DNA from: Candidatus Aminicenantes bacterium
GTDB lineage: Bacteria > Acidobacteriota > Aminicenantia > Aminicenantales > JAFGAV01
Length of the DNA: 64,000 nucleotides
Reading direction: 5' to 3'
Assembly (NCBI GenBank): GCA_963705895.1
Contig: OY970122.1
Coordinates: 2,914,774-2,978,773 of the forward strand
Shown here: positions 1 through 64,000 of the stretch, one piece after another
Position numbering within the stretch: position 1 is the stretch's first letter
Layout: every line of letters starts with the position of its first letter
The notes under the pieces: model-generated
What the model was told of the DNA's origin: nothing
Database searches by the model: none
Seen by the model: the letters and a program-made list of their open reading frames with translations, nothing else
Translations under genes and position numbers: made by a program

Positions 1-547
1 AATATTGCGAAAGGGCTTCGGGGTCGATATCGCGGGGACAACCGGCCGCGAGCAGGGCTTTGATCTCCGAGGCGAAATAGAGCTTCCGGTCCTTGATGAA
101 ATAGTGCAGGGGCTTGATCCCTAAACGGTCCCTGATCAGCATGAACCGGCGGCGCCCCTTGTCCCAGAGGGCGATGGCGAACATGCCGTTCAGCTTGCGG
201 ACGAAGTCCGGCCCGTGTTCCTCATAGAGATGGACGATGACCTCCGTATCGGACCTGGTGGTGAAGGTGTGGCCTTTGGCCTGAAGCTCTTCTCTCAGGA
301 CGGGGAAATTGTAGATCTCGCCGTTGAAAACGGTCCAGATCGTCCCGTCTTCGTTGGCGATTGGCTGATGGCCGGTGGCGAGGTCGATGATGCTCAGCCG
401 CCGCATGCCCAGCGCGACGCGATCGTCGCAATAATAGCCCTCGTCGTCCGGCCCCCGGTGAACGATGGCCGAGCACATGGCCCGGACCGTCTCCCGGATC
501 TCCGGGGTCAGGCCGTCAAACCCGACGATGCCGCAGATGCCGCACAT
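1..547 (-). CDS. asnB: Asparagine synthetase (glutamine-hydrolysing), N-terminal part; gene continues beyond window start
   Basis: Reverse-strand translation from ATG at 547 reads MCGICGIVGF...RRLSIIDL...HLYEEHG. This is the class-II glutamine amidotransferase N-terminus (Cys2 nucleophile) fused to an AsnB domain. Not in the ORF track because it runs off the window edge. Confidence 0.8.
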   Translation of the reverse strand, partial: MCGICGIVGFDGLTPEIRETVRAMCSAIVHRGPDDEGYYCDDRVALGMRRLSIIDLATGHQPIANEDGTIWTVFNGEIYNFPVLREELQAKGHTFTTRSDTEVIVHLYEEHGPDFVRKLNGMFAIALWDKGRRRFMLIRDRLGIKPLHYFIKDRKLYFASEIKALLAAGCPRDIDPEALSQY

Positions 548-696
548 GATTTATCCCGGAGCATTTTATGACTTTTTATCCCAAAAGGCCACCCGTCGTC
601 CCCGCCCGAGGGCGGATTCCTTGATTTTGCGGCCTTCTTTCAGAATAATAGCCTCGTTTTGGGTCTTCCGCTCGACCCGGGCGGCCGGAAACGCCG

Positions 697-1101
697 ATGA
701 ATGGAGTCAATATCAACGCCGATGATTTACGGTTTAGATCATCCGTCAAGGAGGGCCCCATTCTTGCCCGCGGGGACGGCGTTCCGCCCGGAACACGAAT
801 GAAAGGACCCGTCCGGCGTGCCGGCGTGGTGATTGCCGACCGATTTTATGGTATATCTAGGAACGGCCGGATGACGGCCGAGGCCTTGAAGGCCATCCCA
901 TCCCGGGAATCGGACGGCTCCGCGGAGACGAGGATTCATCCTGGCTTTATGCGGGCGGCCTTCCCCGAACCGGAGCCGATCATCGGCCGTTCCTCCGTCA
1001 ACGCCCGCCGGGAGCAGGAGCTCGAGGCTCTCCTCGACCCGATTTTGAAAGAGGCTGTCCGAGACCTGGATGTTCGGCCTATCAATTTCAGCGATCTGTG
1101 A
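697..1101 (+). CDS. Hypothetical small protein (134 aa) in the 577-bp divergent intergenic region
   Basis: Open frame only; no recognisable motif. May be non-coding promoter DNA. Confidence 0.2.
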   Translation: MNGVNINADDLRFRSSVKEGPILARGDGVPPGTRMKGPVRRAGVVIADRFYGISRNGRMTAEALKAIPSRESDGSAETRIHPGFMRAAFPEPEPIIGRSSVNARREQELEALLDPILKEAVRDLDVRPINFSDL

Positions 1102-1121
1102 GGGCCATGAGGAATGACACC

Positions 1122-2102
1122 ATGAAGAGCACGGAAATCTCGGTCATCGTCCCTTTTTACAATGAAGAGGAAAATGTCGAGGAGCTCTACGAGCGTTTGA
1201 CTCGCGTGCTGTCCAGGCTGAAGCGGACCTATGAACTCATCTTCGTTGACGACGGCAGCACCGACCGGACTCCCGACCTCCTCTTGAAGATCTATAAAAA
1301 GGACCGGCGCGTCCAGGTCATCCGGATGAAGAAGAATTTCGGCCAGACGGCCGGGCTCCAAGCCGGGTTCGACTATGCGGCCGGCGAGATCGTCATCTCC
1401 ATGGACGGCGACCTCCAGCACGACCCGGCCGAGATCCCCGTCTTCCTGGACAAGATCGACGCCGGATACGATATCGTCAGCGGCTGGCGCAAGAAGAGAG
1501 TGGACAATCCGCTCTTGCGCAAGTTTCCCTCCTGGGTGGCCAACCGGATGATGAAGTTCCTTTCCGGGGTCGATCTCCATGATTTCGGGACGACCTTCAA
1601 GGCCTACCGCCGCTCGGCCCTGAAGAACCTCCGCCTGTACGGGGAACTGCACCGCTTTATCCCCGCCCTGATCAGCCGGCAGGGCGTCAGGATCGCCGAG
1701 GTTCCCATCTCGAACATCGTCCGACTGCGGGGCAAGTCCAAGTATGGTCTGTCCCGCGTGCGGCGGGTCATGTTCGACCTTTTGACGGTCAAGTTCATGA
1801 TCAGCTTCGTCGACCGCCCCCTCCAGCTCTTCGGCATGATCGGGTTCATCCTGGGCGGGATCGGCTTCACTATCGCCCTGGTCATCACCATCGGTTTCTA
1901 TTTCTTCGGCTGGCAGATCAGGGAGAACCTGGGCAACCTGCTGTTGAGCGTCTTCCTGATGGTGGTCGGCCTCCAGCTCGTCATGACCGGCCTCCTGGCC
2001 GAGGTCCTGTCCCGCGTTTATTTCGCATCGCACAGGATCAAGATCTATAACGCCGAGGAGCTCCTCTTCCATCGGCCCGTCCCCGAGGAGAAAATTGACT
2101 GA
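1122..2102 (+). CDS. GT2 family polyprenol-phosphate glycosyltransferase (DPM1/ArnC/GtrB-like) with two C-terminal TM helices
   Basis: VIVPFYNEEENV...FVDDGSTD...ISMDGDLQHDP signature (DxD) and a hydrophobic C-terminus. ATG at 1122 with GAGG about 10 nt upstream. Confidence 0.9.
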   Translation: MKSTEISVIVPFYNEEENVEELYERLTRVLSRLKRTYELIFVDDGSTDRTPDLLLKIYKKDRRVQVIRMKKNFGQTAGLQAGFDYAAGEIVISMDGDLQHDPAEIPVFLDKIDAGYDIVSGWRKKRVDNPLLRKFPSWVANRMMKFLSGVDLHDFGTTFKAYRRSALKNLRLYGELHRFIPALISRQGVRIAEVPISNIVRLRGKSKYGLSRVRRVMFDLLTVKFMISFVDRPLQLFGMIGFILGGIGFTIALVITIGFYFFGWQIRENLGNLLLSVFLMVVGLQLVMTGLLAEVLSRVYFASHRIKIYNAEELLFHRPVPEEKID

Positions 2103-4218
2103 AGGTCGCCAGGGACCGCGGTCGCCCGCCGAGGGGTCCCTCGTCCGCCTCCTCGCCTCCGCCGACGGGATGAGCTGGATGTTTGTGGCCCTGCTCGCCG
2201 CCGCCCTTTTCGTCGTCCTCGTTCAGAACCTCGCCTCTCTCTCGATGTGGATGGACGAGTGTTTTCATTATCTCGCCGCCAAAGGGATCCTGGAGCACGG
2301 CTATCCTCTCTTTCCCTCGGGACATATCTACTGGAAAGCGATCCTGTATACCTATGCCCTATCGCTTTTCTCGGCCCTGTTCGGCCTGAACGCTTTCAGC
2401 CTGCGGATCCTCAGCGTCCTGGCCGCGGCGGGCTGTATTCCTGTGCTCTACGCCTTGGCCCGAAAGCTCTTCAACCGCTGGGTCGGGTTGGCGGCCTGCC
2501 TTCTCTTCGCCCTGTCGCCCTGGGTGGCCGAGGACGGCCGGGCGGCCCTGTACTTTGCGCCCCTTCTGCTGTTCGTCCTGGTCTCACTCCTTCTTTTCTA
2601 TAAGGGCTTTTTTGAGGGGAGCCGGCGGAGCAAAACCTGGGCCGTGGTCTTCATCCTGATCACGCCCCTTGTCCATCAGCTGGGCATGGCCGTTTGGTTC
2701 GTCTTCCCGGCATTTCTTTTTGTCCGCGGGCTGAAGCGCTTCTTGAAAAAGGACGTTCTCCTCAGCTTGGGCCTGGTCACGGCGTTCTACGGCCTCATCC
2801 AGGTCCAGGAGTTCTTTTTCTGGAAAGTGGGCTATGTCTACGTTAAGACGGATACCGGCCTGAAGGGCATGATCAAGTATTATTTCTCTGGATTTTCTCT
2901 GGCCTATTTCATGGAGCTGTTCCGGAGCTTTCCGGCCATGAGCCTTCTCGTCCTCGCCGGCGCGTTCTTTTGCCTGGGGATGCGCCTGGCCGGCCGGAGG
3001 GACGCCTCCGAGGCGGGGGGATCGGACCTCGACGGCTGGAGCTTTCTCAACCTTTGTCTGCTCTTCCCCCTTCTCTTCCTCGGGTTCTTCCGGACGCACC
3101 TTCAGCCCCGTTACCTCTATGAGCTCTATGGACTCTTCCTCCTCCTGTTCTGTGCCAGCCTGTTCTACCTGAGCCGAGGGCTGACCGACCTTTTCCTCGC
3201 CCCACTCTTCCGCGGGCTGAGGGACAAAGCGCGGAACGCCGTCGTCCTCGTCCTGTTCGCCGCCCTGCTCCTGGGCTTCACGGAAAACATCGGCTGGGGA
3301 CGTGTCTCGGCCATCGTTCAGAGGCAATACAAGGACCCCGTAGCCACCGACATCATCTACCGCTCGGGCCGTCCGGAGCAGGAAGATCACGAGAACCCGG
3401 GGTTGTACGTCCGGCATTTTCTCAAAGCGGACGATATCGTCATCGCCATCCACGTCGTGTTCGGGTACATCTATGCCGGCCGGGCGGATTACTGGCTCTG
3501 GACCGGAGGGCCGGGCACGTGGGACGCCTGGGAAAAGACGCCGACGGGCTGGCGCGATTTCTATGTCGGCGCGCGCTGGCTCAACAACCTGCCCGACCTG
3601 GAACGGGTCATCAAGGACAACCCCGGCCGGAGGGTTTGGCTCATCGCCTCGAATTCGCTCCTCCGCCGCGATCACATCAGCGACGCCATTCGGGACTTCG
3701 TTCAGGCGAACTCCGATAAGCTGGTGTTCCGCGGCAAGGACGGCCAGTCCGGTGTCTACCTCTGGAATGAAAGCCCGCCGCGGCTGACCGCGGTCCGTCC
3801 CACCCTCGAAGCCGAATGGCTGCCCGTGCGCCGGGCCGGGATCGTCTACCGGGAAGGCCTGTCGAGAGAATGCGGCCTCGCCCTGCATCGCGGGCAGCGG
3901 CAACGCGCCCTCTTTTCTTACGACCTCGGGCCGGCCTGGCCCGCCGGGCGCTACCGTATGACCTGGAGAGCGGCCGCCCCCGTGACTCACTCGACCGAGA
4001 CAGCCCTTGTTTTGAACCTGCTCACGGACAAAGGAGCGAAATTGCGCTCTCTCGCGATCGGGCCGAGCCTGTTCGCGGCCGCCGACCGGCTTCAGGATTT
4101 CACGGTCGATTTCACCCTGCCCACCGAAAGCCGTCTCGTCCTGAAAGGGCTCTATTCCGGCCGGGCGGACCTGCTCCTGGATTTCTGCGATATCACCCGT
4201 CTTGCGGAGGGACCATGA
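2095..4218 (+). CDS. GT-C superfamily glycosyltransferase (PMT_2/ArnT-like, GT39/GT83-type), 707 aa, with a large C-terminal periplasmic domain
   Basis: Multi-TM N-terminal half with the first-loop motif WMDECFHYLAAKGILEHGYPLFPSGHIYW (the DE/acidic loop typical of PMT/ArnT). About 350-aa soluble C-terminal domain. 8-bp overlap with the upstream GT2 gene. Confidence 0.85.
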   Translation: MTEGRQGPRSPAEGSLVRLLASADGMSWMFVALLAAALFVVLVQNLASLSMWMDECFHYLAAKGILEHGYPLFPSGHIYWKAILYTYALSLFSALFGLNAFSLRILSVLAAAGCIPVLYALARKLFNRWVGLAACLLFALSPWVAEDGRAALYFAPLLLFVLVSLLLFYKGFFEGSRRSKTWAVVFILITPLVHQLGMAVWFVFPAFLFVRGLKRFLKKDVLLSLGLVTAFYGLIQVQEFFFWKVGYVYVKTDTGLKGMIKYYFSGFSLAYFMELFRSFPAMSLLVLAGAFFCLGMRLAGRRDASEAGGSDLDGWSFLNLCLLFPLLFLGFFRTHLQPRYLYELYGLFLLLFCASLFYLSRGLTDLFLAPLFRGLRDKARNAVVLVLFAALLLGFTENIGWGRVSAIVQRQYKDPVATDIIYRSGRPEQEDHENPGLYVRHFLKADDIVIAIHVVFGYIYAGRADYWLWTGGPGTWDAWEKTPTGWRDFYVGARWLNNLPDLERVIKDNPGRRVWLIASNSLLRRDHISDAIRDFVQANSDKLVFRGKDGQSGVYLWNESPPRLTAVRPTLEAEWLPVRRAGIVYREGLSRECGLALHRGQRQRALFSYDLGPAWPAGRYRMTWRAAAPVTHSTETALVLNLLTDKGAKLRSLAIGPSLFAAADRLQDFTVDFTLPTESRLVLKGLYSGRADLLLDFCDITRLAEGP

Positions 4219-4991
4219 CCGAAGAGTCGTTCCGGGCCAGCACTCAAAAGAAGCTTCTGGACAAGAACGTCTCGCTCCTGTCCAAGTATTCTCTCCTTTT
4301 CCTGGGACGAAAGAGCCGCCTGGGGCTCCTGAAGTTCGAGCTCATCAACCTTTTCGTGTCCTGGGTGCCCGGCGCACTAGGGCTGGTCCTGCGCCGAATC
4401 TTTTATCCGAGTCTCCTGGGCCGCGTCGGCCGGGACGTCGTCTTCGGTCAGAACATCACCCTCAGACATCCGCACAAGATCCGGATCGGGGACCAGACCG
4501 TGATCGACGACTACGCCGTCCTGGATGCCAAGGGCGATTCGAACGAGGGCATCAGCATCGGCCGGAACGCCTACATTGGCCGAAACACCACCCTGAGCTG
4601 TAAGGAAGGGTCCATCCGCCTTGATGATTACTGCAATGTCTCGGCCAACTGCATGATCCTGTCCGAGACCGAGGTCAGCCTGGGCAAGCATTGCTTCCTG
4701 GCCGGGAACTGCTACCTCGTGGCCGGCGGGAACCATAGCTTCGACGAGCCCGACGTGCCGATCATGTTCCAGCCCTCCTTTTCCAAGGGCGGGATCAAGA
4801 TCGACGACGATTGCTGGCTGGGCGCCGGGGTGGCCGTCCTCGACGGCGTGACGATCGGCAAGGGGAGCGTCGTGGGCGCGGGTTCGGTCGTGACCAAGCC
4901 CCTGCCCGAGTATTCGATCGCCGTGGGGAGCCCCGCCCGCAGGATCCGGGACCGCCGTAACGAAAAGGATCCGAACCGGGTCCGCCCCTAG
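4215..4991 (+). CDS. Left-handed beta-helix (hexapeptide-repeat) acetyltransferase, WcaF/WbbJ-like
   Basis: Repeated [LIV]G-x-x-x-x hexapeptides (IGDQTVIDDYAVLDA, IGRNAYIGRNTTL, CWLGAGVAVLDGVTIGKGSVVGAGSVV) and an N-terminal hydrophobic segment. ATGA overlap with the GT-C stop. Confidence 0.85.
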   Translation: MTEESFRASTQKKLLDKNVSLLSKYSLLFLGRKSRLGLLKFELINLFVSWVPGALGLVLRRIFYPSLLGRVGRDVVFGQNITLRHPHKIRIGDQTVIDDYAVLDAKGDSNEGISIGRNAYIGRNTTLSCKEGSIRLDDYCNVSANCMILSETEVSLGKHCFLAGNCYLVAGGNHSFDEPDVPIMFQPSFSKGGIKIDDDCWLGAGVAVLDGVTIGKGSVVGAGSVVTKPLPEYSIAVGSPARRIRDRRNEKDPNRVRP

Positions 4992-6223
4992 TCCGTCGTC
5001 TTCCGCATTCTCTGTTCCGAAGCCTGGATAACGACCGCTCCGGCCATGCTGCCGATGATGTTGGCCGTCGTTCGGCACATGTCGAGGAGCCGGTCGATGC
5101 CGAGAATGAGGGCGATCCCCTCGAGCGGAATGCCGACCTGCTTCATGATCAGGGCCAGAGTAACGATGGCCGCGGACGGCACGCCGGCCGCGCCGATGGT
5201 GGCCAGGGTGGTCATGACCAGGATGACGGCCTGATCGCCCAGGCTCAGGGGGATGCCGAAGATTTGGGCGATGAACACCGCCGCCACTCCCTGGTAGAGG
5301 GCTGTCCCCGCCTTGATCGTCGTCCCCAGGGGAAGGACGAAGCTCGAATACTCGCGGGTCACGCCCAGGCCCTCCACGCGCTCCATGGCCACGGGCAGCG
5401 TAGCGCTCGAGCTCGAAGTGCTGAAGGCGATGAGGATCGCGTCCTTGGTCGCGCGAAAAAAGCGACGGGGATCGACCTTGGCCAGGACGATGAGGATGAG
5501 GCTCGTGAGGACGACGGCGTACAGGACAAGCCCGGCCAAGACGACGAGAGCGTACCGCAGCAAGCTGAGGAGGACCGACGCTCCGAACTGCCCGATGGCC
5601 GAGGCCACCAAAGCCAGGACGCCGAGCGGGGCGATGGACATGACGATGTGAATCACGCGGAGGATGACGTCGTTCGCTCCCTCGAGGAGGCGAAGCACGG
5701 GCCCGGCCCGCTCAGGGGGGATGAGTGCCAGGGCCACGCCGAAGATCAGGGCCAGAAAAATGACCTGGAGCATGTCGCCCTCGGCCAGGGCCTTGAAGGG
5801 ATTGGCCGGAACGATGTTGACCAGAATGTCGGTCGCCTTGGGTTTGGCTTCCAGGTTCCGCAGCCGGTCCTGGGCGCCGGCCTCGTAGTCTTTGAGAAGC
5901 TCCTGCTTGACGCCGGGGCTGACGCTCCGGCCCGGCTTGAGCAGGTTGACGAGTGCCAGACCCAGAGCGATGGCCGCGACCGTTGTCATCACGAAATAAA
6001 GGATGGTCTTGAGACCGATGCGCCCCAGCTTGCGGACATCGCCCAGGCCGGCCGTGCCCAGCATCAAGGAGATCAGCACCAGGGGGACGACGATCATCAG
6101 GATGAGTCTCAGGAAGATCGTGCCCACGGGCTCGACGAACCGGGCCTTTGGGCCGAGGACAAGGCCGAGAAGGATTCCCAGGGCCAGGGCGATTAGGATC
6201 TGCGTGTGGAGCTTGACCTTCAT
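4988..6223 (-). CDS. Dicarboxylate/amino acid:cation symporter (DAACS, GltP/DctA family)
   Basis: 411-aa polytopic protein with DAACS-typical hairpin motifs (SSSATLP, AGVPSAAIVT). Confidence 0.9.
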   Translation of the reverse strand: MKVKLHTQILIALALGILLGLVLGPKARFVEPVGTIFLRLILMIVVPLVLISLMLGTAGLGDVRKLGRIGLKTILYFVMTTVAAIALGLALVNLLKPGRSVSPGVKQELLKDYEAGAQDRLRNLEAKPKATDILVNIVPANPFKALAEGDMLQVIFLALIFGVALALIPPERAGPVLRLLEGANDVILRVIHIVMSIAPLGVLALVASAIGQFGASVLLSLLRYALVVLAGLVLYAVVLTSLILIVLAKVDPRRFFRATKDAILIAFSTSSSSATLPVAMERVEGLGVTREYSSFVLPLGTTIKAGTALYQGVAAVFIAQIFGIPLSLGDQAVILVMTTLATIGAAGVPSAAIVTLALIMKQVGIPLEGIALILGIDRLLDMCRTTANIIGSMAGAVVIQASEQRMRKTTD

Positions 6224-6232
6224 CGGCGGCTC

Positions 6233-7201
6233 CTAGAGCCAGCCCTTGTCCCTGTACCAAGCGACCGTCTGGGCCATGCCCTGGGCGAAGTCGACCCGAG
6301 GAGAATAGCCGAGCTCCCGGACGGCCTTGCGGATGTCCATGGGTTTGGAGCGGATGAAAAAGGCCAGGCGCGAAGGGGTGAGCGGAGCTTCTTTCTTGAA
6401 GAGGCGGAAGGTCTTGTCCAGGATCGAAGCGGCGGCCGCGGCCGGACCGAGGGGGAGTCGGAGGCGCGGAGGCTTCACGCCCGCGGCTTCGGCGATCAAT
6501 CGAATCATGTCTTTTATGGCCAGGATCTCCGGCCCGGCCAGGTTGTAGACCTCGGCCCTGCGTCCTTTTTCGAGACAGCGCAGGGTTCCCTTGATCAGGT
6601 CGTCGATGTAAACCGGCGACTGGAGGGCGTCGCCCTGTGAGACCATGAGGATCCTTTTGCGGGCCACGGCGCGGATGAGCTTGAGGGTGCGTCTGTCGCC
6701 CGGGCCGTAGACCCAGCCGGGCCGGATGATCCTTACGTCGAGCCCCCGGCGGCCGAAATCCAGGGCGATTCGTTCCCCCTCGAGCTTGCTCCGGTCATAG
6801 GCGTCAAGGGGATGGGGAGGATAGGATTCGTTCACGGGGCGCATCCCGGGCACGTGGCCCAGGACCCCGGCCGAGCTGAAATGAATGACGGTCCGCACCC
6901 GGGCCTCCGAGGCCGCTTTCAGGACGGATTGCGTCCCGCCGGCGTTCGTCGCCTGGAATTCTCCGTTGGAGATGAGCGACGAGCCGAGGGCCGAGGCCAG
7001 GTGGAAGACGACGTCGGTTTTTTTCAAAGATTTCTGAAGACCGGCCCGATCGGACAGGTCCCCGCTCACGGCTTCGAGCCCCGGGGCCGGGGGCAGCGGA
7101 TGCTTGTGGATGATGACCCGGACTTCCCAGCCCCGGCGCAGGAGTTCGTTCAGAAGGTGCGTCCCGATAAAGCCCGAGGCGCCGGTGATGAAAGCGCGCA
7201 T
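6233..7201 (-). CDS. NAD-dependent epimerase/dehydratase (extended SDR)
   Basis: N-terminal GASGFIG Rossmann motif; about 320 aa. Confidence 0.9.
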   Translation of the reverse strand: MRAFITGASGFIGTHLLNELLRRGWEVRVIIHKHPLPPAPGLEAVSGDLSDRAGLQKSLKKTDVVFHLASALGSSLISNGEFQATNAGGTQSVLKAASEARVRTVIHFSSAGVLGHVPGMRPVNESYPPHPLDAYDRSKLEGERIALDFGRRGLDVRIIRPGWVYGPGDRRTLKLIRAVARKRILMVSQGDALQSPVYIDDLIKGTLRCLEKGRRAEVYNLAGPEILAIKDMIRLIAEAAGVKPPRLRLPLGPAAAAASILDKTFRLFKKEAPLTPSRLAFFIRSKPMDIRKAVRELGYSPRVDFAQGMAQTVAWYRDKGWL

Positions 7202-7212
7202 GCAATCCCTCC

Positions 7213-8388
7213 CTAGCGGAACCGATCGTCTTTTCTTGGGACGGCCTTGGCCAGCGCTTCGCCGATCTTGGCCAGATAAGCGGAGTCGGTGTACTCTTTA
7301 TCAGCCTTGGCCTTGGCGGCCTTGGCCTTCTTCTGCGCCCCCCGTTCGAACAGGGCGAAAGACAATCCCTCGGCCATGCTTTCGGCCGTGGGTTCGACGA
7401 GAACGGCGATCTCCTCGTTCACGACCTGGGTGTGAGTCCAGAGGTTCGTGGCCACGAGAGGCTTGCCCGACCTCAGGAAGGAATAGATCTTGAGGGGCGT
7501 GTTCGTCCCGGACAGGCGGGGCGAGACGAGAACGTCCGCCGCGGCGATGTAGAGCGGAACGATGTCCGGGGCGACCCGGCTGACGAAAACCACCCGGCCG
7601 GCGATGCCCAGGGCCTCGCACTGCCGCCGAAGGTCTTTTTCATCGGTCTCCGTCACTCCCACGAGAGCCAGGACGGCTTTGCCCTTCACCCGGGCCAGGC
7701 CTTCGAGGAGAAGCGATATTCCCTGATAGGGCTGGAAGTTGCCTGCGTACAGAACAATCTTCTCGCCGCGCGGGGCAAGCGCCTTGCGGATGCCGTCGAC
7801 GTCCCGGGCCCCTCCTGCGGGAGGTTCGAAATCCAGGAAATTCTCAAGAAACACGGCTTTGCTTCCGAAGCCTTTGGCCTGGACGAGGCGCTCGAGGTCG
7901 CGGCAGATGACGATGACCGAACCCGAACGCCGCAGGACGAAATCCTCTATGAGGATAAAAAGGCCCCTGAGGATCGCCGATCGCGAGAAGTTGAAGTTGT
8001 CGAGTTGTTGGGGCAGGCTGGAATGCATGTCATAGAGATGGGGTATGCGCCAAAGCCTGCCCAGGACCGTGCCCAGGAAACCCGCTTCCTCATGGGAAAA
8101 GATGAGGTCATAGCGATCCCTGAGAAGCTCGCGGCCGGCCTTCAAAAAGAGGAGGATATCCAGGGGCAGTTTCATGAGCGATGGCCCGATCTTGATCGCT
8201 CTTACTCCCGGCGGCCGAGGGATCCGGGCGATGCGCAACCCGGGGAAGCTCCGGTCCTCACCGAGCGGATACGTGACGAGAGTCACGCGGTGTCCAAGCT
8301 CGGACAGGGCTTTGAGGCGAAAATAGATGCTGATGGGCGTGCCCCGGGGCTGGAAAAACGGCTCCGGAGCCAGCATCAGGATGTTCAT
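7213..8388 (-). CDS. GT4 family glycosyltransferase
   Basis: GT-B fold with N-terminal MNILMLAPEPFF...RGTP and a C-terminal E-x7-E region. 4-bp overlap with the upstream GT2. Confidence 0.85.
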   Translation of the reverse strand: MNILMLAPEPFFQPRGTPISIYFRLKALSELGHRVTLVTYPLGEDRSFPGLRIARIPRPPGVRAIKIGPSLMKLPLDILLFLKAGRELLRDRYDLIFSHEEAGFLGTVLGRLWRIPHLYDMHSSLPQQLDNFNFSRSAILRGLFILIEDFVLRRSGSVIVICRDLERLVQAKGFGSKAVFLENFLDFEPPAGGARDVDGIRKALAPRGEKIVLYAGNFQPYQGISLLLEGLARVKGKAVLALVGVTETDEKDLRRQCEALGIAGRVVFVSRVAPDIVPLYIAAADVLVSPRLSGTNTPLKIYSFLRSGKPLVATNLWTHTQVVNEEIAVLVEPTAESMAEGLSFALFERGAQKKAKAAKAKADKEYTDSAYLAKIGEALAKAVPRKDDRFR

Positions 8389-9377
8389 CGAGCAGGGGAG
8401 GGGTTCTCTTTGCCGGGCCGAGCTTCCAGGACCTCCCGGACGAAGTAGGTCGTCTTGCCCGCGGCCTCATGGTAGGCCCGGACCATGATCTCGGCCAGAA
8501 GGCCCAGGGTGATGAACTGGATGCCCAGGATGGTCAGGAGGATGCTCAGGAGAAGCAGGGGCCGGTTGGCCATGCTGATCTTCAGGATCAGGCGCTGGTA
8601 GCCCAGGATGAGGAGCAGGATGCTGCCCAGCCCGCCGCTGATCAGGCCGCACAGGCCGAAGATCTGGAGAGGCTTGGTGGAGTAGCTCAGGAGAAATTTC
8701 ACGGTGAGGATGTCCAGGACGACACGCACCGCGCGGAAGATGGTGTACTTGGACTTGCCGTGGATGCGCGGCCGATGGTTGACCGACACCTCGGCAATGG
8801 TCACGCCGATGTTGCTGGCGATGGCCGGGATGAAGCGGTGAAGCTCGCCGTAGAGCTTGATGCTTTTGACCACCTCGTGGCGGAAGGCCTTGAGCGTGCA
8901 GCCGTAGTCATGAAGGCGAACCCCGGTGATGCGCGAGATCAGCCGGTTGGCCAGGATCGAAGGCAGGCGCCGGGTCAGAAACCTGTCGAAGCGCCTCCTT
9001 CGCCAGCCGGCGACGATATCATACCCTTCGTCGAGCTTGGCCAGAAGCATGGCGAAGTCGGCCGGGTCGTTCTGGAGGTCTGCGTCCAGGGTGATAATGA
9101 CCTCGCCCCGAGAGTAATCGAACCCTGCGGACAAGGCCGCGGTCTGGCCGAAGTTCTTGCGAAGGCGGATGACCTTGACCCTCTTATCCCGCATCTGGAT
9201 CCTTTTCAGGACATCAAAGGAGCCGTCCTGGGAGCCGTCATCGATATAGAGGATCTCATAGGAGTGCTTGAGCTTGGGAAGCTCGGCGGCCAGCTCCTTA
9301 TAAAGGGGCTCCAGGTTCTCGGCCTCGTTAAAAACGGGGATGACGACGGATAATCCCAAACCGTTCTTTTTGTTCAT
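8385..9377 (-). CDS. GT2 family polyprenol-phosphate glycosyltransferase (DPM1/ArnC-like), paralog of the 1122..2102 gene
   Basis: VVIPVFNEAENL...YIDDGSQD...ITLDADLQNDP with two C-terminal TM helices. About 55% identical to the first GT2 over the catalytic domain. Confidence 0.9.
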   Translation of the reverse strand: MNKKNGLGLSVVIPVFNEAENLEPLYKELAAELPKLKHSYEILYIDDGSQDGSFDVLKRIQMRDKRVKVIRLRKNFGQTAALSAGFDYSRGEVIITLDADLQNDPADFAMLLAKLDEGYDIVAGWRRRRFDRFLTRRLPSILANRLISRITGVRLHDYGCTLKAFRHEVVKSIKLYGELHRFIPAIASNIGVTIAEVSVNHRPRIHGKSKYTIFRAVRVVLDILTVKFLLSYSTKPLQIFGLCGLISGGLGSILLLILGYQRLILKISMANRPLLLLSILLTILGIQFITLGLLAEIMVRAYHEAAGKTTYFVREVLEARPGKENPSPAR

Positions 9378-9503
9378 TTTGGCCAATATAGCACAAAGTC
9401 CGGAAGGCGAAAAGACTCAACCCGGCGAGAGCGATCGTTTACGACGAGCACAAGGCCGTTGCGGACTCGCCCCCGATTTTTTCCGAACTTCCGGATCTGA
9501 GGC

Positions 9504-11084
9504 TCAGGCGGGAGTTCTTGGGAGCTTCAGGGCCGGCTTCATCGCCGCCGAAGCCGCAGGATTCGGCGCGATGATGACCGTCACGGACGCCGAATTGTTG
9601 GACGCAACCAGGTCCAACTCGTTCAGGGCGCTCACGCTGGCCGTATTCTTTGCTTTTCCCGTGCTGACCGCCCTGACCGTGATCGTTAGGGTCGCCGCGG
9701 CGCCTTTGGCCAGGGAGCCGATACTCCAGACCCCGCTGCCCGGCTTATAAGTCCCCTGGGACGCGGACGACGAGACATAGCTCAGGCGCGCTGGAAGCCG
9801 GTCGGTGACCTTGAGGCCTGTGGCTGCATCCGGGCCCTTGTTCGTGGCGGTGATGGTGAAATTGAACTCATCGTCCTGCACGGGCGCGAGGTTATCGCTG
9901 GATTTGGAGACATCGATATTCGCCGCCGGTGGATTGAAGGAAAAGATCGTGCCGACACCCTGCGCCCCTCCTAGGTTTGTCATTCCATAGAGCATGGCTC
10001 CGCCGGACACCAGCGACCCCATCGGGGTATCCCCATCCGCTTCGTCGTAGCTGTCAAACGAATGAAGATAAACGGATCCCGTTCCGTCCGCATTGATCTT
10101 GAATATCGTCCCGCAAAGATGGGCGCCGCCGGAGCTGGTCATTCCGTACAACGTAGAACCGTTGAATATCAGTGAACCCTTCGGCAGATTTCCATGGAAG
10201 CCGCCGGCAAAAGAATAAAGTAGGCTGAATCCCGTGCCGTTTGTATTGATCTTAAATATCGTCCCATTGTCGCTCGCGCCTCCCATAAACGTCATTCCAT
10301 ACAAGGCAGAGCTGCTCGAAACCAGGGCGCCCAAGGGGCGGGATCCATCGGACGGGGCGCCGGCGAACGAATGAAGCACGCGGAATCCGGTGCCGTCCGT
10401 GTTGATCTTGAAGATCGTTCCGCCGTCGGAACCGCCGCCGAAGTAAGTCATTCCGTACATGGTCGAGCCACAGAGGACGAGCGATCCGTACGGCTTTTCC
10501 CCGTCGGCCGGGGCGCCGGCGAATGAATGAAGTACTAAGAATCCGGTGCCGTTCGTATCGATCTTAAATACCGTGCCGTCGCTGTTGGCGCCCGAGTCGG
10601 ACGTCATGCCGTATAAAGTCGCTCCGCTCACGATCAGAGAACCGAAAGGGTATCTTCCTTCGCCGGAGACTCCGGAGAAGGAGTGGAGGAGCCCGAATCC
10701 CGTGCCGTCCGTGTTGATCTTGAATATCGTCCCGGCGTCGGAACTGCCGCCAAGGCAAGTCATCCCGTACAGGGTCGAGCCTCTGAGGACGAGTGATCCG
10801 AGGGGAGTTTTTCCGTCGGAGGAGCCCCCGGCGAACGAATGGAGCAGGCGGAATCCCGTGCCGTCCGTATTGACCCGGAATATTGCGCCCATAGAGCTCC
10901 CTCCGCCTTTCGCGGTCATGCCGCAAAGGGTGGAACCGTCCAAAATGAGCGAGTCACAAGGATATGACCCGTCCAATGAAGCGCCGGCAAACGAATGGAG
11001 CAGCCTGAAATGCGCCGAAAAAAGCGGGGCGGCGAGGACGACCCCTAGGATCAAAGCCAGGCCGATCTTCCTTTTGTTGATCAT
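9504..11084 (-). CDS. Secreted tandem-repeat surface protein: signal peptide + 7x approx. 50-aa GloVer-like repeats + C-terminal DUF11 (conserved repeat domain)
   Basis: Start ATG at 11084 preceded by AGGGAGGGG. Signal peptide MINKRKIGLALILGVVLAAPLFSA. Seven repeats of the form F.LLHSFAG...DG..P.GSLV..GSTLYGMT..GG...GTIFKINTDGTG. C-terminal ...TITATNKGPDAATGLKVTD...NTASVSA.N..D.V.SNNSASV resembles DUF11. Confidence 0.85.
   Translation of the reverse strand: MINKRKIGLALILGVVLAAPLFSAHFRLLHSFAGASLDGSYPCDSLILDGSTLCGMTAKGGGSSMGAIFRVNTDGTGFRLLHSFAGGSSDGKTPLGSLVLRGSTLYGMTCLGGSSDAGTIFKINTDGTGFGLLHSFSGVSGEGRYPFGSLIVSGATLYGMTSDSGANSDGTVFKIDTNGTGFLVLHSFAGAPADGEKPYGSLVLCGSTMYGMTYFGGGSDGGTIFKINTDGTGFRVLHSFAGAPSDGSRPLGALVSSSSALYGMTFMGGASDNGTIFKINTNGTGFSLLYSFAGGFHGNLPKGSLIFNGSTLYGMTSSGGAHLCGTIFKINADGTGSVYLHSFDSYDEADGDTPMGSLVSGGAMLYGMTNLGGAQGVGTIFSFNPPAANIDVSKSSDNLAPVQDDEFNFTITATNKGPDAATGLKVTDRLPARLSYVSSSASQGTYKPGSGVWSIGSLAKGAAATLTITVRAVSTGKAKNTASVSALNELDLVASNNSASVTVIIAPNPAASAAMKPALKLPRTPA
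9915..11009 (-). repeat. Seven in-frame tandem approx. 150-bp coding repeats (GloVer-like) inside the surface-protein gene
   Basis: Periodicity read directly from the translated product. Confidence 0.7.
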
Positions 11085-11199
11085 TTTTTCCCCTCCCTGT
11101 GGATCAAGGGGAGCACGGTTCTCCACGTCGTCAAGAGCGGATTCACTTTCCCCTACAGAAAATAGTTGCAAAATTCGGGTCCTGTGTCAAGGAGCATGA

Positions 11200-11228
11200 T
11201 TGACATCCTGCGCGATATTCGCTTAAAA
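11200..11228 (+). promoter_or_regulatory. Sigma70-like promoter (TTGACA-N17-TTAAAA) upstream of the receiver gene
   Basis: TTGACA at 11200-11205, 17-nt spacer, TTAAAAT at 11223-11229, ATG at 11246. A minus-strand TTGACA at 11186-11191 suggests a divergent promoter for the surface-protein gene. Confidence 0.4.
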
Positions 11229-11245
11229 TCGAAGGCGCAGGGACA

Positions 11246-11713
11246 ATGGCCGTCAAAAAGATCCTGATCGTTGATTTCAACCCCCAAAGTCTGGAGGCTA
11301 TGGTCCAGCTTTTCAAGCCCTATAAATTCCAGATCATCAAGGCTTCGGACGGCGCTGAAGCCTATGAAAAGTTCAAAGAGGAAAATCCCGACCTCGTCAT
11401 CGTGGAAGCCATCCTGCCCAAGCTCGACGGGTTCCAGCTGACCGAGAAGATCACCCATGAGACCAAGGGCCGCATTCCCGTGATCATCGTCACCGGCGTT
11501 TATCGCGGGCCCCAGTATCGGCGCGAAGCCCTGGCCAGTTTCGGGGCGGCTGATTATTTTGAAAAGCCGTTCGACAAGGAAAAACTCATCAATTCCGCCC
11601 TCAACCTCCTCAAGGAGGAGTCCGAGATCTGGGTGGACCTTCCCAGCCCGGAATCGGTGGCCGAATTTTTACATCGTAAGCTGGAAAACCCGCCCAAGGC
11701 CAGCAAAAGCTAA
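11246..11713 (+). CDS. Single-domain response-regulator receiver (CheY-like) with Glu in place of the phospho-acceptor Asp (atypical/pseudo-receiver)
   Basis: KILIVDFNPQ...DLVIVEAILPKLDGF...VIIVTG...FEKPF. Aligned to CheY: D12 kept, D13->F, D57->E, T87 kept, K109 kept. Confidence 0.8.
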   Translation: MAVKKILIVDFNPQSLEAMVQLFKPYKFQIIKASDGAEAYEKFKEENPDLVIVEAILPKLDGFQLTEKITHETKGRIPVIIVTGVYRGPQYRREALASFGAADYFEKPFDKEKLINSALNLLKEESEIWVDLPSPESVAEFLHRKLENPPKASKS

Positions 11714-11723
11714 GCGGTTTGTG

Positions 11724-11766
11724 TTCCGGACCGGCCCGGGCCACGGGGTCCGGCGGTTTCGGGTTT
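11724..11766 (+). terminator. Possible GC-rich hairpin followed by a T-rich tract after the receiver gene
   Basis: CCGGACC...GGTCCGG stem with internal palindrome GGCCCGGGCC, followed by CGGTTTCGGGTTTG. Confidence 0.25.
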
Positions 11767-11838
11767 GACTTTTGCCGAAGAATGAGGGTAGCATGCGGCT
11801 GCCCTGAAATATCATTGAGCAAAGGAAGAAGGTCGAAA

Positions 11839-12642
11839 ATGGCTGATTCGGCTTTGTGGACGAGATGCAATCACTGCGGGAAGATCCTCTATGTCCAGGA
11901 CATCGTCGAAAACATCTCGGTCTGCCCCGCGTGCAACTTTCACTTCCGGCTGTCGGGGCTCGACCGGCTGGCCGCCCTGTTGGATGACGGCCATTACCAG
12001 CTCATCGATGAGAACATCTTTCCCGTGGACCGCTTGAATTTCGTGGACAGCATCAAGTACTCCCAGCGGCTTGAGGACAGCCAGAAGAAGACCGGGCTGG
12101 TCGAGGCCGTGATCAACGCCACGGGCAACATGGGCGGGATCGAGGTCATCATCTGCTCCATGGACTTCACTTTCATGGGGGGGAGCATGGGCTCGGTCGT
12201 GGGGGAGAAGATCACTCGGGCCATCGAGCGGGCCCATCAGGAAAAGAAACCCCTGCTCATCGTCTCCTGCTCGGGCGGGGCGCGGATGCAGGAGGGCGTC
12301 CTGTCGCTCATGCAGCTCCTCAAGACGAGCGCCGCTCTGGCCAAGCTCGACCGGGACGGCATCCCCTATATCTCGGTCCTGACCGACCCCACCACCGGCG
12401 GCACCACGGCCAGCTTTGCCATGCTGGGGGACATCAACGTGGCCGAGCCGAACGCTCTCATCGGTTTCGCCGGCCCGCGGGTCATCGAGCAGACGATCAA
12501 AGAAAAGCTGCCCAAGGGCTTTCAGCGCTCGGAGTTCCTCCTCAAACACGGCATGGTCGATGACGTCGTGGAGCGCAAGGTGCTTCGCCGGTATCTCATC
12601 CGGGCGCTCCGGCTGTTCCTTAACCGGCCTCCGGCCGCATGA
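11839..12642 (+). CDS. accD: Acetyl-CoA carboxylase carboxyltransferase beta subunit
   Basis: N-terminal Zn-ribbon CNHCGK...CPACNFH and carboxyltransferase core GGSMGSVVGEKI...CSGGARMQEG. ATG at 11839 with AAGGAAGAAGG upstream. Confidence 0.9.
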   Translation: MADSALWTRCNHCGKILYVQDIVENISVCPACNFHFRLSGLDRLAALLDDGHYQLIDENIFPVDRLNFVDSIKYSQRLEDSQKKTGLVEAVINATGNMGGIEVIICSMDFTFMGGSMGSVVGEKITRAIERAHQEKKPLLIVSCSGGARMQEGVLSLMQLLKTSAALAKLDRDGIPYISVLTDPTTGGTTASFAMLGDINVAEPNALIGFAGPRVIEQTIKEKLPKGFQRSEFLLKHGMVDDVVERKVLRRYLIRALRLFLNRPPAA

Positions 12643-13946
12643 ACCCCCGGGAGTGCCGCTCCTACCTGGAGCGGGTTGAGGTTTACGGCATCAAGTTCGG
12701 CCTGGACAACATCGGGGCCGTGCTGGATGATCTGGGTCGGCCGCAGGATTCATTCCCCTCCATTCATGTCGCCGGGACCAACGGCAAGGGATCGGTCTGC
12801 GCCATGCTGACCGAGGTCCTTGCCCGCCACGGCCTCCGGATCGGGCTTTACACTTCGCCCCACCTCGTCTCCGTCGAGGAGAGGATCCGCCTGGGTCACC
12901 GGCCGATCGCCTCCCGGGATTTTTGCCGCCTTCTCGCCCGAGTCAAGAGATCCTGCGACCGGCTCCTTCGCGATGGGAAGCTGGCCGCGCCCCTGACCTA
13001 TTTCGAGCACTTGACGGCTATGGCCTTTCTCTATTTCCAGGAAAAACGCGTGGACGCGGCGGTCCTGGAAGTGGGGATGGGCGGACGGCTTGACGCCACG
13101 AACGTCGTCCGTCCGCTCGTTTCGGTCATCACTTCGATCGGGCTTGACCATCAGAAATTCCTGGGCGGGACCCTGGCCAAGATTGCGGCGGAGAAAGCGG
13201 GCATCATCAAGCCCGGTATCCCCGTCGTCTGCGGAGTGAATGACGGAACGGCCGAGCGGGTGATCCGCAGGAAGGCCCGGGAGGCCGGGGCGGAGTTCGT
13301 CGGAGTTTTTGACCCCCCGAACCGAATCCGGTCGGAGAGAATCGGATCGGGCTTCCGGTTCACGTTCGTCCACGCCGGAGAAACGTTTCGCTTCAAACCC
13401 CGACTGGCGGGCCTGCACCAGGGCCGCAATGCGGCCACGGCTCTGGCCGCAGCTTCGGTGCTCGACCGGACCTGGCGCAAACTCGAGCGTCGAAAGATCA
13501 TCCAAGGCATCGAGCAAGCCTCCTGGCCCGGCCGGCTCGAGGTCTTCGGCCGCTCCCCCCTGGTCATTCTTGACGGCGCGCACAACGAGGAAGGAGCGGG
13601 GGTCCTGGCCGCCTACGTCCGGGATTTTATGCCCAAGCCGGTCCATTTGGTCTTTGCCGTGATGCGCGATAAGGATTTTCGGCCTATCGTCCGCCTGCTT
13701 TTTCCCCAAGCCCGAAAGATCATCCTGACTACGATCCCTTTTCATCGGGCGGCCGCGCCCGAGGAGATCCTCCGCAAGTCCGGCGGGTTTCGGAGAAGGA
13801 TCTCTCTCGAGGCCGATTTTCGCAGAGCCCTGACCCAGGCCCGAGCGGCGGCCTGGGCGGCCGGCGGAAGCGTCCTCGTGGCGGGCTCACTGTTCCTCGT
13901 CGGCGAAGTCAAGAAGCAGAAGCTCGCGGCGGCGAGGGAGTTCTGA
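12639..13946 (+). CDS. folC: Bifunctional folylpolyglutamate synthase/dihydrofolate synthase
   Basis: P-loop HVAGTNGKGS, Mur-ligase middle and C-terminal domains. ATGA overlap with accD; this is the classic accD-folC linkage. Confidence 0.9.
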   Translation: MNPRECRSYLERVEVYGIKFGLDNIGAVLDDLGRPQDSFPSIHVAGTNGKGSVCAMLTEVLARHGLRIGLYTSPHLVSVEERIRLGHRPIASRDFCRLLARVKRSCDRLLRDGKLAAPLTYFEHLTAMAFLYFQEKRVDAAVLEVGMGGRLDATNVVRPLVSVITSIGLDHQKFLGGTLAKIAAEKAGIIKPGIPVVCGVNDGTAERVIRRKAREAGAEFVGVFDPPNRIRSERIGSGFRFTFVHAGETFRFKPRLAGLHQGRNAATALAAASVLDRTWRKLERRKIIQGIEQASWPGRLEVFGRSPLVILDGAHNEEGAGVLAAYVRDFMPKPVHLVFAVMRDKDFRPIVRLLFPQARKIILTTIPFHRAAAPEEILRKSGGFRRRISLEADFRRALTQARAAAWAAGGSVLVAGSLFLVGEVKKQKLAAAREF

Positions 13947-13990
13947 CCCGATGCGTTCCCAGGATCCGCTCCCGACGCGATCGGGGCCGC

Positions 13991-14019
13991 TTGACAAGCC
14001 GATTTTCATAATGTAATGT
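13991..14019 (+). promoter_or_regulatory. Sigma70-like promoter TTGACA-N17-TAATGT upstream of the S8 protease
   Basis: Read directly from the sequence; ATG at 14049. Confidence 0.35.
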
Positions 14020-14048
14020 TCGCACGCCTGGGTCGATAGAGAATCGTA

Positions 14049-15518
14049 ATGACACCATCCGCTCCGCGACCGCCATCGAAAGAGAAACGACAGTCCCTCA
14101 TTTCCGCGAGTCCATTCCGGTCGTCCGTCCCGAAGCTCATCGTGAGCGCCTGCCTATTCGCCGCGCTCATCATGGCTGCCGGCTCGCTCTTCTTCGGCTC
14201 CGCCATGGAATCGCCGGTCATCACTTCCTACCGGGGCGCGCCCTGCGTCGAGGGCGAGATCCTGGTAAAATTCGAGCCCGCGGCCAGCTTGTCCGAGGTC
14301 CGCGGTCTCATGCGCCTCCTGCGGAGCCAGGACCTCGAAGTGATCCCGGGCATCGGCGTCCACCGGCTGAAGCTCCCCGGCGGGGGCGGGCTCGCGGCCA
14401 GCCTCGACGCCCTGCGCCGTGACCCGCGCGTGGAGTATGCGGAACCCGATTATTGCCTGCACCTGGCTTCCACGGTTCCGGATGATCCCATGTTCAGCTA
14501 TCAGTGGGCGCTCCGAAACACCGGCCAGGCCATCGCCCCCCCGGACTTCCATCTTCCGAGCGGCACGTCCGGAGCGGACATCAAGGCCTGTGAGGCCTGG
14601 GACATCTTCCAGGGCAGTTCGGCGACGCTCGTCGGCGTCGTCGACACCGGCGTAGACCTGACGCATCCCGAACTCATCAACCGCATCGAATCCCCGGGAA
14701 TCGACTTTCCGAACAATGACCAATCGGCCCAGGACGATCATGGCCATGGAACGCACGTGTCCGGCATCATCGCCGGAGAGGCGAACAACGGCCTCGGGAT
14801 CTCGGGCGTCAACTGGAACGTCCGGATACTTCCGGCCAAGGTCTTCAACCGAAACGCCGTCGGCCAGACTTCTTGGGTGGCCAACGGCATCATCTATGTC
14901 GCGTCGCACGGGGCGCGCGTCATCAACATGAGCTTGGGCGGCCGCGATGTCGTCGTCAATCAAACCCTGGAGTCGGCCATCAAGTTCGCCTATGACCGGG
15001 ACGTGGTCCTCGTCGCCGCGGCGGGCAACAACGGAACCGCCGGGGTCTGGTATCCCGCCGCCTACGAGCCCTATGTCATCGCCGTCGCGGCCACCGACCA
15101 GAACGACGGGCGCGTCAGCCTGGAATCGACGAACGGACTGTTCGGCTCGAATTTCGGGCCGGAAGTGGATGTGGGCGCGCCGGGAATCGACATTCTCAGC
15201 ACCTGGCCCATCGGTCTCTGGCAGCGCGGGCATCCGGGCTTCCCGGGGTATGTTTACCAATACGGGACATCCCAGGCCACGGCGTATGTCTCCGGCCTGG
15301 CCGCCCTCATCATTTCTTTCCGTCCCGACCTGCACAATCGGGAAGTCATGGACATCATCCGCTGGTCCGCCGACGACGTCAACGCGGCGACGCTCCCCGG
15401 CCGCGACGATTATCTGGGCTATGGCCGGATCAATGCCGCCAGGGCACTGACCCTGGCCGCCCTCTGGGATATTCTTAGGGGATGGATTTTTCCGCTTCGC
15501 CTCGTGGCCGGGTTCTAG
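14049..15518 (+). CDS. Secreted subtilisin-like serine protease (peptidase S8) with N-terminal I9 propeptide
   Basis: Catalytic triad motifs VGVVDTGVD, HGHGTHVSG, GTSQATAYVSG. N-terminal hydrophobic segment. Confidence 0.9.
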   Translation: MTPSAPRPPSKEKRQSLISASPFRSSVPKLIVSACLFAALIMAAGSLFFGSAMESPVITSYRGAPCVEGEILVKFEPAASLSEVRGLMRLLRSQDLEVIPGIGVHRLKLPGGGGLAASLDALRRDPRVEYAEPDYCLHLASTVPDDPMFSYQWALRNTGQAIAPPDFHLPSGTSGADIKACEAWDIFQGSSATLVGVVDTGVDLTHPELINRIESPGIDFPNNDQSAQDDHGHGTHVSGIIAGEANNGLGISGVNWNVRILPAKVFNRNAVGQTSWVANGIIYVASHGARVINMSLGGRDVVVNQTLESAIKFAYDRDVVLVAAAGNNGTAGVWYPAAYEPYVIAVAATDQNDGRVSLESTNGLFGSNFGPEVDVGAPGIDILSTWPIGLWQRGHPGFPGYVYQYGTSQATAYVSGLAALIISFRPDLHNREVMDIIRWSADDVNAATLPGRDDYLGYGRINAARALTLAALWDILRGWIFPLRLVAGF

Positions 15519-15665
15519 GCCGGAAGACCCTGACCTTTATTGGCCTCGGAGCTGAGCGCCCGCCTCTTTGCCCCAATGAACCAGGCGATTATTCAACTGC
15601 GGACGGAACTCTGCTGAGATGAAAGAGAACGAATGACTGTCGTGTCCCTGGAGGGCGAGCCTTCT

Positions 15666-16523
15666 TTAAAGATTGACCTTGAACCCGAGCGTGGCGGCCA
15701 CCCCCGTGAAATCAAAATGGCCCCGGCGGGCGTTCGAGATATCCGGATTCTTGGGCTCATAGGCCTGGAATGATGTCTGGGGGTAGGATTTTTCGCCCGC
15801 GACAAACTCGTAGTACCATAAGTACTGGCCCGGCACGCTCACGGAATAGGGCGATCCGAAAAATGACCCGCTGACATTTCCGTCGCCCTTGATGTTGTTT
15901 GCCCGTGCGTATCGGCCCCGCACGTCGAGGACGACCGCCAGTCGACGGCCGAGCGAGACTTCCACTCCCAATCCGCCTTGGAATCCGAGGACGGCCTTGT
16001 CGGCCGTGAAAAGGGAATCGAAGTTCCAGTCGAACTGCGTGGAGCTATAAAGATTCTCATAGCTGAAGTGGCAGAGATAAACGCCGGCGCCGGCGCCGAG
16101 GTTCAGCCTGACCGGACCCAGCGGAAAAAAATAATGAAGGTTGAGGGTCACGGGGACCGCGGAGAACCGCGGGTGGACGGTGAGAGTGTCATGGAATGTC
16201 GCCGCGGGGATCCTCCAATCATATTCGATGGTGCTCTTTTCGCTCGTCGAGAGATACCCGACGCCGATTCCCACGCTGAAACGGCGCGTGATGTCATAAC
16301 CGGCTTCGAATTGGAGTTCTAGGGCCCGGTCGAGCTTGGCCAGAACTCCGCTGACGTTCGTATAGAGGACGCGGAACAGGTCGTTCGAGCCCGGCACGCT
16401 TCGGTTATAGTCGCCTCCATTGATCGTGGCGACACCGCCTCCAGCCTTCAGCCAAAAGCTGCCGGGAAAGGCCGTGAGGGAACACGCCAGGCACAGGCTC
16501 GTCGTCAGTAGAAGTTTTCTCAT
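15666..16523 (-). CDS. Putative outer-membrane beta-barrel protein with signal peptide
   Basis: Signal MRKLLLTTSLCLACSLTAF followed by alternating amphipathic beta-strand pattern rich in G/Y/S. Confidence 0.55.
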   Translation of the reverse strand: MRKLLLTTSLCLACSLTAFPGSFWLKAGGGVATINGGDYNRSVPGSNDLFRVLYTNVSGVLAKLDRALELQFEAGYDITRRFSVGIGVGYLSTSEKSTIEYDWRIPAATFHDTLTVHPRFSAVPVTLNLHYFFPLGPVRLNLGAGAGVYLCHFSYENLYSSTQFDWNFDSLFTADKAVLGFQGGLGVEVSLGRRLAVVLDVRGRYARANNIKGDGNVSGSFFGSPYSVSVPGQYLWYYEFVAGEKSYPQTSFQAYEPKNPDISNARRGHFDFTGVAATLGFKVNL

Positions 16524-16675
16524 GAACTCTTCCTTTCCGGAACGAAATTTAACAGCGCGGGTTTATTTTGTCAACAAAGGGACGGAAGAGACCGCCGCCC
16601 GGCTTGCTTTTTCTTAGGAAAAATGACAAAATTTTCCTTCGAACTTGACCCGATCAGAATATCCGGGTTGAAAAC

Positions 16676-17092
16676 ATGCTGAACATTGATGCGACCTTTC
16701 TTGTCGTTTTCGTCATCATCTGGATCCTCGTCTTCGTGCTGAATAAGGTGTTTTTCAATCCCATGAAGAGGATCCGTGATGTGCGTCGGGGCGAGCTCGA
16801 CCGGAATCAAGGCACGGCCCGCCGGTCTCTCGAAGAATATGATCGAACTCTGGAGCGCCTGGAACAATCCCTTCGGGAAGCCCGGTCACAAGCGGACCGG
16901 ACGCGGGAGTCCCTGAGCGCCGAAGCCCTGAAGGAAAAGGCCAAGCTCTTGGAGGACCTTGGCGCCGAGTACCGGCGCAACGTGGAAAAAGCCAAGGAGG
17001 ACCTCCGGAGCGAACTGCAGGGCCTCAAGCGGGACATGGACTCTCAAGTGGAATCCCTCGCTCGAAAGATCGAGGAAAGGCTGGTCTCTTGA
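16676..17092 (+). CDS. F-type ATP synthase subunit b' (second b-type stator subunit)
   Basis: Single N-terminal TM then a long charged coiled-coil (EYDRTLERLEQSLREARSQADR...). Confidence 0.8.
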   Translation: MLNIDATFLVVFVIIWILVFVLNKVFFNPMKRIRDVRRGELDRNQGTARRSLEEYDRTLERLEQSLREARSQADRTRESLSAEALKEKAKLLEDLGAEYRRNVEKAKEDLRSELQGLKRDMDSQVESLARKIEERLVS

Positions 17093-17709
17093 GGCTCCCC
17101 AAGCGCGCGTTGGCCCTTCTCGCGGTTCTGATTATTTTCATGGCGTCTGGGTTCGTCCAGGCCGCGGAGAAAGGCCCGGCCCGGCACTCCTCCTCCGCTG
17201 ATTTCCTGGGCAAGGTCATCAATTTCGTCCTCCTTTTCGGCACGCTGGGCTACGTCCTTCGCAAGCCCCTCGGCAAATTCCTGGCGGATCGCGTCGCGCT
17301 CGTTCGGTCCGGCCTGAAAAGCGCCGAGGAGACGGCCCTCCAGGCCCAGGCCAAACTGCGCTCGATCGAGGACCGGACGGGAACTCTCGAGTCCGAGGTC
17401 GAGGCCATGGAGACGAAGGCTGAGACCGACGGCCGGACGGAGATGGACCGCATCATGCAGGCGGCGCGCCGGGAAGCCGCTCGGCTCCAGGAGTTCTCCG
17501 AGCAGGAGATCGAAGCCCAGGTGAGGGCAGGGGTCCGCCAGCTCAAGGAGTACGCCGCGGACAAAGCCCTGGCCCTGGCCCTTGACCGCGTGCGCGCCAA
17601 GCTCACGCCCGACGCCCAAAGTCGGCTCGTTGACGCGTCCATCGAAAAATTGGCTGAGGTCCATGAAAAAAGAGATTCTCGTCCAGCGCTACGGCCACGG
17701 ACTCATTGA
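17089..17709 (+). CDS. atpF: F-type ATP synthase subunit b
   Basis: N-terminal membrane anchor then an A/E/R-rich helical stalk. ATGA overlap with the b' gene. Confidence 0.8.
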   Translation: MRLPKRALALLAVLIIFMASGFVQAAEKGPARHSSSADFLGKVINFVLLFGTLGYVLRKPLGKFLADRVALVRSGLKSAEETALQAQAKLRSIEDRTGTLESEVEAMETKAETDGRTEMDRIMQAARREAARLQEFSEQEIEAQVRAGVRQLKEYAADKALALALDRVRAKLTPDAQSRLVDASIEKLAEVHEKRDSRPALRPRTH

Positions 17710-18205
17710 CGCCCTCCGCGGCGAAGCGGAGTTCCAGGCCGTCCTCGGGGAAATCAAGGACATGTCCGGGCTTTTTTTCACACCCGGAGCGCTCGAGGAC
17801 TTTCTGGCCAGCCCTTTCGTGGTCAAGTCCAAAAAGGCCCGGGCCCTGAGGGACATCTTGTCCCGGGCGGCGCTCAACCCCAAGACGACGCGCTTCTTGC
17901 TCCTCCTCCTGGACAAGGGCCGGCTGGAGCTTTTGCCGGAGATCGTCGAGATCCTGCCCGAGCTTTGGAACGAGAGCCGCGGCGTGCTCACGGCCCGGGT
18001 CGCCTCGGCCGTGCCCCTGAGCGACGCCCAGCGCCGACGCCTGACCGAGCGGCTGGAGCAGCTCGAGGGCCGGCCGGTGTCCCTGACTTGCGCCATCGAC
18101 CCGACGCTCGTCGGCGGCCTGACGGTAACCGTGAACCACCAGGTCTATGACATTTCGATCAAAGGCCGGGCGGAAAAGCTCATGGAAATCATCACCGAAG
18201 GATAA
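17663..18205 (+). CDS. atpH: F-type ATP synthase subunit delta (OSCP)
   Basis: MKKEILVQRYGHGLIDAL...LTCAIDPTLVGGLTVTVNHQVYDISIKGR. ATG at 17663 lies 47 nt inside the end of the b gene. Confidence 0.8.
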   Translation: MKKEILVQRYGHGLIDALRGEAEFQAVLGEIKDMSGLFFTPGALEDFLASPFVVKSKKARALRDILSRAALNPKTTRFLLLLLDKGRLELLPEIVEILPELWNESRGVLTARVASAVPLSDAQRRRLTERLEQLEGRPVSLTCAIDPTLVGGLTVTVNHQVYDISIKGRAEKLMEIITEG

Positions 18206-18211
18206 AGGCCC

Positions 18212-19732
<1,521 letters not shown>

Positions 19733-19745
19733 GCCGAGGAACCCC

Positions 19746-20603
19746 ATGCCCGCCCTGATCGACCTCCGGCGCCGCATTAAAAGCGTGCGCAACACCCAGC
19801 AGATCACCAAGGCCATGAAGACCGTCTCAACGGCCAAGTTCAAGAAGGCCCAGCGGCTGGTCTTGGAGAGCCGGCCCTGGTGGCATCTCTACCCCGAATT
19901 CATGTCTCGGGTGGCCGGCGGACTGGACCCTCGATCGCATCCCCTGCTCGAAGTGCGCCCGGAGAAGAAGATCCTGGGGGTCGTCTTGACCTCGGACAAG
20001 GGCCTGTGCGGCGCGTTCAATTCGAACCTTCTGGCCGCCGCCCAGAAGTTCTTTAAGGATAAGTCGCAGGCGTCCGAAGTTCGGCTGACGCTCATCGGAA
20101 AGAAGGCGGTCGCCCATTTCAAACGACAACCCTTCCCCGTCGACCTAGCTCTATCGGAGAAAGTGGACAAGATCCCGCTGACCGCCCTGAAGGAGATCGC
20201 TCGAGGGCTGATGCGGCGCTTCGCGTACTATCGCACCGACGCCGTCTACGTGGCCTATAACGAATTCAAGTCCATTCTCTCCCCGAGGGTGACAATCGTC
20301 CGTCTCCTGCCGGTGCGTCCGAACAAGGATAAGGCGGCCGGTCCGCCGCAAGGCTGGGAACCCGAGGCCGATGTCCTTCTCCGGTCCCTTCTGCCCATGT
20401 TCGTCGAGCACCAGCTTTATCATTGTTTCTTCGAATCCCAGGCCGCCGAGCAGGCCGCCCGGATGATGGCCATGGACAACGCCACTCAGAACGCCGAGGA
20501 CCTCATCGGCCGGCTGGTCCTGTACCTGAACAAGGTTCGCCAGGCGTCCATTACCAAGGAGCTGTTGGAGATCATGACCGCGGTCGAAGCGCTGTCCAAA
20601 TAG
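19746..20603 (+). CDS. atpG: F-type ATP synthase subunit gamma
   Basis: N-terminal MPALIDLRRRIKSVRNTQQITKAMKTVSTAKF and C-terminal coiled-coil LNKVRQASITKELLEI. Confidence 0.95.
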   Translation: MPALIDLRRRIKSVRNTQQITKAMKTVSTAKFKKAQRLVLESRPWWHLYPEFMSRVAGGLDPRSHPLLEVRPEKKILGVVLTSDKGLCGAFNSNLLAAAQKFFKDKSQASEVRLTLIGKKAVAHFKRQPFPVDLALSEKVDKIPLTALKEIARGLMRRFAYYRTDAVYVAYNEFKSILSPRVTIVRLLPVRPNKDKAAGPPQGWEPEADVLLRSLLPMFVEHQLYHCFFESQAAEQAARMMAMDNATQNAEDLIGRLVLYLNKVRQASITKELLEIMTAVEALSK

Positions 20604-22310
<1,707 letters not shown>

Positions 22311-22339
<29 letters not shown>

Positions 22340-23054
22340 GGACGAGACCCTCGACACCTTTTTCCACGGCCGGATTCTGGTCCGGCAAAAAAGGAAAGGG
22401 TATCGTTTTTCCGTCGATGCGCCCCTCCTGGCCGCGGCCGTTGAAACGCGGGCCGGGGACGATCTCTGCGAGCTGGGGACCGGCTGCGGCATCGTCTCTC
22501 TTCTCTTGAGCGTCAAACCCTTTCGGCGCATCACCGCTCTCGAGATCCAGGATGGGCTGGCCGACCTGGCCGAACGGAACGTCCGCCTCAACGGCCTCGA
22601 GTCCCGGATCACCATCGTTCGGGCCGACCTCAGGGAGTTCCGGCCGCCGGAGCGGTTCGACGTCGTCTTCTCGAACCCGCCCTACATCAAAAAGCGGCAA
22701 GGCTTTCTCAGCCTGTCCGCGGAAAAATCTGTTGCGAAACACGAAATAAAATGCGATATACTGGAGGTCATGCGCGCCGCCGCCGGACTCCTCAAGGAGG
22801 ATGGACGGGCCTTTTTCGTCTATCCCGAAAAGCGGAACAAGGATTTTTGTCTGGCGGCCGAGGCGGCGGGGCTGGGCGTGGCCTGGCTGCGCCGGGTCCA
22901 TCCTCGCCGGAGCGAGCCGGCCAACCTTTTCTTGGCTCGATGCGAGTTCCGGGCCTCGACGGTCGAGACCGCGCCGCCGCTCGTTCTTTTTGAGGACGGG
23001 GGAGGATACACCGATGAGGCGCGCCGAATCTTTGCCGGACAGTTCCATGCCTAA
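22311..23054 (+). CDS. Class I SAM-dependent N6-adenine methyltransferase, TrmN6/YfiC-like (NPPY motif)
   Basis: LGTGCGIVSL SAM motif and FSNPPYIKK. N-terminal F.GRI.V.Q...GYRFS.DA.LLA resembles YfiC. Start is uncertain (GTG 22308 or ATG 22311). Confidence 0.7.
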
Positions 23055-23877
23055 GATCATCGACAACCTGAGCCAACTCATCAAGTGCCGGGTCCTCATC
23101 CAAAACCTGGTCGGCCGCGAACTCAAGGCCCGGTACCGGGGGACGGTGCTGGGCTTTCTGTGGTCCTTCGTCAACCCCCTTCTCCTCATGACGGTCTACA
23201 CGGTCGTCTTCGGGTTCATCATCAAGCCGCGCGACCCGGCCTTCAACAACAACCCGATCATCTACGCCCTGTACCTTTTCTGCGGCGTCCTGCCCTGGAC
23301 CTGGTTCGCTTCGTCGTCGATCGAGTCGGCCAACATCCTCATGATCCAGGGCAACCTGATCAAGAAGGTCCTTTTCCCGGCCGAGGTCCTGCCCACGGTC
23401 GTCGTCACCTCGAACTTCATCAACTTCCTTTACGGCCTGCCCATCCTCCTCGCGGCCAAGGTCATCATCGCCCTGGCCGTGCCGGGGGCGCCGGGGTTCT
23501 CTCCCGCCATCCTCCAGCTTCCCCTGATCATTCTCGTCCAGTTCATCTTCTCCCTGGGGTTCGGATTCCTGCTCGCGGCGCTGACGGTCCACTTCCGGGA
23601 CATCAAGGACATCCTGAGCAACCTGCTGACCTTCTGGTTCTTCGCCACTCCGATCGTCTACACCCTGCGGCTGGTCAAGGACGCGCCCGTGATCCGGACG
23701 CTTCTCAACCTCAATCCCATGACCCATGTCATCAGCGGCTACCACTCCTGCCTCTTCTACGGAGAGCTCATCCACTGGAAGCGGCTGGGCATCACCCTCG
23801 TCGCGGCGGTCCTCCTCCTGGCGGCCGGGATGTACGTCTTCGACAAATTGCGCGACTCCTTCCCGGAGGAAGTCTGA
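23047..23877 (+). CDS. wzm: ABC-2 type polysaccharide/O-antigen export permease (Wzm)
   Basis: Six TM segments, RYRGTVLGFLW ABC-2 signature. 8-bp overlap with the upstream methyltransferase. Confidence 0.85.
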   Translation: MPKIIDNLSQLIKCRVLIQNLVGRELKARYRGTVLGFLWSFVNPLLLMTVYTVVFGFIIKPRDPAFNNNPIIYALYLFCGVLPWTWFASSSIESANILMIQGNLIKKVLFPAEVLPTVVVTSNFINFLYGLPILLAAKVIIALAVPGAPGFSPAILQLPLIILVQFIFSLGFGFLLAALTVHFRDIKDILSNLLTFWFFATPIVYTLRLVKDAPVIRTLLNLNPMTHVISGYHSCLFYGELIHWKRLGITLVAAVLLLAAGMYVFDKLRDSFPEEV

Positions 23878-23879
23878 CC

Positions 23880-25166
23880 ATGGCTCCCTCTTACGCGATC
23901 GACGTCGACCACGTCACCCGGGTCTATCAGAAGTACTCGGCCAAGCACCGCTTCCAGACTTTCAAGAGCGCCCTGGTCAAGGGCGACCTGTTCCGGTCGA
24001 TCCGCCCCGAGGAGCTGGTCACGGCCTTGGACAACGTCAGCCTCCGGGTCGAGAAGGGCAAGACCTTCGGCCTCATCGGCGAGAACGGATCGGGCAAGAG
24101 CACCCTCCTCAAGGTCGTGTCGGGCATCTCCAAACCCAGCTCGGGCGCGGTTAAGGTCCAGGGCAAGGTCTCGGCCCTGATCGAGCTTGGGGCGGGCTTT
24201 CACCCCGAGATCTCCGGCCGGGAAAACGTCTTCATCAACGGCATCATGCTCGGGTTATCCAAGAAGGAGATCAGCGATAAGTTCGACGAGATCGTCCGTT
24301 TCGCCGAGCTCGAGGACTTCATCGACGCGCCGGTCAAGACCTATTCCTCGGGCATGTACATGCGGCTGGGTTTCTCGGTGGCCATCAACGTCAACCCCGA
24401 CGTCCTGCTCATCGACGAGGTCCTGGCCGTGGGCGACGCCTCGTTCGTTCCCAAGTGCCTGGACCGGATCGACGACTTCCGGCGCCGGAAGAAGACGATC
24501 CTCTTCGTCAGTCACGACCTGGCCACGGTGGAAAAGATCTGCGACCGCGTGGTCTGGCTCAAGAACGGCCGGATCCAGGCTCTGGGCGAAGCCAAGCGGG
24601 TCATCGACCTCTACCTCCAGGATATCGCCGCCAAGAAAGAGGGTGAGTTCCGCAAGCGCCAGGAGGACGTGGACATCGATAATATCCCGGTCGGCGAAGG
24701 CCGCCGCGAGGCCCGCTGGGGCAAGCGCGAGGTCGAGATCACCCGGGTGGTGCTCAAGGACACGGCCGGCCGGCCGAAGCATGTCTTTTCGCCCGAGGAG
24801 GGAATGCTCATCGAGATGGAGGTCAAGGCCCCTAAGCCGCAGAAGGATTTCGTCTTCGGCATCGGCGTCTTCAACTCCCAGGGCACCTCCTGCTACGGAA
24901 CGAACACCCACCTCGAGGAATTCCGGCCGGTCCGGGTGGAGGGCGCGGGCAAGGTGGTCTGCCGGATCAAGAAGCTGAACCTGATCAACGGGACGTATTA
25001 TCTGGACATCGCCGTGCACAAGGTGGACGGGACACCCTACGACTATCTCCGGAACCTGTATTCCTTCCTGGTGGCCTCTCTGCACAAGGACGTGGGCATC
25101 GCCCGGCTGGACCATGCCTGGAAGTTCTCGTCCAGGATCGGGATCAAGCCCCCCAGGAAACGTTGA
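23880..25166 (+). CDS. wzt: O-polysaccharide ABC transporter ATP-binding protein (Wzt) with C-terminal carbohydrate-binding domain
   Basis: Walker [10 protein letters not shown], signature [11 protein letters not shown], Walker [12 protein letters not shown], plus an approx. 170-aa C-terminal beta-rich extension. Sits in the frame of the long ORF 23085..25166, with the real ATG at 23880. Confidence 0.9.
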
Positions 25167-25696
25167 TCGAAAGTATCATGGCCCGCTCGAGGGAAGACGT
25201 GGCAAAGAAGAAGATCGGAAACAGGAAGATTTATTCCCTGGCCCGACTTCTCAAGGTCCGCCGCACGCTGAGGGCCCAAGGAAAAAAGGTCGTCTTCACC
25301 AACGGCTGTTTCGACCTTCTTCACGCCGGCCACATCAGGCTCTTTCGCGAGGCCAAGGCGCGGGGCGACGTCCTCATCGTGGCCCTGAACGAGGACGCTT
25401 CGATCCGAAGGCTCAAAGGTCCGGCGCGTCCCATTTTTCCGCTGGCCGAGCGGCTTGAGGTCTTGTCGGCCATCGGCGATGTCGATTATGTGACATGGTT
25501 CGGCGAGGATACCCCCCAAAAGATCATCGCCGCTCTCCTGCCAGATGTCCTGGTCAAGGGAGGGGACTGGACGCCGGAAACGGTCGTCGGCCGGTCCGAG
25601 GTCGAAGCCGCCGGGGGCAAGGTCATCATCATCCCCACGCTCAAGGGAAGCTCGACGACCGGCATCATCGACAGGATGCGGAAGGTTTGTTTGTAA
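25163..25696 (+). CDS. hldC: D-glycero-beta-D-manno-heptose-1-phosphate adenylyltransferase (stand-alone HldE domain II / RfaE2)
   Basis: [16 protein letters not shown]...[16 protein letters not shown]...[22 protein letters not shown] aligns closely with E. coli HldE domain II. Confidence 0.9.
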
Positions 25697-26379
25697 CCAG
25701 TAGGTCGAGGGTTCAAATACCAAACCAGCGGGGAGGCGACGAACCGGGCGCAAACCCTCCTGAAAAATGCGGTCGACGCGGTCCGCTCTCAAATCCCCCC
25801 CGGGTTTGAACTTGGACGATGAGGGCGACGGCTAGGTGGACAACGTTTGCTTCATAGGGGAAGGCGCCTGGGACAATTGGAGCGACCTGCTTTGGCCGCA
25901 CATGTGGGTTCTTTATACAAAAGCAGCCTACATCAATGGCAAAAAGGTTTGTCTTGTGAATGCCGCCATCGGCCCGCAATTCGACTCGATGGCGCCGGCC
26001 GCACCAGGGGATTTTGCCGGTCTTGCTAGCCCAAGGGGCTTGAGGAATCGGGCGAGTGGCTGCGGGAGGCGAATGGGGGCGGGGCAGACGGAGCGGGTAT
26101 CTTCCCCCCATATCGACGACTCACGGTTGACGGAGGTCTTCGCCCGGGAGGTCCTGGCGATGCTTGTCCGCCGCACATCCGACCGACCACCCTCCCTCAC
26201 CGAGCCTGAACCGGCATATTAAAGTCATTTTGCGGCGGCCGCAAGGATTAGACAAGATCCTGAACCGCCATCCCCGGACCCAGCCCGGGGACCAAAAAAA
26301 CTGCAAGAATCTGAATCACTCAGGCAGTACGGTTCTTTGAGACGAAGTCAAAAGCCGACGGCTCGGAGCTCCCGGTCGG

Positions 26380-27276
26380 TCACCGATTCGGGCGGAGGCG
26401 CCAGGCCTTGAACAGGATGTTGACCACTTTCCACTGATCGTCAAAAAAAGCCAGCTGAAAATAACTGGTGCTTGAAGGCGCATCCCCCGCCACAAAGGCC
26501 AGACCGTCCATCACGTCGAGCACACGAACCTCGTACTTGCGTTGATCGTCGGGAGGAAGACCTTGTTTGTCCTGGGTCATTTCAGCCAGCTGGCCCGGCC
26601 CTGTCCTTAAGATAATGGTCTTGCCCGTCTGTGGAATGCGGAAAACCTGGGCCGGCCTGACCTCCGGATGAACGGCTTTCTCCAGACGAGCGACGTCCCC
26701 GCCAAACCGGCCTTCGTAATAATCACGGGCTGTGGCCTTGATCACATCCCGTTCCTTTTCGAGGTCGAATTCGGGCGGCGCCATGCGGTTCATCGAGTCC
26801 GGGCCGTAGGTCCAAAGCACATTGACGATCTTCCACTGCCCATCGAAGTTGACCATGTTCAGATAATCATCGAACAAGGCCGAAGTCAGCTTGACGCAGG
26901 CCATGTCGTCCTTGACTTCAAGGACAGTGACCTTGAGCTTACGCTCACTCTCGTCGGGACGACCGATCTCGATTCGGCAATTCTCAACCATCTCCGAGAA
27001 GGATGAATAGTTGAGGACGATTTTGCCGGTCCTGATGAACAGGAACGGAGCGACCTTATTCAGGTCGGGGTGAAGAGACCGTTCCATGCGGGCTGCGTCC
27101 CCCGTGTAGAATCCTTCGCCGTAATCGAGAGCGGTCTTGATGATCCCCTGCTTATCCGTATTAGGAGCCGGGGCAGAGGTCGGGGCCGTTTGAGCTAAAA
27201 GCAGCACGGCCGCAGGGAGCACGGCCATGAAGATCGTGGTCAGCTTGCGCACCATTTCTTTCTCCTTTCTTCCCAT
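26380..27276 (-). CDS. Secreted protein with two tandem NTF2-like (putative lumazine-binding-like) domains
   Basis: Signal peptide, then an internally duplicated module of about 130 aa (DYGEGFYTGDAARMERSLHPDL...W / DYYEGRFGGDVARLEKAVHPEV...W). Confidence 0.6.
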   Translation of the reverse strand: MGRKEKEMVRKLTTIFMAVLPAAVLLLAQTAPTSAPAPNTDKQGIIKTALDYGEGFYTGDAARMERSLHPDLNKVAPFLFIRTGKIVLNYSSFSEMVENCRIEIGRPDESERKLKVTVLEVKDDMACVKLTSALFDDYLNMVNFDGQWKIVNVLWTYGPDSMNRMAPPEFDLEKERDVIKATARDYYEGRFGGDVARLEKAVHPEVRPAQVFRIPQTGKTIILRTGPGQLAEMTQDKQGLPPDDQRKYEVRVLDVMDGLAFVAGDAPSSTSYFQLAFFDDQWKVVNILFKAWRLRPNR

Positions 27277-27488
27277 AATATACCTTAGAACCAGGCCGAT
27301 GCTTATAACAGTTTTTTTGTGGGGAGTTGTGGCGTATTTTTTATGGTGGAATGCCTGTTTTGAAAAACCGTATGGCCTTAATCTGTCAGGGAATAATTGT
27401 CAAGACAACAATGACATGATGGCAAGAAAACAGCCGGTCGACCCATCCCATAGATTGTTTATATGAATGCGGGGAGAATTTATATCCG

Positions 27489-27857
27489 TCAACGCCCAAA
27501 AAGCATGAGATGATATGTTCCGACCTCGAAGAAGAGGCTAAATTTGCAGGATAGAGAAAACCTCTCCGCCTGAAAGCAATTGCCCCTATCCGAAGGGGAA
27601 GGCCCGACCGAAAATCTCTTGAAACTTGCCTCGGCGTATTGGTGGGTTATTATGACCGCTTTTAAATAAGCCCCCTCGTCGCCATAAAACGTGACATGCC
27701 AAACATCATTCGGATTTATTCTTGTGTCCGAGGGAATCCAGGAATATTTCGTCCAGGATGTGTTGAAGACTGTAGGAAAAGCGATTGTCTGATTTTTAGA
27801 GATGATGGGCTTGCGGCACCCGTCCTCGGGGACAGGACGACAGCGTATTGTTATCAA
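27489..27857 (-). pseudogene. Degenerate partial paralog of the C-terminal half of the 27920..28516 gene (tandem partial duplication)
   Basis: Motif WIPSDTRINPNDVWHVTFYGDEGAYLKAVIIT matches TTPSDTTIYPKDTWYLTACLYTGAKFYGAVVT. The 3' flanking DNA is also duplicated (27588-27657 versus 27875-27940). TTG start. Confidence 0.35.
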
Positions 27858-27919
27858 AATGCAGACCCCCCATTCAGAAGGGGAGGTCCGCCCCGAAAGC
27901 TTTTAGAACCTGCGCCGAT

Positions 27920-28516
27920 TTACTTGTAAGTGACTACGGCTCCATAAAACTTTGCTCCCGTATAGAGGCAGGCCGTGAGATACCAAGTATCCTTCGGATA
28001 GATGGTCGTGTCTGAAGGAGTCGTGATGTAATCCATTATGAGGGAACCATAGTTGCTTGACCAAAAGTCTACTATCTTGTAACTATAATCAACAGGGAAA
28101 TACTTATCGAACATTCTGCACCACGCTGAAGATCCCATGAAGTCCGTTATGATCCATTCCACTTTAACGATAGTCTTTGCACCTTTCGGGAAAATGACGG
28201 GGGCACAAAGGCAGGGAAAATAGGCATCACTGCCGGTAATACCGCCATATACGAAAAAATTGAAAAAGCCGGTAGCGCCGCCATCCCACGTAAACGCGGC
28301 CGCGGGGATATTAATCGTTTTTTGTATCCCTTTTGCCGGCGACCGCGCCATATCTGCGGAGGCCAATTGCGCGACGACCGTGCCTACGGCAACTTGGTTG
28401 CTCTTGTCCGAATTTAGCGTCCGCTCGGCGGCAAGGGCCGCCTGCGGCAGAAAATAACCCGCCACGACCACGACCGCAATCGTCGCCAAAACGATTGCCC
28501 ATCCTCTTTTGTTCAT
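27920..28516 (-). CDS. Secreted hypothetical protein (lower-GC islet)
   Basis: ATG at 28516 preceded by AAGGAGAGG. Signal MNKRGWAIVLATIAVVVVAGYFLPQAALA. Aromatic-rich beta-type sequence. Confidence 0.6.
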   Translation of the reverse strand: MNKRGWAIVLATIAVVVVAGYFLPQAALAAERTLNSDKSNQVAVGTVVAQLASADMARSPAKGIQKTINIPAAAFTWDGGATGFFNFFVYGGITGSDAYFPCLCAPVIFPKGAKTIVKVEWIITDFMGSSAWCRMFDKYFPVDYSYKIVDFWSSNYGSLIMDYITTPSDTTIYPKDTWYLTACLYTGAKFYGAVVTYK

Positions 28517-28650
28517 GGTATCCTCTCCTTTCTCCTTTGGCGGCCATAAAAACGTCCACACCTCATTCGAGATTTAGATATTTTTATTATGACCCCCCTT
28601 CCCATAACATAAAAAGCTTTTGTTGTTTTGTCAAGCGAATAAATCATGTT

Positions 28651-29288
28651 ATGCCCCATCTCATTTGTTATCTCCGAGGCGGGGATCCAGCAACTCATAA
28701 CCGCGCCGGCGCCTCGATTGCGGCCAACCCTCTTGCCGGCCTTCGGGACAGGGCTTCCGGGGGCGATATCCTTGGGCTCAAGTGGACTGACGTTGACCTG
28801 GACCACGGCATCATAACCCTATTCATGCAAAAGACCGGCGATTCAATTGAGATCCCCACGCTCCCGATGGTCAGCGAATTGCTATCGCACATGAAGCGAG
28901 TTGCCGGCAAGTCCGCCTATATTTTTACGAACCCCAAAACGGGAGAGAAAGGCTAGGCAGCATTAAAACGGCGTTCAGGCGGGCGCTGGAACGCTCCAAG
29001 CTGGATGACAAAGGCTATCGCTTCCAGGACATTCGGCGGACGCTTGCTACCATGCTTCACAATCGGGGCGTCAGCCTGATTAAGATTCAGCGACTGCTTA
29101 GCCATAAATCGGTCCTGACCACGGAACGATATCTTGGGGTCAAATTTGAGGAAACCCGGCAAGCGGTCATGCTGCTTGCTTCCGTGCTAGGGCCGGCCGA
29201 GTGCACAGTAAGTGCACAGTTAGCCCCCGCTCCGCCTTCAAACCCTTTATTATCAGAGGCATCACAAGCCAGAGAAAACCCTTCGTAA
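28651..29288 (+). pseudogene. Tyrosine recombinase/phage integrase remnant: 5'-truncated catalytic domain with an internal +/-1 frameshift near 28940-28956
   Basis: Frame 1 reads ...LAGLRDRASGGDILGLKWTDVDLDHGIITLFMQKTGDSIEIPTLP...SAYIFTNPKTGEKG*. Frame 0 continues ...LGSIKTAFRRALERSKLDDKGYRFQDIRRTLATMLHNRGVSLIKIQRLLSHKSVLTTERYLGV (box II with R and Y). No integrase N-terminal domain lies upstream. Confidence 0.6.
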
Positions 29289-29397
29289 GCACCGAACTCG
29301 TGTCCCTCTTTGTTGGGGGCATCCATAGAGTTGCACATATGTTTTGGGGCATAATCGCCTCTCCTCAGCCTCTATGTCGGAAGGGAGAACGCATGGG

Positions 29398-30040
29398 TCA
29401 GAAAGCCGTCTTGATCTTTCTCCTGCCCAAATAGAGGAGGCCGCCGAGAAGGAGGCCGATGACTCCCACCGTAATCGATCGCCAGGGGATGAAAACCAGA
29501 AGCGCCAGACATATTGCCAGGCCCGCGGCGGGCACCGCCTTGGGATGGGGGACTGCCTTCAGGCCAAGCCGAAGCGCCGAACCGTTGGCAAGTGCATAAC
29601 AGATAAGGGGAGCAAAAGCACTGATTGCCACTACTCCCAAGAGCGGCATGAGCACCGCTGCCACGGCAATCAATCCCCCCCTGAATAACACGACAAGCGT
29701 CGGTGTGTCGTGCTTGGGATGAACCGTAGCCAGGACATGCGGCAGCTCCCTGGGTTGGGCCATGGCGAAGGACATACGTGACACGCCGAGGATGGAGGTC
29801 AGAAGCACGCTGGCCGTAGCCACAAGGCCGCCCGAGGAGACGATATAAACAAGAATGACGATGTTGGCGGCGATGAGGATCGACAGGACCAGGGCTGGCC
29901 CGGCCAAGCCGGCCACGATCCCGGTGACGACATAGATTCCGCCCGCGATGATCGCCCCCAGCCCGATGGCCGTTGCATCGAGCGGGTTCAGGGCCGGCTT
30001 GAATATTCGTCTTGCAGCCTTATCCCCGCCGCGGGCCGAA
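29398..30040 (-). pseudogene. APC-family amino-acid permease remnant with internal deletion (TM1-2 fused to TM10-12)
   Basis: In-frame upstream of the GTG at 29916 is ...KPALNPLDATAIGLGAIIAGGIYVVTGIVAGLAGPALVLSIL (an APC N-terminus). Joined directly to ...SRMSFAMAQPRELPHVLATVHPKHDTPTL...LYLGRRKIK (an APC C-terminus). Too short for a 12-TM permease. Confidence 0.5.
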
Positions 30041-30180
30041 GGTCGTTTGTTTTCACGTCGGTCCTTAGGAAGCGAGGAATGATGACTTCCTCCATCCCCT
30101 GCGCTATTGCATCACGAGGAAAGGGCGGCCAAAGCTGTTCGAAAGTCCTTCGAGTCTTGTTTCCCGGATTCTAAAAAAGT

Positions 30181-30879
30181 ATGATGATTGATTATAAGGT
30201 CATGATCCGTTTAGTGAACGTCTCGAGGCAATACGGCTGGGGAGAGCAAGCCACCCACGCCCTGCGGGAGGTGAGCATCGAGGTCCCTGACGGGGCCTTC
30301 GTCAAGGTCGTGGGCACTTCCGGCTCGGGCAAGACGACGCTGCTCAATATCATCGGCGGCCTGGACACCGAGTATTCCGGGACGGCTGAGGTGGCCGGCC
30401 TGAACCTCAGAGATAGGACTGACAGGGAGCTCAGCCGTTTCCGCAACCGGACGGTCGGTTTTGTCTTTCAGCATTTTCATCTGCTCGACCACCTGGATGC
30501 CCTCCAGAACGTCGGCCTGGCTGCGTTCTTTTCCGATGCGGACGTCCGCCGGATCGCGGAGCGCGCCGAGGAAGCCCTGGTCCGGGTGGGATTGGGTGAT
30601 AAGCTTCATCAACGGCCGGGGCAGCTGTCCGGGGGCCAGAAGCAGAGGGTGGCCATCGCCCGGGCCCTCTTCAACCGGCCGCGCCTGATCCTGGCCGACG
30701 AGCCCACGGGCAACCTGGACACGCGGACCGGGGCGCAGGTCATCGACCTTTTCCAATCCCTCAACCGCGAAGACGGGCTGACCATCGTGGCCGTGACTCA
30801 CGAGGACCAGCTTTTCCGTCTGGCCCAGCGGGCCGTCCGTCTCGAGGACGGCCGGATCGTGGAGGACAGCGTCCGATGA
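30181..30879 (+). CDS. ABC transporter ATP-binding protein (MacB/LolD/FtsE-type)
   Basis: [36 protein letters not shown]. Confidence 0.9.
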
Positions 30880-32231
30880 AGCCCCGCAGCCTGCGCCGGC
30901 TCATTCTCCAGAACATCGGACGGAACCGGGCCAATTTCGTTTTTTCCGGGATCGGGATCGTGGCCGGTATCTCGAGTTTCATCTTTTTTATCGCCCTGGG
31001 CGGAGGGATCAAGCGAGTCGTTTCCCGGGAGATCTTTCCCGTGGAGGCCGGACGCATTCAGGTCGTGCCCGCGGCGGCGCAGTTCGAATCCTGGATGCGC
31101 GGACGGAAGATTGACGACGACACCCTGGACCGGCTGGCTGGAATTCCCGGGGTGACCGCGGTCTACCCCCGGATGAAGCTGACCGTGCCGGCGACGATGA
31201 CCCTCCTCGGCATCCGGATTCCGAGTGAGGATTTGATTCGCCTGACCAGGATGCCGGGCGTTACGCCGGACATGGTTTTGGCGGTCAAGAAACTCCAGGT
31301 CTGGATGGAGATCATGGCCGACGGCATCGACCCCCGCCTGGTGAAGGGCGACGCCGTATTCGGCCCATTCGCCGATCAACCGCCCGGCCAGCCGATTCCC
31401 GTTCTGCTCTCCAAGAGGCTCGTCGAAATCTACAACTCGAGCTTCGCCAAGTCACGTTCCCTGCCGCCGATCAGCGAAATCCTCATCCCCTACATCCCCC
31501 GCTTGCCCTTGACGCTGAACGATTCCTACATCACCCGGGACATGACCGGCCCCAAGGTCGAGTCTGCGGTCAAGATCGTCGGCACGAGCGCCTATGCTCT
31601 TCTCGGGGGGGTGACCATGCCGCTCGACACGGTCCGGCGCCTGAACCGGCAATTTGCCGGGGAAGCCGCGGCCCATGCTTACGATATGGCCGTGCTCGAG
31701 GTGCCCGCCTCGGACAAGCTGACTCCTGTCCAGGAGGCGGTGCGCGGACTGGGCCTCGACATCGACATGAGCCAGAAGCGCATGGCCGAGAGCGTGGCTT
31801 TCGCCGTGACGCTGGTGACGCTTGGCTTCAGCCTCCTCAGCCTGGCCATGGTGGCCGTGGCCGCGGTCAACATCGCCCACACATTCTTCATGATCATCTA
31901 TGAACGAAAACGCGAGATCGGGCTGATGAGGGCCCTGGGGGCGTCGCGGCGCGACATCCGCTCCCTGATCCTAGGGGAGGCGGGGCTGGTGGGTGCCGCC
32001 GGGGGGCTGGCGGGCCTCATCCTGGGCGTGGTGTTGTGCCTGGGGGTAAACGTCCTGGCCGTCCGCCTGCTTCCTGACTTTCCGTTCAAGCCCCGGAAGT
32101 TTTTCAGCTATCCGGCCTGGCTCTTCGCGAGCGGGCTCGTCCTGGCCGTCTGCTTTTGCCTGGCCGGCGCGTTTTCCCCGGCCCGCCGCGCCGCCAGGAT
32201 GGACCCGGCCGGTACGCTGTCGGGCCGCTGA
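30876..32231 (+). CDS. ABC transporter permease, FtsX/MacB-like (4 TM with a large periplasmic loop)
   Basis: N-terminal TM, an approx. 250-aa periplasmic domain, C-terminal three-TM FtsX domain. ATGA overlap with the ATPase gene. Confidence 0.9.
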   Translation: MKPRSLRRLILQNIGRNRANFVFSGIGIVAGISSFIFFIALGGGIKRVVSREIFPVEAGRIQVVPAAAQFESWMRGRKIDDDTLDRLAGIPGVTAVYPRMKLTVPATMTLLGIRIPSEDLIRLTRMPGVTPDMVLAVKKLQVWMEIMADGIDPRLVKGDAVFGPFADQPPGQPIPVLLSKRLVEIYNSSFAKSRSLPPISEILIPYIPRLPLTLNDSYITRDMTGPKVESAVKIVGTSAYALLGGVTMPLDTVRRLNRQFAGEAAAHAYDMAVLEVPASDKLTPVQEAVRGLGLDIDMSQKRMAESVAFAVTLVTLGFSLLSLAMVAVAAVNIAHTFFMIIYERKREIGLMRALGASRRDIRSLILGEAGLVGAAGGLAGLILGVVLCLGVNVLAVRLLPDFPFKPRKFFSYPAWLFASGLVLAVCFCLAGAFSPARRAARMDPAGTLSGR

Positions 32232-32481
32232 CGGCCCTCTCATTCAGGGATACAACGCCGAATCGCGCTCCGGCTTCGTGTCTTCCTGAGGTTCAGACTC
32301 CGGGAATAGGAAGAATGAGGTTGAGTTTGAACAGGGCTCGCGCCGCCGCCCCCGAGCGAACACCCGGGCGGAAGAAGCTTCCCTTGCTGCATCGGCAGGC
32401 TGAAAGATAAAAAGGGGGAGCCGGGCACGGGCTGAACGGGGGCGAAGCTCAGTGCCGAAATGACATGGGAGTGAGCGCCGG

Positions 32482-33762
32482 CTATTTCAGGTAGCCGAGG
32501 CTCTTCAGCCGTTTGATGATCGCTTGGTCAAAATGTGTTTCGATCGGCTTGTCCGAGGAGTCCTTCCTCGGACCGTAGGAGGCGATCGTTTGGATCCGGT
32601 GGGCCGCAACGAACTTGGGAGTCATGGCCTCCAGGCACACCCGGCCGTCCATATCCTCGGCCACGGGCAGGCCCACGAGGTAAAGCAGCGTGGGGCAAAT
32701 GTCGACCAAGGCGACGGGTTTCTCGAGCCGGACGCCGCGCTTGATCCCCTGGCCGGAGATGATGAACACTCCGTTCTTCGTGTGTTCGCCCCTCATCAGG
32801 CCATGGTCGGAGGAGATGATGATGGTCGTATCGGCGCCGGCCGCATCCAGGAAAGGCTTGATCATCTCGTCCATGGCCAGGTAGTAGTTCCTCTGGACGT
32901 CTCCCGCTACGGCTATGACGGCCAGCCTTTTTTTGGATTTCTTGCCCGTAAAGCGATGGCCGACGACATCGACGCCGCTCAAGTAGATAGCGAAAACCCG
33001 GGGCTTTTGGGATCGGTAAAGGCGAATTCCGATCTCGCTGTAGATCGCATCCGTCATAAAAGCCCAATCCGTCTGGGTGACGACAGGCGGAACCTTGGTG
33101 AACTTCGATTGGGGGATTATCTTTTCGGAACTTTGTCGATACTTTTTTTCTCCCTCCAGGCTCGCCTTCTTGGTCTCGTCTTCGAGCGAGGGCGGATAGA
33201 CCATCTGCGGAACATCGCTGTAGAACGACCCCTTCCAGATCGGCTGGAGACCCGGGCCCCGGACGCCCAAATAGGAGGAGACCATGAATCCCTTGACCGC
33301 TTCCACGGGCCAGGTGATGTACCATCCCACGATTCCCACGGAGATGTCCTTCTCGGAGAGGATGTTCCAGAAGGCCTTGGTCCTGCGGCGGTTGCTCGTG
33401 TTGGGGATCATCTTTTGGGTCTGGGGCTCGATGATGACGAAGCCGTTGATCCCGTGCTTTGACGAGAACTGGCCCGTGGCCACGTCGGTCCAATAGAGCG
33501 CGCTTCCCTTCCCCCATTCATTGGTCTCGATCTTGGCCGAGCAGGCGCCCTTGATCAGCCGGTCGAAGTTGGGCAGAAGGCCCTGCCCTCTAAGGGTGTC
33601 GACCAACTCCCAGTCGAGGCCGTCGATGCCGATGTACAAGATCCTGCGCTGCCCTCCGACCCGGCAGGATACCGCCAGGAAGGCGAGACATATCAGACCG
33701 ATAAAAAAAACCAGGATTCTTTTGCTCGACATCGCCCCTCCTTTATTCGATCCGCGCTTCAT
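32482..33762 (-). CDS. Alkaline-phosphatase-superfamily enzyme, type I phosphodiesterase/nucleotide pyrophosphatase (NPP)-like, secreted
   Basis: ILYIGIDGLDWE metal-binding start and TGQFSSKHGI, which resembles the NPP TG..P..HGI motif. Signal peptide. Start could be 33732. Confidence 0.85.
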   Translation of the reverse strand: MKRGSNKGGAMSSKRILVFFIGLICLAFLAVSCRVGGQRRILYIGIDGLDWELVDTLRGQGLLPNFDRLIKGACSAKIETNEWGKGSALYWTDVATGQFSSKHGINGFVIIEPQTQKMIPNTSNRRRTKAFWNILSEKDISVGIVGWYITWPVEAVKGFMVSSYLGVRGPGLQPIWKGSFYSDVPQMVYPPSLEDETKKASLEGEKKYRQSSEKIIPQSKFTKVPPVVTQTDWAFMTDAIYSEIGIRLYRSQKPRVFAIYLSGVDVVGHRFTGKKSKKRLAVIAVAGDVQRNYYLAMDEMIKPFLDAAGADTTIIISSDHGLMRGEHTKNGVFIISGQGIKRGVRLEKPVALVDICPTLLYLVGLPVAEDMDGRVCLEAMTPKFVAAHRIQTIASYGPRKDSSDKPIETHFDQAIIKRLKSLGYLK

Positions 33763-33837
33763 GAAATATGAATAATATTATCAAATCCCAGGAGAAGTCA
33801 ATCGAGACAGAGAAGGAGGCTGTTCCGCTATTCGGGC

Positions 33838-35118
33838 TTATTTCAGGTAGCCGAGGGTCTTCAGCCTTTTGATAATGGACTCATCGAAATTCGTCTCGAT
33901 CGGCTTGTCTGACGAGTCCCTCCTCGGGCCGTAGGAGGCGATCGTTTGGATCCGGTGGGCCGCGACGTGCTCGGGAGTCATGGCCTCCAGGCATACCCGG
34001 CCGTCCATGTCCTCGGCCACGGGCAGGCCCATGAGGTAAAGCATCGTGGGGCAAATGTCGATCAAGGCGACGGGTTTCTCGAGCCGGACGCCGCGCTTGA
34101 CCCCCGGCCCGGACAGGACGAAAACGCCGTTCTTCTGGTGCTTGCCCCTCATCAGGCCGTGGTCGGAGACGAGAAAAACAAAGGTCTTATCATCGATGGA
34201 GGAGACGATAGGCGCGATCATCTCATCCATGGCCAGGTAGCAGTTCTTCTGCACGTCGGCGAATTTCCCGGGAGCCTTGGCCTTCCGCTTGCGGTTCTTA
34301 TGGGTGAACATATGCCCGACCGTATCGATGCTGCCCAAGTAGACGGCGAAGACCTCCGGTTTCATCTTCTCGTAGAGGTGCCGTCCGACCTCGAGATAAA
34401 TAGAGTCGGACATGATGGCCCACTCCGCCTTGGTGACGGTCGGCTGGCTTGTCGTCGGAGCCTCGAGGGGGATGATCTTGCGAATCCTCTGTTGGTACTG
34501 GGTTTCTCCCTTATGCACGTAGTCCTTAGTTTCGTCGGCAAGGGCTCGGGGGTAGATCATGTCCGGCTCTTGGGCATAATACATGCCCCTGATCGTGGGC
34601 TGGACATCTTTATAGGTAAAGTAGGAGGACACCATGAACCCCCTGACGTTCTCCACCGGCCAGGTGATATACCAGCCTACCACGCCCACCGAGACCCCCT
34701 TCTCCGAAAAGATATTCCAAAAGGCCTTGGTTTTCCTGCGGTTGCTCGTGTTGGGGGTCATCTTCCCGGTCTGGGGGTCTGTATAAACGAAGTCGTTGAT
34801 CCCGTGCTTTTTGGAGAACTGGCCGGTGGCGATGTCGGTCCAGTACAGAGCGCTTCCCGCTCCCCATTCATTGGTTTCGATCTTGGCCGAGCAGCCTGTC
34901 TTGATCAGGCGGTCGATGTTGGGCAGCAGGCCCTGATCGCGCAGGGTGTCGATCATCTCCCAATCGAGGGCGTCGATCCCGAGGAAAAGGATCTTGTTGG
35001 GAGTTCCCGGATGACAGGATAAAGAGACGCCCGCGAGCAAAGCCAGAGCGAAACCGGCGACCTTGCCGACGAACGAACGAAGGATCATCCGTTCCGAACC
35101 TTTGAATTCCAGCTTCAT
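33838..35118 (-). CDS. Second NPP-like alkaline-phosphatase-family paralog (tandem), secreted
   Basis: ILFLGIDALDWE...TGQFSKKHGI. The last approx. 90 codons are nearly identical at DNA level to the downstream paralog. Start MKLEFK at 35118. Confidence 0.85.
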   Translation of the reverse strand: MKLEFKGSERMILRSFVGKVAGFALALLAGVSLSCHPGTPNKILFLGIDALDWEMIDTLRDQGLLPNIDRLIKTGCSAKIETNEWGAGSALYWTDIATGQFSKKHGINDFVYTDPQTGKMTPNTSNRRKTKAFWNIFSEKGVSVGVVGWYITWPVENVRGFMVSSYFTYKDVQPTIRGMYYAQEPDMIYPRALADETKDYVHKGETQYQQRIRKIIPLEAPTTSQPTVTKAEWAIMSDSIYLEVGRHLYEKMKPEVFAVYLGSIDTVGHMFTHKNRKRKAKAPGKFADVQKNCYLAMDEMIAPIVSSIDDKTFVFLVSDHGLMRGKHQKNGVFVLSGPGVKRGVRLEKPVALIDICPTMLYLMGLPVAEDMDGRVCLEAMTPEHVAAHRIQTIASYGPRRDSSDKPIETNFDESIIKRLKTLGYLK

Positions 35119-35176
35119 AGTTCCATCCAATCTACTTGCCGTGATTCCAGATGTCAAGCGCGAAAGAGCTCCGAGC

Positions 35177-36022
35177 CTAGTACAAGACGCGGTCTTCGCC
35201 CCGGGCCGTGACGAGGGACTCGATCCCCCGGAGCAGCAGGTCCCGCCGCACGAGCAGCTCATCGATCTCGGAGCTGGTCAGATAATCCTCCACGGCCGCC
35301 CGAATGCCGGCGTGGGTCAAAGCCCGCATCCCTGCGACGAATCGGCGCGGGAGCCGGCCGATTCCGGGAGTGCCGAGGTCATCGCCCACGGGATAGAGGA
35401 GTCGGCCGGTGTAAGGCGGCAGGTCGCGGAAGGACTGGCTGTGATCGATGAGAACCAGGCGCCAGTCTTCTGTGTAACGCATGTTTTGAAGCGTCCGGTC
35501 GGAATTGGCGATGAGACTGTCGAACGCTCTCTGCAACGAACGGGCCTTGTCGCGCGCGTCCTGGATGCCGGCCGGCGGGACGATATTCTCCTTGGCGAGC
35601 TTGAGCTCGCTGTAGGACAGGTCCACCCAGAGCTGGAGCGATCCCGCGTAGCCGTGGTAGGAGCGCTCGACGACGGGGGGGACCATGTTGAGCCCCAGGA
35701 TCCTATCCAGGCGATAGGCGGCGATCTCATGCTCCCATTTATCAAAACGGCCGGACCCGGCCGCGGACGGCCGCTTCCAAAGGCCGAACGCTTCGACTTG
35801 GCCCTTTTTTAGGCGCAGTCTCTTGGGATGGGTCACACCCTCCCCGACGTTCTCGGCGTCGATGATCTTGGCCTCTTTCAGGAACTTTTCCCAAAACGGC
35901 CGGCGGGCGATATCATCGTCGGTCAATTGAGCTCGACTCCAAAGGCCGAGACCGAGAACCAGGGATGCCGCGAGGAGGCCTAGGACCATCCGTCTCCTCC
36001 GCCGGGCAAGATCGGGTTTCAT
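35177..36022 (-). CDS. Secreted FAM20/four-jointed-like secretory-pathway kinase homolog (DUF1193-like)
   Basis: Signal/Tat-like N-terminus MKPDLARRRRRMVLGLLAASLVLGLGLWS. EIAAYRLDRILGLNMVPPVVERS recalls the FAM20 motif FHLDRILGFRRVPPVVGR. FDSLIANSDRTLQNM...LVLIDHSQSF recalls FDFLIGNMDRHHYE...HLDNGRGF. Confidence 0.7.
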   Translation of the reverse strand: MKPDLARRRRRMVLGLLAASLVLGLGLWSRAQLTDDDIARRPFWEKFLKEAKIIDAENVGEGVTHPKRLRLKKGQVEAFGLWKRPSAAGSGRFDKWEHEIAAYRLDRILGLNMVPPVVERSYHGYAGSLQLWVDLSYSELKLAKENIVPPAGIQDARDKARSLQRAFDSLIANSDRTLQNMRYTEDWRLVLIDHSQSFRDLPPYTGRLLYPVGDDLGTPGIGRLPRRFVAGMRALTHAGIRAAVEDYLTSSEIDELLVRRDLLLRGIESLVTARGEDRVLY

Positions 36023-36675
36023 TTTCGAGTCAATCGCTCGAGAAGCACACGGCTGTTTTCCTCAATGCAGAGCCATTCCGCTTCGGTCAGCCCGGCCCCC
36101 AGGCCGACGCTCTTCCATCCGTCGGGGAAGAGAAGATCCTCGCCGGAATGGGCGTCGCTGTTGACGACCAAGGGAATCCCAAACTCATGTGCCTTGCGTG
36201 CCACGTGGCCGTTGGTCAGGCAATGGCCCTTCCGCGCCGAGAGCTCAAAAAAGATCCCCTTTTTCCCGGCCAGACGGCAGTCCTCGTCCGAGACAAGGCC
36301 GGGATGCGCCAAGATATCCGCTCCCCCTTCGATCGCGGCCCGGTTGGTGCCGGGCCGGACCGGCTCGACGACGGTTTCCCCGTGCACGATGACCGGCCGC
36401 GCCCCCGCTCTGCGGGCGAGGTCGATGAGCTCGGGGATGAGCTCGGGCGGGACATGGGTGATCTCGACCCCGGACAAAAGGATGAGGCCGCTTATCGCGT
36501 TGAGTCGGCGGCAAACGCGGCCCGTTTCCTCGATGAGCCGCTCGATGTTCGAGAAATCCGCGTGGTCGGTGAGTCCCAGGGCCCGGTAACCGCGGACCTC
36601 CGCCTGACGCGCCGCTTCGGCGGGGAGCAAGAGCCCGTCGCTCGAAAACGTGTGGGAATGAAAATCGATGACCAA
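36019..36675 (-). CDS. PHP-family metal-dependent phosphoesterase (YcdX-like)
   Basis: PHP motifs IDFHSHT, LTDHAD, GVEITH, AHPG, NSDAHS. ATGA overlap with the kinase-like gene. Confidence 0.85.
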   Translation of the reverse strand: MVIDFHSHTFSSDGLLLPAEAARQAEVRGYRALGLTDHADFSNIERLIEETGRVCRRLNAISGLILLSGVEITHVPPELIPELIDLARRAGARPVIVHGETVVEPVRPGTNRAAIEGGADILAHPGLVSDEDCRLAGKKGIFFELSARKGHCLTNGHVARKAHEFGIPLVVNSDAHSGEDLLFPDGWKSVGLGAGLTEAEWLCIEENSRVLLERLTRK

Positions 36676-36738
36676 GGATTCACCCTCCTCTCCTCTGTGC
36701 GAATTCTAGCATGGTCCTGCCCGGGGGTCAAAAATCGC

Positions 36739-36784
36739 AAAAAAAAGCTCACGGCGTCCCAGTTCAGGACTGGGACGCGTGAGC
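36739..36784 (-). terminator. Rho-independent terminator on the minus strand (16-bp GC-rich stem, loop, T8)
   Basis: Plus-strand A8 (36739-36746) followed by GCTCACGGCGTCCCAGT-TCAG-GACTGGGACGCGTGAGC. On the minus strand this reads hairpin then TTTTTTTT. It separates the C26 gene from the PHP-kinase operon. Confidence 0.6.
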
Positions 36785-36960
36785 TTCCTTCAAGAGAGCA
36801 GTTTTACATCGTGCTCAGGATGCACGTCGGCAGCCGCTCTTGCAGTGGCTGACCCGAGGAACCAAGTATCTCGACATGGTCGGCTCCTTTCCCAAAAAAT
36901 CAAAATCCTATAAATAATATAGGATAACTTACTGCCTGCGTCAACGGATAAATGAAGGCT

Positions 36961-38100
36961 TCAGTGCCTGCCCGCCAATCGGGCAGTGAACCAGGCCCAC
37001 AACTTCTTGTGGAATTCGAGGCTCGGCGGATGGGCTTCCAAAAAACCTTTCCAGGTCAAGGGCGAGGTTTCCTGGGGAGAAAGGCGATAGGGACGGGACG
37101 CATCCCAGAGGTTCATGTTCTCGGGATGGAACTGGACGGCCAGGACGTTCGGGAATCGGTCGTGGCTCATGGCCTCAACGATCTTGCCGTCGAGCGAGGT
37201 GGCCTCGACCCGAAGGTTCTTGCCCAGCTTGGCCACGGCCTGATGATGGGAGCTCAGGACATATGGCTGGGCGTCGGGGGCCAGCCCCAGCTCCCGGGCG
37301 AGCTTGCCCTTGTCCAGCGGAGCTATCGGATGAAGCGTCCCGGCCGGAAGATCGGACGTCGGATAGAGCTTCGCGTAGGGGTTATCGTGCCAGTCGGGCA
37401 GCCCCAGAAGAAGGATATCCTCGATGAACATCTTGCCGTAGACCTCGTTCCAGATGTCCTGGATGAGCGTCCCGCCCGCGGCCACGTTCAGGCTTTGGGC
37501 GCCCAGGCAGATGGCCAGGATGGGATAGTCGGGCCGCGAGCCGAGGAGGGGCTCGAATTTCTCATCCTGGTAACCGCCCAGCAGTTGATAGAGGACGGAC
37601 AGCTCGAATTCGTGGCGGGCCGGGTCTACGATCGTCGTCAGGAGGCTTGTTGGGCTCCCGTACATCTCGGGGGGAATATCCGGACCGCCGGTGAAGATCA
37701 TCCCGTCCGATGCCCGGAAGATCCGCTCTATCTCCGGGCTGAGGACGTTCGCCCGAAAGACATCCTTGGTCTCGAGAGAGGCCGGGATCTCATGGAACTT
37801 GAACCAATCCAGGTGCTCGTCCCGGACCAAGGCTTTGGCCGCCTCGATATCGAAGGATTCCTTTTGATGGTAGACGCCGATGACCGTCAGGTCCGCGAGG
37901 TCGATGAGCTTCTCCGCGCGGAGGGCCGCGATATCCCTGACTCGATTCGCTGTCGGATGAAAAACGACCAGCCGCACGCCGCTGTGTTCGGGTCCGACCG
38001 TATCGAAGAACCTGTTCTCGGATCGTGCGGCGGAAGCGGCCGATAGGACCGGAACCGCCGCGGCCAGGATGAGGATCGCCGCGAGGAGTCTCTTGGTCAT
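36961..38100 (-). CDS. Secreted class-I glutamine-amidotransferase-like / peptidase C26 (gamma-glutamyl hydrolase family) protein with N-terminal extension
   Basis: ILAICLGAQSLNVAAGGTL (Cys nucleophile), SSHHQAV, VQFHPE. Signal peptide. Confidence 0.8.
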   Translation of the reverse strand: MTKRLLAAILILAAAVPVLSAASAARSENRFFDTVGPEHSGVRLVVFHPTANRVRDIAALRAEKLIDLADLTVIGVYHQKESFDIEAAKALVRDEHLDWFKFHEIPASLETKDVFRANVLSPEIERIFRASDGMIFTGGPDIPPEMYGSPTSLLTTIVDPARHEFELSVLYQLLGGYQDEKFEPLLGSRPDYPILAICLGAQSLNVAAGGTLIQDIWNEVYGKMFIEDILLLGLPDWHDNPYAKLYPTSDLPAGTLHPIAPLDKGKLARELGLAPDAQPYVLSSHHQAVAKLGKNLRVEATSLDGKIVEAMSHDRFPNVLAVQFHPENMNLWDASRPYRLSPQETSPLTWKGFLEAHPPSLEFHKKLWAWFTARLAGRH

Positions 38101-38284
38101 GGGATGTTGGGCCTCTCTTTCAAAGGGAAGATTATCACAGCAGGCGGCAAAATACTCGTCCGGACCCGGACCGCCGTTCCGGCTCGGGCGCCGGGCAGGA
38201 AAGGAAAGGAAGCGGCCGAAGATGATCCAGGGCGGACGTTTTGCCTTTCTTTGATAAAGCCGTTTTTATGATCACCTCCGACGG

Positions 38285-38929
38285 TCAGGCGAGACGGATC
38301 AGGGCGAGCAGGGCCAGACAGACCGCGACGGCGGCCGGGATGATCAGGTAATAGGCCCCCGTCCGCTTGAAGCCGAGCCGCTCGCCCGCCCAGGCACCGA
38401 GCGGGACGGTGACCAGAGACAGGCCGATGGCCCAGGCTGCGTAATGCCAGGCCAGAGGCGTGTGCGTCCCAGGAACGACACAGGCGGGGATGCCCGTGCA
38501 GAACTTCACCAGGGGAAAGGCGGCCACGGCCAGCAGGGCCGAAGCCCCGCCCAGGAGTGACCGTCCGAGGGCCCGGGATTTCCAGGCCGTCCGGGCCAGG
38601 GAGAAGACGAGGGCAAAGGCCAGGCCTTCGGTGACGAAGGCGAAGAGCGGGTTGGCCACCGCGCCGCTGCGAATGGAGAGCGAAAGCAGGCGGGCGTCGA
38701 ACAGCTTGAACAAGCAGGTGACGAGAACCAGAACGGGCAAGACGGCCATTCCCCCCGAACGCGTCCAGGCGGCGCTCACGAAAAACAGCGCCGCGGCCGT
38801 CATGATCGAGCCCGAAGCGAGGGAGGCGCAGCTCTTGAGTCCAAGCCCCAGCCCGGCTTCAGCCAATCCCCAGGCCGCCCCGAGAAGGATGACCACGCCC
38901 CATGACCGAGAAGAGGACTTTCCCGACAT
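38285..38929 (-). CDS. Hypothetical polytopic membrane protein
   Basis: Five to six hydrophobic helices; no recognisable motif. Confidence 0.5.
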   Translation of the reverse strand: MSGKSSSRSWGVVILLGAAWGLAEAGLGLGLKSCASLASGSIMTAAALFFVSAAWTRSGGMAVLPVLVLVTCLFKLFDARLLSLSIRSGAVANPLFAFVTEGLAFALVFSLARTAWKSRALGRSLLGGASALLAVAAFPLVKFCTGIPACVVPGTHTPLAWHYAAWAIGLSLVTVPLGAWAGERLGFKRTGAYYLIIPAAVAVCLALLALIRLA

Positions 38930-39089
38930 GGCGAACTCCTTGTCTTTTTTGGTCGAAGAGATGAAACCATTATAGAGCGCGTTCCGCGTCTAATCAATGT
39001 CAAGGGGGCCGGTTTTTTCCCCGGGCCCGTGGGAACGGGACTTCCCCCCGACGTTGACTTTCCTCATCCCCTCCGCTATAAGGAACTGG

Positions 39090-40394
39090 ATGAACAAGAA
39101 GATTCCGATCCTGATCATGGCCGTCCTTTCGCTCACGATCACGATGCGGGCCTCCGGTTCGGCGGCGTCTCAAGCCCTGGAGAAAAGGATTCCGGACATC
39201 GTCCGGAGCATCACCCCGTCGCTGATCGATGTTCGACGGGACATTCATGCCCATCCCGAGCTCTCGACCAAGGAAGTCCGCACCGCGGCCCTTGTTGCCG
39301 GCTATCTTGCCAAGCTGGGGCTCGAGGTCCGGACCGGGATCGGCGGAACGGGCGTGCTCGGCATTCTTCGAGGGGGGAAGCCCGGACCCGTGGTCGGCAT
39401 CCGGGCCGAAATGGACGCCCTGCCGATCACCGAGGAGACGAACCTCGACTTTGCCTCCCGGGTCAAGGACGAAGTCGACGGCCGGGCCTGCGGCGTCATG
39501 CATGCTTGCGGCCACGACATCCATACCACGGTCATGCTGGGGGTGGCCGAGGTCCTGTCCCGGCTGCGCCGAGACCTGCCGGGGACCGTGCTCTTCGTTG
39601 CGCAGCCGGACGAAGAGGTGAGCGACGGCGCCCAGCGGATGCTGAAGGATGGGGTCTTCAAAGACATCCGACCCGATGTTATGTTCGCCTTCCACGTCAA
39701 TGATGAGGTCAAGGCCGGGGTCATCACCTATGTGCCCGGATTTGCCACGGCCAACTGCGATGGGTTCCGGCTGACGATCAAGTCCGAGGGATGCCACGGT
39801 TCCGAACCCTTCCTGTGCGTGGACCCCATCATGGTCGGGGCCCAGGTCGTGATCGCCTTGCAGGGCATGATTGCGCGGGAGATCAACGTTTACGACAAGA
39901 CCGTCATCACCGTGGGTTCTTTCCATGCCGGGTCGGCCTCGAACATAATTCCCGATAAGGCCGTGCTCGATGCCACGGTCCGAAGCTACGGCGAAGAACA
40001 GAGGAAGGTCCTTAGGCAGAAGATCGAGCGGGTCATTGCCGGGATTTGCCAGGCGGCCCAAGCCGCCTATGACCTCGACTACCATTTTGGGACGGTATCG
40101 CTCTACAACGACCCGGCCCTCATGAAACGGATCCTGCCCACCGTGGCCCGCGTTCTCGGGGGAAATCAGTTCCTCAAAGAAGACCCGCCGGAGATGGGCG
40201 GCGAGGATTTCGGCTTCTTCGCCCAGGAAGTCCCCTCTGTCATGCTCCTTTTAGGGGCCGTGCCCAAGGACCTGGACAAGACCGCTGTGCATTCCCCGAC
40301 TTTTAGGGCCGACGAGGACAGCATCCCGCTGGGCGTGCGGGTCATGTCCTCGCTGGTTATCGACTACCTGTTCGATCCGCTCGTGAAAAAATAA
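39090..40394 (+). CDS. M20D family amidohydrolase (hippurate-hydrolase-like) with signal peptide
   Basis: MHACGHDIHT metal-binding motif. Start MNKKIPILIMAVLSL at 39090. Confidence 0.9.
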   Translation: MNKKIPILIMAVLSLTITMRASGSAASQALEKRIPDIVRSITPSLIDVRRDIHAHPELSTKEVRTAALVAGYLAKLGLEVRTGIGGTGVLGILRGGKPGPVVGIRAEMDALPITEETNLDFASRVKDEVDGRACGVMHACGHDIHTTVMLGVAEVLSRLRRDLPGTVLFVAQPDEEVSDGAQRMLKDGVFKDIRPDVMFAFHVNDEVKAGVITYVPGFATANCDGFRLTIKSEGCHGSEPFLCVDPIMVGAQVVIALQGMIAREINVYDKTVITVGSFHAGSASNIIPDKAVLDATVRSYGEEQRKVLRQKIERVIAGICQAAQAAYDLDYHFGTVSLYNDPALMKRILPTVARVLGGNQFLKEDPPEMGGEDFGFFAQEVPSVMLLLGAVPKDLDKTAVHSPTFRADEDSIPLGVRVMSSLVIDYLFDPLVKK

Positions 40395-40875
40395 AAGGGA
40401 CGAGGAAACCGTGCGGCTGGCGAGAGGAGTCCGTCGTGTTTCGTGCCGCGTCGAATTCTATGCCGGGTCAAAGGCCGAAGAAACTCCCCGCCGCGTCCAT
40501 TGCCAAGGCAAGGATATGAACGTCGACGAGGTCCTAGGCAGGCGGCGGGTCATGGACAAGGCTTCCGGCAGAACGACCGAAGAATTCACCCTGGTCCTTG
40601 ACGGACGGATCGCCAGGATCCGCCGGACGATCTCAGGCCGCTGGTCTCTCCTGCTTCCTCTTGCCTGATTTTTTTTCCAGGGTTTTCACCCTTCCCTCGA
40701 ACCTCTCAACTTCCGGTTTCGCAGTCAGTTGGCCCAGACCCTCGTCCCGGGCGACGTGGAAAAAGGCGGGGACCGGCTTGGCGTTGCCTCTCCCGCAAGG
40801 CCCGGCGGCGGGCAATATCTTTAGGCTTATTCGAGTGGGGAAGAATCGTTTTCGGGGAAGCCGTGGTGAGGCGGC

Positions 40876-41709
40876 CTATAAGACAAGCGCTTCATCGAGG
40901 GCAAAACGGCCGTGCTCGTCCATCTTCACCCGGCCCGCGGGGATATGGGGGTCATGACAAAAAACAACGATCCAGCGCCCGGCGACCGCGCGGCGCAGGA
41001 AATCCTCTTTCTCCCGGAGAAGCGTCTCGGCCGACATGTCATAGCCCATCAAGAAAGGGAGGGGGAGATGATGAGAGGTGGGTATCAAGTCCGAGGGGAA
41101 GGCAATGGATTCCGCGCCGTTCTTGACTTCTAGCCATTGCTGACCCCTCGTATGTCCGTTATTGCCGTGAACCCAGAGGCCAGGGTAGATTTCCTGCGAT
41201 CCGTGAGTGAGCTCGAGGGAAGCCTGCTCGAGAACCCGCACATTCTCGCTCAGGTAGCTGGCCCTCTCGCGGGGATTGGGGTTGCGGGCGGTTTGGTAGT
41301 TGTCCTCTTGGAGAAAGACCCGGGCCTGCGGATAGCAGAGTTCGAGATCGGCGGCACTCCCGGGCCGGTACCTGGATATCCCCCCGCCATGGTCGAAGTG
41401 AAGATGAGAGAGGACGATGTCCGTAACGGTCTCGGGGTCGATACCTGTTTCTTTCGGAGAGAAATGACGGATGGCGTAGATCCGCCGAAGTTTTTCGGAC
41501 CACTTGTCCCCCGAGCCCGCGTCCACCAAGAATCGTCTCTCGCCGGTGTCGACGAAGAGGGCCCGGGTAGCAAGAGAAATACAATTTTCTGCATCGGGGG
41601 AGATCAGACCGGACCAGATATTCTTGGGGACCGTCCCGAACATCGCCCCTCCGTCCAGGCGGTAAAAGCCGAGATTGGGGGCGGAGACTCTGAATTTTCC
41701 GAAAGTCAT
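40876..41709 (-). CDS. MBL-fold metallo-hydrolase
   Basis: HLHFDHGGG motif. Confidence 0.85.
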   Translation of the reverse strand: MTFGKFRVSAPNLGFYRLDGGAMFGTVPKNIWSGLISPDAENCISLATRALFVDTGERRFLVDAGSGDKWSEKLRRIYAIRHFSPKETGIDPETVTDIVLSHLHFDHGGGISRYRPGSAADLELCYPQARVFLQEDNYQTARNPNPRERASYLSENVRVLEQASLELTHGSQEIYPGLWVHGNNGHTRGQQWLEVKNGAESIAFPSDLIPTSHHLPLPFLMGYDMSAETLLREKEDFLRRAVAGRWIVVFCHDPHIPAGRVKMDEHGRFALDEALVL

Positions 41710-42011
41710 CGGGCGAACGCTGGCCTCTTCCGTAACCGCCGGCGGCAGGGAATTCCAGAAAACATCTCAATATCAAGTTACCACACCGGGGGCACTCCAA
41801 CAAGGATTCGTTGTCCTGGACTTCGAGGATCAAAGTCCGGCGTCAGCCCATCCCCGATTGGGGCCGGGTAACCCGCCGGCGGGCCATGACCCGAGCGCGC
41901 CCGGGACCCATCCCCCGGGCCCATGTGTTTGGGGTTGCCCGCAACGGAGAAATTTTGTATCTTGGGAATGCCATAATTCTTCGTCGGTCATATCTTCAAA
42001 GGAGTCCGATC

Positions 42012-43430
42012 ATGATTCATAAGCCCTCGGTCATCAAGCTCGACCAAATCGCCGACATCCTGGCCCGTGAGTTCAAGGGGCGGGACACCATCACCTGCTA
42101 TGTCGGCTCCAATGCGGCGGTGCCCACGGCCTCCCTGGAATCGCTGACCGCCGCCCTGAAAGCGCGCAGCCCCAAGCTTCCCTACATCAGGATGGTCCAT
42201 CTCCTTCTTCAGGGCCCCGTCCCGTACGTTGAGGAAGGGCTTCAGGACCGCGTCATGACCTATTCGATCTTCTCTGCGGGCCAAGTCCGAAAGGCGGCCA
42301 ACGAGGGGCGCGCCTTCTACTTGCCGTGCACCCTTGCCAACCTGGACAGCCTGATCGGCCACGGCCGGCCGTATCAGCCCGATGTCGCTCTTTTTAAGGT
42401 GCGGCCGCACGAGATCACCGGCGAGTACAGTCTGGGGTTGTCCGTGGAGGCCATCCACACGGCCGTCGATCAGGCCCGCGTGGTGATGGCCGAGGTCGAT
42501 TTCAGCATGCCCTTCACCCAGGGACAAAGCATTGTCGACGCCCAGTCCATCGATTACCTGATCGACGACGATGACGTCAAGAGCTGTTACGATTTCCCCA
42601 GTCCCGATTTTTCCAACTTGCCCAAGGCCGAGCACCGGATCGGGGAACTCATCACTCAATATTTCATCTGCGATGGAGCCACTCTGCAGGTGGGAATCGG
42701 ACAGATCCCGGATGCGGTTGTCGGGACGATCCATGAGTCGAACTACAAAGACCTCGGCATCCAAACCGAGCTCTACGGCGACGGTCTGATGCGCCTGCAA
42801 AGGTCGGGCATCGTGACCAACCGGCATAAGAAGCAGCACATGGGCTACAGCGCGACCTCCCTCATCATGGGCTCCACGGAGCTGTATGAGTTCGTCCATA
42901 TGCGAGCAGGAATCCAGATGACACCCTGCGCCATCACCAACGCCGCGGAAGTCGTCCGGCGCAACAGCCCTTTTATCTCCATCAACACGTCCATGGGTGT
43001 CGACCTGTTCGGCAATGTCTGGGCCGACTACATCGACGCCCACCGCTATTACAGCGGCGTCGGCGGCCAGCCGGATTTTGTCCGCGCCCTTAACGATCCC
43101 GCCTACGGCGTCCCCATCATCGCCTTTAAGAGCATCACCGACGACGGCCAATCGAAAATCGCCAAGGTCCATCCCTCGGGAGTCAGCTTGACGGCCTCGG
43201 CCTATGACGGCGTCGTCATCGTTGATGAATACGGGATCGCCGACCTGCGCGGCCTGACCGCCGGTGAAAAAGCCCTGGCCATCGCCAGCATCGCTCATCC
43301 CAAATATCGGGATGAGTATCTCAAGAGCATTTTCGACGACCCGATGTTTACCAAACCCCTCGGTGCGAGCCTGGGTCGGAAGCCGCTGGGCGTCACGATG
43401 TACGAAGGCCCGATCAAGCTCGAGGACTAA
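42012..43430 (+). CDS. Acetyl-CoA hydrolase/transferase family protein (Cat1/AbfT/4-hydroxybutyrate CoA-transferase-like)
   Basis: About 470 aa with a C-terminal GGQPDF-type region (SGVGGQPDFVRA). Confidence 0.85.
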   Translation: MIHKPSVIKLDQIADILAREFKGRDTITCYVGSNAAVPTASLESLTAALKARSPKLPYIRMVHLLLQGPVPYVEEGLQDRVMTYSIFSAGQVRKAANEGRAFYLPCTLANLDSLIGHGRPYQPDVALFKVRPHEITGEYSLGLSVEAIHTAVDQARVVMAEVDFSMPFTQGQSIVDAQSIDYLIDDDDVKSCYDFPSPDFSNLPKAEHRIGELITQYFICDGATLQVGIGQIPDAVVGTIHESNYKDLGIQTELYGDGLMRLQRSGIVTNRHKKQHMGYSATSLIMGSTELYEFVHMRAGIQMTPCAITNAAEVVRRNSPFISINTSMGVDLFGNVWADYIDAHRYYSGVGGQPDFVRALNDPAYGVPIIAFKSITDDGQSKIAKVHPSGVSLTASAYDGVVIVDEYGIADLRGLTAGEKALAIASIAHPKYRDEYLKSIFDDPMFTKPLGASLGRKPLGVTMYEGPIKLED

Positions 43431-43452
43431 GCCCGGGGCGCGGCGCTCATCC

Positions 43453-43935
43453 TCAGAGCTTAAGGGACAGGCGGTAGCGGCTCCCCAAATCCAGCCTGAC
43501 GAAGGAGCAGGATTCGATCACCGCCAGCTCGGGCAGGTTCCACTTGGCGATGCAGGCGTAGATCTCTTTATAGCCCTTGCGGCGGGCGTGTTCGATCGCC
43601 TTCCGGTGGAGCGCCTTCGAGACCCCCTTGTTCCGGAACGCCTCGGAAACAAAGGTGATCTGCAGGTAGTACTCCGGCGGTTTCCAGAGGGGCGACCCGG
43701 ATAGGACGTCGTACATGTTGTCGACTTCAGGGGAGCCCAGTGAGGGACGGCCGATCATGTAGCCGATGATCCGGCCTCCGGCTTCGGCGACGAACGTCTC
43801 GTACCGTGTCCCCGGCTTCAGATAGCGGGTCCTGTAGTTGCGGAGGCCTGATTGGATTCGGACTTCCGGGAATTTTCGAGCGAGCTCGGATTCGAATTCG
43901 CGGACGAGGACAAGCACATTGGCCAAGTCGGACAT
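43453..43935 (-). CDS. GNAT family N-acetyltransferase
   Basis: Motif A region ITFVSEAFRNKGVSKALHRKAIEHARRKG. Start MSDLANV. Confidence 0.8.
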   Translation of the reverse strand: MSDLANVLVLVREFESELARKFPEVRIQSGLRNYRTRYLKPGTRYETFVAEAGGRIIGYMIGRPSLGSPEVDNMYDVLSGSPLWKPPEYYLQITFVSEAFRNKGVSKALHRKAIEHARRKGYKEIYACIAKWNLPELAVIESCSFVRLDLGSRYRLSLKL

Positions 43936-44135
43936 CCGATAGTTTCGGACTTTGAACTTGAAGCCCTCACTATCGGGGCGGCGCCCACCCTTTTGCTTGC
44001 CCCGGTCCCCGTCGTTTCGAATCATGCTCGGTTCGGCCGTATCATTCCTGCCGCTGATGTTGGATCCCCGTCGGGCGGCAGCCCCTCCCGCCGCTGGGGC
44101 CGGGCCGCGCCGGGCGGCTCGACAGACATCCATTA

Positions 44136-44918
44136 TTATCTTAAGAAAATCTTCTCCGGATCGACCTCCTCCCGGAGAATTCGGAGTTCTTCCTCGGTTG
44201 GAGGGATCGTTTCCACGGCCTCTTTGATATCCAGGGCGAAGCCGGTCGCCTCGGCGACCGATCGGGCCTTGAGGCCCGGATGATAGCTGGCCAAGTAGAT
44301 CTCCTTGGAATCCGCACGGAAGCGCATTACGCCCATAGTGGTGACGACCGTGTTTGGCCCGCCCCAGGGGAGGCCCGATTTTCGCCGGGTCGTCCCGCCC
44401 TCCAGCCAGCCCGGGCTCGTGATGTAGTCGACTTTTTCCGGGAAGCGGCGCTTTTCATGCTTGGCGATAATGATCGTCCGCCTGGCCAGGCAGGCGATGT
44501 CACAGGCTCCGCCGCTCCCCGAGAAGCGCACCGAGGGCCTCCGGGGATTCGGACCGATCGAGGTGCTGTTGATGTTGCCGAAACGGTCCACCTGGGCTCC
44601 GCTCAGGAAGCCGATATCCACGCGTCCCGCCTGGAGGACATAAGTGAAGACCTCCATCAGCCCGGCTGCGCTGGCGGCTCCGCGCATCACCCGAGGGTCG
44701 CCGACCGACATGGGCAGATGGGCCAATTGACTGTCCACCGTCCCCGCCTCAAAGACGATGATACACCGCGGGGCGTGAGTCCGCTGGGCGAGCATGACTC
44801 CCAGCATGGGCAGGCCGGTGCCGGCGAAAACCACCTCGCCGTCTCCGATCTCGCGAGCAGCAGCCACGGCCATCAGCTCGGTTAAGGTGTAATCAGAAGT
44901 CGTCATGGCTCTGGTCAC
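44136..44918 (-). CDS. CoA-transferase subunit B (glutaconate CoA-transferase/AibB-like)
   Basis: Family I CoA-transferase beta-subunit motifs (GSGGACDIA). Confidence 0.85.
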   Translation of the reverse strand: MTRAMTTSDYTLTELMAVAAAREIGDGEVVFAGTGLPMLGVMLAQRTHAPRCIIVFEAGTVDSQLAHLPMSVGDPRVMRGAASAAGLMEVFTYVLQAGRVDIGFLSGAQVDRFGNINSTSIGPNPRRPSVRFSGSGGACDIACLARRTIIIAKHEKRRFPEKVDYITSPGWLEGGTTRRKSGLPWGGPNTVVTTMGVMRFRADSKEIYLASYHPGLKARSVAEATGFALDIKEAVETIPPTEEELRILREEVDPEKIFLR

Positions 44919-45874
44919 CTCCGCTTGAGGTCGGGGCTGTAGCCGAAGCCGGGCGCGGCCCTAAGAGCATCGAGACGAGCCTGACCGCCCACGGCCTTTA
45001 AGTAGGCCTCATGGTCCCGGACGCCCAGAACGTACCTTTCTAGATAGCGCTGGAACCCGTCATCGTCCCGTGCCCCCTCATGGTATTCCTTCAATTGCAA
45101 AGGGTCATAATCATAATAGTTATAGACGGCGTAAGGGTGAGCTCCATAGGGCACGAGACAAACATGGGTCACAGCGAAATGCGGGATTGGATTTCGCTCG
45201 GGCTCACGGCGCAGGGAGTCTTCGTCGACGATCTCTTCCGCGGTCACGATGACCGTCCTCGCGCAGAGGGCCTGCTGGACGTCGGCGAAGGTCTGTCCCT
45301 CGATCCGCAAGGTGCCTTTCTCGGTCGCCTTCTGGACATGGAGGACGGCGAAGTCAGTGTGGATGGCCGGCACGAGAACCACCTGCTCTCCAGGCTCAAA
45401 AGGAGAGGCCATCACATGGAGTTTTTTGGAGGCCGTGTGCGGATCGGTCCTCCTCCGTGCCGGGCCCAAGGCCTCCTGTTCCAGAAGGTCGCTCCCCAGC
45501 AGGCTGCGAACCGGCATGAACGGGATGCCCATGGCCCCGGCCGTGAATCGGGCGACCATCGTGAAATTGCTGTAATCCTCCCACTCGATCCGCCCGCTCT
45601 CCACGGCCATCCGCCAGCGCGGGCCCACGGTGTTGAAGGCCTCATCGGCCTCGTAGGCAAGTTCCACCCTCTTGACGGCTCCGGCCCCGATCAGGATATC
45701 CCAATCCCCTCCCGGCGAATGTCCGAACAGGTAGAGGTCTTTCTTTTTCTGACGGATGAGTTCATAGACAAAGGCCATGGGATGACGCTGGGTAGTGAAA
45801 CCTCCGAAGGAGATCGTGGCGCCGTCTGGAATCAGGGCCGCGGCCGAGTGAAGGTCGATCACTTTTCCTGGCAT
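44915..45874 (-). CDS. CoA-transferase subunit A (glutaconate CoA-transferase/AibA-like)
   Basis: Family I CoA-transferase alpha subunit. ATGA overlap with subunit B. Divergent from the HMGCS gene. Confidence 0.85.
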   Translation of the reverse strand: MPGKVIDLHSAAALIPDGATISFGGFTTQRHPMAFVYELIRQKKKDLYLFGHSPGGDWDILIGAGAVKRVELAYEADEAFNTVGPRWRMAVESGRIEWEDYSNFTMVARFTAGAMGIPFMPVRSLLGSDLLEQEALGPARRRTDPHTASKKLHVMASPFEPGEQVVLVPAIHTDFAVLHVQKATEKGTLRIEGQTFADVQQALCARTVIVTAEEIVDEDSLRREPERNPIPHFAVTHVCLVPYGAHPYAVYNYYDYDPLQLKEYHEGARDDDGFQRYLERYVLGVRDHEAYLKAVGGQARLDALRAAPGFGYSPDLKRR

Positions 45875-46058
45875 GCGAATCCTCCTTCGATGGGGCCTAT
45901 TCTAGATCAGCTTCCTCCCTAAATCAATTCCGCATCTTGACTTCGCGCCGAAGATATGGAAGGATAAATAATCTTGAAACTGGCCAAGCGATCCTTTCCC
46001 TGGTTTTCACCCGTCCCCAAAGCTGAGGCCTAAGTCTGCCTGGAAGGAGGTCCCGTCC

Positions 46059-47105
46059 ATGTCCGGAATCATCGGCTATGGAGCCTACATTCCCCGGAAT
46101 CGAATCAAAGTCGAGGAGATTGCCAAGGTTTGGGGAGCGGACGCCCCGAGCTATAAAAAGGGGCTGCTGCTCGAGGAAAAATCCGTACCCTCCCCGGACC
46201 AGGATACGATCACCATGTCCGTGGAAGCCTCGAAGAATGCCCTAAGAAGGGCCGGCATCGATCCGCGGGAGATCGGAGCTGTTTATATCGGGTCGGAATC
46301 TCATCCCTACGCCGTGAAGCCGAGCGGGACCGTGTTGGCGGAGGCCCTTGGCGCCACGCCCGACGTGCACACCGCGGACCTTGAATTCGCCTGCAAAGCC
46401 GGGACGGAGGGCATGTTCATCGCATTAAGCCTGGTCCAGGCGGGCGCGGTCAAGTATGGCTTGGCCGTAGGGGCCGACACATCTCAAGGGGCGCCCGGCG
46501 ACGCGCTCGAATACTCGGCTGCGGCTGGCGCGGCGGCCTTCATCTTCGGCAAGGACCGGCTCGTGGCCGAGGCCCTGGAGACGTATTCGTACACGACCGA
46601 TACCCCGGACTTTTGGCGGCGCGAGTATCAATATTATCCGCAGCACGGCGGCCGGTTTACCGGAGACCCGGCCTATTTTAAACACGTCGTGGGCGCCGCC
46701 CAGGGGTTGTTGGCCAAGGCCAAGATGAAGCCGTCCGATTTCGACTACGTCATCTTCCATCAGCCCAACGGCAAGTTTCCGCTCCGTGCCGGGGAAATCC
46801 TGGGCTTCGAGAGGAAGCAGATCGAGCCCGGGTGGCTGGTGCCCAAACTGGGCAATACCTATTCAGGGTCATCTCCCCTCGGGTTGACGGCCACTTTGGA
46901 TATCGCCAAGCCCGGCCAGATGATCATGCTGGTTTCCTACGGCTCTGGAGCGGGAAGCGACGGTTTCGTTTTTCGCGTCACGGACCGGATCGACGAGGTT
47001 CGGGGCCTGGCCCCCCGGACGCGCGACCTTCTCGAACGGGACAAGGTCTACCTTGAGTACGGGGTGTACGCCAAGTACCGCCGCAAGATCCGGAAGGCGA
47101 GCTAG
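46059..47105 (+). CDS. Hydroxymethylglutaryl-CoA synthase, short archaeal-type (348 aa)
   Basis: MSGIIGYGAYIPRNRI...ADLEFACKAGTEG (Cys nucleophile). Lacks the C-terminal extension of bacterial MvaS. Confidence 0.9.
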   Translation: MSGIIGYGAYIPRNRIKVEEIAKVWGADAPSYKKGLLLEEKSVPSPDQDTITMSVEASKNALRRAGIDPREIGAVYIGSESHPYAVKPSGTVLAEALGATPDVHTADLEFACKAGTEGMFIALSLVQAGAVKYGLAVGADTSQGAPGDALEYSAAAGAAAFIFGKDRLVAEALETYSYTTDTPDFWRREYQYYPQHGGRFTGDPAYFKHVVGAAQGLLAKAKMKPSDFDYVIFHQPNGKFPLRAGEILGFERKQIEPGWLVPKLGNTYSGSSPLGLTATLDIAKPGQMIMLVSYGSGAGSDGFVFRVTDRIDEVRGLAPRTRDLLERDKVYLEYGVYAKYRRKIRKAS

Positions 47106-47114
47106 GGGGCAACC

Positions 47115-48269
47115 ATGAGAGATGTCGCTGTCATCGGTGTCGGTATGACCAAATGGGGCGAGCTGTGGGACAAGCCGCTCCGGACGATCTTCGTCGAATC
47201 CGCTCTGCTGGCCATCCAGGACGCCGGCCTGGACAAGATCGATTCCATGGTCGTCGGCTGCATGTCCTCGGGCCTGTTCATCGGCCAGGAGCACCTGGCC
47301 TCCCTTCTGTCCGATTACCTGGGCCGGAACCCCATCCCGGCCACGCGGGTGGAGTCGGCCTGCTGCTCGGGAGGGCTGGCCCTCCGCCAGGGCTTTATAG
47401 AGGTCGCGTCCGGGATCAGCGACGTGGTCCTTGTCGGAGGTGTAGAGAAGATGACCGATGTGACGGGCTGCGAGGCAACCTACGCCCTGGGGACAGCGGC
47501 CGACCAGGAGTATGAAGGTTACCATGGGCTGACGTTCCCCGGACTGTACGCCATGATGGCCGTGGCCCACATGCATCGATACGGAACCACCCGGGACCAG
47601 TTGTCGATGGTCGCCGTTAAAAACCATGACAACGGCTCGAAAAACCCGTTGGCCCAGTTCCCATCCAAGGTTACGATCGAAATGGTGAACCAATCTGTGC
47701 TGGTGGCCGACCCCCTGCGAATTTTGGATTGTTCACCCATCACCGACGGAGCCGCAGCCGTTGTCCTGTGTCCGCTGGACATGGCCAAGAAAATGAAGAA
47801 ACCCGTAGTGCGAATCACGGGCAGCGGCCAGGCCACGGATACGATCTCTCTCAGTTCCCGGAAAGATATCACCCGGCTCGAATCGACCCGCGTCGCGGCG
47901 GGCAAGGCCCTGGCTATGGCCGGCCGGAAGATCGAAGACATGGATCTGTTCGAAGTCCATGACTGCTTCACCATCGCCGAGATCATGATTACCGAAGCCC
48001 TGGGGCTTGCGGCCCCTGGTCAGGGCGGAAAGGCGGTCGAGGAGGGGGTGACCGGACTTCGGGGAAAGCACCCCGTCAACCCCAGCGGCGGGCTCAAGTC
48101 CAAAGGCCATCCGGTTGGAGCAACGGGCATCGCCCAAGCCGTGGAAGTCGTCAAGCAGCTTCGCGGCGAAGCCGGCCCGCGTCAAATTAAAAACGCCAAG
48201 CGGGGCCTCACCCAGAACATGGGGGGCACGGGCGGCAGCGCCCTCGTCCATATTTTTGAGGCGGATTGA
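47115..48269 (+). CDS. Thiolase (acetyl-CoA C-acetyltransferase), archaeal/SCP-x type
   Basis: [15 protein letters not shown]...ESACCSGG (Cys) and C-terminal ...GHPVGATG. Confidence 0.9.
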
Positions 48270-48281
48270 AAGGAGAGCCCG

Positions 48282-48674
48282 ATGCCTACACCCTCACGAT
48301 ACTGGCGTGAAATCCCCCAGCGCTACAGGCTGGAGGCGGAAAAATGCAAAGGCTGCAGCCTGATCCTGTTCCCACCCCGGCTGGTTTGTCCGCAATGCGG
48401 AAAGCAGGAATTCGAAAAAACGAAACTGGCCGGCACAGGAAAGCTTGTCACCTATACTATAATCCGGGTCGCGCCCGAGGGTTTCGAGGACCAGTCCCCC
48501 TACGCGGTCGGCATCGCCGAGCTGGACGACGGCGCCCACTTGACAGCCCAGGTTGTGGACTGCGATTTTTCACAGCTAAGAGTGGGACTGCGGGTCAAGC
48601 TCGAATTCCGCAAGATTCACGAGGACGGCGCGGCGGGAATTATTCATTACGGTTATAAGTTCGTCCCGGAATGA
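48282..48674 (+). CDS. DUF35 Zn-ribbon + OB-fold protein (scaffold of the thiolase/HMGCS complex)
   Basis: CKGCSLILFPPRLVCPQCG rubredoxin-like knuckle followed by an OB-fold. Confidence 0.85.
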   Translation: MPTPSRYWREIPQRYRLEAEKCKGCSLILFPPRLVCPQCGKQEFEKTKLAGTGKLVTYTIIRVAPEGFEDQSPYAVGIAELDDGAHLTAQVVDCDFSQLRVGLRVKLEFRKIHEDGAAGIIHYGYKFVPE

Positions 48675-48677
48675 ATC

Positions 48678-50285
48678 ATGTTTAGGATCGAATCCAAGGT
48701 CGACACCCAGAACCCGGACTATAAGCAGAATTTCGAACATCTCAGCCGGCAGGTGGCCGAGCACAAGGCCCTCTTGGCTAAAGTCCAGGAGGGAGGGCCG
48801 CCCAAGGCCCGTGAACTTCACAAATCCCGGAAGAAGCTCCTCGTCCGGGAGCGCCTGGACAGACTCTTCGACCGCAACACACCCTTCCTGGAACTGAGTC
48901 CCCTGGCCGCCTGGAATATGTACGACAACGAGGCGCCCGGGGCGGGAATGGTCACGGGCGTCGGCGTCGTCCACGGCCGCGAGGTGCTGGTCGTGGCCAA
49001 CGACGCCACGGTCAAGGGCGGGACCTATTTCCCCATGACCATCAAGAAGCACATTCGCGCTCAGGAAGTGGCCATGGAAAACCGGCTGCCCTGCATCTAC
49101 CTCGTCGATTCGGGCGGGATTTTCCTGCCGCATCAAGCCGGGACGTTTCCCGATAAGGAGCACTTCGGCCGAATCTTCTACAATCAGGCGCGACTGTCCG
49201 CCATGGGCATTCCCCAAATCTCGATCGTCATGGGTTCGTGCACGGCCGGGGGGGCCTACGTTCCGGCCATGAGCGACGAGACGGTCATCGTCAGGCGCCA
49301 GGGCACCATCTTCATCGGCGGCCCCCCTCTGGTCAAGGCGGCCACGGGCGAAGAGGTCACGGACGAAGATCTGGGCGGGGCCGACGTCCACTGCCGGATC
49401 TCCGGCGTCTCGGACTATTACGCTCAAAACGACGAACACGCCCTGGAGATCGCCCGCAACATCGTCGAAACCCTCGACCCTCCGCGGCGCTTCGAGCTTG
49501 GCAGGGCCGATCCCGAAGACCCCTACTACGATCCCCGGGAGATCTACGGGATTATTCCTCGCGACCTTCGCCGGCACTTCGACATCAAGGAGGTCATCGC
49601 CCGCCTCGTGGACGGCAGCCGCTTCCAGGAGTTCAAGGAACTTTACGCCCAGACGCTCGTGTGCGGTTTCGCCCGTATCATGGGCTATCCGGTCGGCATC
49701 CTGGCCAACAACGGCGTCCTCTTTTCGGAGAGCTCGCTCAAGGGAGCGCATTTCATCACCCTGTGCAGCATGCGCAAGGTGCCGCTCATTTTCCTCCAGA
49801 ACATCACCGGGTTTATCGTGGGCAAACAGTACGAACACCACGGAATCGCCAAGGACGGGGCCAAGCTCGTCCACGCCGTGGCCAATGCCGACGTGCCCAA
49901 GCTGACCGTGATCGTCGGCGGTTCCTACGGCGCCGGAAACTATGCCATGTGCGGCCGGGCCTACCAGCCGCGCCTCCTCTGGATGTGGCCCAACGCCCGG
50001 ATCAGCGTCATGGGCGGCGAGCAGGCAGCCGGCGTCCTGGTCACGGTCAAGGTCAAGCGGCTCCAGGAGCAGGGCCGACAAATGACGGAAGAAGAGAAGA
50101 AGGCCATGATCAAGCCCATCCTGGAAAAATACGAAGAGGAAGCCAGCCCCTGCTATAGCACAGCCAGGCTCTGGGACGACGGCATCCTCGACCCCTTGGA
50201 GACGCGCTCGGCCCTGGCCCTGGGAATCGCCATGAGCCTGAACGCGCCCATTCCGGACTACAAGGTTGGAATCTTCAGAATGTGA
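48678..50285 (+). CDS. 3-Methylcrotonyl-CoA carboxylase carboxyltransferase (beta) subunit-like acyl-CoA carboxylase
   Basis: 535-aa carboxyltransferase, two crotonase-fold domains. N-terminus resembles MccB/LiuB. Confidence 0.85.
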
Positions 50286-50310
50286 CCGGGAGCCGCACCA
50301 GGGGAAGGAT

Positions 50311-51105
50311 ATGAGGGACAAGTCCTACGCAACGATCCGAGTGTCGCGGGAAGGACAGACAGTCGGCCTTTGGCTGAACCGGCCCGAGGTGCACAACGCC
50401 TTCAACGCGCTGATGATTCGCGAGTTGCGGGACGCTCTCCGGATCATCAGGACCGACACGTCGGCGCGCGTCGTTATCCTCTCGGGACAAGGGGCTTCCT
50501 TTTGCGCCGGCGCCGACCTGAACTGGATGCGCGAAATCATACGTTTTTCCTACGAACAAAACCTTCAGGAATCCCTGGACCTGGCCGGATTCCTTTACGA
50601 GCTTTATAACCTGCCCAAGCCGACCGTCGCCCGCGTCAACGGCGCGGCCATCGGCGGCGGCGCAGGATTCGTCGCCGCGTGCGATATCGTCGTGGCTTCG
50701 TCCGAGGCCAAGTTCGGCCTGAGCGAGGTGAAGATCGGTCTGGTACCCGCCTGCATCGCGCCCTATGTCCTGCGGAAGATGGGAGAGGGGTGGTGCCGCC
50801 AGTATTTCCTGACGGGCGAGCGTTTCGATGCCAAGCGAGGCCGGGACATCGGACTGGTTCACATCGTGGCCAAGCCCGCGGAACTGGACAGCCGGATCGA
50901 GGAGCTCATCGGCCGCCTCCTGACGTCGGGGCCTGAAGCCATGGCCAAGGCCAAAGAGCTGCTGGGGCGCGTTCCGGGCATGAGCTTCAAGGAGGCTCAG
51001 CGCTTCACGGCCGAGATGATCGCCGGGCTGAGGACAAGCCCGGAGGGGCAGGAAGGCATGGCCGCTTTCCTTGAGAAACGAAAACCGAAATGGGTCAAGG
51101 ATTAG
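50311..51105 (+). CDS. Enoyl-CoA hydratase family (methylglutaconyl-CoA hydratase/LiuC-like)
   Basis: Crotonase motifs ...ASFCAGADL...GGG. Confidence 0.85.
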   Translation: MRDKSYATIRVSREGQTVGLWLNRPEVHNAFNALMIRELRDALRIIRTDTSARVVILSGQGASFCAGADLNWMREIIRFSYEQNLQESLDLAGFLYELYNLPKPTVARVNGAAIGGGAGFVAACDIVVASSEAKFGLSEVKIGLVPACIAPYVLRKMGEGWCRQYFLTGERFDAKRGRDIGLVHIVAKPAELDSRIEELIGRLLTSGPEAMAKAKELLGRVPGMSFKEAQRFTAEMIAGLRTSPEGQEGMAAFLEKRKPKWVKD

Positions 51106-51134
51106 AGAGATTGCAGGTGCCCAAAGAGAGGTCG

Positions 51135-52661
51135 ATGTTCCAGAAGATCCTAGTCGCCAACAGGGGTGAGATCGCGGTCCGCGTCATCCGGGCTTGTCGC
51201 GAGATGGGGATCGTCCCGGTCGCCGTCTATTCCGAGTCGGACCTGACAAGCCTGCACGTCCAACTGGCCGACGAAGCCGTCCTCCTCGGTCCGGCCCCGG
51301 CAGCGGACAGTTATCTCCACATGGACCGGATCATTCAAGCCGCCAGGCAGACCGGCGCCGAAGCCATCCACCCGGGTTACGGGTTTCTGGCCGAGAACTC
51401 CGACTTCGCCCGGCGATGCGAGAACGAGGGATTGGTCTTCATCGGGCCGAACTCACGGGCCCTGGCGCTTGTAGGCGACAAGGTCCGGGCCCGTCAGACC
51501 ATGGAAGCGGCGGGGGTGCCGATCATTCCCGGGATGATGTCCATTCCCCAGACCGTGTCGGAGTTTAAGAAGGAAGCTCGTCGGCTCGGCTATCCGGTGA
51601 TCGTCAAAGCCTCGGCGGGCGGCGGCGGCAAGGGGATGCGCGTTGTCCAAAGCGAAAAGGACCTGGAGCCAGCAGTCGAGGCCGGGAGGCGCGAGGCCAA
51701 GTCCGCCTTCGGAGACGAATCGGTCTATCTTGAAAAGTATATCGAGGAACCGCGGCATGTCGAGTTCCAGGTCCTGGCCGACTGTCACGGCCGGATGGTC
51801 CATCTCTTTGAGCGCGAATGCTCGATCCAGAGACGCCACCAGAAGCTTATCGAGGAAACTCCCTCCCCCGCCCTCGACCTGGAATTGAGGGCGAAAATGG
51901 GAGAGACGGCCAAGAAGGTCATGGCTGCGGCGGGCTATACGAACGCCGGGACGGTCGAGTTTCTCTTGGACAAAGAGCGTCGCTTCTACTTCCTCGAGGT
52001 GAACGCGAGGCTCCAGGTGGAGCATCCCGTGACCGAGTTCGTTACAGGCGTGGACCTGGTCCGTCAGCAGATCCTTATCGCCGCGGGAGAGCCACTGGCC
52101 TTCGGGCAGGAAGACATCCATCAGCGCGGCCATGCCATCGAATGCCGGATCTATGCTGAGGACGCCGCTCATGGCTTCCTCCCGTCCTCGGGCAAAATCC
52201 TGTTTCTCAAGGAGCCGAAAGGTCCCGGAGTCCGCCTCGACAGCGGGATTTTCGCGGGCTGGGAGGTGCCGGTCTACTATGACCCGATTCTGGCTAAGCT
52301 CATTGTCTGGGCCGAAAGCCGGGATCAGGCCTGCAGGAGGATGGCCGTCGCCTTGCAGGAGTACGTCATCCTGGGCATCCATACCACCATAGAATATTTG
52401 CGGGATGTCGTCCGCCATCCGGAATTCCGGGCCGGACGGCTGCATACGGGGTTCTTAGAAAAGAATTTTAAAGGCTGGGGAGAGAACAGCAAAGATGAGG
52501 CCGCGACGCGGTTGGCCTTGGCGGCCGCGGCTTTCGAAGAGATGGGCCGGCCCGCGCGGGCCGGGGACGGTGCGTCGCAGACCAAGCGCAGCGACTCTCT
52601 GTCTCCTTGGCAATCGCTGGGCCGCTGGAGGCTCGGAGGGCTGGATTCACATGGAATTTGA
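51135..52661 (+). CDS. Biotin carboxylase subunit of an acyl-CoA carboxylase (no fused BCCP domain)
   Basis: ATP-grasp motifs KASAGGGGKGMR and ...EMNARLQVEHPVTE. Confidence 0.9.
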   Translation: MFQKILVANRGEIAVRVIRACREMGIVPVAVYSESDLTSLHVQLADEAVLLGPAPAADSYLHMDRIIQAARQTGAEAIHPGYGFLAENSDFARRCENEGLVFIGPNSRALALVGDKVRARQTMEAAGVPIIPGMMSIPQTVSEFKKEARRLGYPVIVKASAGGGGKGMRVVQSEKDLEPAVEAGRREAKSAFGDESVYLEKYIEEPRHVEFQVLADCHGRMVHLFERECSIQRRHQKLIEETPSPALDLELRAKMGETAKKVMAAAGYTNAGTVEFLLDKERRFYFLEVNARLQVEHPVTEFVTGVDLVRQQILIAAGEPLAFGQEDIHQRGHAIECRIYAEDAAHGFLPSSGKILFLKEPKGPGVRLDSGIFAGWEVPVYYDPILAKLIVWAESRDQACRRMAVALQEYVILGIHTTIEYLRDVVRHPEFRAGRLHTGFLEKNFKGWGENSKDEAATRLALAAAAFEEMGRPARAGDGASQTKRSDSLSPWQSLGRWRLGGLDSHGI

Positions 52662-53157
52662 ATTCGTTGTGGACGGAAGCCGGCGGACCATCACTTTGGA
52701 CAAAAAAGACGATGTATTCATCATCCGAGATGGAGACCAGACCCAGGAGGTCGACATCCGGAGAATCTCTCCGTGCGAGCTCCTGGTGCGCAGGGGAGGG
52801 CACTCGGAGATAGTCTACATCGCCCGCGAGGGTGATCGCAGGTTCGTCTCCGCCGGAGGCCACTATTACGGCGTCTCGGATCCCGCTCAGGATTCGGGGC
52901 GCTATTCCGGCGGTGACGAAAGGACGCCGGAAGGGGGCACCTGCATCAAGGCGCCCATGCCGGGAAGAGTCATCAAGCTGAACGTCGTTGAAGGCGAAGA
53001 GGTGAAGAAGTATCAATCTCTGTTGATCGTCGAGGCCATGAAGATGGAAAACGACATCCGTTCGGCCGCGGACGGCGTGGTCAAGAAAATCCATGTTGTG
53101 GCCGGAGAGCTCGTGGACTCCGAAAAGACTCTCATCGAACTCGGACCGAAAACCTAG
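52651..53157 (+). CDS. Biotin carboxyl carrier protein (stand-alone BCCP)
   Basis: Biotinylation motif EAMKMEN. 11-bp overlap with the biotin carboxylase gene. Confidence 0.85.
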   Translation: MEFEFVVDGSRRTITLDKKDDVFIIRDGDQTQEVDIRRISPCELLVRRGGHSEIVYIAREGDRRFVSAGGHYYGVSDPAQDSGRYSGGDERTPEGGTCIKAPMPGRVIKLNVVEGEEVKKYQSLLIVEAMKMENDIRSAADGVVKKIHVVAGELVDSEKTLIELGPKT

Positions 53158-53200
53158 GGGCGAAACCGGAAGGGATCCTGCGATCCAGGAGGGCACGGAA

Positions 53201-54343
53201 ATGGACGACACGTATGCGGAATCCGTGAAGGAATGCCGGGAGATGGTGCGGGACTTCGCCCGCGCGGAGATCGCTCCCCATGTCCGGGAATGGGACGACA
53301 AGGCCTATTTCCCCGTCGAGGTTTTCCGCAAGCTCGGCGAACTGGGGCTGATGGGGATTTTGATCCCCGAGGAGTTCGGCGGAGCGGGGCTGAGCTATCG
53401 GCACTACGTCGCGATCCTGGAGGAACTGGGTGCCGTCGAGGGAGGCATCGGGCTGTCCGTCGCCGCCCATAATTCACTGGGCACAAATCATGCTTACATA
53501 TTCGGTTCCGGCGAGATTCGCAAGGAATGGGTGCCCCGGCTCGCCCGGGGTGAGGTCCTCGGCGCGTGGGGTCTCACGGAGCCGGAAGCGGGCTCGGACT
53601 CCGGGGCCACCAAAACCACCGCCGTCCGACAGGGAAAGGAATGGATCCTGAACGGCACCAAGAATTTCATCACCCATGCCGGAGCGGGCGGCGCGGCCGT
53701 GATCATGGCCCGGACGACTCCGGGAAAGGACCACCGCGGCATATCAGCCTTCTTCCTGCCGCTCAACAGCCCGGGGGTTACGGTCGGCAAACATGAGGAC
53801 AAGGTGGGGATGCGGATCTCGGATACGGCCTCACTGATCCTGGAGGACTGCCATGTCGGCGAGGGCGCCCTGCTCGGCCGCGAGGGCGACGGGTTCATCC
53901 AGGCCATGCAGGTGCTCGACGGCGGCCGGATCTCGATAGCCGCCCTGGCCGTGGGAATCGCCCGGGGAGCCATGGACGCGGCCGTCTCCTACGCCAAGCA
54001 GCGATGCCAGTTCGGACGGCCGATCGCCGCCTTCCAGGGAATCCGCTTCAAGCTGGCCGATATGGCCACGGAGGTCCAAGCAGCGAGGCTTCTCACCGAG
54101 CGCGCGGCCGACGAGAAGGACGCGGGGCGAAAAACCACGCTCATCTCCTCGCAAGCCAAGCTGTACGCCTCCGAGGTCGCGGTCCGGGCCGCGGAGAACG
54201 CCGTGCAGATTATGGGCGGATACGGCTACTGCAAAGACTACCCTGCGGAAAAATTCTGGCGCGACGCCAAGCTGTGCACCATCGGCGAGGGGACGAGCGA
54301 GATCCAGCGTCTGGTCATCGCCCGAGAGCTTATCGGTGAGTGA
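53201..54343 (+). CDS. Acyl-CoA dehydrogenase (isovaleryl-CoA dehydrogenase-like)
   Basis: ACAD N/middle/C domains. C-terminal ...YCKDYPAEKFWRDAKLCTIGEGTSEIQRLVIAREL. Confidence 0.9.
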   Translation: MDDTYAESVKECREMVRDFARAEIAPHVREWDDKAYFPVEVFRKLGELGLMGILIPEEFGGAGLSYRHYVAILEELGAVEGGIGLSVAAHNSLGTNHAYIFGSGEIRKEWVPRLARGEVLGAWGLTEPEAGSDSGATKTTAVRQGKEWILNGTKNFITHAGAGGAAVIMARTTPGKDHRGISAFFLPLNSPGVTVGKHEDKVGMRISDTASLILEDCHVGEGALLGREGDGFIQAMQVLDGGRISIAALAVGIARGAMDAAVSYAKQRCQFGRPIAAFQGIRFKLADMATEVQAARLLTERAADEKDAGRKTTLISSQAKLYASEVAVRAAENAVQIMGGYGYCKDYPAEKFWRDAKLCTIGEGTSEIQRLVIARELIGE

Positions 54344-54471
54344 AGACGGCGACCCCCGGCCTGTTCAGGGACCCGGAAAACGCCGGGCTTGAGTTTGCCG
54401 CTTGCGAGAGGCCTTGCTTTTTCGCCATCTCGTCGATCGCCGGAAATCGCGAATCCATCAAGGAGAAGAGA

Positions 54472-54981
54472 ATGACCATCGATGAAGCGATTAAGACCGC
54501 CCTTCAATACGAAAACCGTGTCGTAGAGGTTTACGATGAGGCAGTGGGCAAGACCGTCGACCCGACCGGAAAGCGGGTCTTCAAAGCGCTCGTCCTGGAG
54601 GAAAAGAAGCATGTCGAATACCTCGAGGCCAGGCTGGTCGAATGGAACAAGACGGGGCACGTGACGGCCGTCGAGTTGGGCACGATCGTTCCCTCCCGGA
54701 AGAGCATCGAGGAAGGGATTCAAAAGCTCAAGGCCCGGGTGTTAACCGAGGCTAAGGAAACGGAGGTGAGGCTCCTCAAGCGAGCTCTCGACGTCGAAGT
54801 CGAAACGAGCCGTTTCTACACCGAAGTCGTCCGGGAGCTTCCCCCCGAAGGCCAGAAGCTCTTCGAGCGGTTTGTCGAAATCGAACAAGGACACCAGGCT
54901 ATCGTTCAAGCCGAGATGAACGCCGTGTCCGGGCTTGGCTTTTGGTTCGATATGCAAGAGTTCACTCTCGAAGGCAGCTGA
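54472..54981 (+). CDS. Rubrerythrin/ferritin-like diiron protein
   Basis: Two E-x-x-H motifs (EEKKHVE, EIEQGH) in a four-helix pattern. Confidence 0.6.
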   Translation: MTIDEAIKTALQYENRVVEVYDEAVGKTVDPTGKRVFKALVLEEKKHVEYLEARLVEWNKTGHVTAVELGTIVPSRKSIEEGIQKLKARVLTEAKETEVRLLKRALDVEVETSRFYTEVVRELPPEGQKLFERFVEIEQGHQAIVQAEMNAVSGLGFWFDMQEFTLEGS

Positions 54982-55005
54982 CAAGCTCCCAATCTCGGGC
55001 GAAGG

Positions 55006-56250
55006 CTAAGCCCGCCGATAGACGATGGCCACCACCGTCTTGTCGTTCCCGCCCATGTTCACGGAGAGAGCGTAAGGCCTCTGCGGCGAGATTTCGATCT
55101 GCCAGTTGCCGGCTTTTCCGGTGAGCTGCTGCCAGACCGTAACGGCCTGCCGCACGCCCGTGCCGCCCGTGGGATGCCCCCAGCCGATCAACCCGCCGCA
55201 GGTGTTGAAGGGCACGCTTCCCCCCCGGGAGGTTTCACCGGCCAGGATATAATCCGGTCCCTCGCCCCGGCCGGCAAACCCGACGGCTTCCACGGACATC
55301 AGCCCCGAGATTGTGAAACAATCATGGCATTCAACCGTTCCGATGTCTTTCAGAGCAATCCTCGCCGAATCGAGCGCCTTCGTTACGGCCCGGGCCGTCG
55401 TTTCCAGATAGGTCGGGTCCTCGGGAGGAACGGTCAGGTCGGCTTCGACCTGGCCCCAGCCGACGACTTCCACGGCCTGGGATTCGGGAAGGCCGGTCCG
55501 TTTCAATCCGTCTTCGGAGACGACGGCGATCGCGGCCGCCGCGTCCGAAACCTTGGAGCAGTCATAGACATTCAAATGATCGACAAAGCCCTTCGGGTTC
55601 GGCTCCGTCAGGGCCAGCGCTTCCAGGTCCGGACAGGTGTTATGGAATTCCTGGGCGGTTTCGCACAGACGGGCGTTTTCGACGGCGGCCCGGTACCAGC
55701 GGGCAAACGCACGCCGAGTCTTGTCGCGGCCATACTTATCAAAATAGGCGCCCGCCCGGTCGCTGAAAAGCGCGGGAAAGAAAAAGGCGTGACCCTTTTT
55801 TCGCTCGCCCCGGAACCAGCCGGCGCCGGCCAGGTAATCCGCGCCGTACACGGCCTTGACCGTGTTCTGGACTTCGACGCCAATCGTCAGGACGACGTCC
55901 GCGGTCTCGGCCAGGACGGACTTGAGCGCGGTCATGAGGGCCAACCCGCCGGAGCCGCAAGCCCCTTCGACCCGGCAACACGGCTTATACCGCAGGCTTG
56001 GGTCCACGGAGGGGATGAGGGCCGCCAAGTGGCCCTGCTTGTTGAACCGGGCCGCCATGAAGTTGCCGATTACTCCCTCGTCGACCCTCTCGCCGCCGCC
56101 GATCTGCTTCAGTGTGCCCTGGCCGGCTTCACGAATGAGCTCCTCGAGGCCGGGCCGGGGCTTCTTGGGGCTGAATTCCTTCCGCCCCGTGCCCATGGAG
56201 ACTGTCGTGTATCCCGCAGTCATGAAAATCCGTTTGCGCTTCTTGGTCAT
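55006..56250 (-). CDS. Thiolase-family protein (SCP-x/nsLTP-like thiolase domain)
   Basis: CRVEGACGSGG (Cys nucleophile) and ...GHPTGGTG C-terminal motif. Confidence 0.85.
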   Translation of the reverse strand: MTKKRKRIFMTAGYTTVSMGTGRKEFSPKKPRPGLEELIREAGQGTLKQIGGGERVDEGVIGNFMAARFNKQGHLAALIPSVDPSLRYKPCCRVEGACGSGGLALMTALKSVLAETADVVLTIGVEVQNTVKAVYGADYLAGAGWFRGERKKGHAFFFPALFSDRAGAYFDKYGRDKTRRAFARWYRAAVENARLCETAQEFHNTCPDLEALALTEPNPKGFVDHLNVYDCSKVSDAAAAIAVVSEDGLKRTGLPESQAVEVVGWGQVEADLTVPPEDPTYLETTARAVTKALDSARIALKDIGTVECHDCFTISGLMSVEAVGFAGRGEGPDYILAGETSRGGSVPFNTCGGLIGWGHPTGGTGVRQAVTVWQQLTGKAGNWQIEISPQRPYALSVNMGGNDKTVVAIVYRRA

Positions 56251-56261
56251 GGCATGTCCTC

Positions 56262-57602
56262 TCAATCGAAATAGGGATTGATCGGGCCGTAGGCGTGATA
56301 AAACCCGGTCAGCAGGACCGTATTGACGTCATTCTCCGAGGCCGCAACGCCGCTCTTGATCAGGCCCAGTCCGATGTCCTTGGATTTCCGGCCGTGGCGC
56401 CTGGCCAGGTCGGCACCGAGGGTTTTCATCCCAGAGAGCTGCTTGAAGTATTCCTCGAGGTAGCTCGCCTTCTGGGGGTCCTGGATGACGCTTTTCCAGG
56501 GTTTGGCCTGGCCCGGCAGCCCGCCCAGCCTCTCGTCGCACCGAGCCGCGATGTCCGAGACGGCGACATAGGATTTCCGGTCCGGGTCATAGACCCCGGC
56601 CGGGCGGCCCTTATCGTATTTTAGGAATCCGTCCTTCTGGGACCCGTCGACGAACTGGCCGCCCCGGACGCCGGTTGCGACCAGCCCGTCGATGAGCGGG
56701 CTGTGGAGCCCGGCGCCGGGAAGGCGGTCGTTCATAACGCGCAGGATGCTCTGACAGACATCGAGGCCGACATAGTCAACGAGCTGGAAGATACCCATGG
56801 GCCGGATGAGGAAATCCTGGCTGACCTTGTTCACCATGTAAACGGCGTCCACGAAACCGGACTCCTTGGCCAGGCTTTCGACCTCCGACAGGGCATAGAG
56901 GCCGTCCCTCATGAAGTGGCCGTTGCCGATGAACCCGGCCACATCCCGCGACGGCACGACGGTTTTGCGCAGCTTCTTGGCCAGCTCGACCGAGAAATCC
57001 CCCAGCGCGGAGAGTGAGGAATCGGCTCGGATCAGCTCCACCAGCTTCTGCACAGCCGGCGGATTGTAGAAGTGGAAGCCGACGATGCGTCCCTCAAGTT
57101 TCACTCGATCGTTCAACTCGGAGATGGGAATCGAGGAGGTGTTGGTCAGGAACCAGACGTCCCGCGAGTTGTGAGATTTGATTTTCGACAGGAGGTTGAC
57201 CTTGAGGTCTGGGTTCTCGTTGACCGCCTCGAAGACCAGTGTGGCGTTGTAGGACGCCTCGACCTGGGTGGAGGGCCGGACGATGGACATGACGTCCTGC
57301 ACGTACTGGCCGATGACCTCCTCATTTTCTATGAGATCCTCGCGCTTGGCGTAAGCTTTCCTCAGCCAGACGGCTTTTTTCTCTGCCGCTTTATGAACCT
57401 GGGTTCGGAGATACTCCAACAGCCCCGTGAGCATCTGGTCGGATATGTCCACAGCGTGGAGGACCCTGTCCTTGGGCGGCTGCCCGGCGTCCAGGCCCAG
57501 GTCGGCCATTTCCATGGCCGCGAGCAGGACGATGCCGCTCCCCATCTTGCCTGCGGCGCCCAGGACCGCTACGTTCTCGAAACGCTCGGCGTAATTCATC
57601 AT
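56262..57602 (-). CDS. 3-Hydroxyacyl-CoA dehydrogenase (NAD-binding + C-terminal dimerisation domains)
   Basis: VAVLGAAGKMGSGI Rossmann motif and FHFYNPP. 4-bp overlap with the thiolase. Confidence 0.85.
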   Translation of the reverse strand: MMNYAERFENVAVLGAAGKMGSGIVLLAAMEMADLGLDAGQPPKDRVLHAVDISDQMLTGLLEYLRTQVHKAAEKKAVWLRKAYAKREDLIENEEVIGQYVQDVMSIVRPSTQVEASYNATLVFEAVNENPDLKVNLLSKIKSHNSRDVWFLTNTSSIPISELNDRVKLEGRIVGFHFYNPPAVQKLVELIRADSSLSALGDFSVELAKKLRKTVVPSRDVAGFIGNGHFMRDGLYALSEVESLAKESGFVDAVYMVNKVSQDFLIRPMGIFQLVDYVGLDVCQSILRVMNDRLPGAGLHSPLIDGLVATGVRGGQFVDGSQKDGFLKYDKGRPAGVYDPDRKSYVAVSDIAARCDERLGGLPGQAKPWKSVIQDPQKASYLEEYFKQLSGMKTLGADLARRHGRKSKDIGLGLIKSGVAASENDVNTVLLTGFYHAYGPINPYFD

Positions 57603-57619
57603 TCTCTCTCCTGTCGGTC

Positions 57620-58399
57620 CTAGGACTGACTCGGCCAGCGAGGCGCGCGTTTTTCCAGGAAGGCGCGCATCCCCTCGGCGGCTTCGTTCTCGAACAGGGA
57701 GCCGAAGGTCTCTGATTCCAGGGCGCAGCCCGATTCGAAATCCATCAGGAAGCCCTGACGAGCAACTTTCTTGACGAGCTGAACGGCCCTGGGGCCCTTG
57801 GAGGCGATGGTTTTGGCCAGCTCGGTTGCCGCGGCCAAGAGCTGCTCGGGCTCGACGACCTTTTGGACGAGTCCCATCCGCAGGGCCTCGTCGGCGCCGA
57901 TCATCTCCCCCGACATCAAAAGATAGAGTGCGTTTCCCAGCCCGACGAGCCGCGGAAGCCGTTGCGTTCCGGCATACCCCGGGATGACGCCCAGGTTGAC
58001 TTCGGGCTGTCCGAACTTGGCCTTCGAACTCGCGATCCGGACATCGCAGGCCAGGGCCAGCTCGCAGCCGCCGCCCAGGGCGAACCCGTTCACGGCCGCA
58101 ATCACCGGCTGGGGAAGGAGCTCGAGTTTGCGGAATGTCTTTTGTCCTCGCTTCGAAAATTCTCGGCCCTCGTCCTGGGTTTTTTGAACCATCTCGGCGA
58201 TGTCGGCTCCGGCGACGAAGGCTTTCCCCTCACCGGTGATGACCAGAACCTTGACCTCTCGCCGTGAACTCATCTCAGAAATAAGATTGTCCATCTCCTG
58301 GAAAAATCGCGTGTTCAGGGCGTTGAGCGCCTCGGGCCGGGAAATGGTGATAACCGCCACTCCCTCGCTTATCTGCATTTTCAGAATCTGGAAATCCAT
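57620..58399 (-). CDS. Enoyl-CoA hydratase (crotonase)
   Basis: KAFVAGADI...GGG crotonase motifs. Confidence 0.9.
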   Translation of the reverse strand: MDFQILKMQISEGVAVITISRPEALNALNTRFFQEMDNLISEMSSRREVKVLVITGEGKAFVAGADIAEMVQKTQDEGREFSKRGQKTFRKLELLPQPVIAAVNGFALGGGCELALACDVRIASSKAKFGQPEVNLGVIPGYAGTQRLPRLVGLGNALYLLMSGEMIGADEALRMGLVQKVVEPEQLLAAATELAKTIASKGPRAVQLVKKVARQGFLMDFESGCALESETFGSLFENEAAEGMRAFLEKRAPRWPSQS

Positions 58400-58411
58400 T
58401 GTCGGCCTCCT

Positions 58412-59557
58412 TCAATCGCCGATCAGCGACCGGGCGATCACCAGACGCTGAATCTCGGACGTGCCCTCGTAAATCTCGGTGATGCGTTGGTCACGATAGA
58501 GTCGCTCCACCTTGTAGTCCTTCATGAAGCCGTACCCCCCGTGAATCTGCAGGGCTTTGTGGCAGACCCGATGCGACATCTCCGAGGCGAACAGTTTGGC
58601 GATGGCCGACTCCTTAGTAAATCGTTTCGCCCCGGAATCCTTCATCCAGGCGGCTCGGTAGACCATGGTCTTGGCCACTTCCACGTCAACGGCCATATCG
58701 GCCAGCATAAACTGTAAACCTTCCAACTCCACCAGCGGCTTGCCGAATTGGACTCGCTCCTTGGCATAACGAACCGCCTCCTCCAGGGCCGCCTCGGCGA
58801 TGCCCACGGCCTGGGCCGCGATGCCGATCCGGCCGCAGTCCAGCGTGGCCAGGGCAATGCTCAACCCTCGGTTTTCCTGACCCAGAAGACAGGAGGCCGA
58901 GACCCGGCAGTCGGTGAAAACGAGCTCAGTCGTGCTCGACGACCGGATGCCCAGCTTGTTCTCATGTTTGCCTACGGCGAAACCAGGGATGTCCTTCATG
59001 ATGAGAAAGGCCGAGATGCCCTTGGCCCCCTTCGTCTTGTCGGTGCAGAAAAAGGCGATGATCACGTCGGCGAAGGCACCATTGGTCGTGAAGTTCTTGG
59101 TGCCGTTCAGGACGAAATCGGTCCCGTCATGGACGGCAGTGGCCCGCAAGGACCCCGGGTCGCTGCCTGCGCCGGCCTCGGTCAGGGAAAAGCAGCCGAA
59201 CCATTCGCCGGAGGCCAGCTTGGGCAGGAACGTCCGCTTCTGTTCCTCCGAGCCGAACATCGTCACGGCATCGTTGACCAGGGAGTTCTGGACCGAAACA
59301 CCCACGGCCGTGCCGGCGTCCACCTTGCTGAACTCGATCATGGCCCCGGCGTAGACCACGGCGCCCAGGCCTGTCCCGCCGTATTCCTCCGAAACGGTCA
59401 TGCCCAGGTAGCCGAGCTCACCCAGCTTTCGGAGCGCGGCGATGTTCGATTCCTGCTTGGCATCCAGCTCCTCGGCGACCGGCGCCAGCTCCTTTTCGGC
59501 GAATTTCTTTGCCCCGTCGATGACCATTTTTTGTTCCTCAGAAAATTCGAAGTTCAC
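58412..59557 (-). CDS. Acyl-CoA dehydrogenase (short-chain/butyryl-CoA dehydrogenase-like)
   Basis: ACAD fold. C-terminal YEGTSEIQRLVIARSL. Confidence 0.9.
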   Translation of the reverse strand: MNFEFSEEQKMVIDGAKKFAEKELAPVAEELDAKQESNIAALRKLGELGYLGMTVSEEYGGTGLGAVVYAGAMIEFSKVDAGTAVGVSVQNSLVNDAVTMFGSEEQKRTFLPKLASGEWFGCFSLTEAGAGSDPGSLRATAVHDGTDFVLNGTKNFTTNGAFADVIIAFFCTDKTKGAKGISAFLIMKDIPGFAVGKHENKLGIRSSSTTELVFTDCRVSASCLLGQENRGLSIALATLDCGRIGIAAQAVGIAEAALEEAVRYAKERVQFGKPLVELEGLQFMLADMAVDVEVAKTMVYRAAWMKDSGAKRFTKESAIAKLFASEMSHRVCHKALQIHGGYGFMKDYKVERLYRDQRITEIYEGTSEIQRLVIARSLIGD

Positions 59558-59584
59558 GGTCTTGCCTCCTTTTTTATTCCATGA

Positions 59585-60019
59585 TCAACGAGTATGAGAT
59601 GAGTGCCAACCCTTGATGTAATCGACGATTTCCTGTAAGTTGTCTCCGGGTCCGAACACCTTTTCAACCCCCAGGATGCGCAGCTTTTCCTGGTCCTTGG
59701 TGGGGATAATCCCGCCGCCGGTCAAGAGGCGGTTTCCCAGGCCGGCTTTGTCCATGAGTTCCCGGACCCTGCGGAAATGGGCCAGGTGAGCGCCCGACAG
59801 GATGGACAGGCCAATGACATCGGCATCCTCTTCGACCGCGGCCCGGACGATGGATTCGGGGGTCTGCTGGAGCCCTAGGTAGACGACTTCCATCCCGGCC
59901 TCGACCAGGGCCCGGGCGACCACCTTGGCGCCCCGGTCGTGTCCGTCGAGTCCCGGCTTGGCGATGATGACTTTGATCTGTGGGCTGGCCATGTTCGCTT
60001 CCCCTTGTGGTGATGTCAA
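59585..60019 (-). CDS. Cobalamin-binding small subunit of an acyl-CoA mutase (IcmB-like)
   Basis: DxHxxG B12-binding motif (LDGHDRG) in a Rossmann-like domain, about 140 aa. Confidence 0.9.
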   Translation of the reverse strand: MTSPQGEANMASPQIKVIIAKPGLDGHDRGAKVVARALVEAGMEVVYLGLQQTPESIVRAAVEEDADVIGLSILSGAHLAHFRRVRELMDKAGLGNRLLTGGGIIPTKDQEKLRILGVEKVFGPGDNLQEIVDYIKGWHSSHTR

Positions 60020-61659
60020 TAGAAGGGCCGCTCCCGGTATTCCCCGAAGACCCTGGTGAGCGTCTCGCTGATCTCGCCCACCGAGGCGTACACCCGCGAG
60101 GCCTCCAGAAGATGGGGGATTAGGTTCTCGGTTCCGGCGGCGGCCTTCTCCAGGACGGCCAGCCGGCTCCGGACGGCCGCGTTGTCCCGCTGCTTCTTGA
60201 TCTCCGCCAGGCCCCGGACCTGGTCGGTCTCGACGGATTCCTCGATTTCCAGGACCGGAATTTCCACCGTTTCCCGGGCGTTGATGAAGTCGTTGACCCC
60301 AACCAGGATCTTCTTCTTGCGGGACAGGGCCAGCTGGTACTGGTAGGCGGCCCGGGTGATCTCGCGCTGGAAAAACCCCTGCTCAATGGCGGGGACCACG
60401 CCACCCAGCTCCTCGATTCTTTGGAAATAGTGCTCCGCCTCGCGCTCCAGGTCGTCAGTCAGCTTTTCGATGTAGTAGGAGCCGCCTAGCGGGTCGATGA
60501 CCTCGGCCACGCCGCTCTCAAAGGCGATGATCTGCTGGGTGCGCAGGGCGATCTCCACGGCTTTTTCCGAGGGCAGGGCCAGGGCCTCGTCCATGGAATT
60601 GGTGTGAAGGCTCTGGCAGCCCCCCAGAACGCCGGCCAGGGCCTCCAGGGCGGTGCGGACGATGTTGATCTCCGGCTGCTGGGCGGTCAGGCTGCAGCCG
60701 GCTGTCTGGACATGGAAGCGGCACAGCCAGGAACGCGGATTCTTGGCTTTGTATTTCTCCTTCATGTGCCGGGCCCAAATCCTGCGGGCCGCCCTCAGCT
60801 TGGCGATCTCCTCGAAGAAGTCCAGGTGGGAGTTGAAAAAAAAGGACAGCCGCGGGGCGAAATCGTCGATGTCCATTCCGGCTCTCAAGGCGTGCTCCAC
60901 GTAGCTGAACCCGTCGGCCAGGGTGAAGGCCAGTTCTTGGGCCGCCGTGGACCCCGCCTCGCGGATGTGGTAGCCACTGATGGAGATAGTGTTCCACTGG
61001 GGCACGCGGTCCGCGCAGAAGGCCATGAGGTCGGTGATGAGGCGCAGGTGCGGTTCGGGCGGGAAGATCCACTCCTTCTGGGCGATATACTCCTTGAGGA
61101 TATCGTTCTGGAGGGTCCCCCGGAGGGCCGCCAAGGGGATGTTTCTTTTCTCAGCGTTGGCCAGGAACATGGTGAAGATCCAGGCTGCCGGAGCATTGAT
61201 GGTCATAGAGGTCGAGATCTTGTCCAGGGGGATGTCGCGGAATAGGCGCTCCATGTCGGCCAGGGTATCAACGGCCACGCCCGTCCGCCCCACTTCGCCC
61301 GCGGACAGGGGATGATCAGAATCCCGGCCGTAGAGCGTCGGGTTGTCGAACGCCACCGACAGGCCCGTCTGTCCCCGGGCCAGGAGGAAATGGTACCGCT
61401 CGTTTGTTTGCCCGGCGGTGCCCATCCCTGAAAATTGGCGCATGGTCCAGAGCTTCCCCCGGTACATCGAGGGATGGATGCCCCGGACATAAGGGTACTC
61501 GCCGGGGAAACCCAGGCGGCTTTCGTAGTCGAAGCCGGCGATGTCATCCGGAGTGTAGAGGGGCTGAAGCTGCCGCCCGGAGATCGAGGAAAACTCAGCG
61601 TCACGCAATTCCGAATTTCGGTATTGTTCTTCCCAGTGTTTTTTAGTGGCGTTGTTCAT
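60016..61659 (-). CDS. Acyl-CoA mutase large (catalytic TIM-barrel) subunit with isobutyryl-CoA mutase-type specificity residues
   Basis: TMRQFSGMGT has Phe where MCM has Tyr89. ILKEYIAQKEWIFPP has Gln where MCM has Arg207. ATGA overlap with the small subunit. Confidence 0.9.
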   Translation of the reverse strand: MNNATKKHWEEQYRNSELRDAEFSSISGRQLQPLYTPDDIAGFDYESRLGFPGEYPYVRGIHPSMYRGKLWTMRQFSGMGTAGQTNERYHFLLARGQTGLSVAFDNPTLYGRDSDHPLSAGEVGRTGVAVDTLADMERLFRDIPLDKISTSMTINAPAAWIFTMFLANAEKRNIPLAALRGTLQNDILKEYIAQKEWIFPPEPHLRLITDLMAFCADRVPQWNTISISGYHIREAGSTAAQELAFTLADGFSYVEHALRAGMDIDDFAPRLSFFFNSHLDFFEEIAKLRAARRIWARHMKEKYKAKNPRSWLCRFHVQTAGCSLTAQQPEINIVRTALEALAGVLGGCQSLHTNSMDEALALPSEKAVEIALRTQQIIAFESGVAEVIDPLGGSYYIEKLTDDLEREAEHYFQRIEELGGVVPAIEQGFFQREITRAAYQYQLALSRKKKILVGVNDFINARETVEIPVLEIEESVETDQVRGLAEIKKQRDNAAVRSRLAVLEKAAAGTENLIPHLLEASRVYASVGEISETLTRVFGEYRERPFY

Positions 61660-62689
61660 GGCCGGTCCTTTTTGTCCTGTGTTGGATTTTAACCTGAGCG
61701 CAGAGCCGACGGATGTAAGGGTATGGAGACCTCCGGTTCTTGGTGAACCTCTCGGCTGCAGCCGGGATTCCTTCTCCGGCCTTGGTCAAGGCCGAAAACC
61801 TGTCCCATAAATTCCGTTGGATCATGTCCCGGATCTCTCTCTCCATGAGCGCGCGTCTCTTTTCATGATATTTACCGGACGTGAGAAGCGCCTGGATTCG
61901 GTTCTCCATCTCCCTGTGGACATCGTCCAGCCCTTCGTCGCGGAGGGCCGATGCGGCCAGGATAGGTGGGACACCTCCGGCCTCCGGCCGGCGGCTGATT
62001 TCGAACATAAAACGGAGGGACTCCAGGAGCGTTTCTGTCCCCGGGAGGTCGGCCTTGTTGATCAGGAACATGTCCGCCGCTTCCAGAATCCCGGCCTTGA
62101 GCGCTTGGATCTCGTCGCCCGTGCCCGGTTGGAGCACGAGAATGAGAAGGTCCACACAGCCGAGGACGTCCAACTCGGCCTGGCCGACGCCGACCGTCTC
62201 GATGAAAATGCGGTTCAGACCGAAGGCGTCGAGAACGTCCGCGACCAGGGGAGTCGCGGGAGACAGGCCGCCGTGCCCTCCGCGCGAAGCGAGCGAGCGG
62301 ATGAAGATATGATCGTCGCCGCTTAGATCCTGCATTCGGACGCGGTCTCCCAGGAATGCGCCGCCGGTGAAGGGGCTGGAGGGGTCGACGGCGATGATGC
62401 CGACAGTCTGATTATGTTGGGCGGCCCGGCGGGCCAAGGCCGCGGTGACGGTGCTCTTCCCGACCCCCGGCGGTCCGGTGATTCCGATGCGAAAGGCGCC
62501 GTTCAGGTGGGGGATCACATGGTCACGAACCTCCGGCCCGATCGTCGGATAATTTTCAATGGCGGTGATCAGGCGCGCGCATGCCAGTCGATTGCCGCGA
62601 AAAAACTCAGTCCATAACTCGGCTGAGATCAACAAACTGGGCTGTTTATTTTTGCCGCGAAAATCCTTCTTCTTGACCTCAGAGATCAT
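61643..62689 (-). CDS. meaB: MeaB/ArgK-type G-protein chaperone for B12-dependent mutases
   Basis: P-loop GPPGVGKST, NKAD G4 motif. Confidence 0.9.
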   Translation of the reverse strand: MISEVKKKDFRGKNKQPSLLISAELWTEFFRGNRLACARLITAIENYPTIGPEVRDHVIPHLNGAFRIGITGPPGVGKSTVTAALARRAAQHNQTVGIIAVDPSSPFTGGAFLGDRVRMQDLSGDDHIFIRSLASRGGHGGLSPATPLVADVLDAFGLNRIFIETVGVGQAELDVLGCVDLLILVLQPGTGDEIQALKAGILEAADMFLINKADLPGTETLLESLRFMFEISRRPEAGGVPPILAASALRDEGLDDVHREMENRIQALLTSGKYHEKRRALMEREIRDMIQRNLWDRFSALTKAGEGIPAAAERFTKNRRSPYPYIRRLCAQVKIQHRTKRTGHEQRH

Positions 62690-62869
62690 TTTGCCACAAA
62701 CGGCCTTTAATAGAATGGTGGTAAAAATATATTCCCCGGATAGGGGCCTGTCAAGGATTTGAACGCGTCCACTACATCCGAGACGCCGAGGTCTTATGAG
62801 ATTGAAGCCAAGAGCGGCAATATTCGGCCGGGGTTAGGTATTCAAGGGTCTGAACTCGTTTTCCATCGC

Positions 62870-62899
62870 CTTGGGCACCTCTCAGCCTTTGGTCTATAA
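62870..62899 (+). promoter_or_regulatory. Possible promoter TTGGGC-N18-TATAAT with a very short leader before mfd
   Basis: TATAAT at 62894-62899; mfd ATG at 62910. Confidence 0.2.
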
Positions 62900-62909
62900 T
62901 AAAAAGCCT

Positions 62910-64000
62910 ATGAGCCTGAATTTCCTCTTCGAGACGGCCGAGTTCAGGCGTCTCACCCAGGCCCTCGAGCAAGGCCGACAGGGGATGACTCTGTCCGGGG
63001 TTTCCGACCCGGCCAAGCCCTACATTCTTTCCTGCCTGGCTCAAAAAATGGGCCGGCCTATGGTCGTTGTCCGGCCCTTCTCAGCCCGCCTGACGGATTT
63101 CGCCGACCGCTGCCGGTTCTTCCTGAGGGAGCTCTCAGGCCGGGCGGACGTGGCCGTTCTCCCGGCCCTCACCTTCGACCCCTATGAGGACATTCCGCCC
63201 TCGCTTGACTCGGTCGCGACGCGGATGAGGTTTTTTTACGAACTACAGGCCAAGAGGCCGGCCCTGATCGTGACCAACCTGCCGGGCCTGCTCAAGCCTT
63301 TCCCGGCGCCCGAGGAGCTCGAATCATTCTTCCTGAGGTTGGAGAAAGGACAGGGATACGAACGCGACAGCCTGCTCCGGCGCCTTTCGGAATTCGGCTA
63401 TGCCCGCGAGGAGCTGGTCGCTTCCCACGGCGAATTCGCCGGCCGGGGCGGGATCGTCGACGTCTTCTCGCCCTGGGAGACCTATCCCTTTCGCATCGAG
63501 TTCAGCGGCGAAGACGTGGTCTCGATCCGGACCTTCGACCCGTCCTCCCAGCGTTCCGTGGAAAGGCGGGACCGGCTTGTCCTGCCCTCGCTCCGGGAAT
63601 TCCCCGGCACGGCCGATTTTTTCCGCGCTTGCCTCGAGGCGGCCCTGAAACGGTCGGGCTCGGCCTACGAGGACGTCGCCTCCAAACAGGCGCTCCTCGA
63701 ACAGGGCGAGGTCTACCCGGCCTTTCACTGTGAGTCCCTCATCCGGGCCGAGCGCTTCGCTTCCTTCGATCGCTACCTGCCCGAGGCGATGTTCGTGGTC
63801 GATGACCTCGATGACGTCGAAACCGAATGGAAGGAATCCCGGGAAGAGCTGGCCCGGGAATACGATGAGCTTCGGTCCAAGCGAAAGTACGGCCTTCCTC
63901 CCGACGAGATTTTTCCGCCCGCGGGCTGGACCAAGATCCGGACGGAGGCGACCCTGTTCCGGACTCTCGTCTCGCCCGGCGACCGCAGCGTCTTCACCTT
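62910..64000 (+). CDS. mfd: Transcription-repair coupling factor, N-terminal (UvrB-homology) region; continues beyond window
   Basis: MSLNFLFETAEF... and ...HGEFAGRGGIVDVFSP, typical of the Mfd N-terminal domain. Runs off the window end. Confidence 0.85.
   Translation, partial: MSLNFLFETAEFRRLTQALEQGRQGMTLSGVSDPAKPYILSCLAQKMGRPMVVVRPFSARLTDFADRCRFFLRELSGRADVAVLPALTFDPYEDIPPSLDSVATRMRFFYELQAKRPALIVTNLPGLLKPFPAPEELESFFLRLEKGQGYERDSLLRRLSEFGYAREELVASHGEFAGRGGIVDVFSPWETYPFRIEFSGEDVVSIRTFDPSSQRSVERRDRLVLPSLREFPGTADFFRACLEAALKRSGSAYEDVASKQALLEQGEVYPAFHCESLIRAERFASFDRYLPEAMFVVDDLDDVETEWKESREELAREYDELRSKRKYGLPPDEIFPPAGWTKIRTEATLFRTLVSPGDRSVFT

Follow-up and report, generated by a model that had tools for sequence, protein, structure and literature searches.

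The Aminicenantes bacterium analyzed here carries an unusual operon that joins an archaeal-type trio for making HMG-CoA to the enzymes that lead from leucine or isovalerate to HMG-CoA, and this arrangement is both real and conserved. HMG-CoA is the only metabolite common to the two halves of the operon. Within the window, by which we mean the whole 64,000-nucleotide stretch of DNA that was analyzed, the operon consists of eight tightly packed plus-strand genes at positions 46059-54343 with gaps of -11 to +43 nt between them (Table 1). Their order is HMG-CoA synthase (HMGCS), thiolase, DUF35 protein, methylcrotonyl-CoA carboxylase (MCC) beta, hydratase, biotin carboxylase (BC), BCCP and acyl-CoA dehydrogenase (ACAD). 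Two genes of the glutaconate-CoA-transferase family (GctAB) are transcribed divergently from the operon. Pfam and NCBIfam searches confirmed the existence and families of all ten genes of the initial annotation, with two labels, those of the ACAD and the CoA-transferase, corrected below. We tentatively favor, while giving it somewhat less than an even chance, the reading in which the two halves both work in the forward direction and provide HMG-CoA for a pathway whose genes lie elsewhere, probably a mevalonate route.

Table 1. Features of the operon and its surroundings, in window coordinates
Feature	Position	Strand	Basis and remarks
Acetyl-CoA hydrolase/transferase-family CoA-transferase, convergent with gctB	41811..43430	+	PF13336, PF02550; ORF as listed, true start probably further downstream
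GNAT-family acetyltransferase, downstream of gctB	43453..44133	-	PF00583
CoA-transferase subunit B, glutaconate-CoA-transferase subfamily, 260 aa	44136..44918	-	PF01144
CoA-transferase subunit A, glutaconate-CoA-transferase subfamily, 319 aa	44915..45874	-	PF01144
Divergent intergenic region	45875..46058		Conserved promoter-like boxes for both transcription units
Archaeal-type (short) HMG-CoA synthase, first operon gene, 348 aa	46059..47105	+	TIGR00748
SCP-x-type acetoacetyl-CoA thiolase, HMGCS partner	47115..48269	+	PF22691 (Thiolase_C_1), PF00108
DUF35 scaffold protein, zinc ribbon and OB fold	48282..48674	+	PF12172 (zf-ChsH2), PF01796 (OB_ChsH2_C)
MCC beta, carboxyltransferase	48678..50285	+	733 bits to 3U9R_B, 8J4Z_J
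LiuC/AtuE-type enoyl-CoA hydratase, putative 3-methylglutaconyl-CoA hydratase	50311..51105	+	PF00378, crotonase fold; ORF open from TTG 50266
BC of MCC, BC and start of BT domain	51135..52661	+	PF00289, PF02786, PF02785; ORF open from ATG 51090
Separate BCCP, biotinylation motif EAMKME	52651..53157	+	PF00364; within ORF 52495-53157
ACAD, SCAD/butyryl-CoA-dehydrogenase type, last operon gene	53201..54343	+	PDB matches; ORF open from ATG 53093
Rubrerythrin/ferritin-like gene between two convergent operons	54472..54981	+	Weak PF02915 match
Short-chain beta-oxidation operon: ACAD2, crotonase, 3-hydroxyacyl-CoA dehydrogenase, SCP-x-type thiolase	55006..59557	-	Pfam, NCBIfam; context only
Split methylmalonyl-CoA-mutase-type enzyme (B12-binding small and large subunits), MeaB GTPase	59585..62689	-	PF02310, PF01642, PF03308; context only

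Conservation of the operon among Aminicenantes

The order and orientation of the genes, including the divergent GctAB pair and the convergent acetyl-CoA hydrolase/transferase-family gene, are kept at 13 Aminicenantes genome loci (L002, L003, L005-L010, L012, L014, L015, L017 and L019), so the arrangement goes beyond chance. The carriers are uncultured Aminicenantes (Acidobacteriota) from sediment and peat. Amino-acid identity across these loci is 66-89% for most genes and 44-58% for BCCP, and HMGCS is the most conserved of these proteins (85-89%). A 44-45% homolog on the opposite strand takes the place of the ACAD in L017 and L019. GGAGG ribosome-binding sites lie upstream of HMGCS and GctA. 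An alignment of 15 intergenic regions revealed conserved promoter-like boxes on the plus side (TTGACTT...TATGGAAGGATA) and on the minus side (TTGATT-17-TAGAAT) but no conserved palindromic operator.

The archaeal-type trio

The first three genes had been proposed to form an archaeal-type HMGCS-thiolase-DUF35 module, and our searches bear this out. HMGCS matched the archaeal equivalog TIGR00748 at 549 bits (cutoff 353) and chain I of the solved archaeal complex (6ESQ) at 478 bits, compared with just 221 bits to PhlA, and its catalytic segments SESHPY, EFACKAGT and FHQPNGKF are the same as in the archaeal enzyme. The thiolase scored 541 bits to PRK06064 (above the cutoff) and 543 bits to NF053570 (below the cutoff of 600), matched 6ESQ chain A at 375 bits and retains the HDxF motif as HDCF. 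In the DUF35 protein the CxxC...CxxC zinc ribbon is intact; among its best 120 homologs listed every one is 129-131 aa long, and those few that carry a source name come from Aminicenantes.

MCC, hydratase and ACAD

The carboxyltransferase, previously described as MCC-like and directly following the trio, proved to be a bona fide MCC beta. It matched the Pseudomonas aeruginosa and human MCC beta at 733 bits, compared with 463 bits to geranyl-CoA carboxylase beta, about 200-285 bits to PCC and other acyl-CoA carboxyltransferases, and 141-167 bits to GcdA. Sequence matches likewise agree with a LiuC/AtuE-type hydratase in the same operon, putatively a 3-methylglutaconyl-CoA hydratase. The best NCBIfam match of the hydratase, PRK05674 (gamma-carboxygeranoyl-CoA hydratase, 272 bits), is below the cutoff of 426; in the PDB it matched 3I47 and 4KPK best, at about 200 bits, with 143 bits to AtuE (4ZU2), and a GGGAG motif is common to the hydratase and 3I47. 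Against MCC alpha and other BCs, BC scored about 510-524 bits, and its alignment to human MCC alpha reaches residue 494. The BC and BCCP genes overlap by 11 nt, and because they are in different frames in 13 of 13 relatives the split is genuine rather than a frameshift error. The hydratase gene sits between the MCC beta and MCC alpha genes, which we take to be the liuB-liuC-liuD order of Pseudomonas.

The ACAD had been labeled isovaleryl-CoA-dehydrogenase-like, but bit scores and aligned residues place it in the SCAD/butyryl-CoA-dehydrogenase (Bcd) type instead. It scored 402 bits to 1WS9, 353 bits to C. difficile Bcd and 346 bits to rat SCAD, compared with 243-272 bits to isovaleryl-CoA dehydrogenases (IVDs). 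The Glu of its IGEGTSE motif aligns with that of the YEGT motif in 5LNX and 5OL2, and LDGGRI stands at the position of Glu254 in IVD; the roles of these Glu residues are presumably those known for the family. As the ACAD is no IVD ortholog, only its context suggests that isovaleryl-CoA enters here, which counts against the favored reading of two forward-running halves.

The divergent CoA-transferase

The initial annotation had read the divergent pair as AibA/AibB-like, an identity that we reject. Subunit A scored 239 bits to Acidaminococcus GctA (1POI_A) and 102 bits to AibA (5MZW_A), and subunit B scored 215 bits to GctB (1POI_B) and 74-76 bits to AibB chains. Glu57 of subunit B lies at the column of the Gct catalytic Glu54 (VFEAG aligned with VESG of GctB), and Glu is found there in 66 of 71 subunit B homologs. 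AibB has Cys56 at this position (PMC7756340), and the AibB variant chain 5N01_D has Asn in our alignment. Both bit scores and the catalytic Glu thus group the pair with bona fide glutaconate CoA-transferases. Subunit A has thousands of metagenomic homologs, with source names from Aminicenantes and Acidobacteriota. GctAB orthologs with 67-78% identity occur elsewhere as free-standing pairs or in other operons, some accompanying a Na+-translocating decarboxylase and methylcitrate-cycle genes, so the clade is not specific to this pathway. As judged from sequence, the divergent pair is a true CoA-transferase that has kept its catalytic Glu, and not a 3-methylglutaconyl-CoA decarboxylase. GctAB is probably a loosely associated neighbor that activates or releases a short (di)carboxylic acid.

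These results bear on the earlier idea that the cluster makes isovaleryl-CoA from three acetyl-CoA through HMG-CoA, 3-methylglutaconyl-CoA and 3-methylcrotonyl-CoA in parallel to the myxobacterial Aib pathway. The product could serve, for instance, to prime iso-branched lipids. The gene order roughly tracks this sequence, the cluster is without a lyase, and the ACAD is of the Bcd type, with 5OL2 among its top matches, a type that is reductive in clostridia when paired with Etf. HMGCS also adjoins Gct-family genes, like mvaS in the aib operon (PMC5389471). However, the transferase Glu is conserved in the Gct-like proteins, which are far nearer to Gct than to AibAB. With AibAB missing, the bidirectional node proposed earlier could work in its biosynthetic direction only if MCC and the ACAD were reversed. 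The presence of BC, together with BCCP and its AMKM motif, indicates an ATP-dependent carboxylase rather than a decarboxylase, so decarboxylation would have to proceed by its reversal. The operon is without a membrane decarboxylase subunit, unlike locus L024, the Pfam scan of the window found no AibC-type reductase or AibR regulator, and etf genes are absent among the scanned window ORFs. We therefore consider isovaleryl-CoA synthesis highly improbable.

GctAB could also be a true outlet that exchanges CoA, in either direction, between acetate and HMG-CoA or 3-methylglutaconyl-CoA, in which case the cluster would make or consume free 3-hydroxy-3-methylglutarate or 3-methylglutaconate. Both acids are C5-dicarboxylate analogs of glutaconate and glutarate, which we take to be substrates of the Acidaminococcus enzyme that the pair resembles, and the divergent layout with promoters conserved in 13 genomes is in keeping with such a role. 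Against it stand the orthologs found alone or in other contexts, and free HMG is not known to us to have a physiological function in such bacteria. This is the least probable of the readings weighed here.

Flanking genes

The product of the acetyl-CoA hydrolase/transferase-family gene distantly resembles butyryl-CoA:acetate CoA-transferase, with a score of 167 bits to TIGR03948 that does not reach the cutoff, and the gene adjoins GctB across Aminicenantes loci, including L045, where the operon itself is missing. The GNAT gene has a counterpart in one relative only (L009) and is unrelated to the GNAT-like ORF of Hadarchaeota loci. The rubrerythrin/ferritin-like gene, preceded by terminator-like hairpins at 54372-54417, is without an equivalent at the related loci, in which the next thiolase directly borders the ACAD, and is probably outside the system. 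ACAD2 of the beta-oxidation operon is likewise of the SCAD/Bcd type, and the thiolase of that operon is kept beside the main operon in relatives. The mutase region matched TIGR00641 at 736 bits, and also TIGR00640 and TIGR00750. This second beta-oxidation operon, the mutase, and M20 and S8 peptidases fit a consumer of amino acids and short acyl-CoAs.

Proposed supply and fate of HMG-CoA

No HMGL-like or HMG-CoA-reductase Pfam domain was found in 69 window reading frames, alternative frames included, and rough tblastn probes found lyase and reductase neither in the 64-kb window nor in related loci. The earlier observation that the cluster has no HMG-CoA lyase therefore holds throughout the window, where we also saw no mevalonate gene besides HMGCS.

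If both halves run forward, the trio would condense three acetyl-CoA to HMG-CoA while the ACAD would make 3-methylcrotonyl-CoA in the leucine/isovalerate branch. The three-subunit MCC (beta, BC and BCCP) would use ATP to convert this to 3-methylglutaconyl-CoA, which the LiuC-type hydratase would turn into HMG-CoA. Both modules would then work in their usual, thermodynamically favored directions, so that HMG-CoA would have a dual source in acetyl-CoA and leucine/isovalerate. Its drain would be an enzyme encoded beyond the window, most plausibly HMG-CoA reductase and the mevalonate route; a lyase co-expressed with HMGCS would create a thioester-wasting cycle, which points to some other sink. We infer the direction of flux, the identity of the sink, and the substrates of the ACAD and the transferase.

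In favor of this dual supply, the eight genes are packed behind one conserved promoter region in an order kept in 13 genomes, the trio is near the solved archaeal complex, and MCC beta, hydratase, BC and BCCP could be assigned. Neither lyase nor reductase domains occur in the window, and the surroundings suit a consumer of amino acids and short acyl-CoAs. As precedents, an HMGCS route and a Liu route feed one pool in one system (PMC9636800), and leucine feeds sterol synthesis in another (PMC5993337). Counting against dual supply, HMG-CoA reductase and the other mevalonate genes were not seen in the window. A survey gave Chloroflexi as the sole bacteria in which an archaeal-type mevalonate pathway is known, listed neither Acidobacteria nor Aminicenantes among the main phyla that carry the mevalonate pathway, and reported that bacterial mevalonate genes usually cluster together (PMC6107057), whereas HMGCS here clusters with liu-type genes. 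Further, one linear pathway, either isovaleryl-CoA synthesis or the lyase-free catabolism described next, would explain the co-transcription of eight genes with no unseen enzyme.

In lyase-free catabolism, the ACAD, MCC and hydratase would carry isovaleryl-CoA to HMG-CoA, and the thiolase/HMGCS/DUF35 complex in reverse would convert this with CoA to acetoacetyl-CoA and acetyl-CoA, followed by thiolysis, yielding three acetyl-CoA in all. Such a route, if true, would replace HMG-CoA lyase and acetoacetate activation and save one thioester per leucine. Every operon gene would be a step of one pathway with no missing enzyme needed, no lyase gene lies in the window or beside the operon in 13 relatives, and the catabolic surroundings fit. 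The lyase gene presumably accompanies MCC in the Pseudomonas liu cluster. The reaction 3 acetyl-CoA = HMG-CoA + 2 CoA is near equilibrium (approximate steps of ~+27 and ~-30 kJ/mol), and the chemistry has a precedent in citrate synthase, which works backwards in the reversed oxidative TCA cycle. A lyase gene accompanies MCC in the Desulfococcus multivorans isovalerate cluster (PMC5109826), and the thiolase step is unfavorable in the synthetic direction and pulled by HMGCS (PMC12960953), which speaks for the reverse route. However, HMGCS is about two-thirds identical to a methanogen's biosynthetic enzyme with no visible adaptation, and the absence of the lyase holds for the window and the relatives' flanks. 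We know of no case of HMGCS working in reverse in vivo, and the route was unreported in the literature searched. Overall, we regard it as unlikely.

Conventional leucine/isovalerate catabolism, with the lyase encoded elsewhere, appears more unlikely still. Here thiolase and DUF35 would cleave acetoacetyl-CoA, acetoacetate would be activated by GctAB or the neighboring acetyl-CoA-transferase-family enzyme, and HMGCS would stay with its partners for historical reasons or an unrelated anabolic need. Thiolases are freely reversible, two CoA-transferases directly adjoin the operon, and in Hadarchaeota loci a Gct-type pair adjoins thiolase-DUF35, with no HMGCS within those loci. However, the first position of HMGCS in the operon and its top conservation argue against a passenger role, HMGCS and lyase together would give a futile cycle of acetoacetyl-CoA hydrolysis, and the linkage of GctAB to the operon is not obligate.

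Comparison with known systems

The trio resembles the archaeal HMGCS-thiolase-DUF35 complex (6ESQ) in its three adjacent genes, bit scores, HDxF motif, and zinc ribbon and OB fold. Unlike that complex, it occurs in a bacterial host of a phylum not known for the archaeal-type mevalonate pathway (PMC6107057), in one operon with MCC, hydratase and ACAD rather than mevalonate genes. The operon shares its MCC beta-hydratase-MCC alpha order and an ACAD with the liu cluster of Pseudomonas aeruginosa (liuRABCDE) and the Desulfococcus multivorans isovalerate cluster. It differs from these in having no HMG-CoA lyase or LiuR-type regulator, an ACAD of the SCAD/Bcd rather than IVD type, MCC alpha split into BC and BCCP, and an HMG-CoA-forming complex added at its front.

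The Myxococcus xanthus aib operon (aibR-aibA-aibB-aibC-mvaS, with LiuC) also has Gct-family A and B genes beside an HMG-CoA synthase gene, and a 3-methylglutaconyl-CoA hydratase/dehydratase takes part there and, putatively, here. Here, however, subunit B has Glu rather than Cys and the sequences are nearer to Gct, HMGCS is of the archaeal rather than the bacterial MvaS type, and MCC is present without an AibC reductase or TetR regulator. The pair agrees with Acidaminococcus fermentans GctAB (1POI) in its two subunits, full-length matches and conserved catalytic Glu, although the genes for 2-hydroxyglutaryl-CoA dehydratase and glutaconyl-CoA decarboxylase are absent nearby. Finally, acetyl-CoA and leucine routes also converge on a C6 CoA-ester pool in caprazamycin biosynthesis (Cpz5 HMGCS route and host Liu pathway; PMC9636800) and in trypanosomatid leucine-to-sterol flux (PMC5993337), but the two routes are encoded separately there and in one operon here.

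Organization and conservation of the gene cluster

The cluster comprises an operon of eight forward-strand genes, in which a predicted archaeal-type HMG-CoA-forming complex is encoded together with the enzymes of leucine catabolism that lead to HMG-CoA while the lyase is absent, and a divergent pair of CoA-transferase genes, here called GctAB. The genes for subunit A and HMG-CoA synthase (HMGCS) are separated by a 184-bp intergenic region with a GGAGG ribosome-binding site on each side, and the spacing within the eight-gene series ranges from -11 to +43 nt. Terminator-like hairpins lie downstream of the acyl-CoA dehydrogenase (ACAD) gene, the last of the operon.

Genes of the CoA-transferase pair and the divergent operon, in window coordinates
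Feature	Position	Strand	Length and evidence
CoA-transferase subunit B	44136-44918	-	260 aa; PF01144
CoA-transferase subunit A	44915-45874	-	319 aa; PF01144
HMG-CoA synthase	46059-47105	+	348 aa; TIGR00748, 549 bits vs cutoff 353
SCP-x-type thiolase	47115-48269	+	Pfam, NCBIfam
DUF35 protein	48282-48674	+	PF12172 + PF01796
Carboxyltransferase (MCC beta)	48678-50285	+	Pfam family; bit scores to MCC beta
Crotonase-fold hydratase	50311-51105 (start probable)	+	Pfam, NCBIfam
Biotin carboxylase	51135-52661 (start probable)	+	508 aa
Separate BCCP	52651-53157	+	168 aa; motif EAMKME
Acyl-CoA dehydrogenase	53201-54343 (start probable)	+	Pfam, NCBIfam

We retrieved 80 genome loci around GctA homologs and mapped the window proteins onto each. 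An identical gene set, order and orientation was found in 13 Aminicenantes loci (L002, L003, L005-L010, L012, L014, L015, L017 and L019), with identities of 85-89% for HMGCS, 81-85% for the thiolase, 84-87% for the carboxyltransferase, 66-73% for the hydratase and 70-74% for the biotin carboxylase; in two of them, L017 and L019, an opposite-strand homolog of 44-45% identity takes the place of ACAD. The MAGs closest to the window carry the label Candidatus Aminicenantes, with GctA identities of up to 88%, and the host is accordingly assigned to the Aminicenantes (Acidobacteriota). The initial annotation had read ten genes of named families at 44136-54343, which Pfam and NCBIfam bear out, and the recurrence in 13 loci confirms that the arrangement is more than chance. 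On HMGCS-MCC linkage beyond the Aminicenantes, our searches for GctA and DUF35 homologs were saturated with close relatives.

Alignment of the divergent intergenic region with these relatives revealed promoter-like boxes kept for both directions; conservation is limited to these boxes and no conserved operator is obvious. One Aminicenantes genome carries a 3.4-kb insertion (L014:10961-14398) that separates gctA from gctB and holds five ORFs without a Pfam family.

The HMGCS-thiolase-DUF35 trio is of the archaeal type

The trio fits the archaeal thiolase/HMGCS/DUF35 complex in having a short HMGCS, an adjacent SCP-x-type thiolase with the HDxF motif and a co-encoded DUF35 protein. The HMGCS exceeds the cutoff of the archaeal equivalog TIGR00748, scores 478 bits to the Methanothermococcus thermolithotrophicus enzyme of the solved archaeal complex (6ESQ_I), and is identical to it in the segments bearing the catalytic Glu, Cys and His. 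The thiolase scores 375 bits to its counterpart in that structure (6ESQ_A); it exceeds the cutoff of the subfamily PRK06064 and reaches 543 bits to the equivalog NF053570, under that model's cutoff of 600. In the DUF35 protein, the CxxC...CxxC zinc ribbon is intact and stands alongside an OB fold (PF12172, PF01796). The thiolase motif is present as HDCF; HDxF is typical of archaeal ACATs and has been lost in repurposed bacterial complexes (PMC12960953). We also considered a Phl/Muc-type Friedel-Crafts acylase complex and rejected it, as the HMGCS scores 221 bits to PhlA vs 478 to archaeal HMGCS, the thiolase scores ~104-116 to PhlC vs 375 to the archaeal thiolase, and HDxF is kept. The archaeal-type module proposed at the outset is therefore upheld by TIGR00748, the 6ESQ scores and the kept motifs.

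Many distant HMGCS representatives (P0242, P0249, P0252, P0255, P0266 and others) have lengths of 480-506 aa, and their HMGCS portion begins only at about residue 140-160, as if an additional domain, possibly DUF35, were naturally fused to the N-terminus.

A three-subunit methylcrotonyl-CoA carboxylase and an acyl-CoA dehydrogenase of SCAD/Bcd type

The carboxyltransferase scores 733 bits to the MCC beta subunits of P. aeruginosa and human, 463 to geranyl-CoA carboxylase (GCC) beta, ~200-285 to PCC and other carboxyltransferases, and 141-167 to the glutaconyl-CoA decarboxylase GcdA. Judged by these scores it is an MCC beta subunit, as had been proposed, and the other parts expected of MCC, a biotin carboxylase of ATP-grasp type and a BCCP carrying the biotinylation motif AMKM, are both present; the scores of the biotin carboxylase itself do not discriminate among carboxylases. 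Two other pathways were rejected: the geranyl-CoA carboxylase/Atu pathway on the score of 463 vs 733 bits for MCC beta, and classical glutamate fermentation (Gct + Gcd + Hgd) on a carboxyltransferase of MCC beta rather than GcdA type, the presence of a biotin carboxylase and the absence of hgd genes from the window.

The break in MCC alpha falls in the BT region (window 51135-53157) and yields a biotin carboxylase and a BCCP in different frames with an 11-nt overlap. The same frame change is found in the window and in 13/13 relatives, so we regard the split as genuine and a frameshift artefact as ruled out. A single BC-BT-BCCP alpha polypeptide is thus not the architecture here, and a three-subunit MCC is predicted vs the two subunits of solved MCC structures; this is a variant architecture and no argument against the predicted MCC activity. 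The hydratase is a crotonase of LiuC/AtuE type (PRK05674 272 bits vs cutoff 426; best PDB matches 3I47 and 4KPK at ~200 bits); its gene, a candidate for 3-methylglutaconyl-CoA hydratase, has MCC beta on one side and MCC alpha on the other, the position that liuC likewise occupies in Pseudomonas.

The operon's ACAD had been annotated as isovaleryl-CoA-dehydrogenase-like, a label that fails. It scores 402 bits to the Thermus protein 1WS9 and 346-353 to SCAD and clostridial Bcd, vs 243-272 to isovaleryl-CoA dehydrogenases (IVDs). The Glu of its IGEGTSE motif aligns with the YEGT-motif Glu of 5LNX and 5OL2, and a Gly stands at the position of Glu254, the catalytic base of IVD; the IVD-type base is absent. 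The protein is thus of SCAD/Bcd type and no IVD ortholog. The second acyl-CoA dehydrogenase of the window (ACAD2), in a convergent operon, is likewise of SCAD/Bcd type, and neither was retained as a candidate IVD.

The divergent CoA-transferase genes are not AibA/AibB

The two divergent genes had been likened to AibA/AibB, the myxobacterial 3-methylglutaconyl-CoA decarboxylase. Against GctA and GctB of Acidaminococcus, subunits A and B reach 239 and 215 bits, vs 102 and 76 against AibA and AibB, and the alignments to the Acidaminococcus structure 1POI are full-length (residues 4-317 of A and 8-259 of B). Glu57 of subunit B aligns with the Glu of the GctB 'VESG' motif (Glu54 in Acidaminococcus), at which the AibB variant chain 5N01_D has Asn; in AibB, Cys56 replaces the conserved catalytic glutamate of Gcts (PMC7756340). 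Among 71 homologs in the fetched loci, this column holds Glu in 66 and Gln in five, with Cys in none (0/71). The Gln-bearing GctB orthologs (L024, L030, L034, L055 and L056; IIFQAGT) belong to Chloroflexota, Hadarchaeota and Bacteroidota MAGs and could be inactive or differently acting variants, carry a residue converted post-translationally, or reflect a one-base sequencing difference.

The surroundings of these genes point the same way. In the window, Pfam identified neither an AibC-type MDR reductase nor an AibR-type TetR regulator among the GctAB neighbors, which are a GNAT gene and an acetyl-CoA-transferase-family gene, the divergent HMGCS being of archaeal type; nor did it find hgd or gcd genes of the 2-hydroxyglutarate pathway. 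GctAB orthologs of 67-78% identity occur in unrelated surroundings in Chloroflexota and other Aminicenantes. In a Caldilineaceae MAG (L024:95-10571), orthologs of 75% identity end a carboxyltransferase-OAD_gamma-BCCP-OAD_beta operon for a Na+-translocating acyl-CoA decarboxylase, followed by methylcitrate-cycle genes (PrpB-, citrate-synthase- and PrpD-like), and through these neighbors the GctAB clade is there tied to dicarboxylate/propionate metabolism. In Hadarchaeota loci (L058:6866-15423, also L055 and L064), GctAB homologs of 57-61% identity stand between an AllH-like gene and a set of FdrA-like (Ligase_CoA) and AllG-like genes; a thiolase-DUF35 pair lies nearby, and HMGCS is absent from the locus. 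Within the Aminicenantes, the steadier partner of GctAB is the convergent acetyl-CoA hydrolase/transferase-family gene, retained at L045 where the operon is absent.

The bit scores, the residue at the catalytic position and the orthologs not linked to the operon lead us to reject the AibA/AibB assignment, and we predict GctAB to be a real CoA-transferase and not a 3-methylglutaconyl-CoA decarboxylase. The biosynthesis of isovaleryl-CoA would provide a second, independent route to that compound but, with AibAB excluded, it would require both MCC and ACAD to run in reverse, and we consider it very unlikely. As a minor option, GctAB might itself be the outlet, with free HMG or 3-methylglutaconate as product or substrate, which we hold to be highly improbable.

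Search for a lyase or reductase, and the genomic surroundings

No HMGL-like or HMG-CoA-reductase domain was found in the 69 window reading frames scanned, alternative frames included, and tblastn with rough lyase and reductase probes gave no match in the window or the Aminicenantes loci. The statement that the cluster has no HMG-CoA lyase is upheld for the scanned frames, which take in 64 kb, the genome being 3.3 Mb or larger. The operon might serve conventional catabolism with a lyase encoded outside the window, which we think improbable.

The neighborhood looks catabolic, with amino acids and short acyl-CoAs as its apparent focus. Running convergent to the eight genes are a short-chain beta-oxidation operon (ACAD2, crotonase, 3-hydroxyacyl-CoA dehydrogenase and SCP-x-type thiolase) and, adjoining it (window 59585-62689), genes for a MeaB GTPase and for an archaeal-style, split enzyme of methylmalonyl-CoA-mutase type, whose B12-binding subunit is separate and whose candidate substrates are methylmalonyl-, isobutyryl- and pivalyl/isovaleryl-CoA. 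The window also encodes peptidases, among them an M20 peptidase and an S8 subtilase, as well as AccD, an outer-membrane beta-barrel protein and an F-type ATP synthase. Scans for tRNAs and Rfam families gave no matches in the window. Between the two convergent acyl-CoA operons lies a rubrerythrin/ferritin-like gene (window 54472-54981) without a counterpart in related loci, where ACAD abuts the next thiolase. At 26000-30000 of the window, G+C falls to 0.535-0.547 vs ~0.61 elsewhere; with its weak phage-integrase fragment and truncated amino-acid-permease ORF, this region may be what is left of a mobile element.

A proposed role for the operon

HMG-CoA is the sole metabolite common to the operon's two halves. 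The ATP-dependent MCC and the hydratase would form it from 3-methylcrotonyl-CoA, and the thiolase/HMGCS/DUF35 complex would form it from acetyl-CoA; in the archaeal complex, the favorable synthase step pulls the unfavorable thiolase step (PMC12960953). We tentatively propose, as the likeliest of the readings though one somewhat less probable than not, that both halves run forward and that HMG-CoA is drained by an enzyme encoded elsewhere. A lyase acting as this drain beside a co-expressed HMGCS would make a thioester-wasting cycle, so that a reductase leading to mevalonate would be the more coherent sink. Convergent supply of this kind has precedents (PMC9636800, PMC5993337). Counting against a forward flow to mevalonate, a survey names the Chloroflexi as the only bacteria with an archaeal-type mevalonate pathway (PMC6107057), and no mevalonate genes were seen in the window.

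The complex could alternatively have been recruited to run in reverse and replace HMG-CoA lyase (HMG-CoA + 2 CoA -> 3 acetyl-CoA), in which case the eight genes would suffice, with no lyase, to take isovaleryl-CoA all the way to three acetyl-CoA and would save one extra thioester. This would give the operon an economical logic and fit the missing lyase, which in Desulfococcus is part of the isovalerate cluster (PMC5109826). By approximate figures, the overall reaction would lie near equilibrium, and citrate synthase, which runs backwards in the reversed oxidative TCA cycle, offers a parallel. For HMGCS, however, we know of no precedent for reverse operation, and we judge this reading unlikely.

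If the forward reading holds and the sink is isoprenoids, this would be the first operon in bacteria devoted to supplying isoprenoid synthesis from acetyl-CoA and leucine alike; if the complex is reversible, it would represent an energy-saving HMGCS complex in amino-acid-fermenting sediment bacteria. Because Aminicenantes are uncultured and abundant in peat, sediments and digesters, the flow of their carbon and the nature of their lipid precursors matter ecologically. Their phylum is not known for an archaeal-type mevalonate pathway. The tempting annotation of these Gct-like genes as AibA/AibB can also be discarded as wrong.

Comparison with known systems

Every protein of the cluster belongs to a known family, and the novelty is in the combination and its presence in Aminicenantes, the results so far giving no evidence of new chemistry. 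We found no description of the operon combination in the literature, and the fusion of its two halves would be unexpected to a specialist. The Acidaminococcus GctAB shares with the window pair its heterodimer sizes, full-length similarity and catalytic Glu, but the hgd/gcd context of its 2-hydroxyglutarate pathway is absent from the window. The likeness to the myxobacterial aib operon is superficial, consisting of Gct-family genes beside an HMGCS gene, whereas the window pair lacks what defines AibAB, namely Cys56, sequence closeness and the operon with AibC, AibR and mvaS. The liu cluster is the comparable one, yet it differs in having the lyase gene (LiuE), which is missing in the operon, and an IVD (LiuA) where the operon has an ACAD of SCAD/Bcd type, while the operon for its part has a split MCC alpha and an archaeal-type HMG-CoA-forming complex placed ahead of the core.

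Follow-up and report, generated by a model that had tools for sequence, protein, structure and literature searches.

A conserved operon of Candidatus Aminicenantes predicted to combine an isobutyryl-CoA mutase with short-chain beta-oxidation

Introduction

Which acyl-CoA would a B12-dependent mutase isomerize when its genes adjoin those of beta-oxidation, and in which direction would such a pathway run? The question is raised by a locus of a Candidatus Aminicenantes bacterium within a 64,000-nucleotide stretch of contig OY970122.1, which is called the window below.

Results

Organization and conservation of the operon

Positions 55006-62689 are exactly filled by seven co-directional genes on the minus strand, as documented by the ORF list and family matches. 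Their order is MeaB GTPase, mutase large subunit, B12-binding small subunit, acyl-CoA dehydrogenase (ACAD), crotonase, 3-hydroxyacyl-CoA dehydrogenase and SCP2-type thiolase. Profile searches returned a strong family match for all seven ORFs, in agreement with the preliminary description, and several of the best NCBIfam matches score below their curated cut-offs. With corrected start codons the MeaB and mutase genes overlap by 17 bp, and the subsequent gaps comprise 23, 27, 12, 20 and 11 bp. The short gaps reported previously are thereby retained (now 11-27 bp), whereas the reported 4-bp overlaps, which arose because the longest ORFs had been taken, give way to a single 17-bp overlap that is also present in one relative (L004). 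A candidate sigma-70-type promoter (TTGACA-17-TATATT; 62726..62754, minus strand), proposed from its consensus match, is located 37 bp upstream of the MeaB start codon; it agrees with 11 of 12 consensus positions and is the best such site in 54300-64000. Further upstream, a divergent Mfd-like gene extends from 62910 to the end of the window on the plus strand.

The same seven genes occur in the same order in four relatives (L004/L087, L005, L088) with a mutase identity of 80-84%, and three shorter contigs (L006-L008) keep this order up to the contig end. The whole operon is accordingly found in every relative with a sufficiently long contig, and all named carriers bear the label Aminicenantes or Aminicenantales. 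This identical order in four relatives is not a product of chance; the seven genes are a real operon and are presumably co-transcribed.

The mutase and its chaperone

The large, substrate-binding subunit of the mutase (547 aa; 60016..61659, minus strand; PF01642 7.9e-219; TIGR00641 736 bits) is of the isobutyryl-CoA mutase (ICM) type and exhibits the motifs RQFSG (residues 74-78), LSVAFD, YIAQKEW (residues 191-197) and SGYH. Phe76 (codon 61432..61434, minus strand) occupies the alignment column of Tyr89 of the methylmalonyl-CoA mutase (MCM) from Propionibacterium shermanii, and Gln194 (codon 61078..61080, minus strand) that of Arg207. The first column contains Tyr in 1req, Phe in 5req, which we take to be the Y89F mutant of the same enzyme, Phe in IcmF, Ile in HcmA and Leu in Xaut_5043. 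In the second one, MCM reads FMVRNTY, the query YIAQKEW and IcmF DQGQNTC with its Gln aligned. The IcmF protein annotated by NCBI's equivalog model thus carries Phe and Gln at both diagnostic columns, although its substrate domain is only 38% identical to the query. The two substitutions named in the preliminary description are confirmed.

The large subunit was compared with 2-hydroxyisobutyryl-CoA mutase (HCM; 4r3u, Xaut_5021), the pivalyl-CoA mutase (PCM) candidate Xaut_5043, MCM and IcmF, while its separation from ethylmalonyl-CoA mutase is one that we infer. It grouped with none of HCM, the PCM candidate and MCM, the placements that would have spoken for another specificity. HcmA (4r3u) and Xaut_5021 read RQIAG and ISTDFD instead of RQFSG and LSVAFD, and the active-site motifs RQLIG, ISLLPCCSG, FIANHQF and VGQH of Xaut_5043 are all missing from the query, which has RQFSG, LSVAFDNPT, YIAQKEW and SGYH. 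In the neighbor-joining tree it is nested within a large Phe/Gln clade that excludes HCM, the PCM candidate and a Tyr/Arg type. Eighty loci from many phyla (58-82% identity) form one clade with the query mutase; all 80 read R[QML]F[AS]G and YIAQKEW, and 75 read RQF[AS]G, in a sample that is biased by its partial retrieval with the YIAQKEW pattern. Among solved structures, HCM scores highest (554 bits, E 3e-165), compared with 434-468 bits for MCM structures and 307 bits for IcmF, a ranking that speaks against the ICM assignment. Judged from these residues and the tree, the protein is most likely a two-subunit, adenosylcobalamin-dependent isobutyryl-CoA mutase.

Its B12-binding small subunit (135 aa; 59585..59992, minus strand; PF02310 5e-28) exceeds the TIGR00640 cut-off of 57 bits with a score of 143 bits and contains the DxHxxG motif as DGHDRG (59930-59947). 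The start codon was corrected from TTG 60019 to ATG 59992, which yields the length found in relatives and is preceded by the ribosome-binding site AAGGGGAAG. The MeaB-type G-protein chaperone (348 aa; 61643..62689, minus strand; PF03308 2.8e-73) likewise surpasses its threshold (TIGR00750, 264 bits; cut-off 240.75 bits) and harbors the P-loop GPPGVGKST and the NKAD motif.

Beta-oxidation enzymes

The operon further encodes a short-chain (butyryl-CoA-type) ACAD of 381 aa (58412..59557, minus strand) with three Acyl-CoA_dh domains and the catalytic Glu retained in IYEGTSE. Its best solved relatives are Bcd/SCAD proteins (5ol2_C, 1jqi, 4l1f and human ACADS; 358-372 bits), compared with 297 bits for SBCAD, 247-279 bits for IVD and 244 bits for ACAD8; by these scores its likeness to butyryl-CoA dehydrogenases exceeds that to the dehydrogenases of isobutyryl- and isovaleryl-CoA. 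The crotonase, a predicted short-chain enoyl-CoA hydratase of 259 aa (57620..58399, minus strand; ECH_1 1.8e-69), has its best NCBIfam match with the short-chain enoyl-CoA hydratase PRK05809 (330 bits, under the cut-off of 394) and keeps both catalytic Glu motifs (GGGCELA, FGQPE).

The 3-hydroxyacyl-CoA dehydrogenase is of the long form (56262..57599, minus strand; 3HCDH_N 7e-30) and is recorded with 445 aa in the source genome (start 57599). It contains NTSS, HFYNP, VELI and GNGH, which we take to be the motifs of the catalytic Ser, His, Glu and Asn of the family, and its AlphaFold model (pLDDT 82) matches HAD/Hbd structures with E about 1e-18 and the dehydrogenase part of FadB/FadJ-type enzymes over some 440 columns. 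The SCP2-type (type-2) thiolase (55006..56250, minus strand; Thiolase_C_1 3e-28) starts at ATG 56250 (414 aa) rather than TTG 56265 according to its relatives. The best solved equivalents are 3zbg, 3zbk and 4bi9 (224-235 bits), presumably trypanosomatid SCP2-thiolases. The sequence contains the nucleophile motif CGSGG at residue 98 and, at residue 309, the HDCF loop; a DUF35 partner is absent from the operon. With catalytic motifs kept in all four enzymes, the short-chain beta-oxidation set claimed previously looks complete and, by motif content, catalytically competent.

Genomic context

A convergent gene cluster (46059..54343, plus strand), which may be functionally linked to the operon, comprises an archaeal-type HMG-CoA synthase and thiolase, DUF35, a carboxyltransferase, a methylglutaconyl-CoA-hydratase-like crotonase, biotin carboxylase, BCCP and a further ACAD. 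This content is of the leucine/isovalerate type, as had been noted before. The cluster is convergent with the mutase operon in the same order in L087 and L088, and in L088 its ACAD resides on the strand of the mutase operon. The window also holds CoA-transferases and peptidases. Neighboring genes encode M42 peptidases and a serine dehydratase in L004, and phosphotransacylase, ADP-forming acyl-CoA synthetase as well as formate-dehydrogenase-like and NfnAB-like proteins in L005. Genes for etfAB are present neither in the window nor in the +/-10 kb flanks of the relatives, and the operon contains no adenosyltransferase, propionyl-CoA or epimerase genes. The peptidases, the ATP-dependent carboxylase and the CoA-transferases in this context favor a catabolic direction of flux.

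Discussion

Proposed pathway and alternatives

We propose, with a probability of roughly two in three, that the operon combines an isobutyryl-CoA mutase and its MeaB chaperone with one turn of beta-oxidation that would convert isobutyryl-CoA into two acetyl-CoA. Valine may be the source of isobutyryl-CoA, or else isobutyrate, which the CoA-transferases encoded nearby would activate. The mutase would rearrange it to n-butyryl-CoA, which the Bcd/SCAD-type dehydrogenase would oxidize to crotonyl-CoA; hydration by the crotonase, oxidation of 3-hydroxybutyryl-CoA to acetoacetyl-CoA by the long dehydrogenase and cleavage by the SCP2-type thiolase would then release two acetyl-CoA. Coupling to beta-oxidation could pull the near-equilibrium mutase reaction forward. 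The Phe/Gln signature and the Bcd/SCAD-like ACAD support the earlier proposal that isobutyryl-CoA and butyryl-CoA are interconverted and the latter is oxidized, with substrate and oxidative direction as its probable elements, and a syntrophic lifestyle may accompany it.

Butyryl-CoA oxidation is energetically hard for a fermenter, and the thiolase-Hbd-Crt-Bcd set, the classical equipment for butyrate synthesis, serves the formation of butyryl-CoA equally well. Both points count against the catabolic reading, as does the absence of etfAB genes from the window and the +/-10 kb flanks of the relatives, and flux might instead run in reverse, with two acetyl-CoA condensed and reduced to butyryl-CoA and the mutase supplying isobutyryl-CoA for isobutyrate as an end product, as a starter of iso-even fatty acids or, via reductive carboxylation, as a valine precursor. 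All five reactions are reversible, a clostridial Bcd ranks among the best solved relatives of the ACAD, the HMG-CoA synthase complex of the neighboring cluster has a synthetic known direction, and conversion of butyryl-CoA to isobutyryl-CoA is the proposed isobutyrate route of chain-elongating clostridia (PMC7764203). We nevertheless regard reverse flux as rather unlikely: the etfAB genes that normally belong to reductive Bcd systems are missing here and in the relatives, the ATP-consuming biotin carboxylase of the linked cluster points to catabolism, and a metabolism that degrades amino acids and gains ATP by substrate-level phosphorylation is suggested by the neighboring genes for peptidases, serine dehydratase and ADP-forming acyl-CoA synthetase/phosphotransacylase.

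The identity of the substrate is a separate issue, since Phe and Gln indicate only that it has no carboxylate or hydroxyl group to be bound. The mutase might mainly act on 2-methylbutyryl-CoA/n-valeryl-CoA or on pivalyl-CoA/isovaleryl-CoA, in which case its product would enter the isovaleryl-CoA pathway encoded next to the operon. Compounds with a 2-methyl branch are typical substrates of SCP2-type thiolases, and together with the long dehydrogenase this thiolase would take 2-methyl-branched or C5 intermediates. The convergence with an isovaleryl-CoA-type cluster in the window, L087 and L088, with one ACAD that moves between both, fits this idea, and IcmF, in which both residues recur, additionally converts isovaleryl-CoA and pivalyl-CoA into each other (PMC10481361). 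The ACAD of the operon, on the other hand, ranks nearer to butyryl-CoA dehydrogenases than it does to SBCAD or IVD. IcmF shows only weak activity as a pivalyl-CoA mutase, and Xaut_5043/5044 of Xanthobacter, which we take to be a dedicated, characterized PCM, exhibits a Phe to Leu exchange and three further altered active-site motifs, none of which occurs in the query. Another uncharged substrate accordingly appears improbable. An ordinary split MCM, suggested by the source name "methylmalonyl-CoA mutase family protein" and the high overall similarity to MCM structures, deserves hardly any credence: the two residues with which MCM binds the carboxylate of its substrate are replaced (Tyr89 to Phe, Arg207 to Gln), the query reaches 613 of the 876 bits required by the NCBIfam MCM equivalog model, and propionyl-CoA or epimerase genes are absent from the operon.

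Comparison with known systems

IcmA/IcmB of Streptomyces cinnamonensis (EC 5.4.99.13) shares with the query the two-subunit architecture (a large subunit of ~550-570 aa and a B12-binding one of ~135 aa) and Phe/Gln in place of Tyr89/Arg207 of MCM, a likeness drawn from literature positions, presumably Phe80 and Gln198. In Streptomyces the icm genes lie apart from each other and provide precursors for polyketides, whereas both subunits, MeaB and the full beta-oxidation set are here united in one operon. IcmF of Cupriavidus metallidurans (4xc6) and Ideonella dechloratans (WP_151122359) resembles the query in the Phe/Gln columns and the MeaB-type G-protein, and the Ideonella gene is likewise followed by those for 3-hydroxybutyryl-CoA dehydrogenase and ACAD. 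In contrast, IcmF is a single polypeptide of ~1,100 aa corresponding to three separate genes in the window, and at the low identity given above the query reaches only 372 bits against the NF045497 cut-off of 1500.

HcmA/HcmB of Aquincola tertiaricarbonis (4r3u) has the split architecture and Gln in the Arg207 column, but Ile/Asp at the positions of Phe/Ala in the query, and HCM clusters carry a 2-HIBA-CoA ligase that the operon lacks. The split Xaut_5043/Xaut_5044 of Xanthobacter autotrophicus Py2 also adjoins a MeaB-type gene, yet the large subunit is 38% identical and differs in all four motifs. For Slip_0757-0760 of Syntrophothermus lipocalidus, a split mutase with a MeaB-like protein, isomerization of isobutyryl-CoA prior to beta-oxidation has been proposed (PMC5017805). 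Likened by description, this locus contains an adenosyltransferase gene, and no fusion to beta-oxidation genes is described for it; the operon of the window dispenses with the former and contains all four beta-oxidation enzymes. For Syntrophothermus (PMC5017805) as well as for a Syntrophomonadaceae bin (PMC8674449), it is accepted that isobutyrate is first isomerized and then degraded by beta-oxidation. The combination of isobutyryl-CoA mutase and beta-oxidation is already known from anaerobic bacteria, and the operon is a tidy, unsurprising example of it.

Organization of the mutase operon

Seven reading frames, each with a Pfam or NCBIfam assignment, occupy the minus strand between 55006 and 62689, in agreement with the seven co-directional genes of the preliminary description. 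They encode the chaperone MeaB (61643-62689; PF03308, 2.8e-73; TIGR00750 over its cut-off), the mutase large subunit (60016-61659; PF01642, 7.9e-219), the B12-binding small subunit (ORF 59585-60019; PF02310, 5e-28), an acyl-CoA dehydrogenase (ACAD; 58412-59557; three Acyl-CoA_dh domains), a crotonase (57620-58399; ECH_1, 1.8e-69), a 3-hydroxyacyl-CoA dehydrogenase (ORF 56262-57602; 3HCDH_N, 7e-30) and a thiolase (ORF 55006-56265; Thiolase_C_1, 3e-28). Three starts were revised by comparison with close relatives and inspection of ribosome-binding sites, namely those of the small subunit (ATG 59992, 135 aa), the 3-hydroxyacyl-CoA dehydrogenase (57599, 445 aa, matching the record of the source genome) and the thiolase (ATG 56250, 414 aa). 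The short gaps initially described between the genes are present (23, 27, 12, 20 and 11 bp), but the 4-bp overlaps are not; they had been read because the longest ORFs were taken, and there is a single overlap of 17 bp between MeaB and the mutase.

A strong candidate sigma-70-like site, TTGACA-17-TATATT, which agrees with the consensus at 11 of 12 positions, is located 37 bp upstream of MeaB. The downstream end of the operon lies 24 bp from the stop codon of a convergent gene. A divergent Mfd-like gene with a UvrB-interaction domain (62910-64000, plus strand) continues past the edge of the window, and the intergenic region 62690-62909 contains promoter-like sites on both strands. No tRNA genes were found in the window.

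A mutase of probable isobutyryl-CoA mutase type

The mutase has a split architecture with a PF01642 large subunit and a separate PF02310 B12-binding subunit, whose base-off/His-on motif DxHxxG is represented by DGHDRG (residues 16-21). The large subunit shows the motifs RQFSG (F76), LSVAFD, YIAQKEW (Q194) and SGYH. Both substitutions formerly proposed to distinguish it from methylmalonyl-CoA mutase (MCM), Phe for Tyr89 and Gln for Arg207, were recovered in the alignment with the Propionibacterium shermanii enzyme, where F76 aligns with the tyrosine (1req) and Q194 with the arginine of FMVRNTY. The entry 5req, which we take to be the Y89F mutant of this MCM, provides a positional control because its Phe occupies the column of F76. 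The Phe/Gln pair is, as we understand it, the established signature of isobutyryl-CoA mutase (ICM), corresponding to Phe80/Gln198 in S. cinnamonensis; a full-text literature search under the names of these specificity residues retrieved nothing relevant. Function as an MCM is effectively excluded, since Phe and Gln replace the carboxylate-binding Tyr89 and Arg207 and the equivalog model NF006944 scores 613 bits, below its cut-off of 876. The loss of the carboxylate-binding Arg would also disfavor an ethylmalonyl-CoA mutase.

Two further mutase classes were considered, 2-hydroxyisobutyryl-CoA mutase (HCM) because HcmA is the closest solved structure to the large subunit (4r3u, E 3e-165), and pivalyl-CoA mutase (PCM) because an isovaleryl-CoA cluster adjoins the operon. 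HcmA and the HCM copy of Xanthobacter, Xaut_5021, exhibit RQIAG and ISTDFD where the window protein has RQFSG and LSVAFD, and the replacement of the Ile/Asp of HCM by Phe/Ala speaks against this class. A gene for 2-HIBA-CoA ligase, which is adjacent in HCM systems, is missing from the mutase operon. Xaut_5043/5044 of Xanthobacter is, to our understanding, the characterized PCM. Xaut_5043 diverges from the window protein in all four motifs (RQLIG, ISLLPCCSG, FIANHQF and VGQH) and is only 38% identical to it, which led us to reject PCM. In the fused ICM/GTPase IcmF of Ideonella dechloratans, annotated via an NCBI equivalog model, Phe and Gln occupy the same columns as F76 and Q194, and the substrate domain shares 38% identity with the window protein. 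However, IcmF unites the B12 domain, the G-protein and the substrate domain in one polypeptide, whereas the window has three separate genes. These score only 372, 110 and 66 bits with the IcmF model NF045497 (cut-off 1500), and a fused IcmF was thus dismissed. The alignment of specificity residues, named in the preliminary description as the comparison that could overturn its assignment, favors ICM over HCM and PCM, with IcmF sharing the Phe/Gln pair. The assignment of the large and small subunits to the ICM type is supported by sequence comparison, and an adenosylcobalamin-dependent interconversion of isobutyryl-CoA and n-butyryl-CoA is predicted.

Distribution of the Phe/Gln-type mutases

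A scan of species-representative genomes yielded at least 599 matching stretches, and the 80 loci that were kept (58-82% identity) span, among others, Aminicenantes, Zixibacteria, Ignavibacteriota, Bacteroidota, Gemmatimonadota, Actinomycetota, Eremiobacterota and Bacillota. R[QML]F[AS]G and YIAQKEW are present in all 80, and the narrower RQF[AS]G in 75, in a sample that is biased toward the Phe/Gln signature because one search pattern was EYIAQKEW. In a neighbor-joining tree with HCM, the PCM candidate and a Streptomyces plasmid copy for comparison, the window mutase and its close relatives (L004-L008) are nested in a large clade of Phe/Gln type, and the three comparison types lie outside it. 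The plasmid copy, from S. parvulus, is of the Tyr/Arg type; the remaining Streptomyces plasmid matches each show at most 53% identity. The tree and the occurrence of the signature in 80 loci of many phyla indicate that the window mutase belongs to a large family that is widespread and, for the most part, mis-annotated. In four metagenome-assembled genomes (L013, L029, L038 and L045; L029 and L038 labeled Ignavibacteria), the genes next to a Phe/Gln-type mutase encode MeaB, an ACAD and a carboxyltransferase. This carboxyltransferase is only 33-35% identical to that of the window and marks a different conserved neighborhood.

A complete set of beta-oxidation enzymes

MeaB contains the P-loop and NKAD motifs. 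The complete short-chain beta-oxidation set that had been proposed is borne out by the catalytic motifs of the ACAD, crotonase, dehydrogenase and thiolase. The ACAD retains its C-terminal catalytic Glu in IYEGTSE and, among solved enzymes, scores highest with clostridial Bcd and mammalian SCAD (358-372 bits), followed by SBCAD (297), IVD (247-279) and the isobutyryl-CoA dehydrogenase ACAD8 (244 bits); this ranking is what suggests a preference for short chains. The crotonase retains both catalytic Glu motifs, GGGCELA and FGQPE.

The last two enzymes are less usual. The 3-hydroxyacyl-CoA dehydrogenase has an unusual length of 445 aa and the motifs NTSS, HFYNP, VELI and GNGH, which presumably hold the catalytic Ser, His, Glu and Asn of this enzyme class. 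Its AlphaFold model (pLDDT 82) matches Hbd/HAD structures and, over its full length, the dehydrogenase part of FadB/FadJ-type enzymes. From this model, we read it as an ordinary 3-hydroxyacyl-CoA dehydrogenase that probably carries an additional helical domain at its C terminus; metagenomes contain many homologues of 445-450 aa. The thiolase is of an uncommon type, and its closest solved structures are 3zbg, 3zbk and 4bi9, which we take to be trypanosomatid SCP2-type-2 thiolases. It carries the nucleophilic Cys in CGSGG and an HDCF loop with the acid/base Cys, and no DUF35 partner for it is located within the mutase operon.

The order of all seven genes is identical in four relatives with 84% mutase identity (L004/L087, L005, L088), and it is kept up to the contig end on the shorter contigs L006-L008 (80-84%). 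We also inspected 52 Phe/Gln loci that are more distant and have 15 kb or more of sequence, using the proteins of the window as probes, which limits the sensitivity of the counts. At least one beta-oxidation-type gene was found near the mutase in 26 of them and at least two kinds in nine, while with these probes neither a thiolase nor all four genes together were detected in any of the 52. The complete fusion of mutase and beta-oxidation genes therefore appears to be specific to the clade of the window. On a plasmid of Ideonella dechloratans (L089, 1402-7501), the fused IcmF gene is directly followed by genes for a 3-hydroxybutyryl-CoA dehydrogenase and an acyl-CoA dehydrogenase, so that a partial linkage of ICM and beta-oxidation also occurs in Betaproteobacteria.

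The neighboring leucine-type cluster

A convergent cluster on the plus strand (46059-54343) starts with genes for an archaeal-type HMG-CoA synthase (549 bits, cut-off 353), an archaeal-type thiolase, a DUF35 protein and a carboxyltransferase, followed by a methylglutaconyl-CoA-hydratase-like crotonase, biotin carboxylase, BCCP and a second ACAD. The carboxylase subunits are methylcrotonyl-CoA-carboxylase-like. HMG-CoA synthase, thiolase and DUF35 protein (46059-48674) are parts of the archaeal channelling complex, and their genes form one operon with those at 48678-54343. An HMG-CoA lyase is not visible in the window. The cluster could thus serve lyase-independent leucine catabolism, a link from leucine to mevalonate or the synthesis of isovaleryl-CoA. 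Its gene order and its convergence with the mutase operon are kept in the relatives L087 and L088. In L088, the ACAD of the leucine cluster (12822-13967) lies on the strand of the mutase operon directly after the thiolase, resulting in an eight-gene operon, and this position argues for a functional link of cluster and operon. A rubrerythrin/ferritin-like ORF (54340-54981, plus strand, 213 aa) separates the two convergent clusters and shares 4 bp with the end of the second ACAD; L087 and L088 lack a counterpart at the equivalent position.

A GctAB-like CoA-transferase pair (44136-45874, minus strand) is divergent from the HMG-CoA synthase gene. A decarboxylase role of the AibA/AibB type was checked because it would point to myxobacterial-style isovaleryl-CoA synthesis, and it was rejected on scores of 239/215 bits for GctA/GctB versus 102/76 for AibA/AibB. 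A butyryl-CoA:acetate-CoA-transferase-like gene (41811-43430, plus strand) stays under the curated cut-off, and L088 has a CoA-transferase gene at the matching position. Peptidase genes, like those for the CoA-transferases, lie upstream of the cluster; in the relatives, M42 peptidases and a serine dehydratase flank the operon. In L005, NuoE/NuoF-like, molybdopterin formate-dehydrogenase-like and NfnAB-like genes (1300-8332) precede the operon, and a phosphotransacylase and an ADP-forming acyl-CoA synthetase (16776-19984) follow it, a context characteristic of energy metabolism by fermentation or syntrophy. The region 26000-30000 of the window, with a GC content of 0.535-0.547 compared with about 0.61 elsewhere, contains ORFs with low third-position GC and without a Pfam match. 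It may represent decayed or foreign DNA; the match of the ORF 29398-29916 (172 aa) to an amino-acid permease profile is confined to the C-terminal third of that profile.

Pathway and direction

The best reading of the operon, to which we assign a probability of about two thirds, is a catabolic pathway in which the mutase would convert isobutyryl-CoA to butyryl-CoA and the beta-oxidation enzymes would oxidize the latter to two molecules of acetyl-CoA. Isomerization of isobutyrate and subsequent beta-oxidation is the accepted route in isobutyrate-degrading syntrophs (PMC5017805, PMC8674449). Identical enzymes could also run in reverse, a direction proposed for chain-elongating clostridia (PMC7764203), and yield isobutyryl-CoA or isobutyrate. 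This direction is less likely in view of the adjoining ATP-dependent carboxylase, the peptidase genes in the surroundings and the lack of etfAB, as neither the window nor the flanks of the operons in the relatives showed ETF genes. Still less probable is another uncharged C5 substrate, either 2-methylbutyryl/valeryl-CoA or, with weak activity, pivalyl/isovaleryl-CoA.

Beyond the catabolic route from isobutyryl-CoA, operon and cluster might form a joint, conserved module of about 17 kb that oxidizes valine- and leucine-derived acyl-CoAs and cleaves HMG-CoA thiolytically, a proposal that we regard as speculative and rather doubtful. External isobutyrate and isovalerate would be alternative inputs and acetyl-CoA the only end product, and the archaeal-type HMG-CoA synthase/thiolase/DUF35 complex could split HMG-CoA by working in reverse. 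If true, the thiolytic split would save a thioester bond, and an abundant uncultured lineage would be a branched-chain fatty-acid oxidizer in which leucine catabolism ends with a step that has no precedent.

Comparison with known systems

If the isobutyryl-CoA route is correct, the public label "methylmalonyl-CoA mutase family" conceals it in a widespread protein, and valine carbon would reach acetyl-CoA via butyryl-CoA rather than propionyl-CoA in an uncultured lineage common in metagenomes. This is relevant for the question of which organisms in anoxic sediments and digesters consume branched-chain fatty acids and amino acids. No paper that treats Aminicenantes and isobutyryl-CoA together was found in the searchable literature. 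The operon offers a compact, self-contained test case for ICM beyond Streptomyces and Proteobacteria. The underlying chemistry is already known, as are the signature residues and the logic of the pathway. New are the ICM-type member from an Aminicenantes-related lineage, the complete fusion in a single operon with an unusual dehydrogenase and thiolase, and the conserved association with a leucine-type cluster in which an HMG-CoA synthase complex is present but no lyase is visible.
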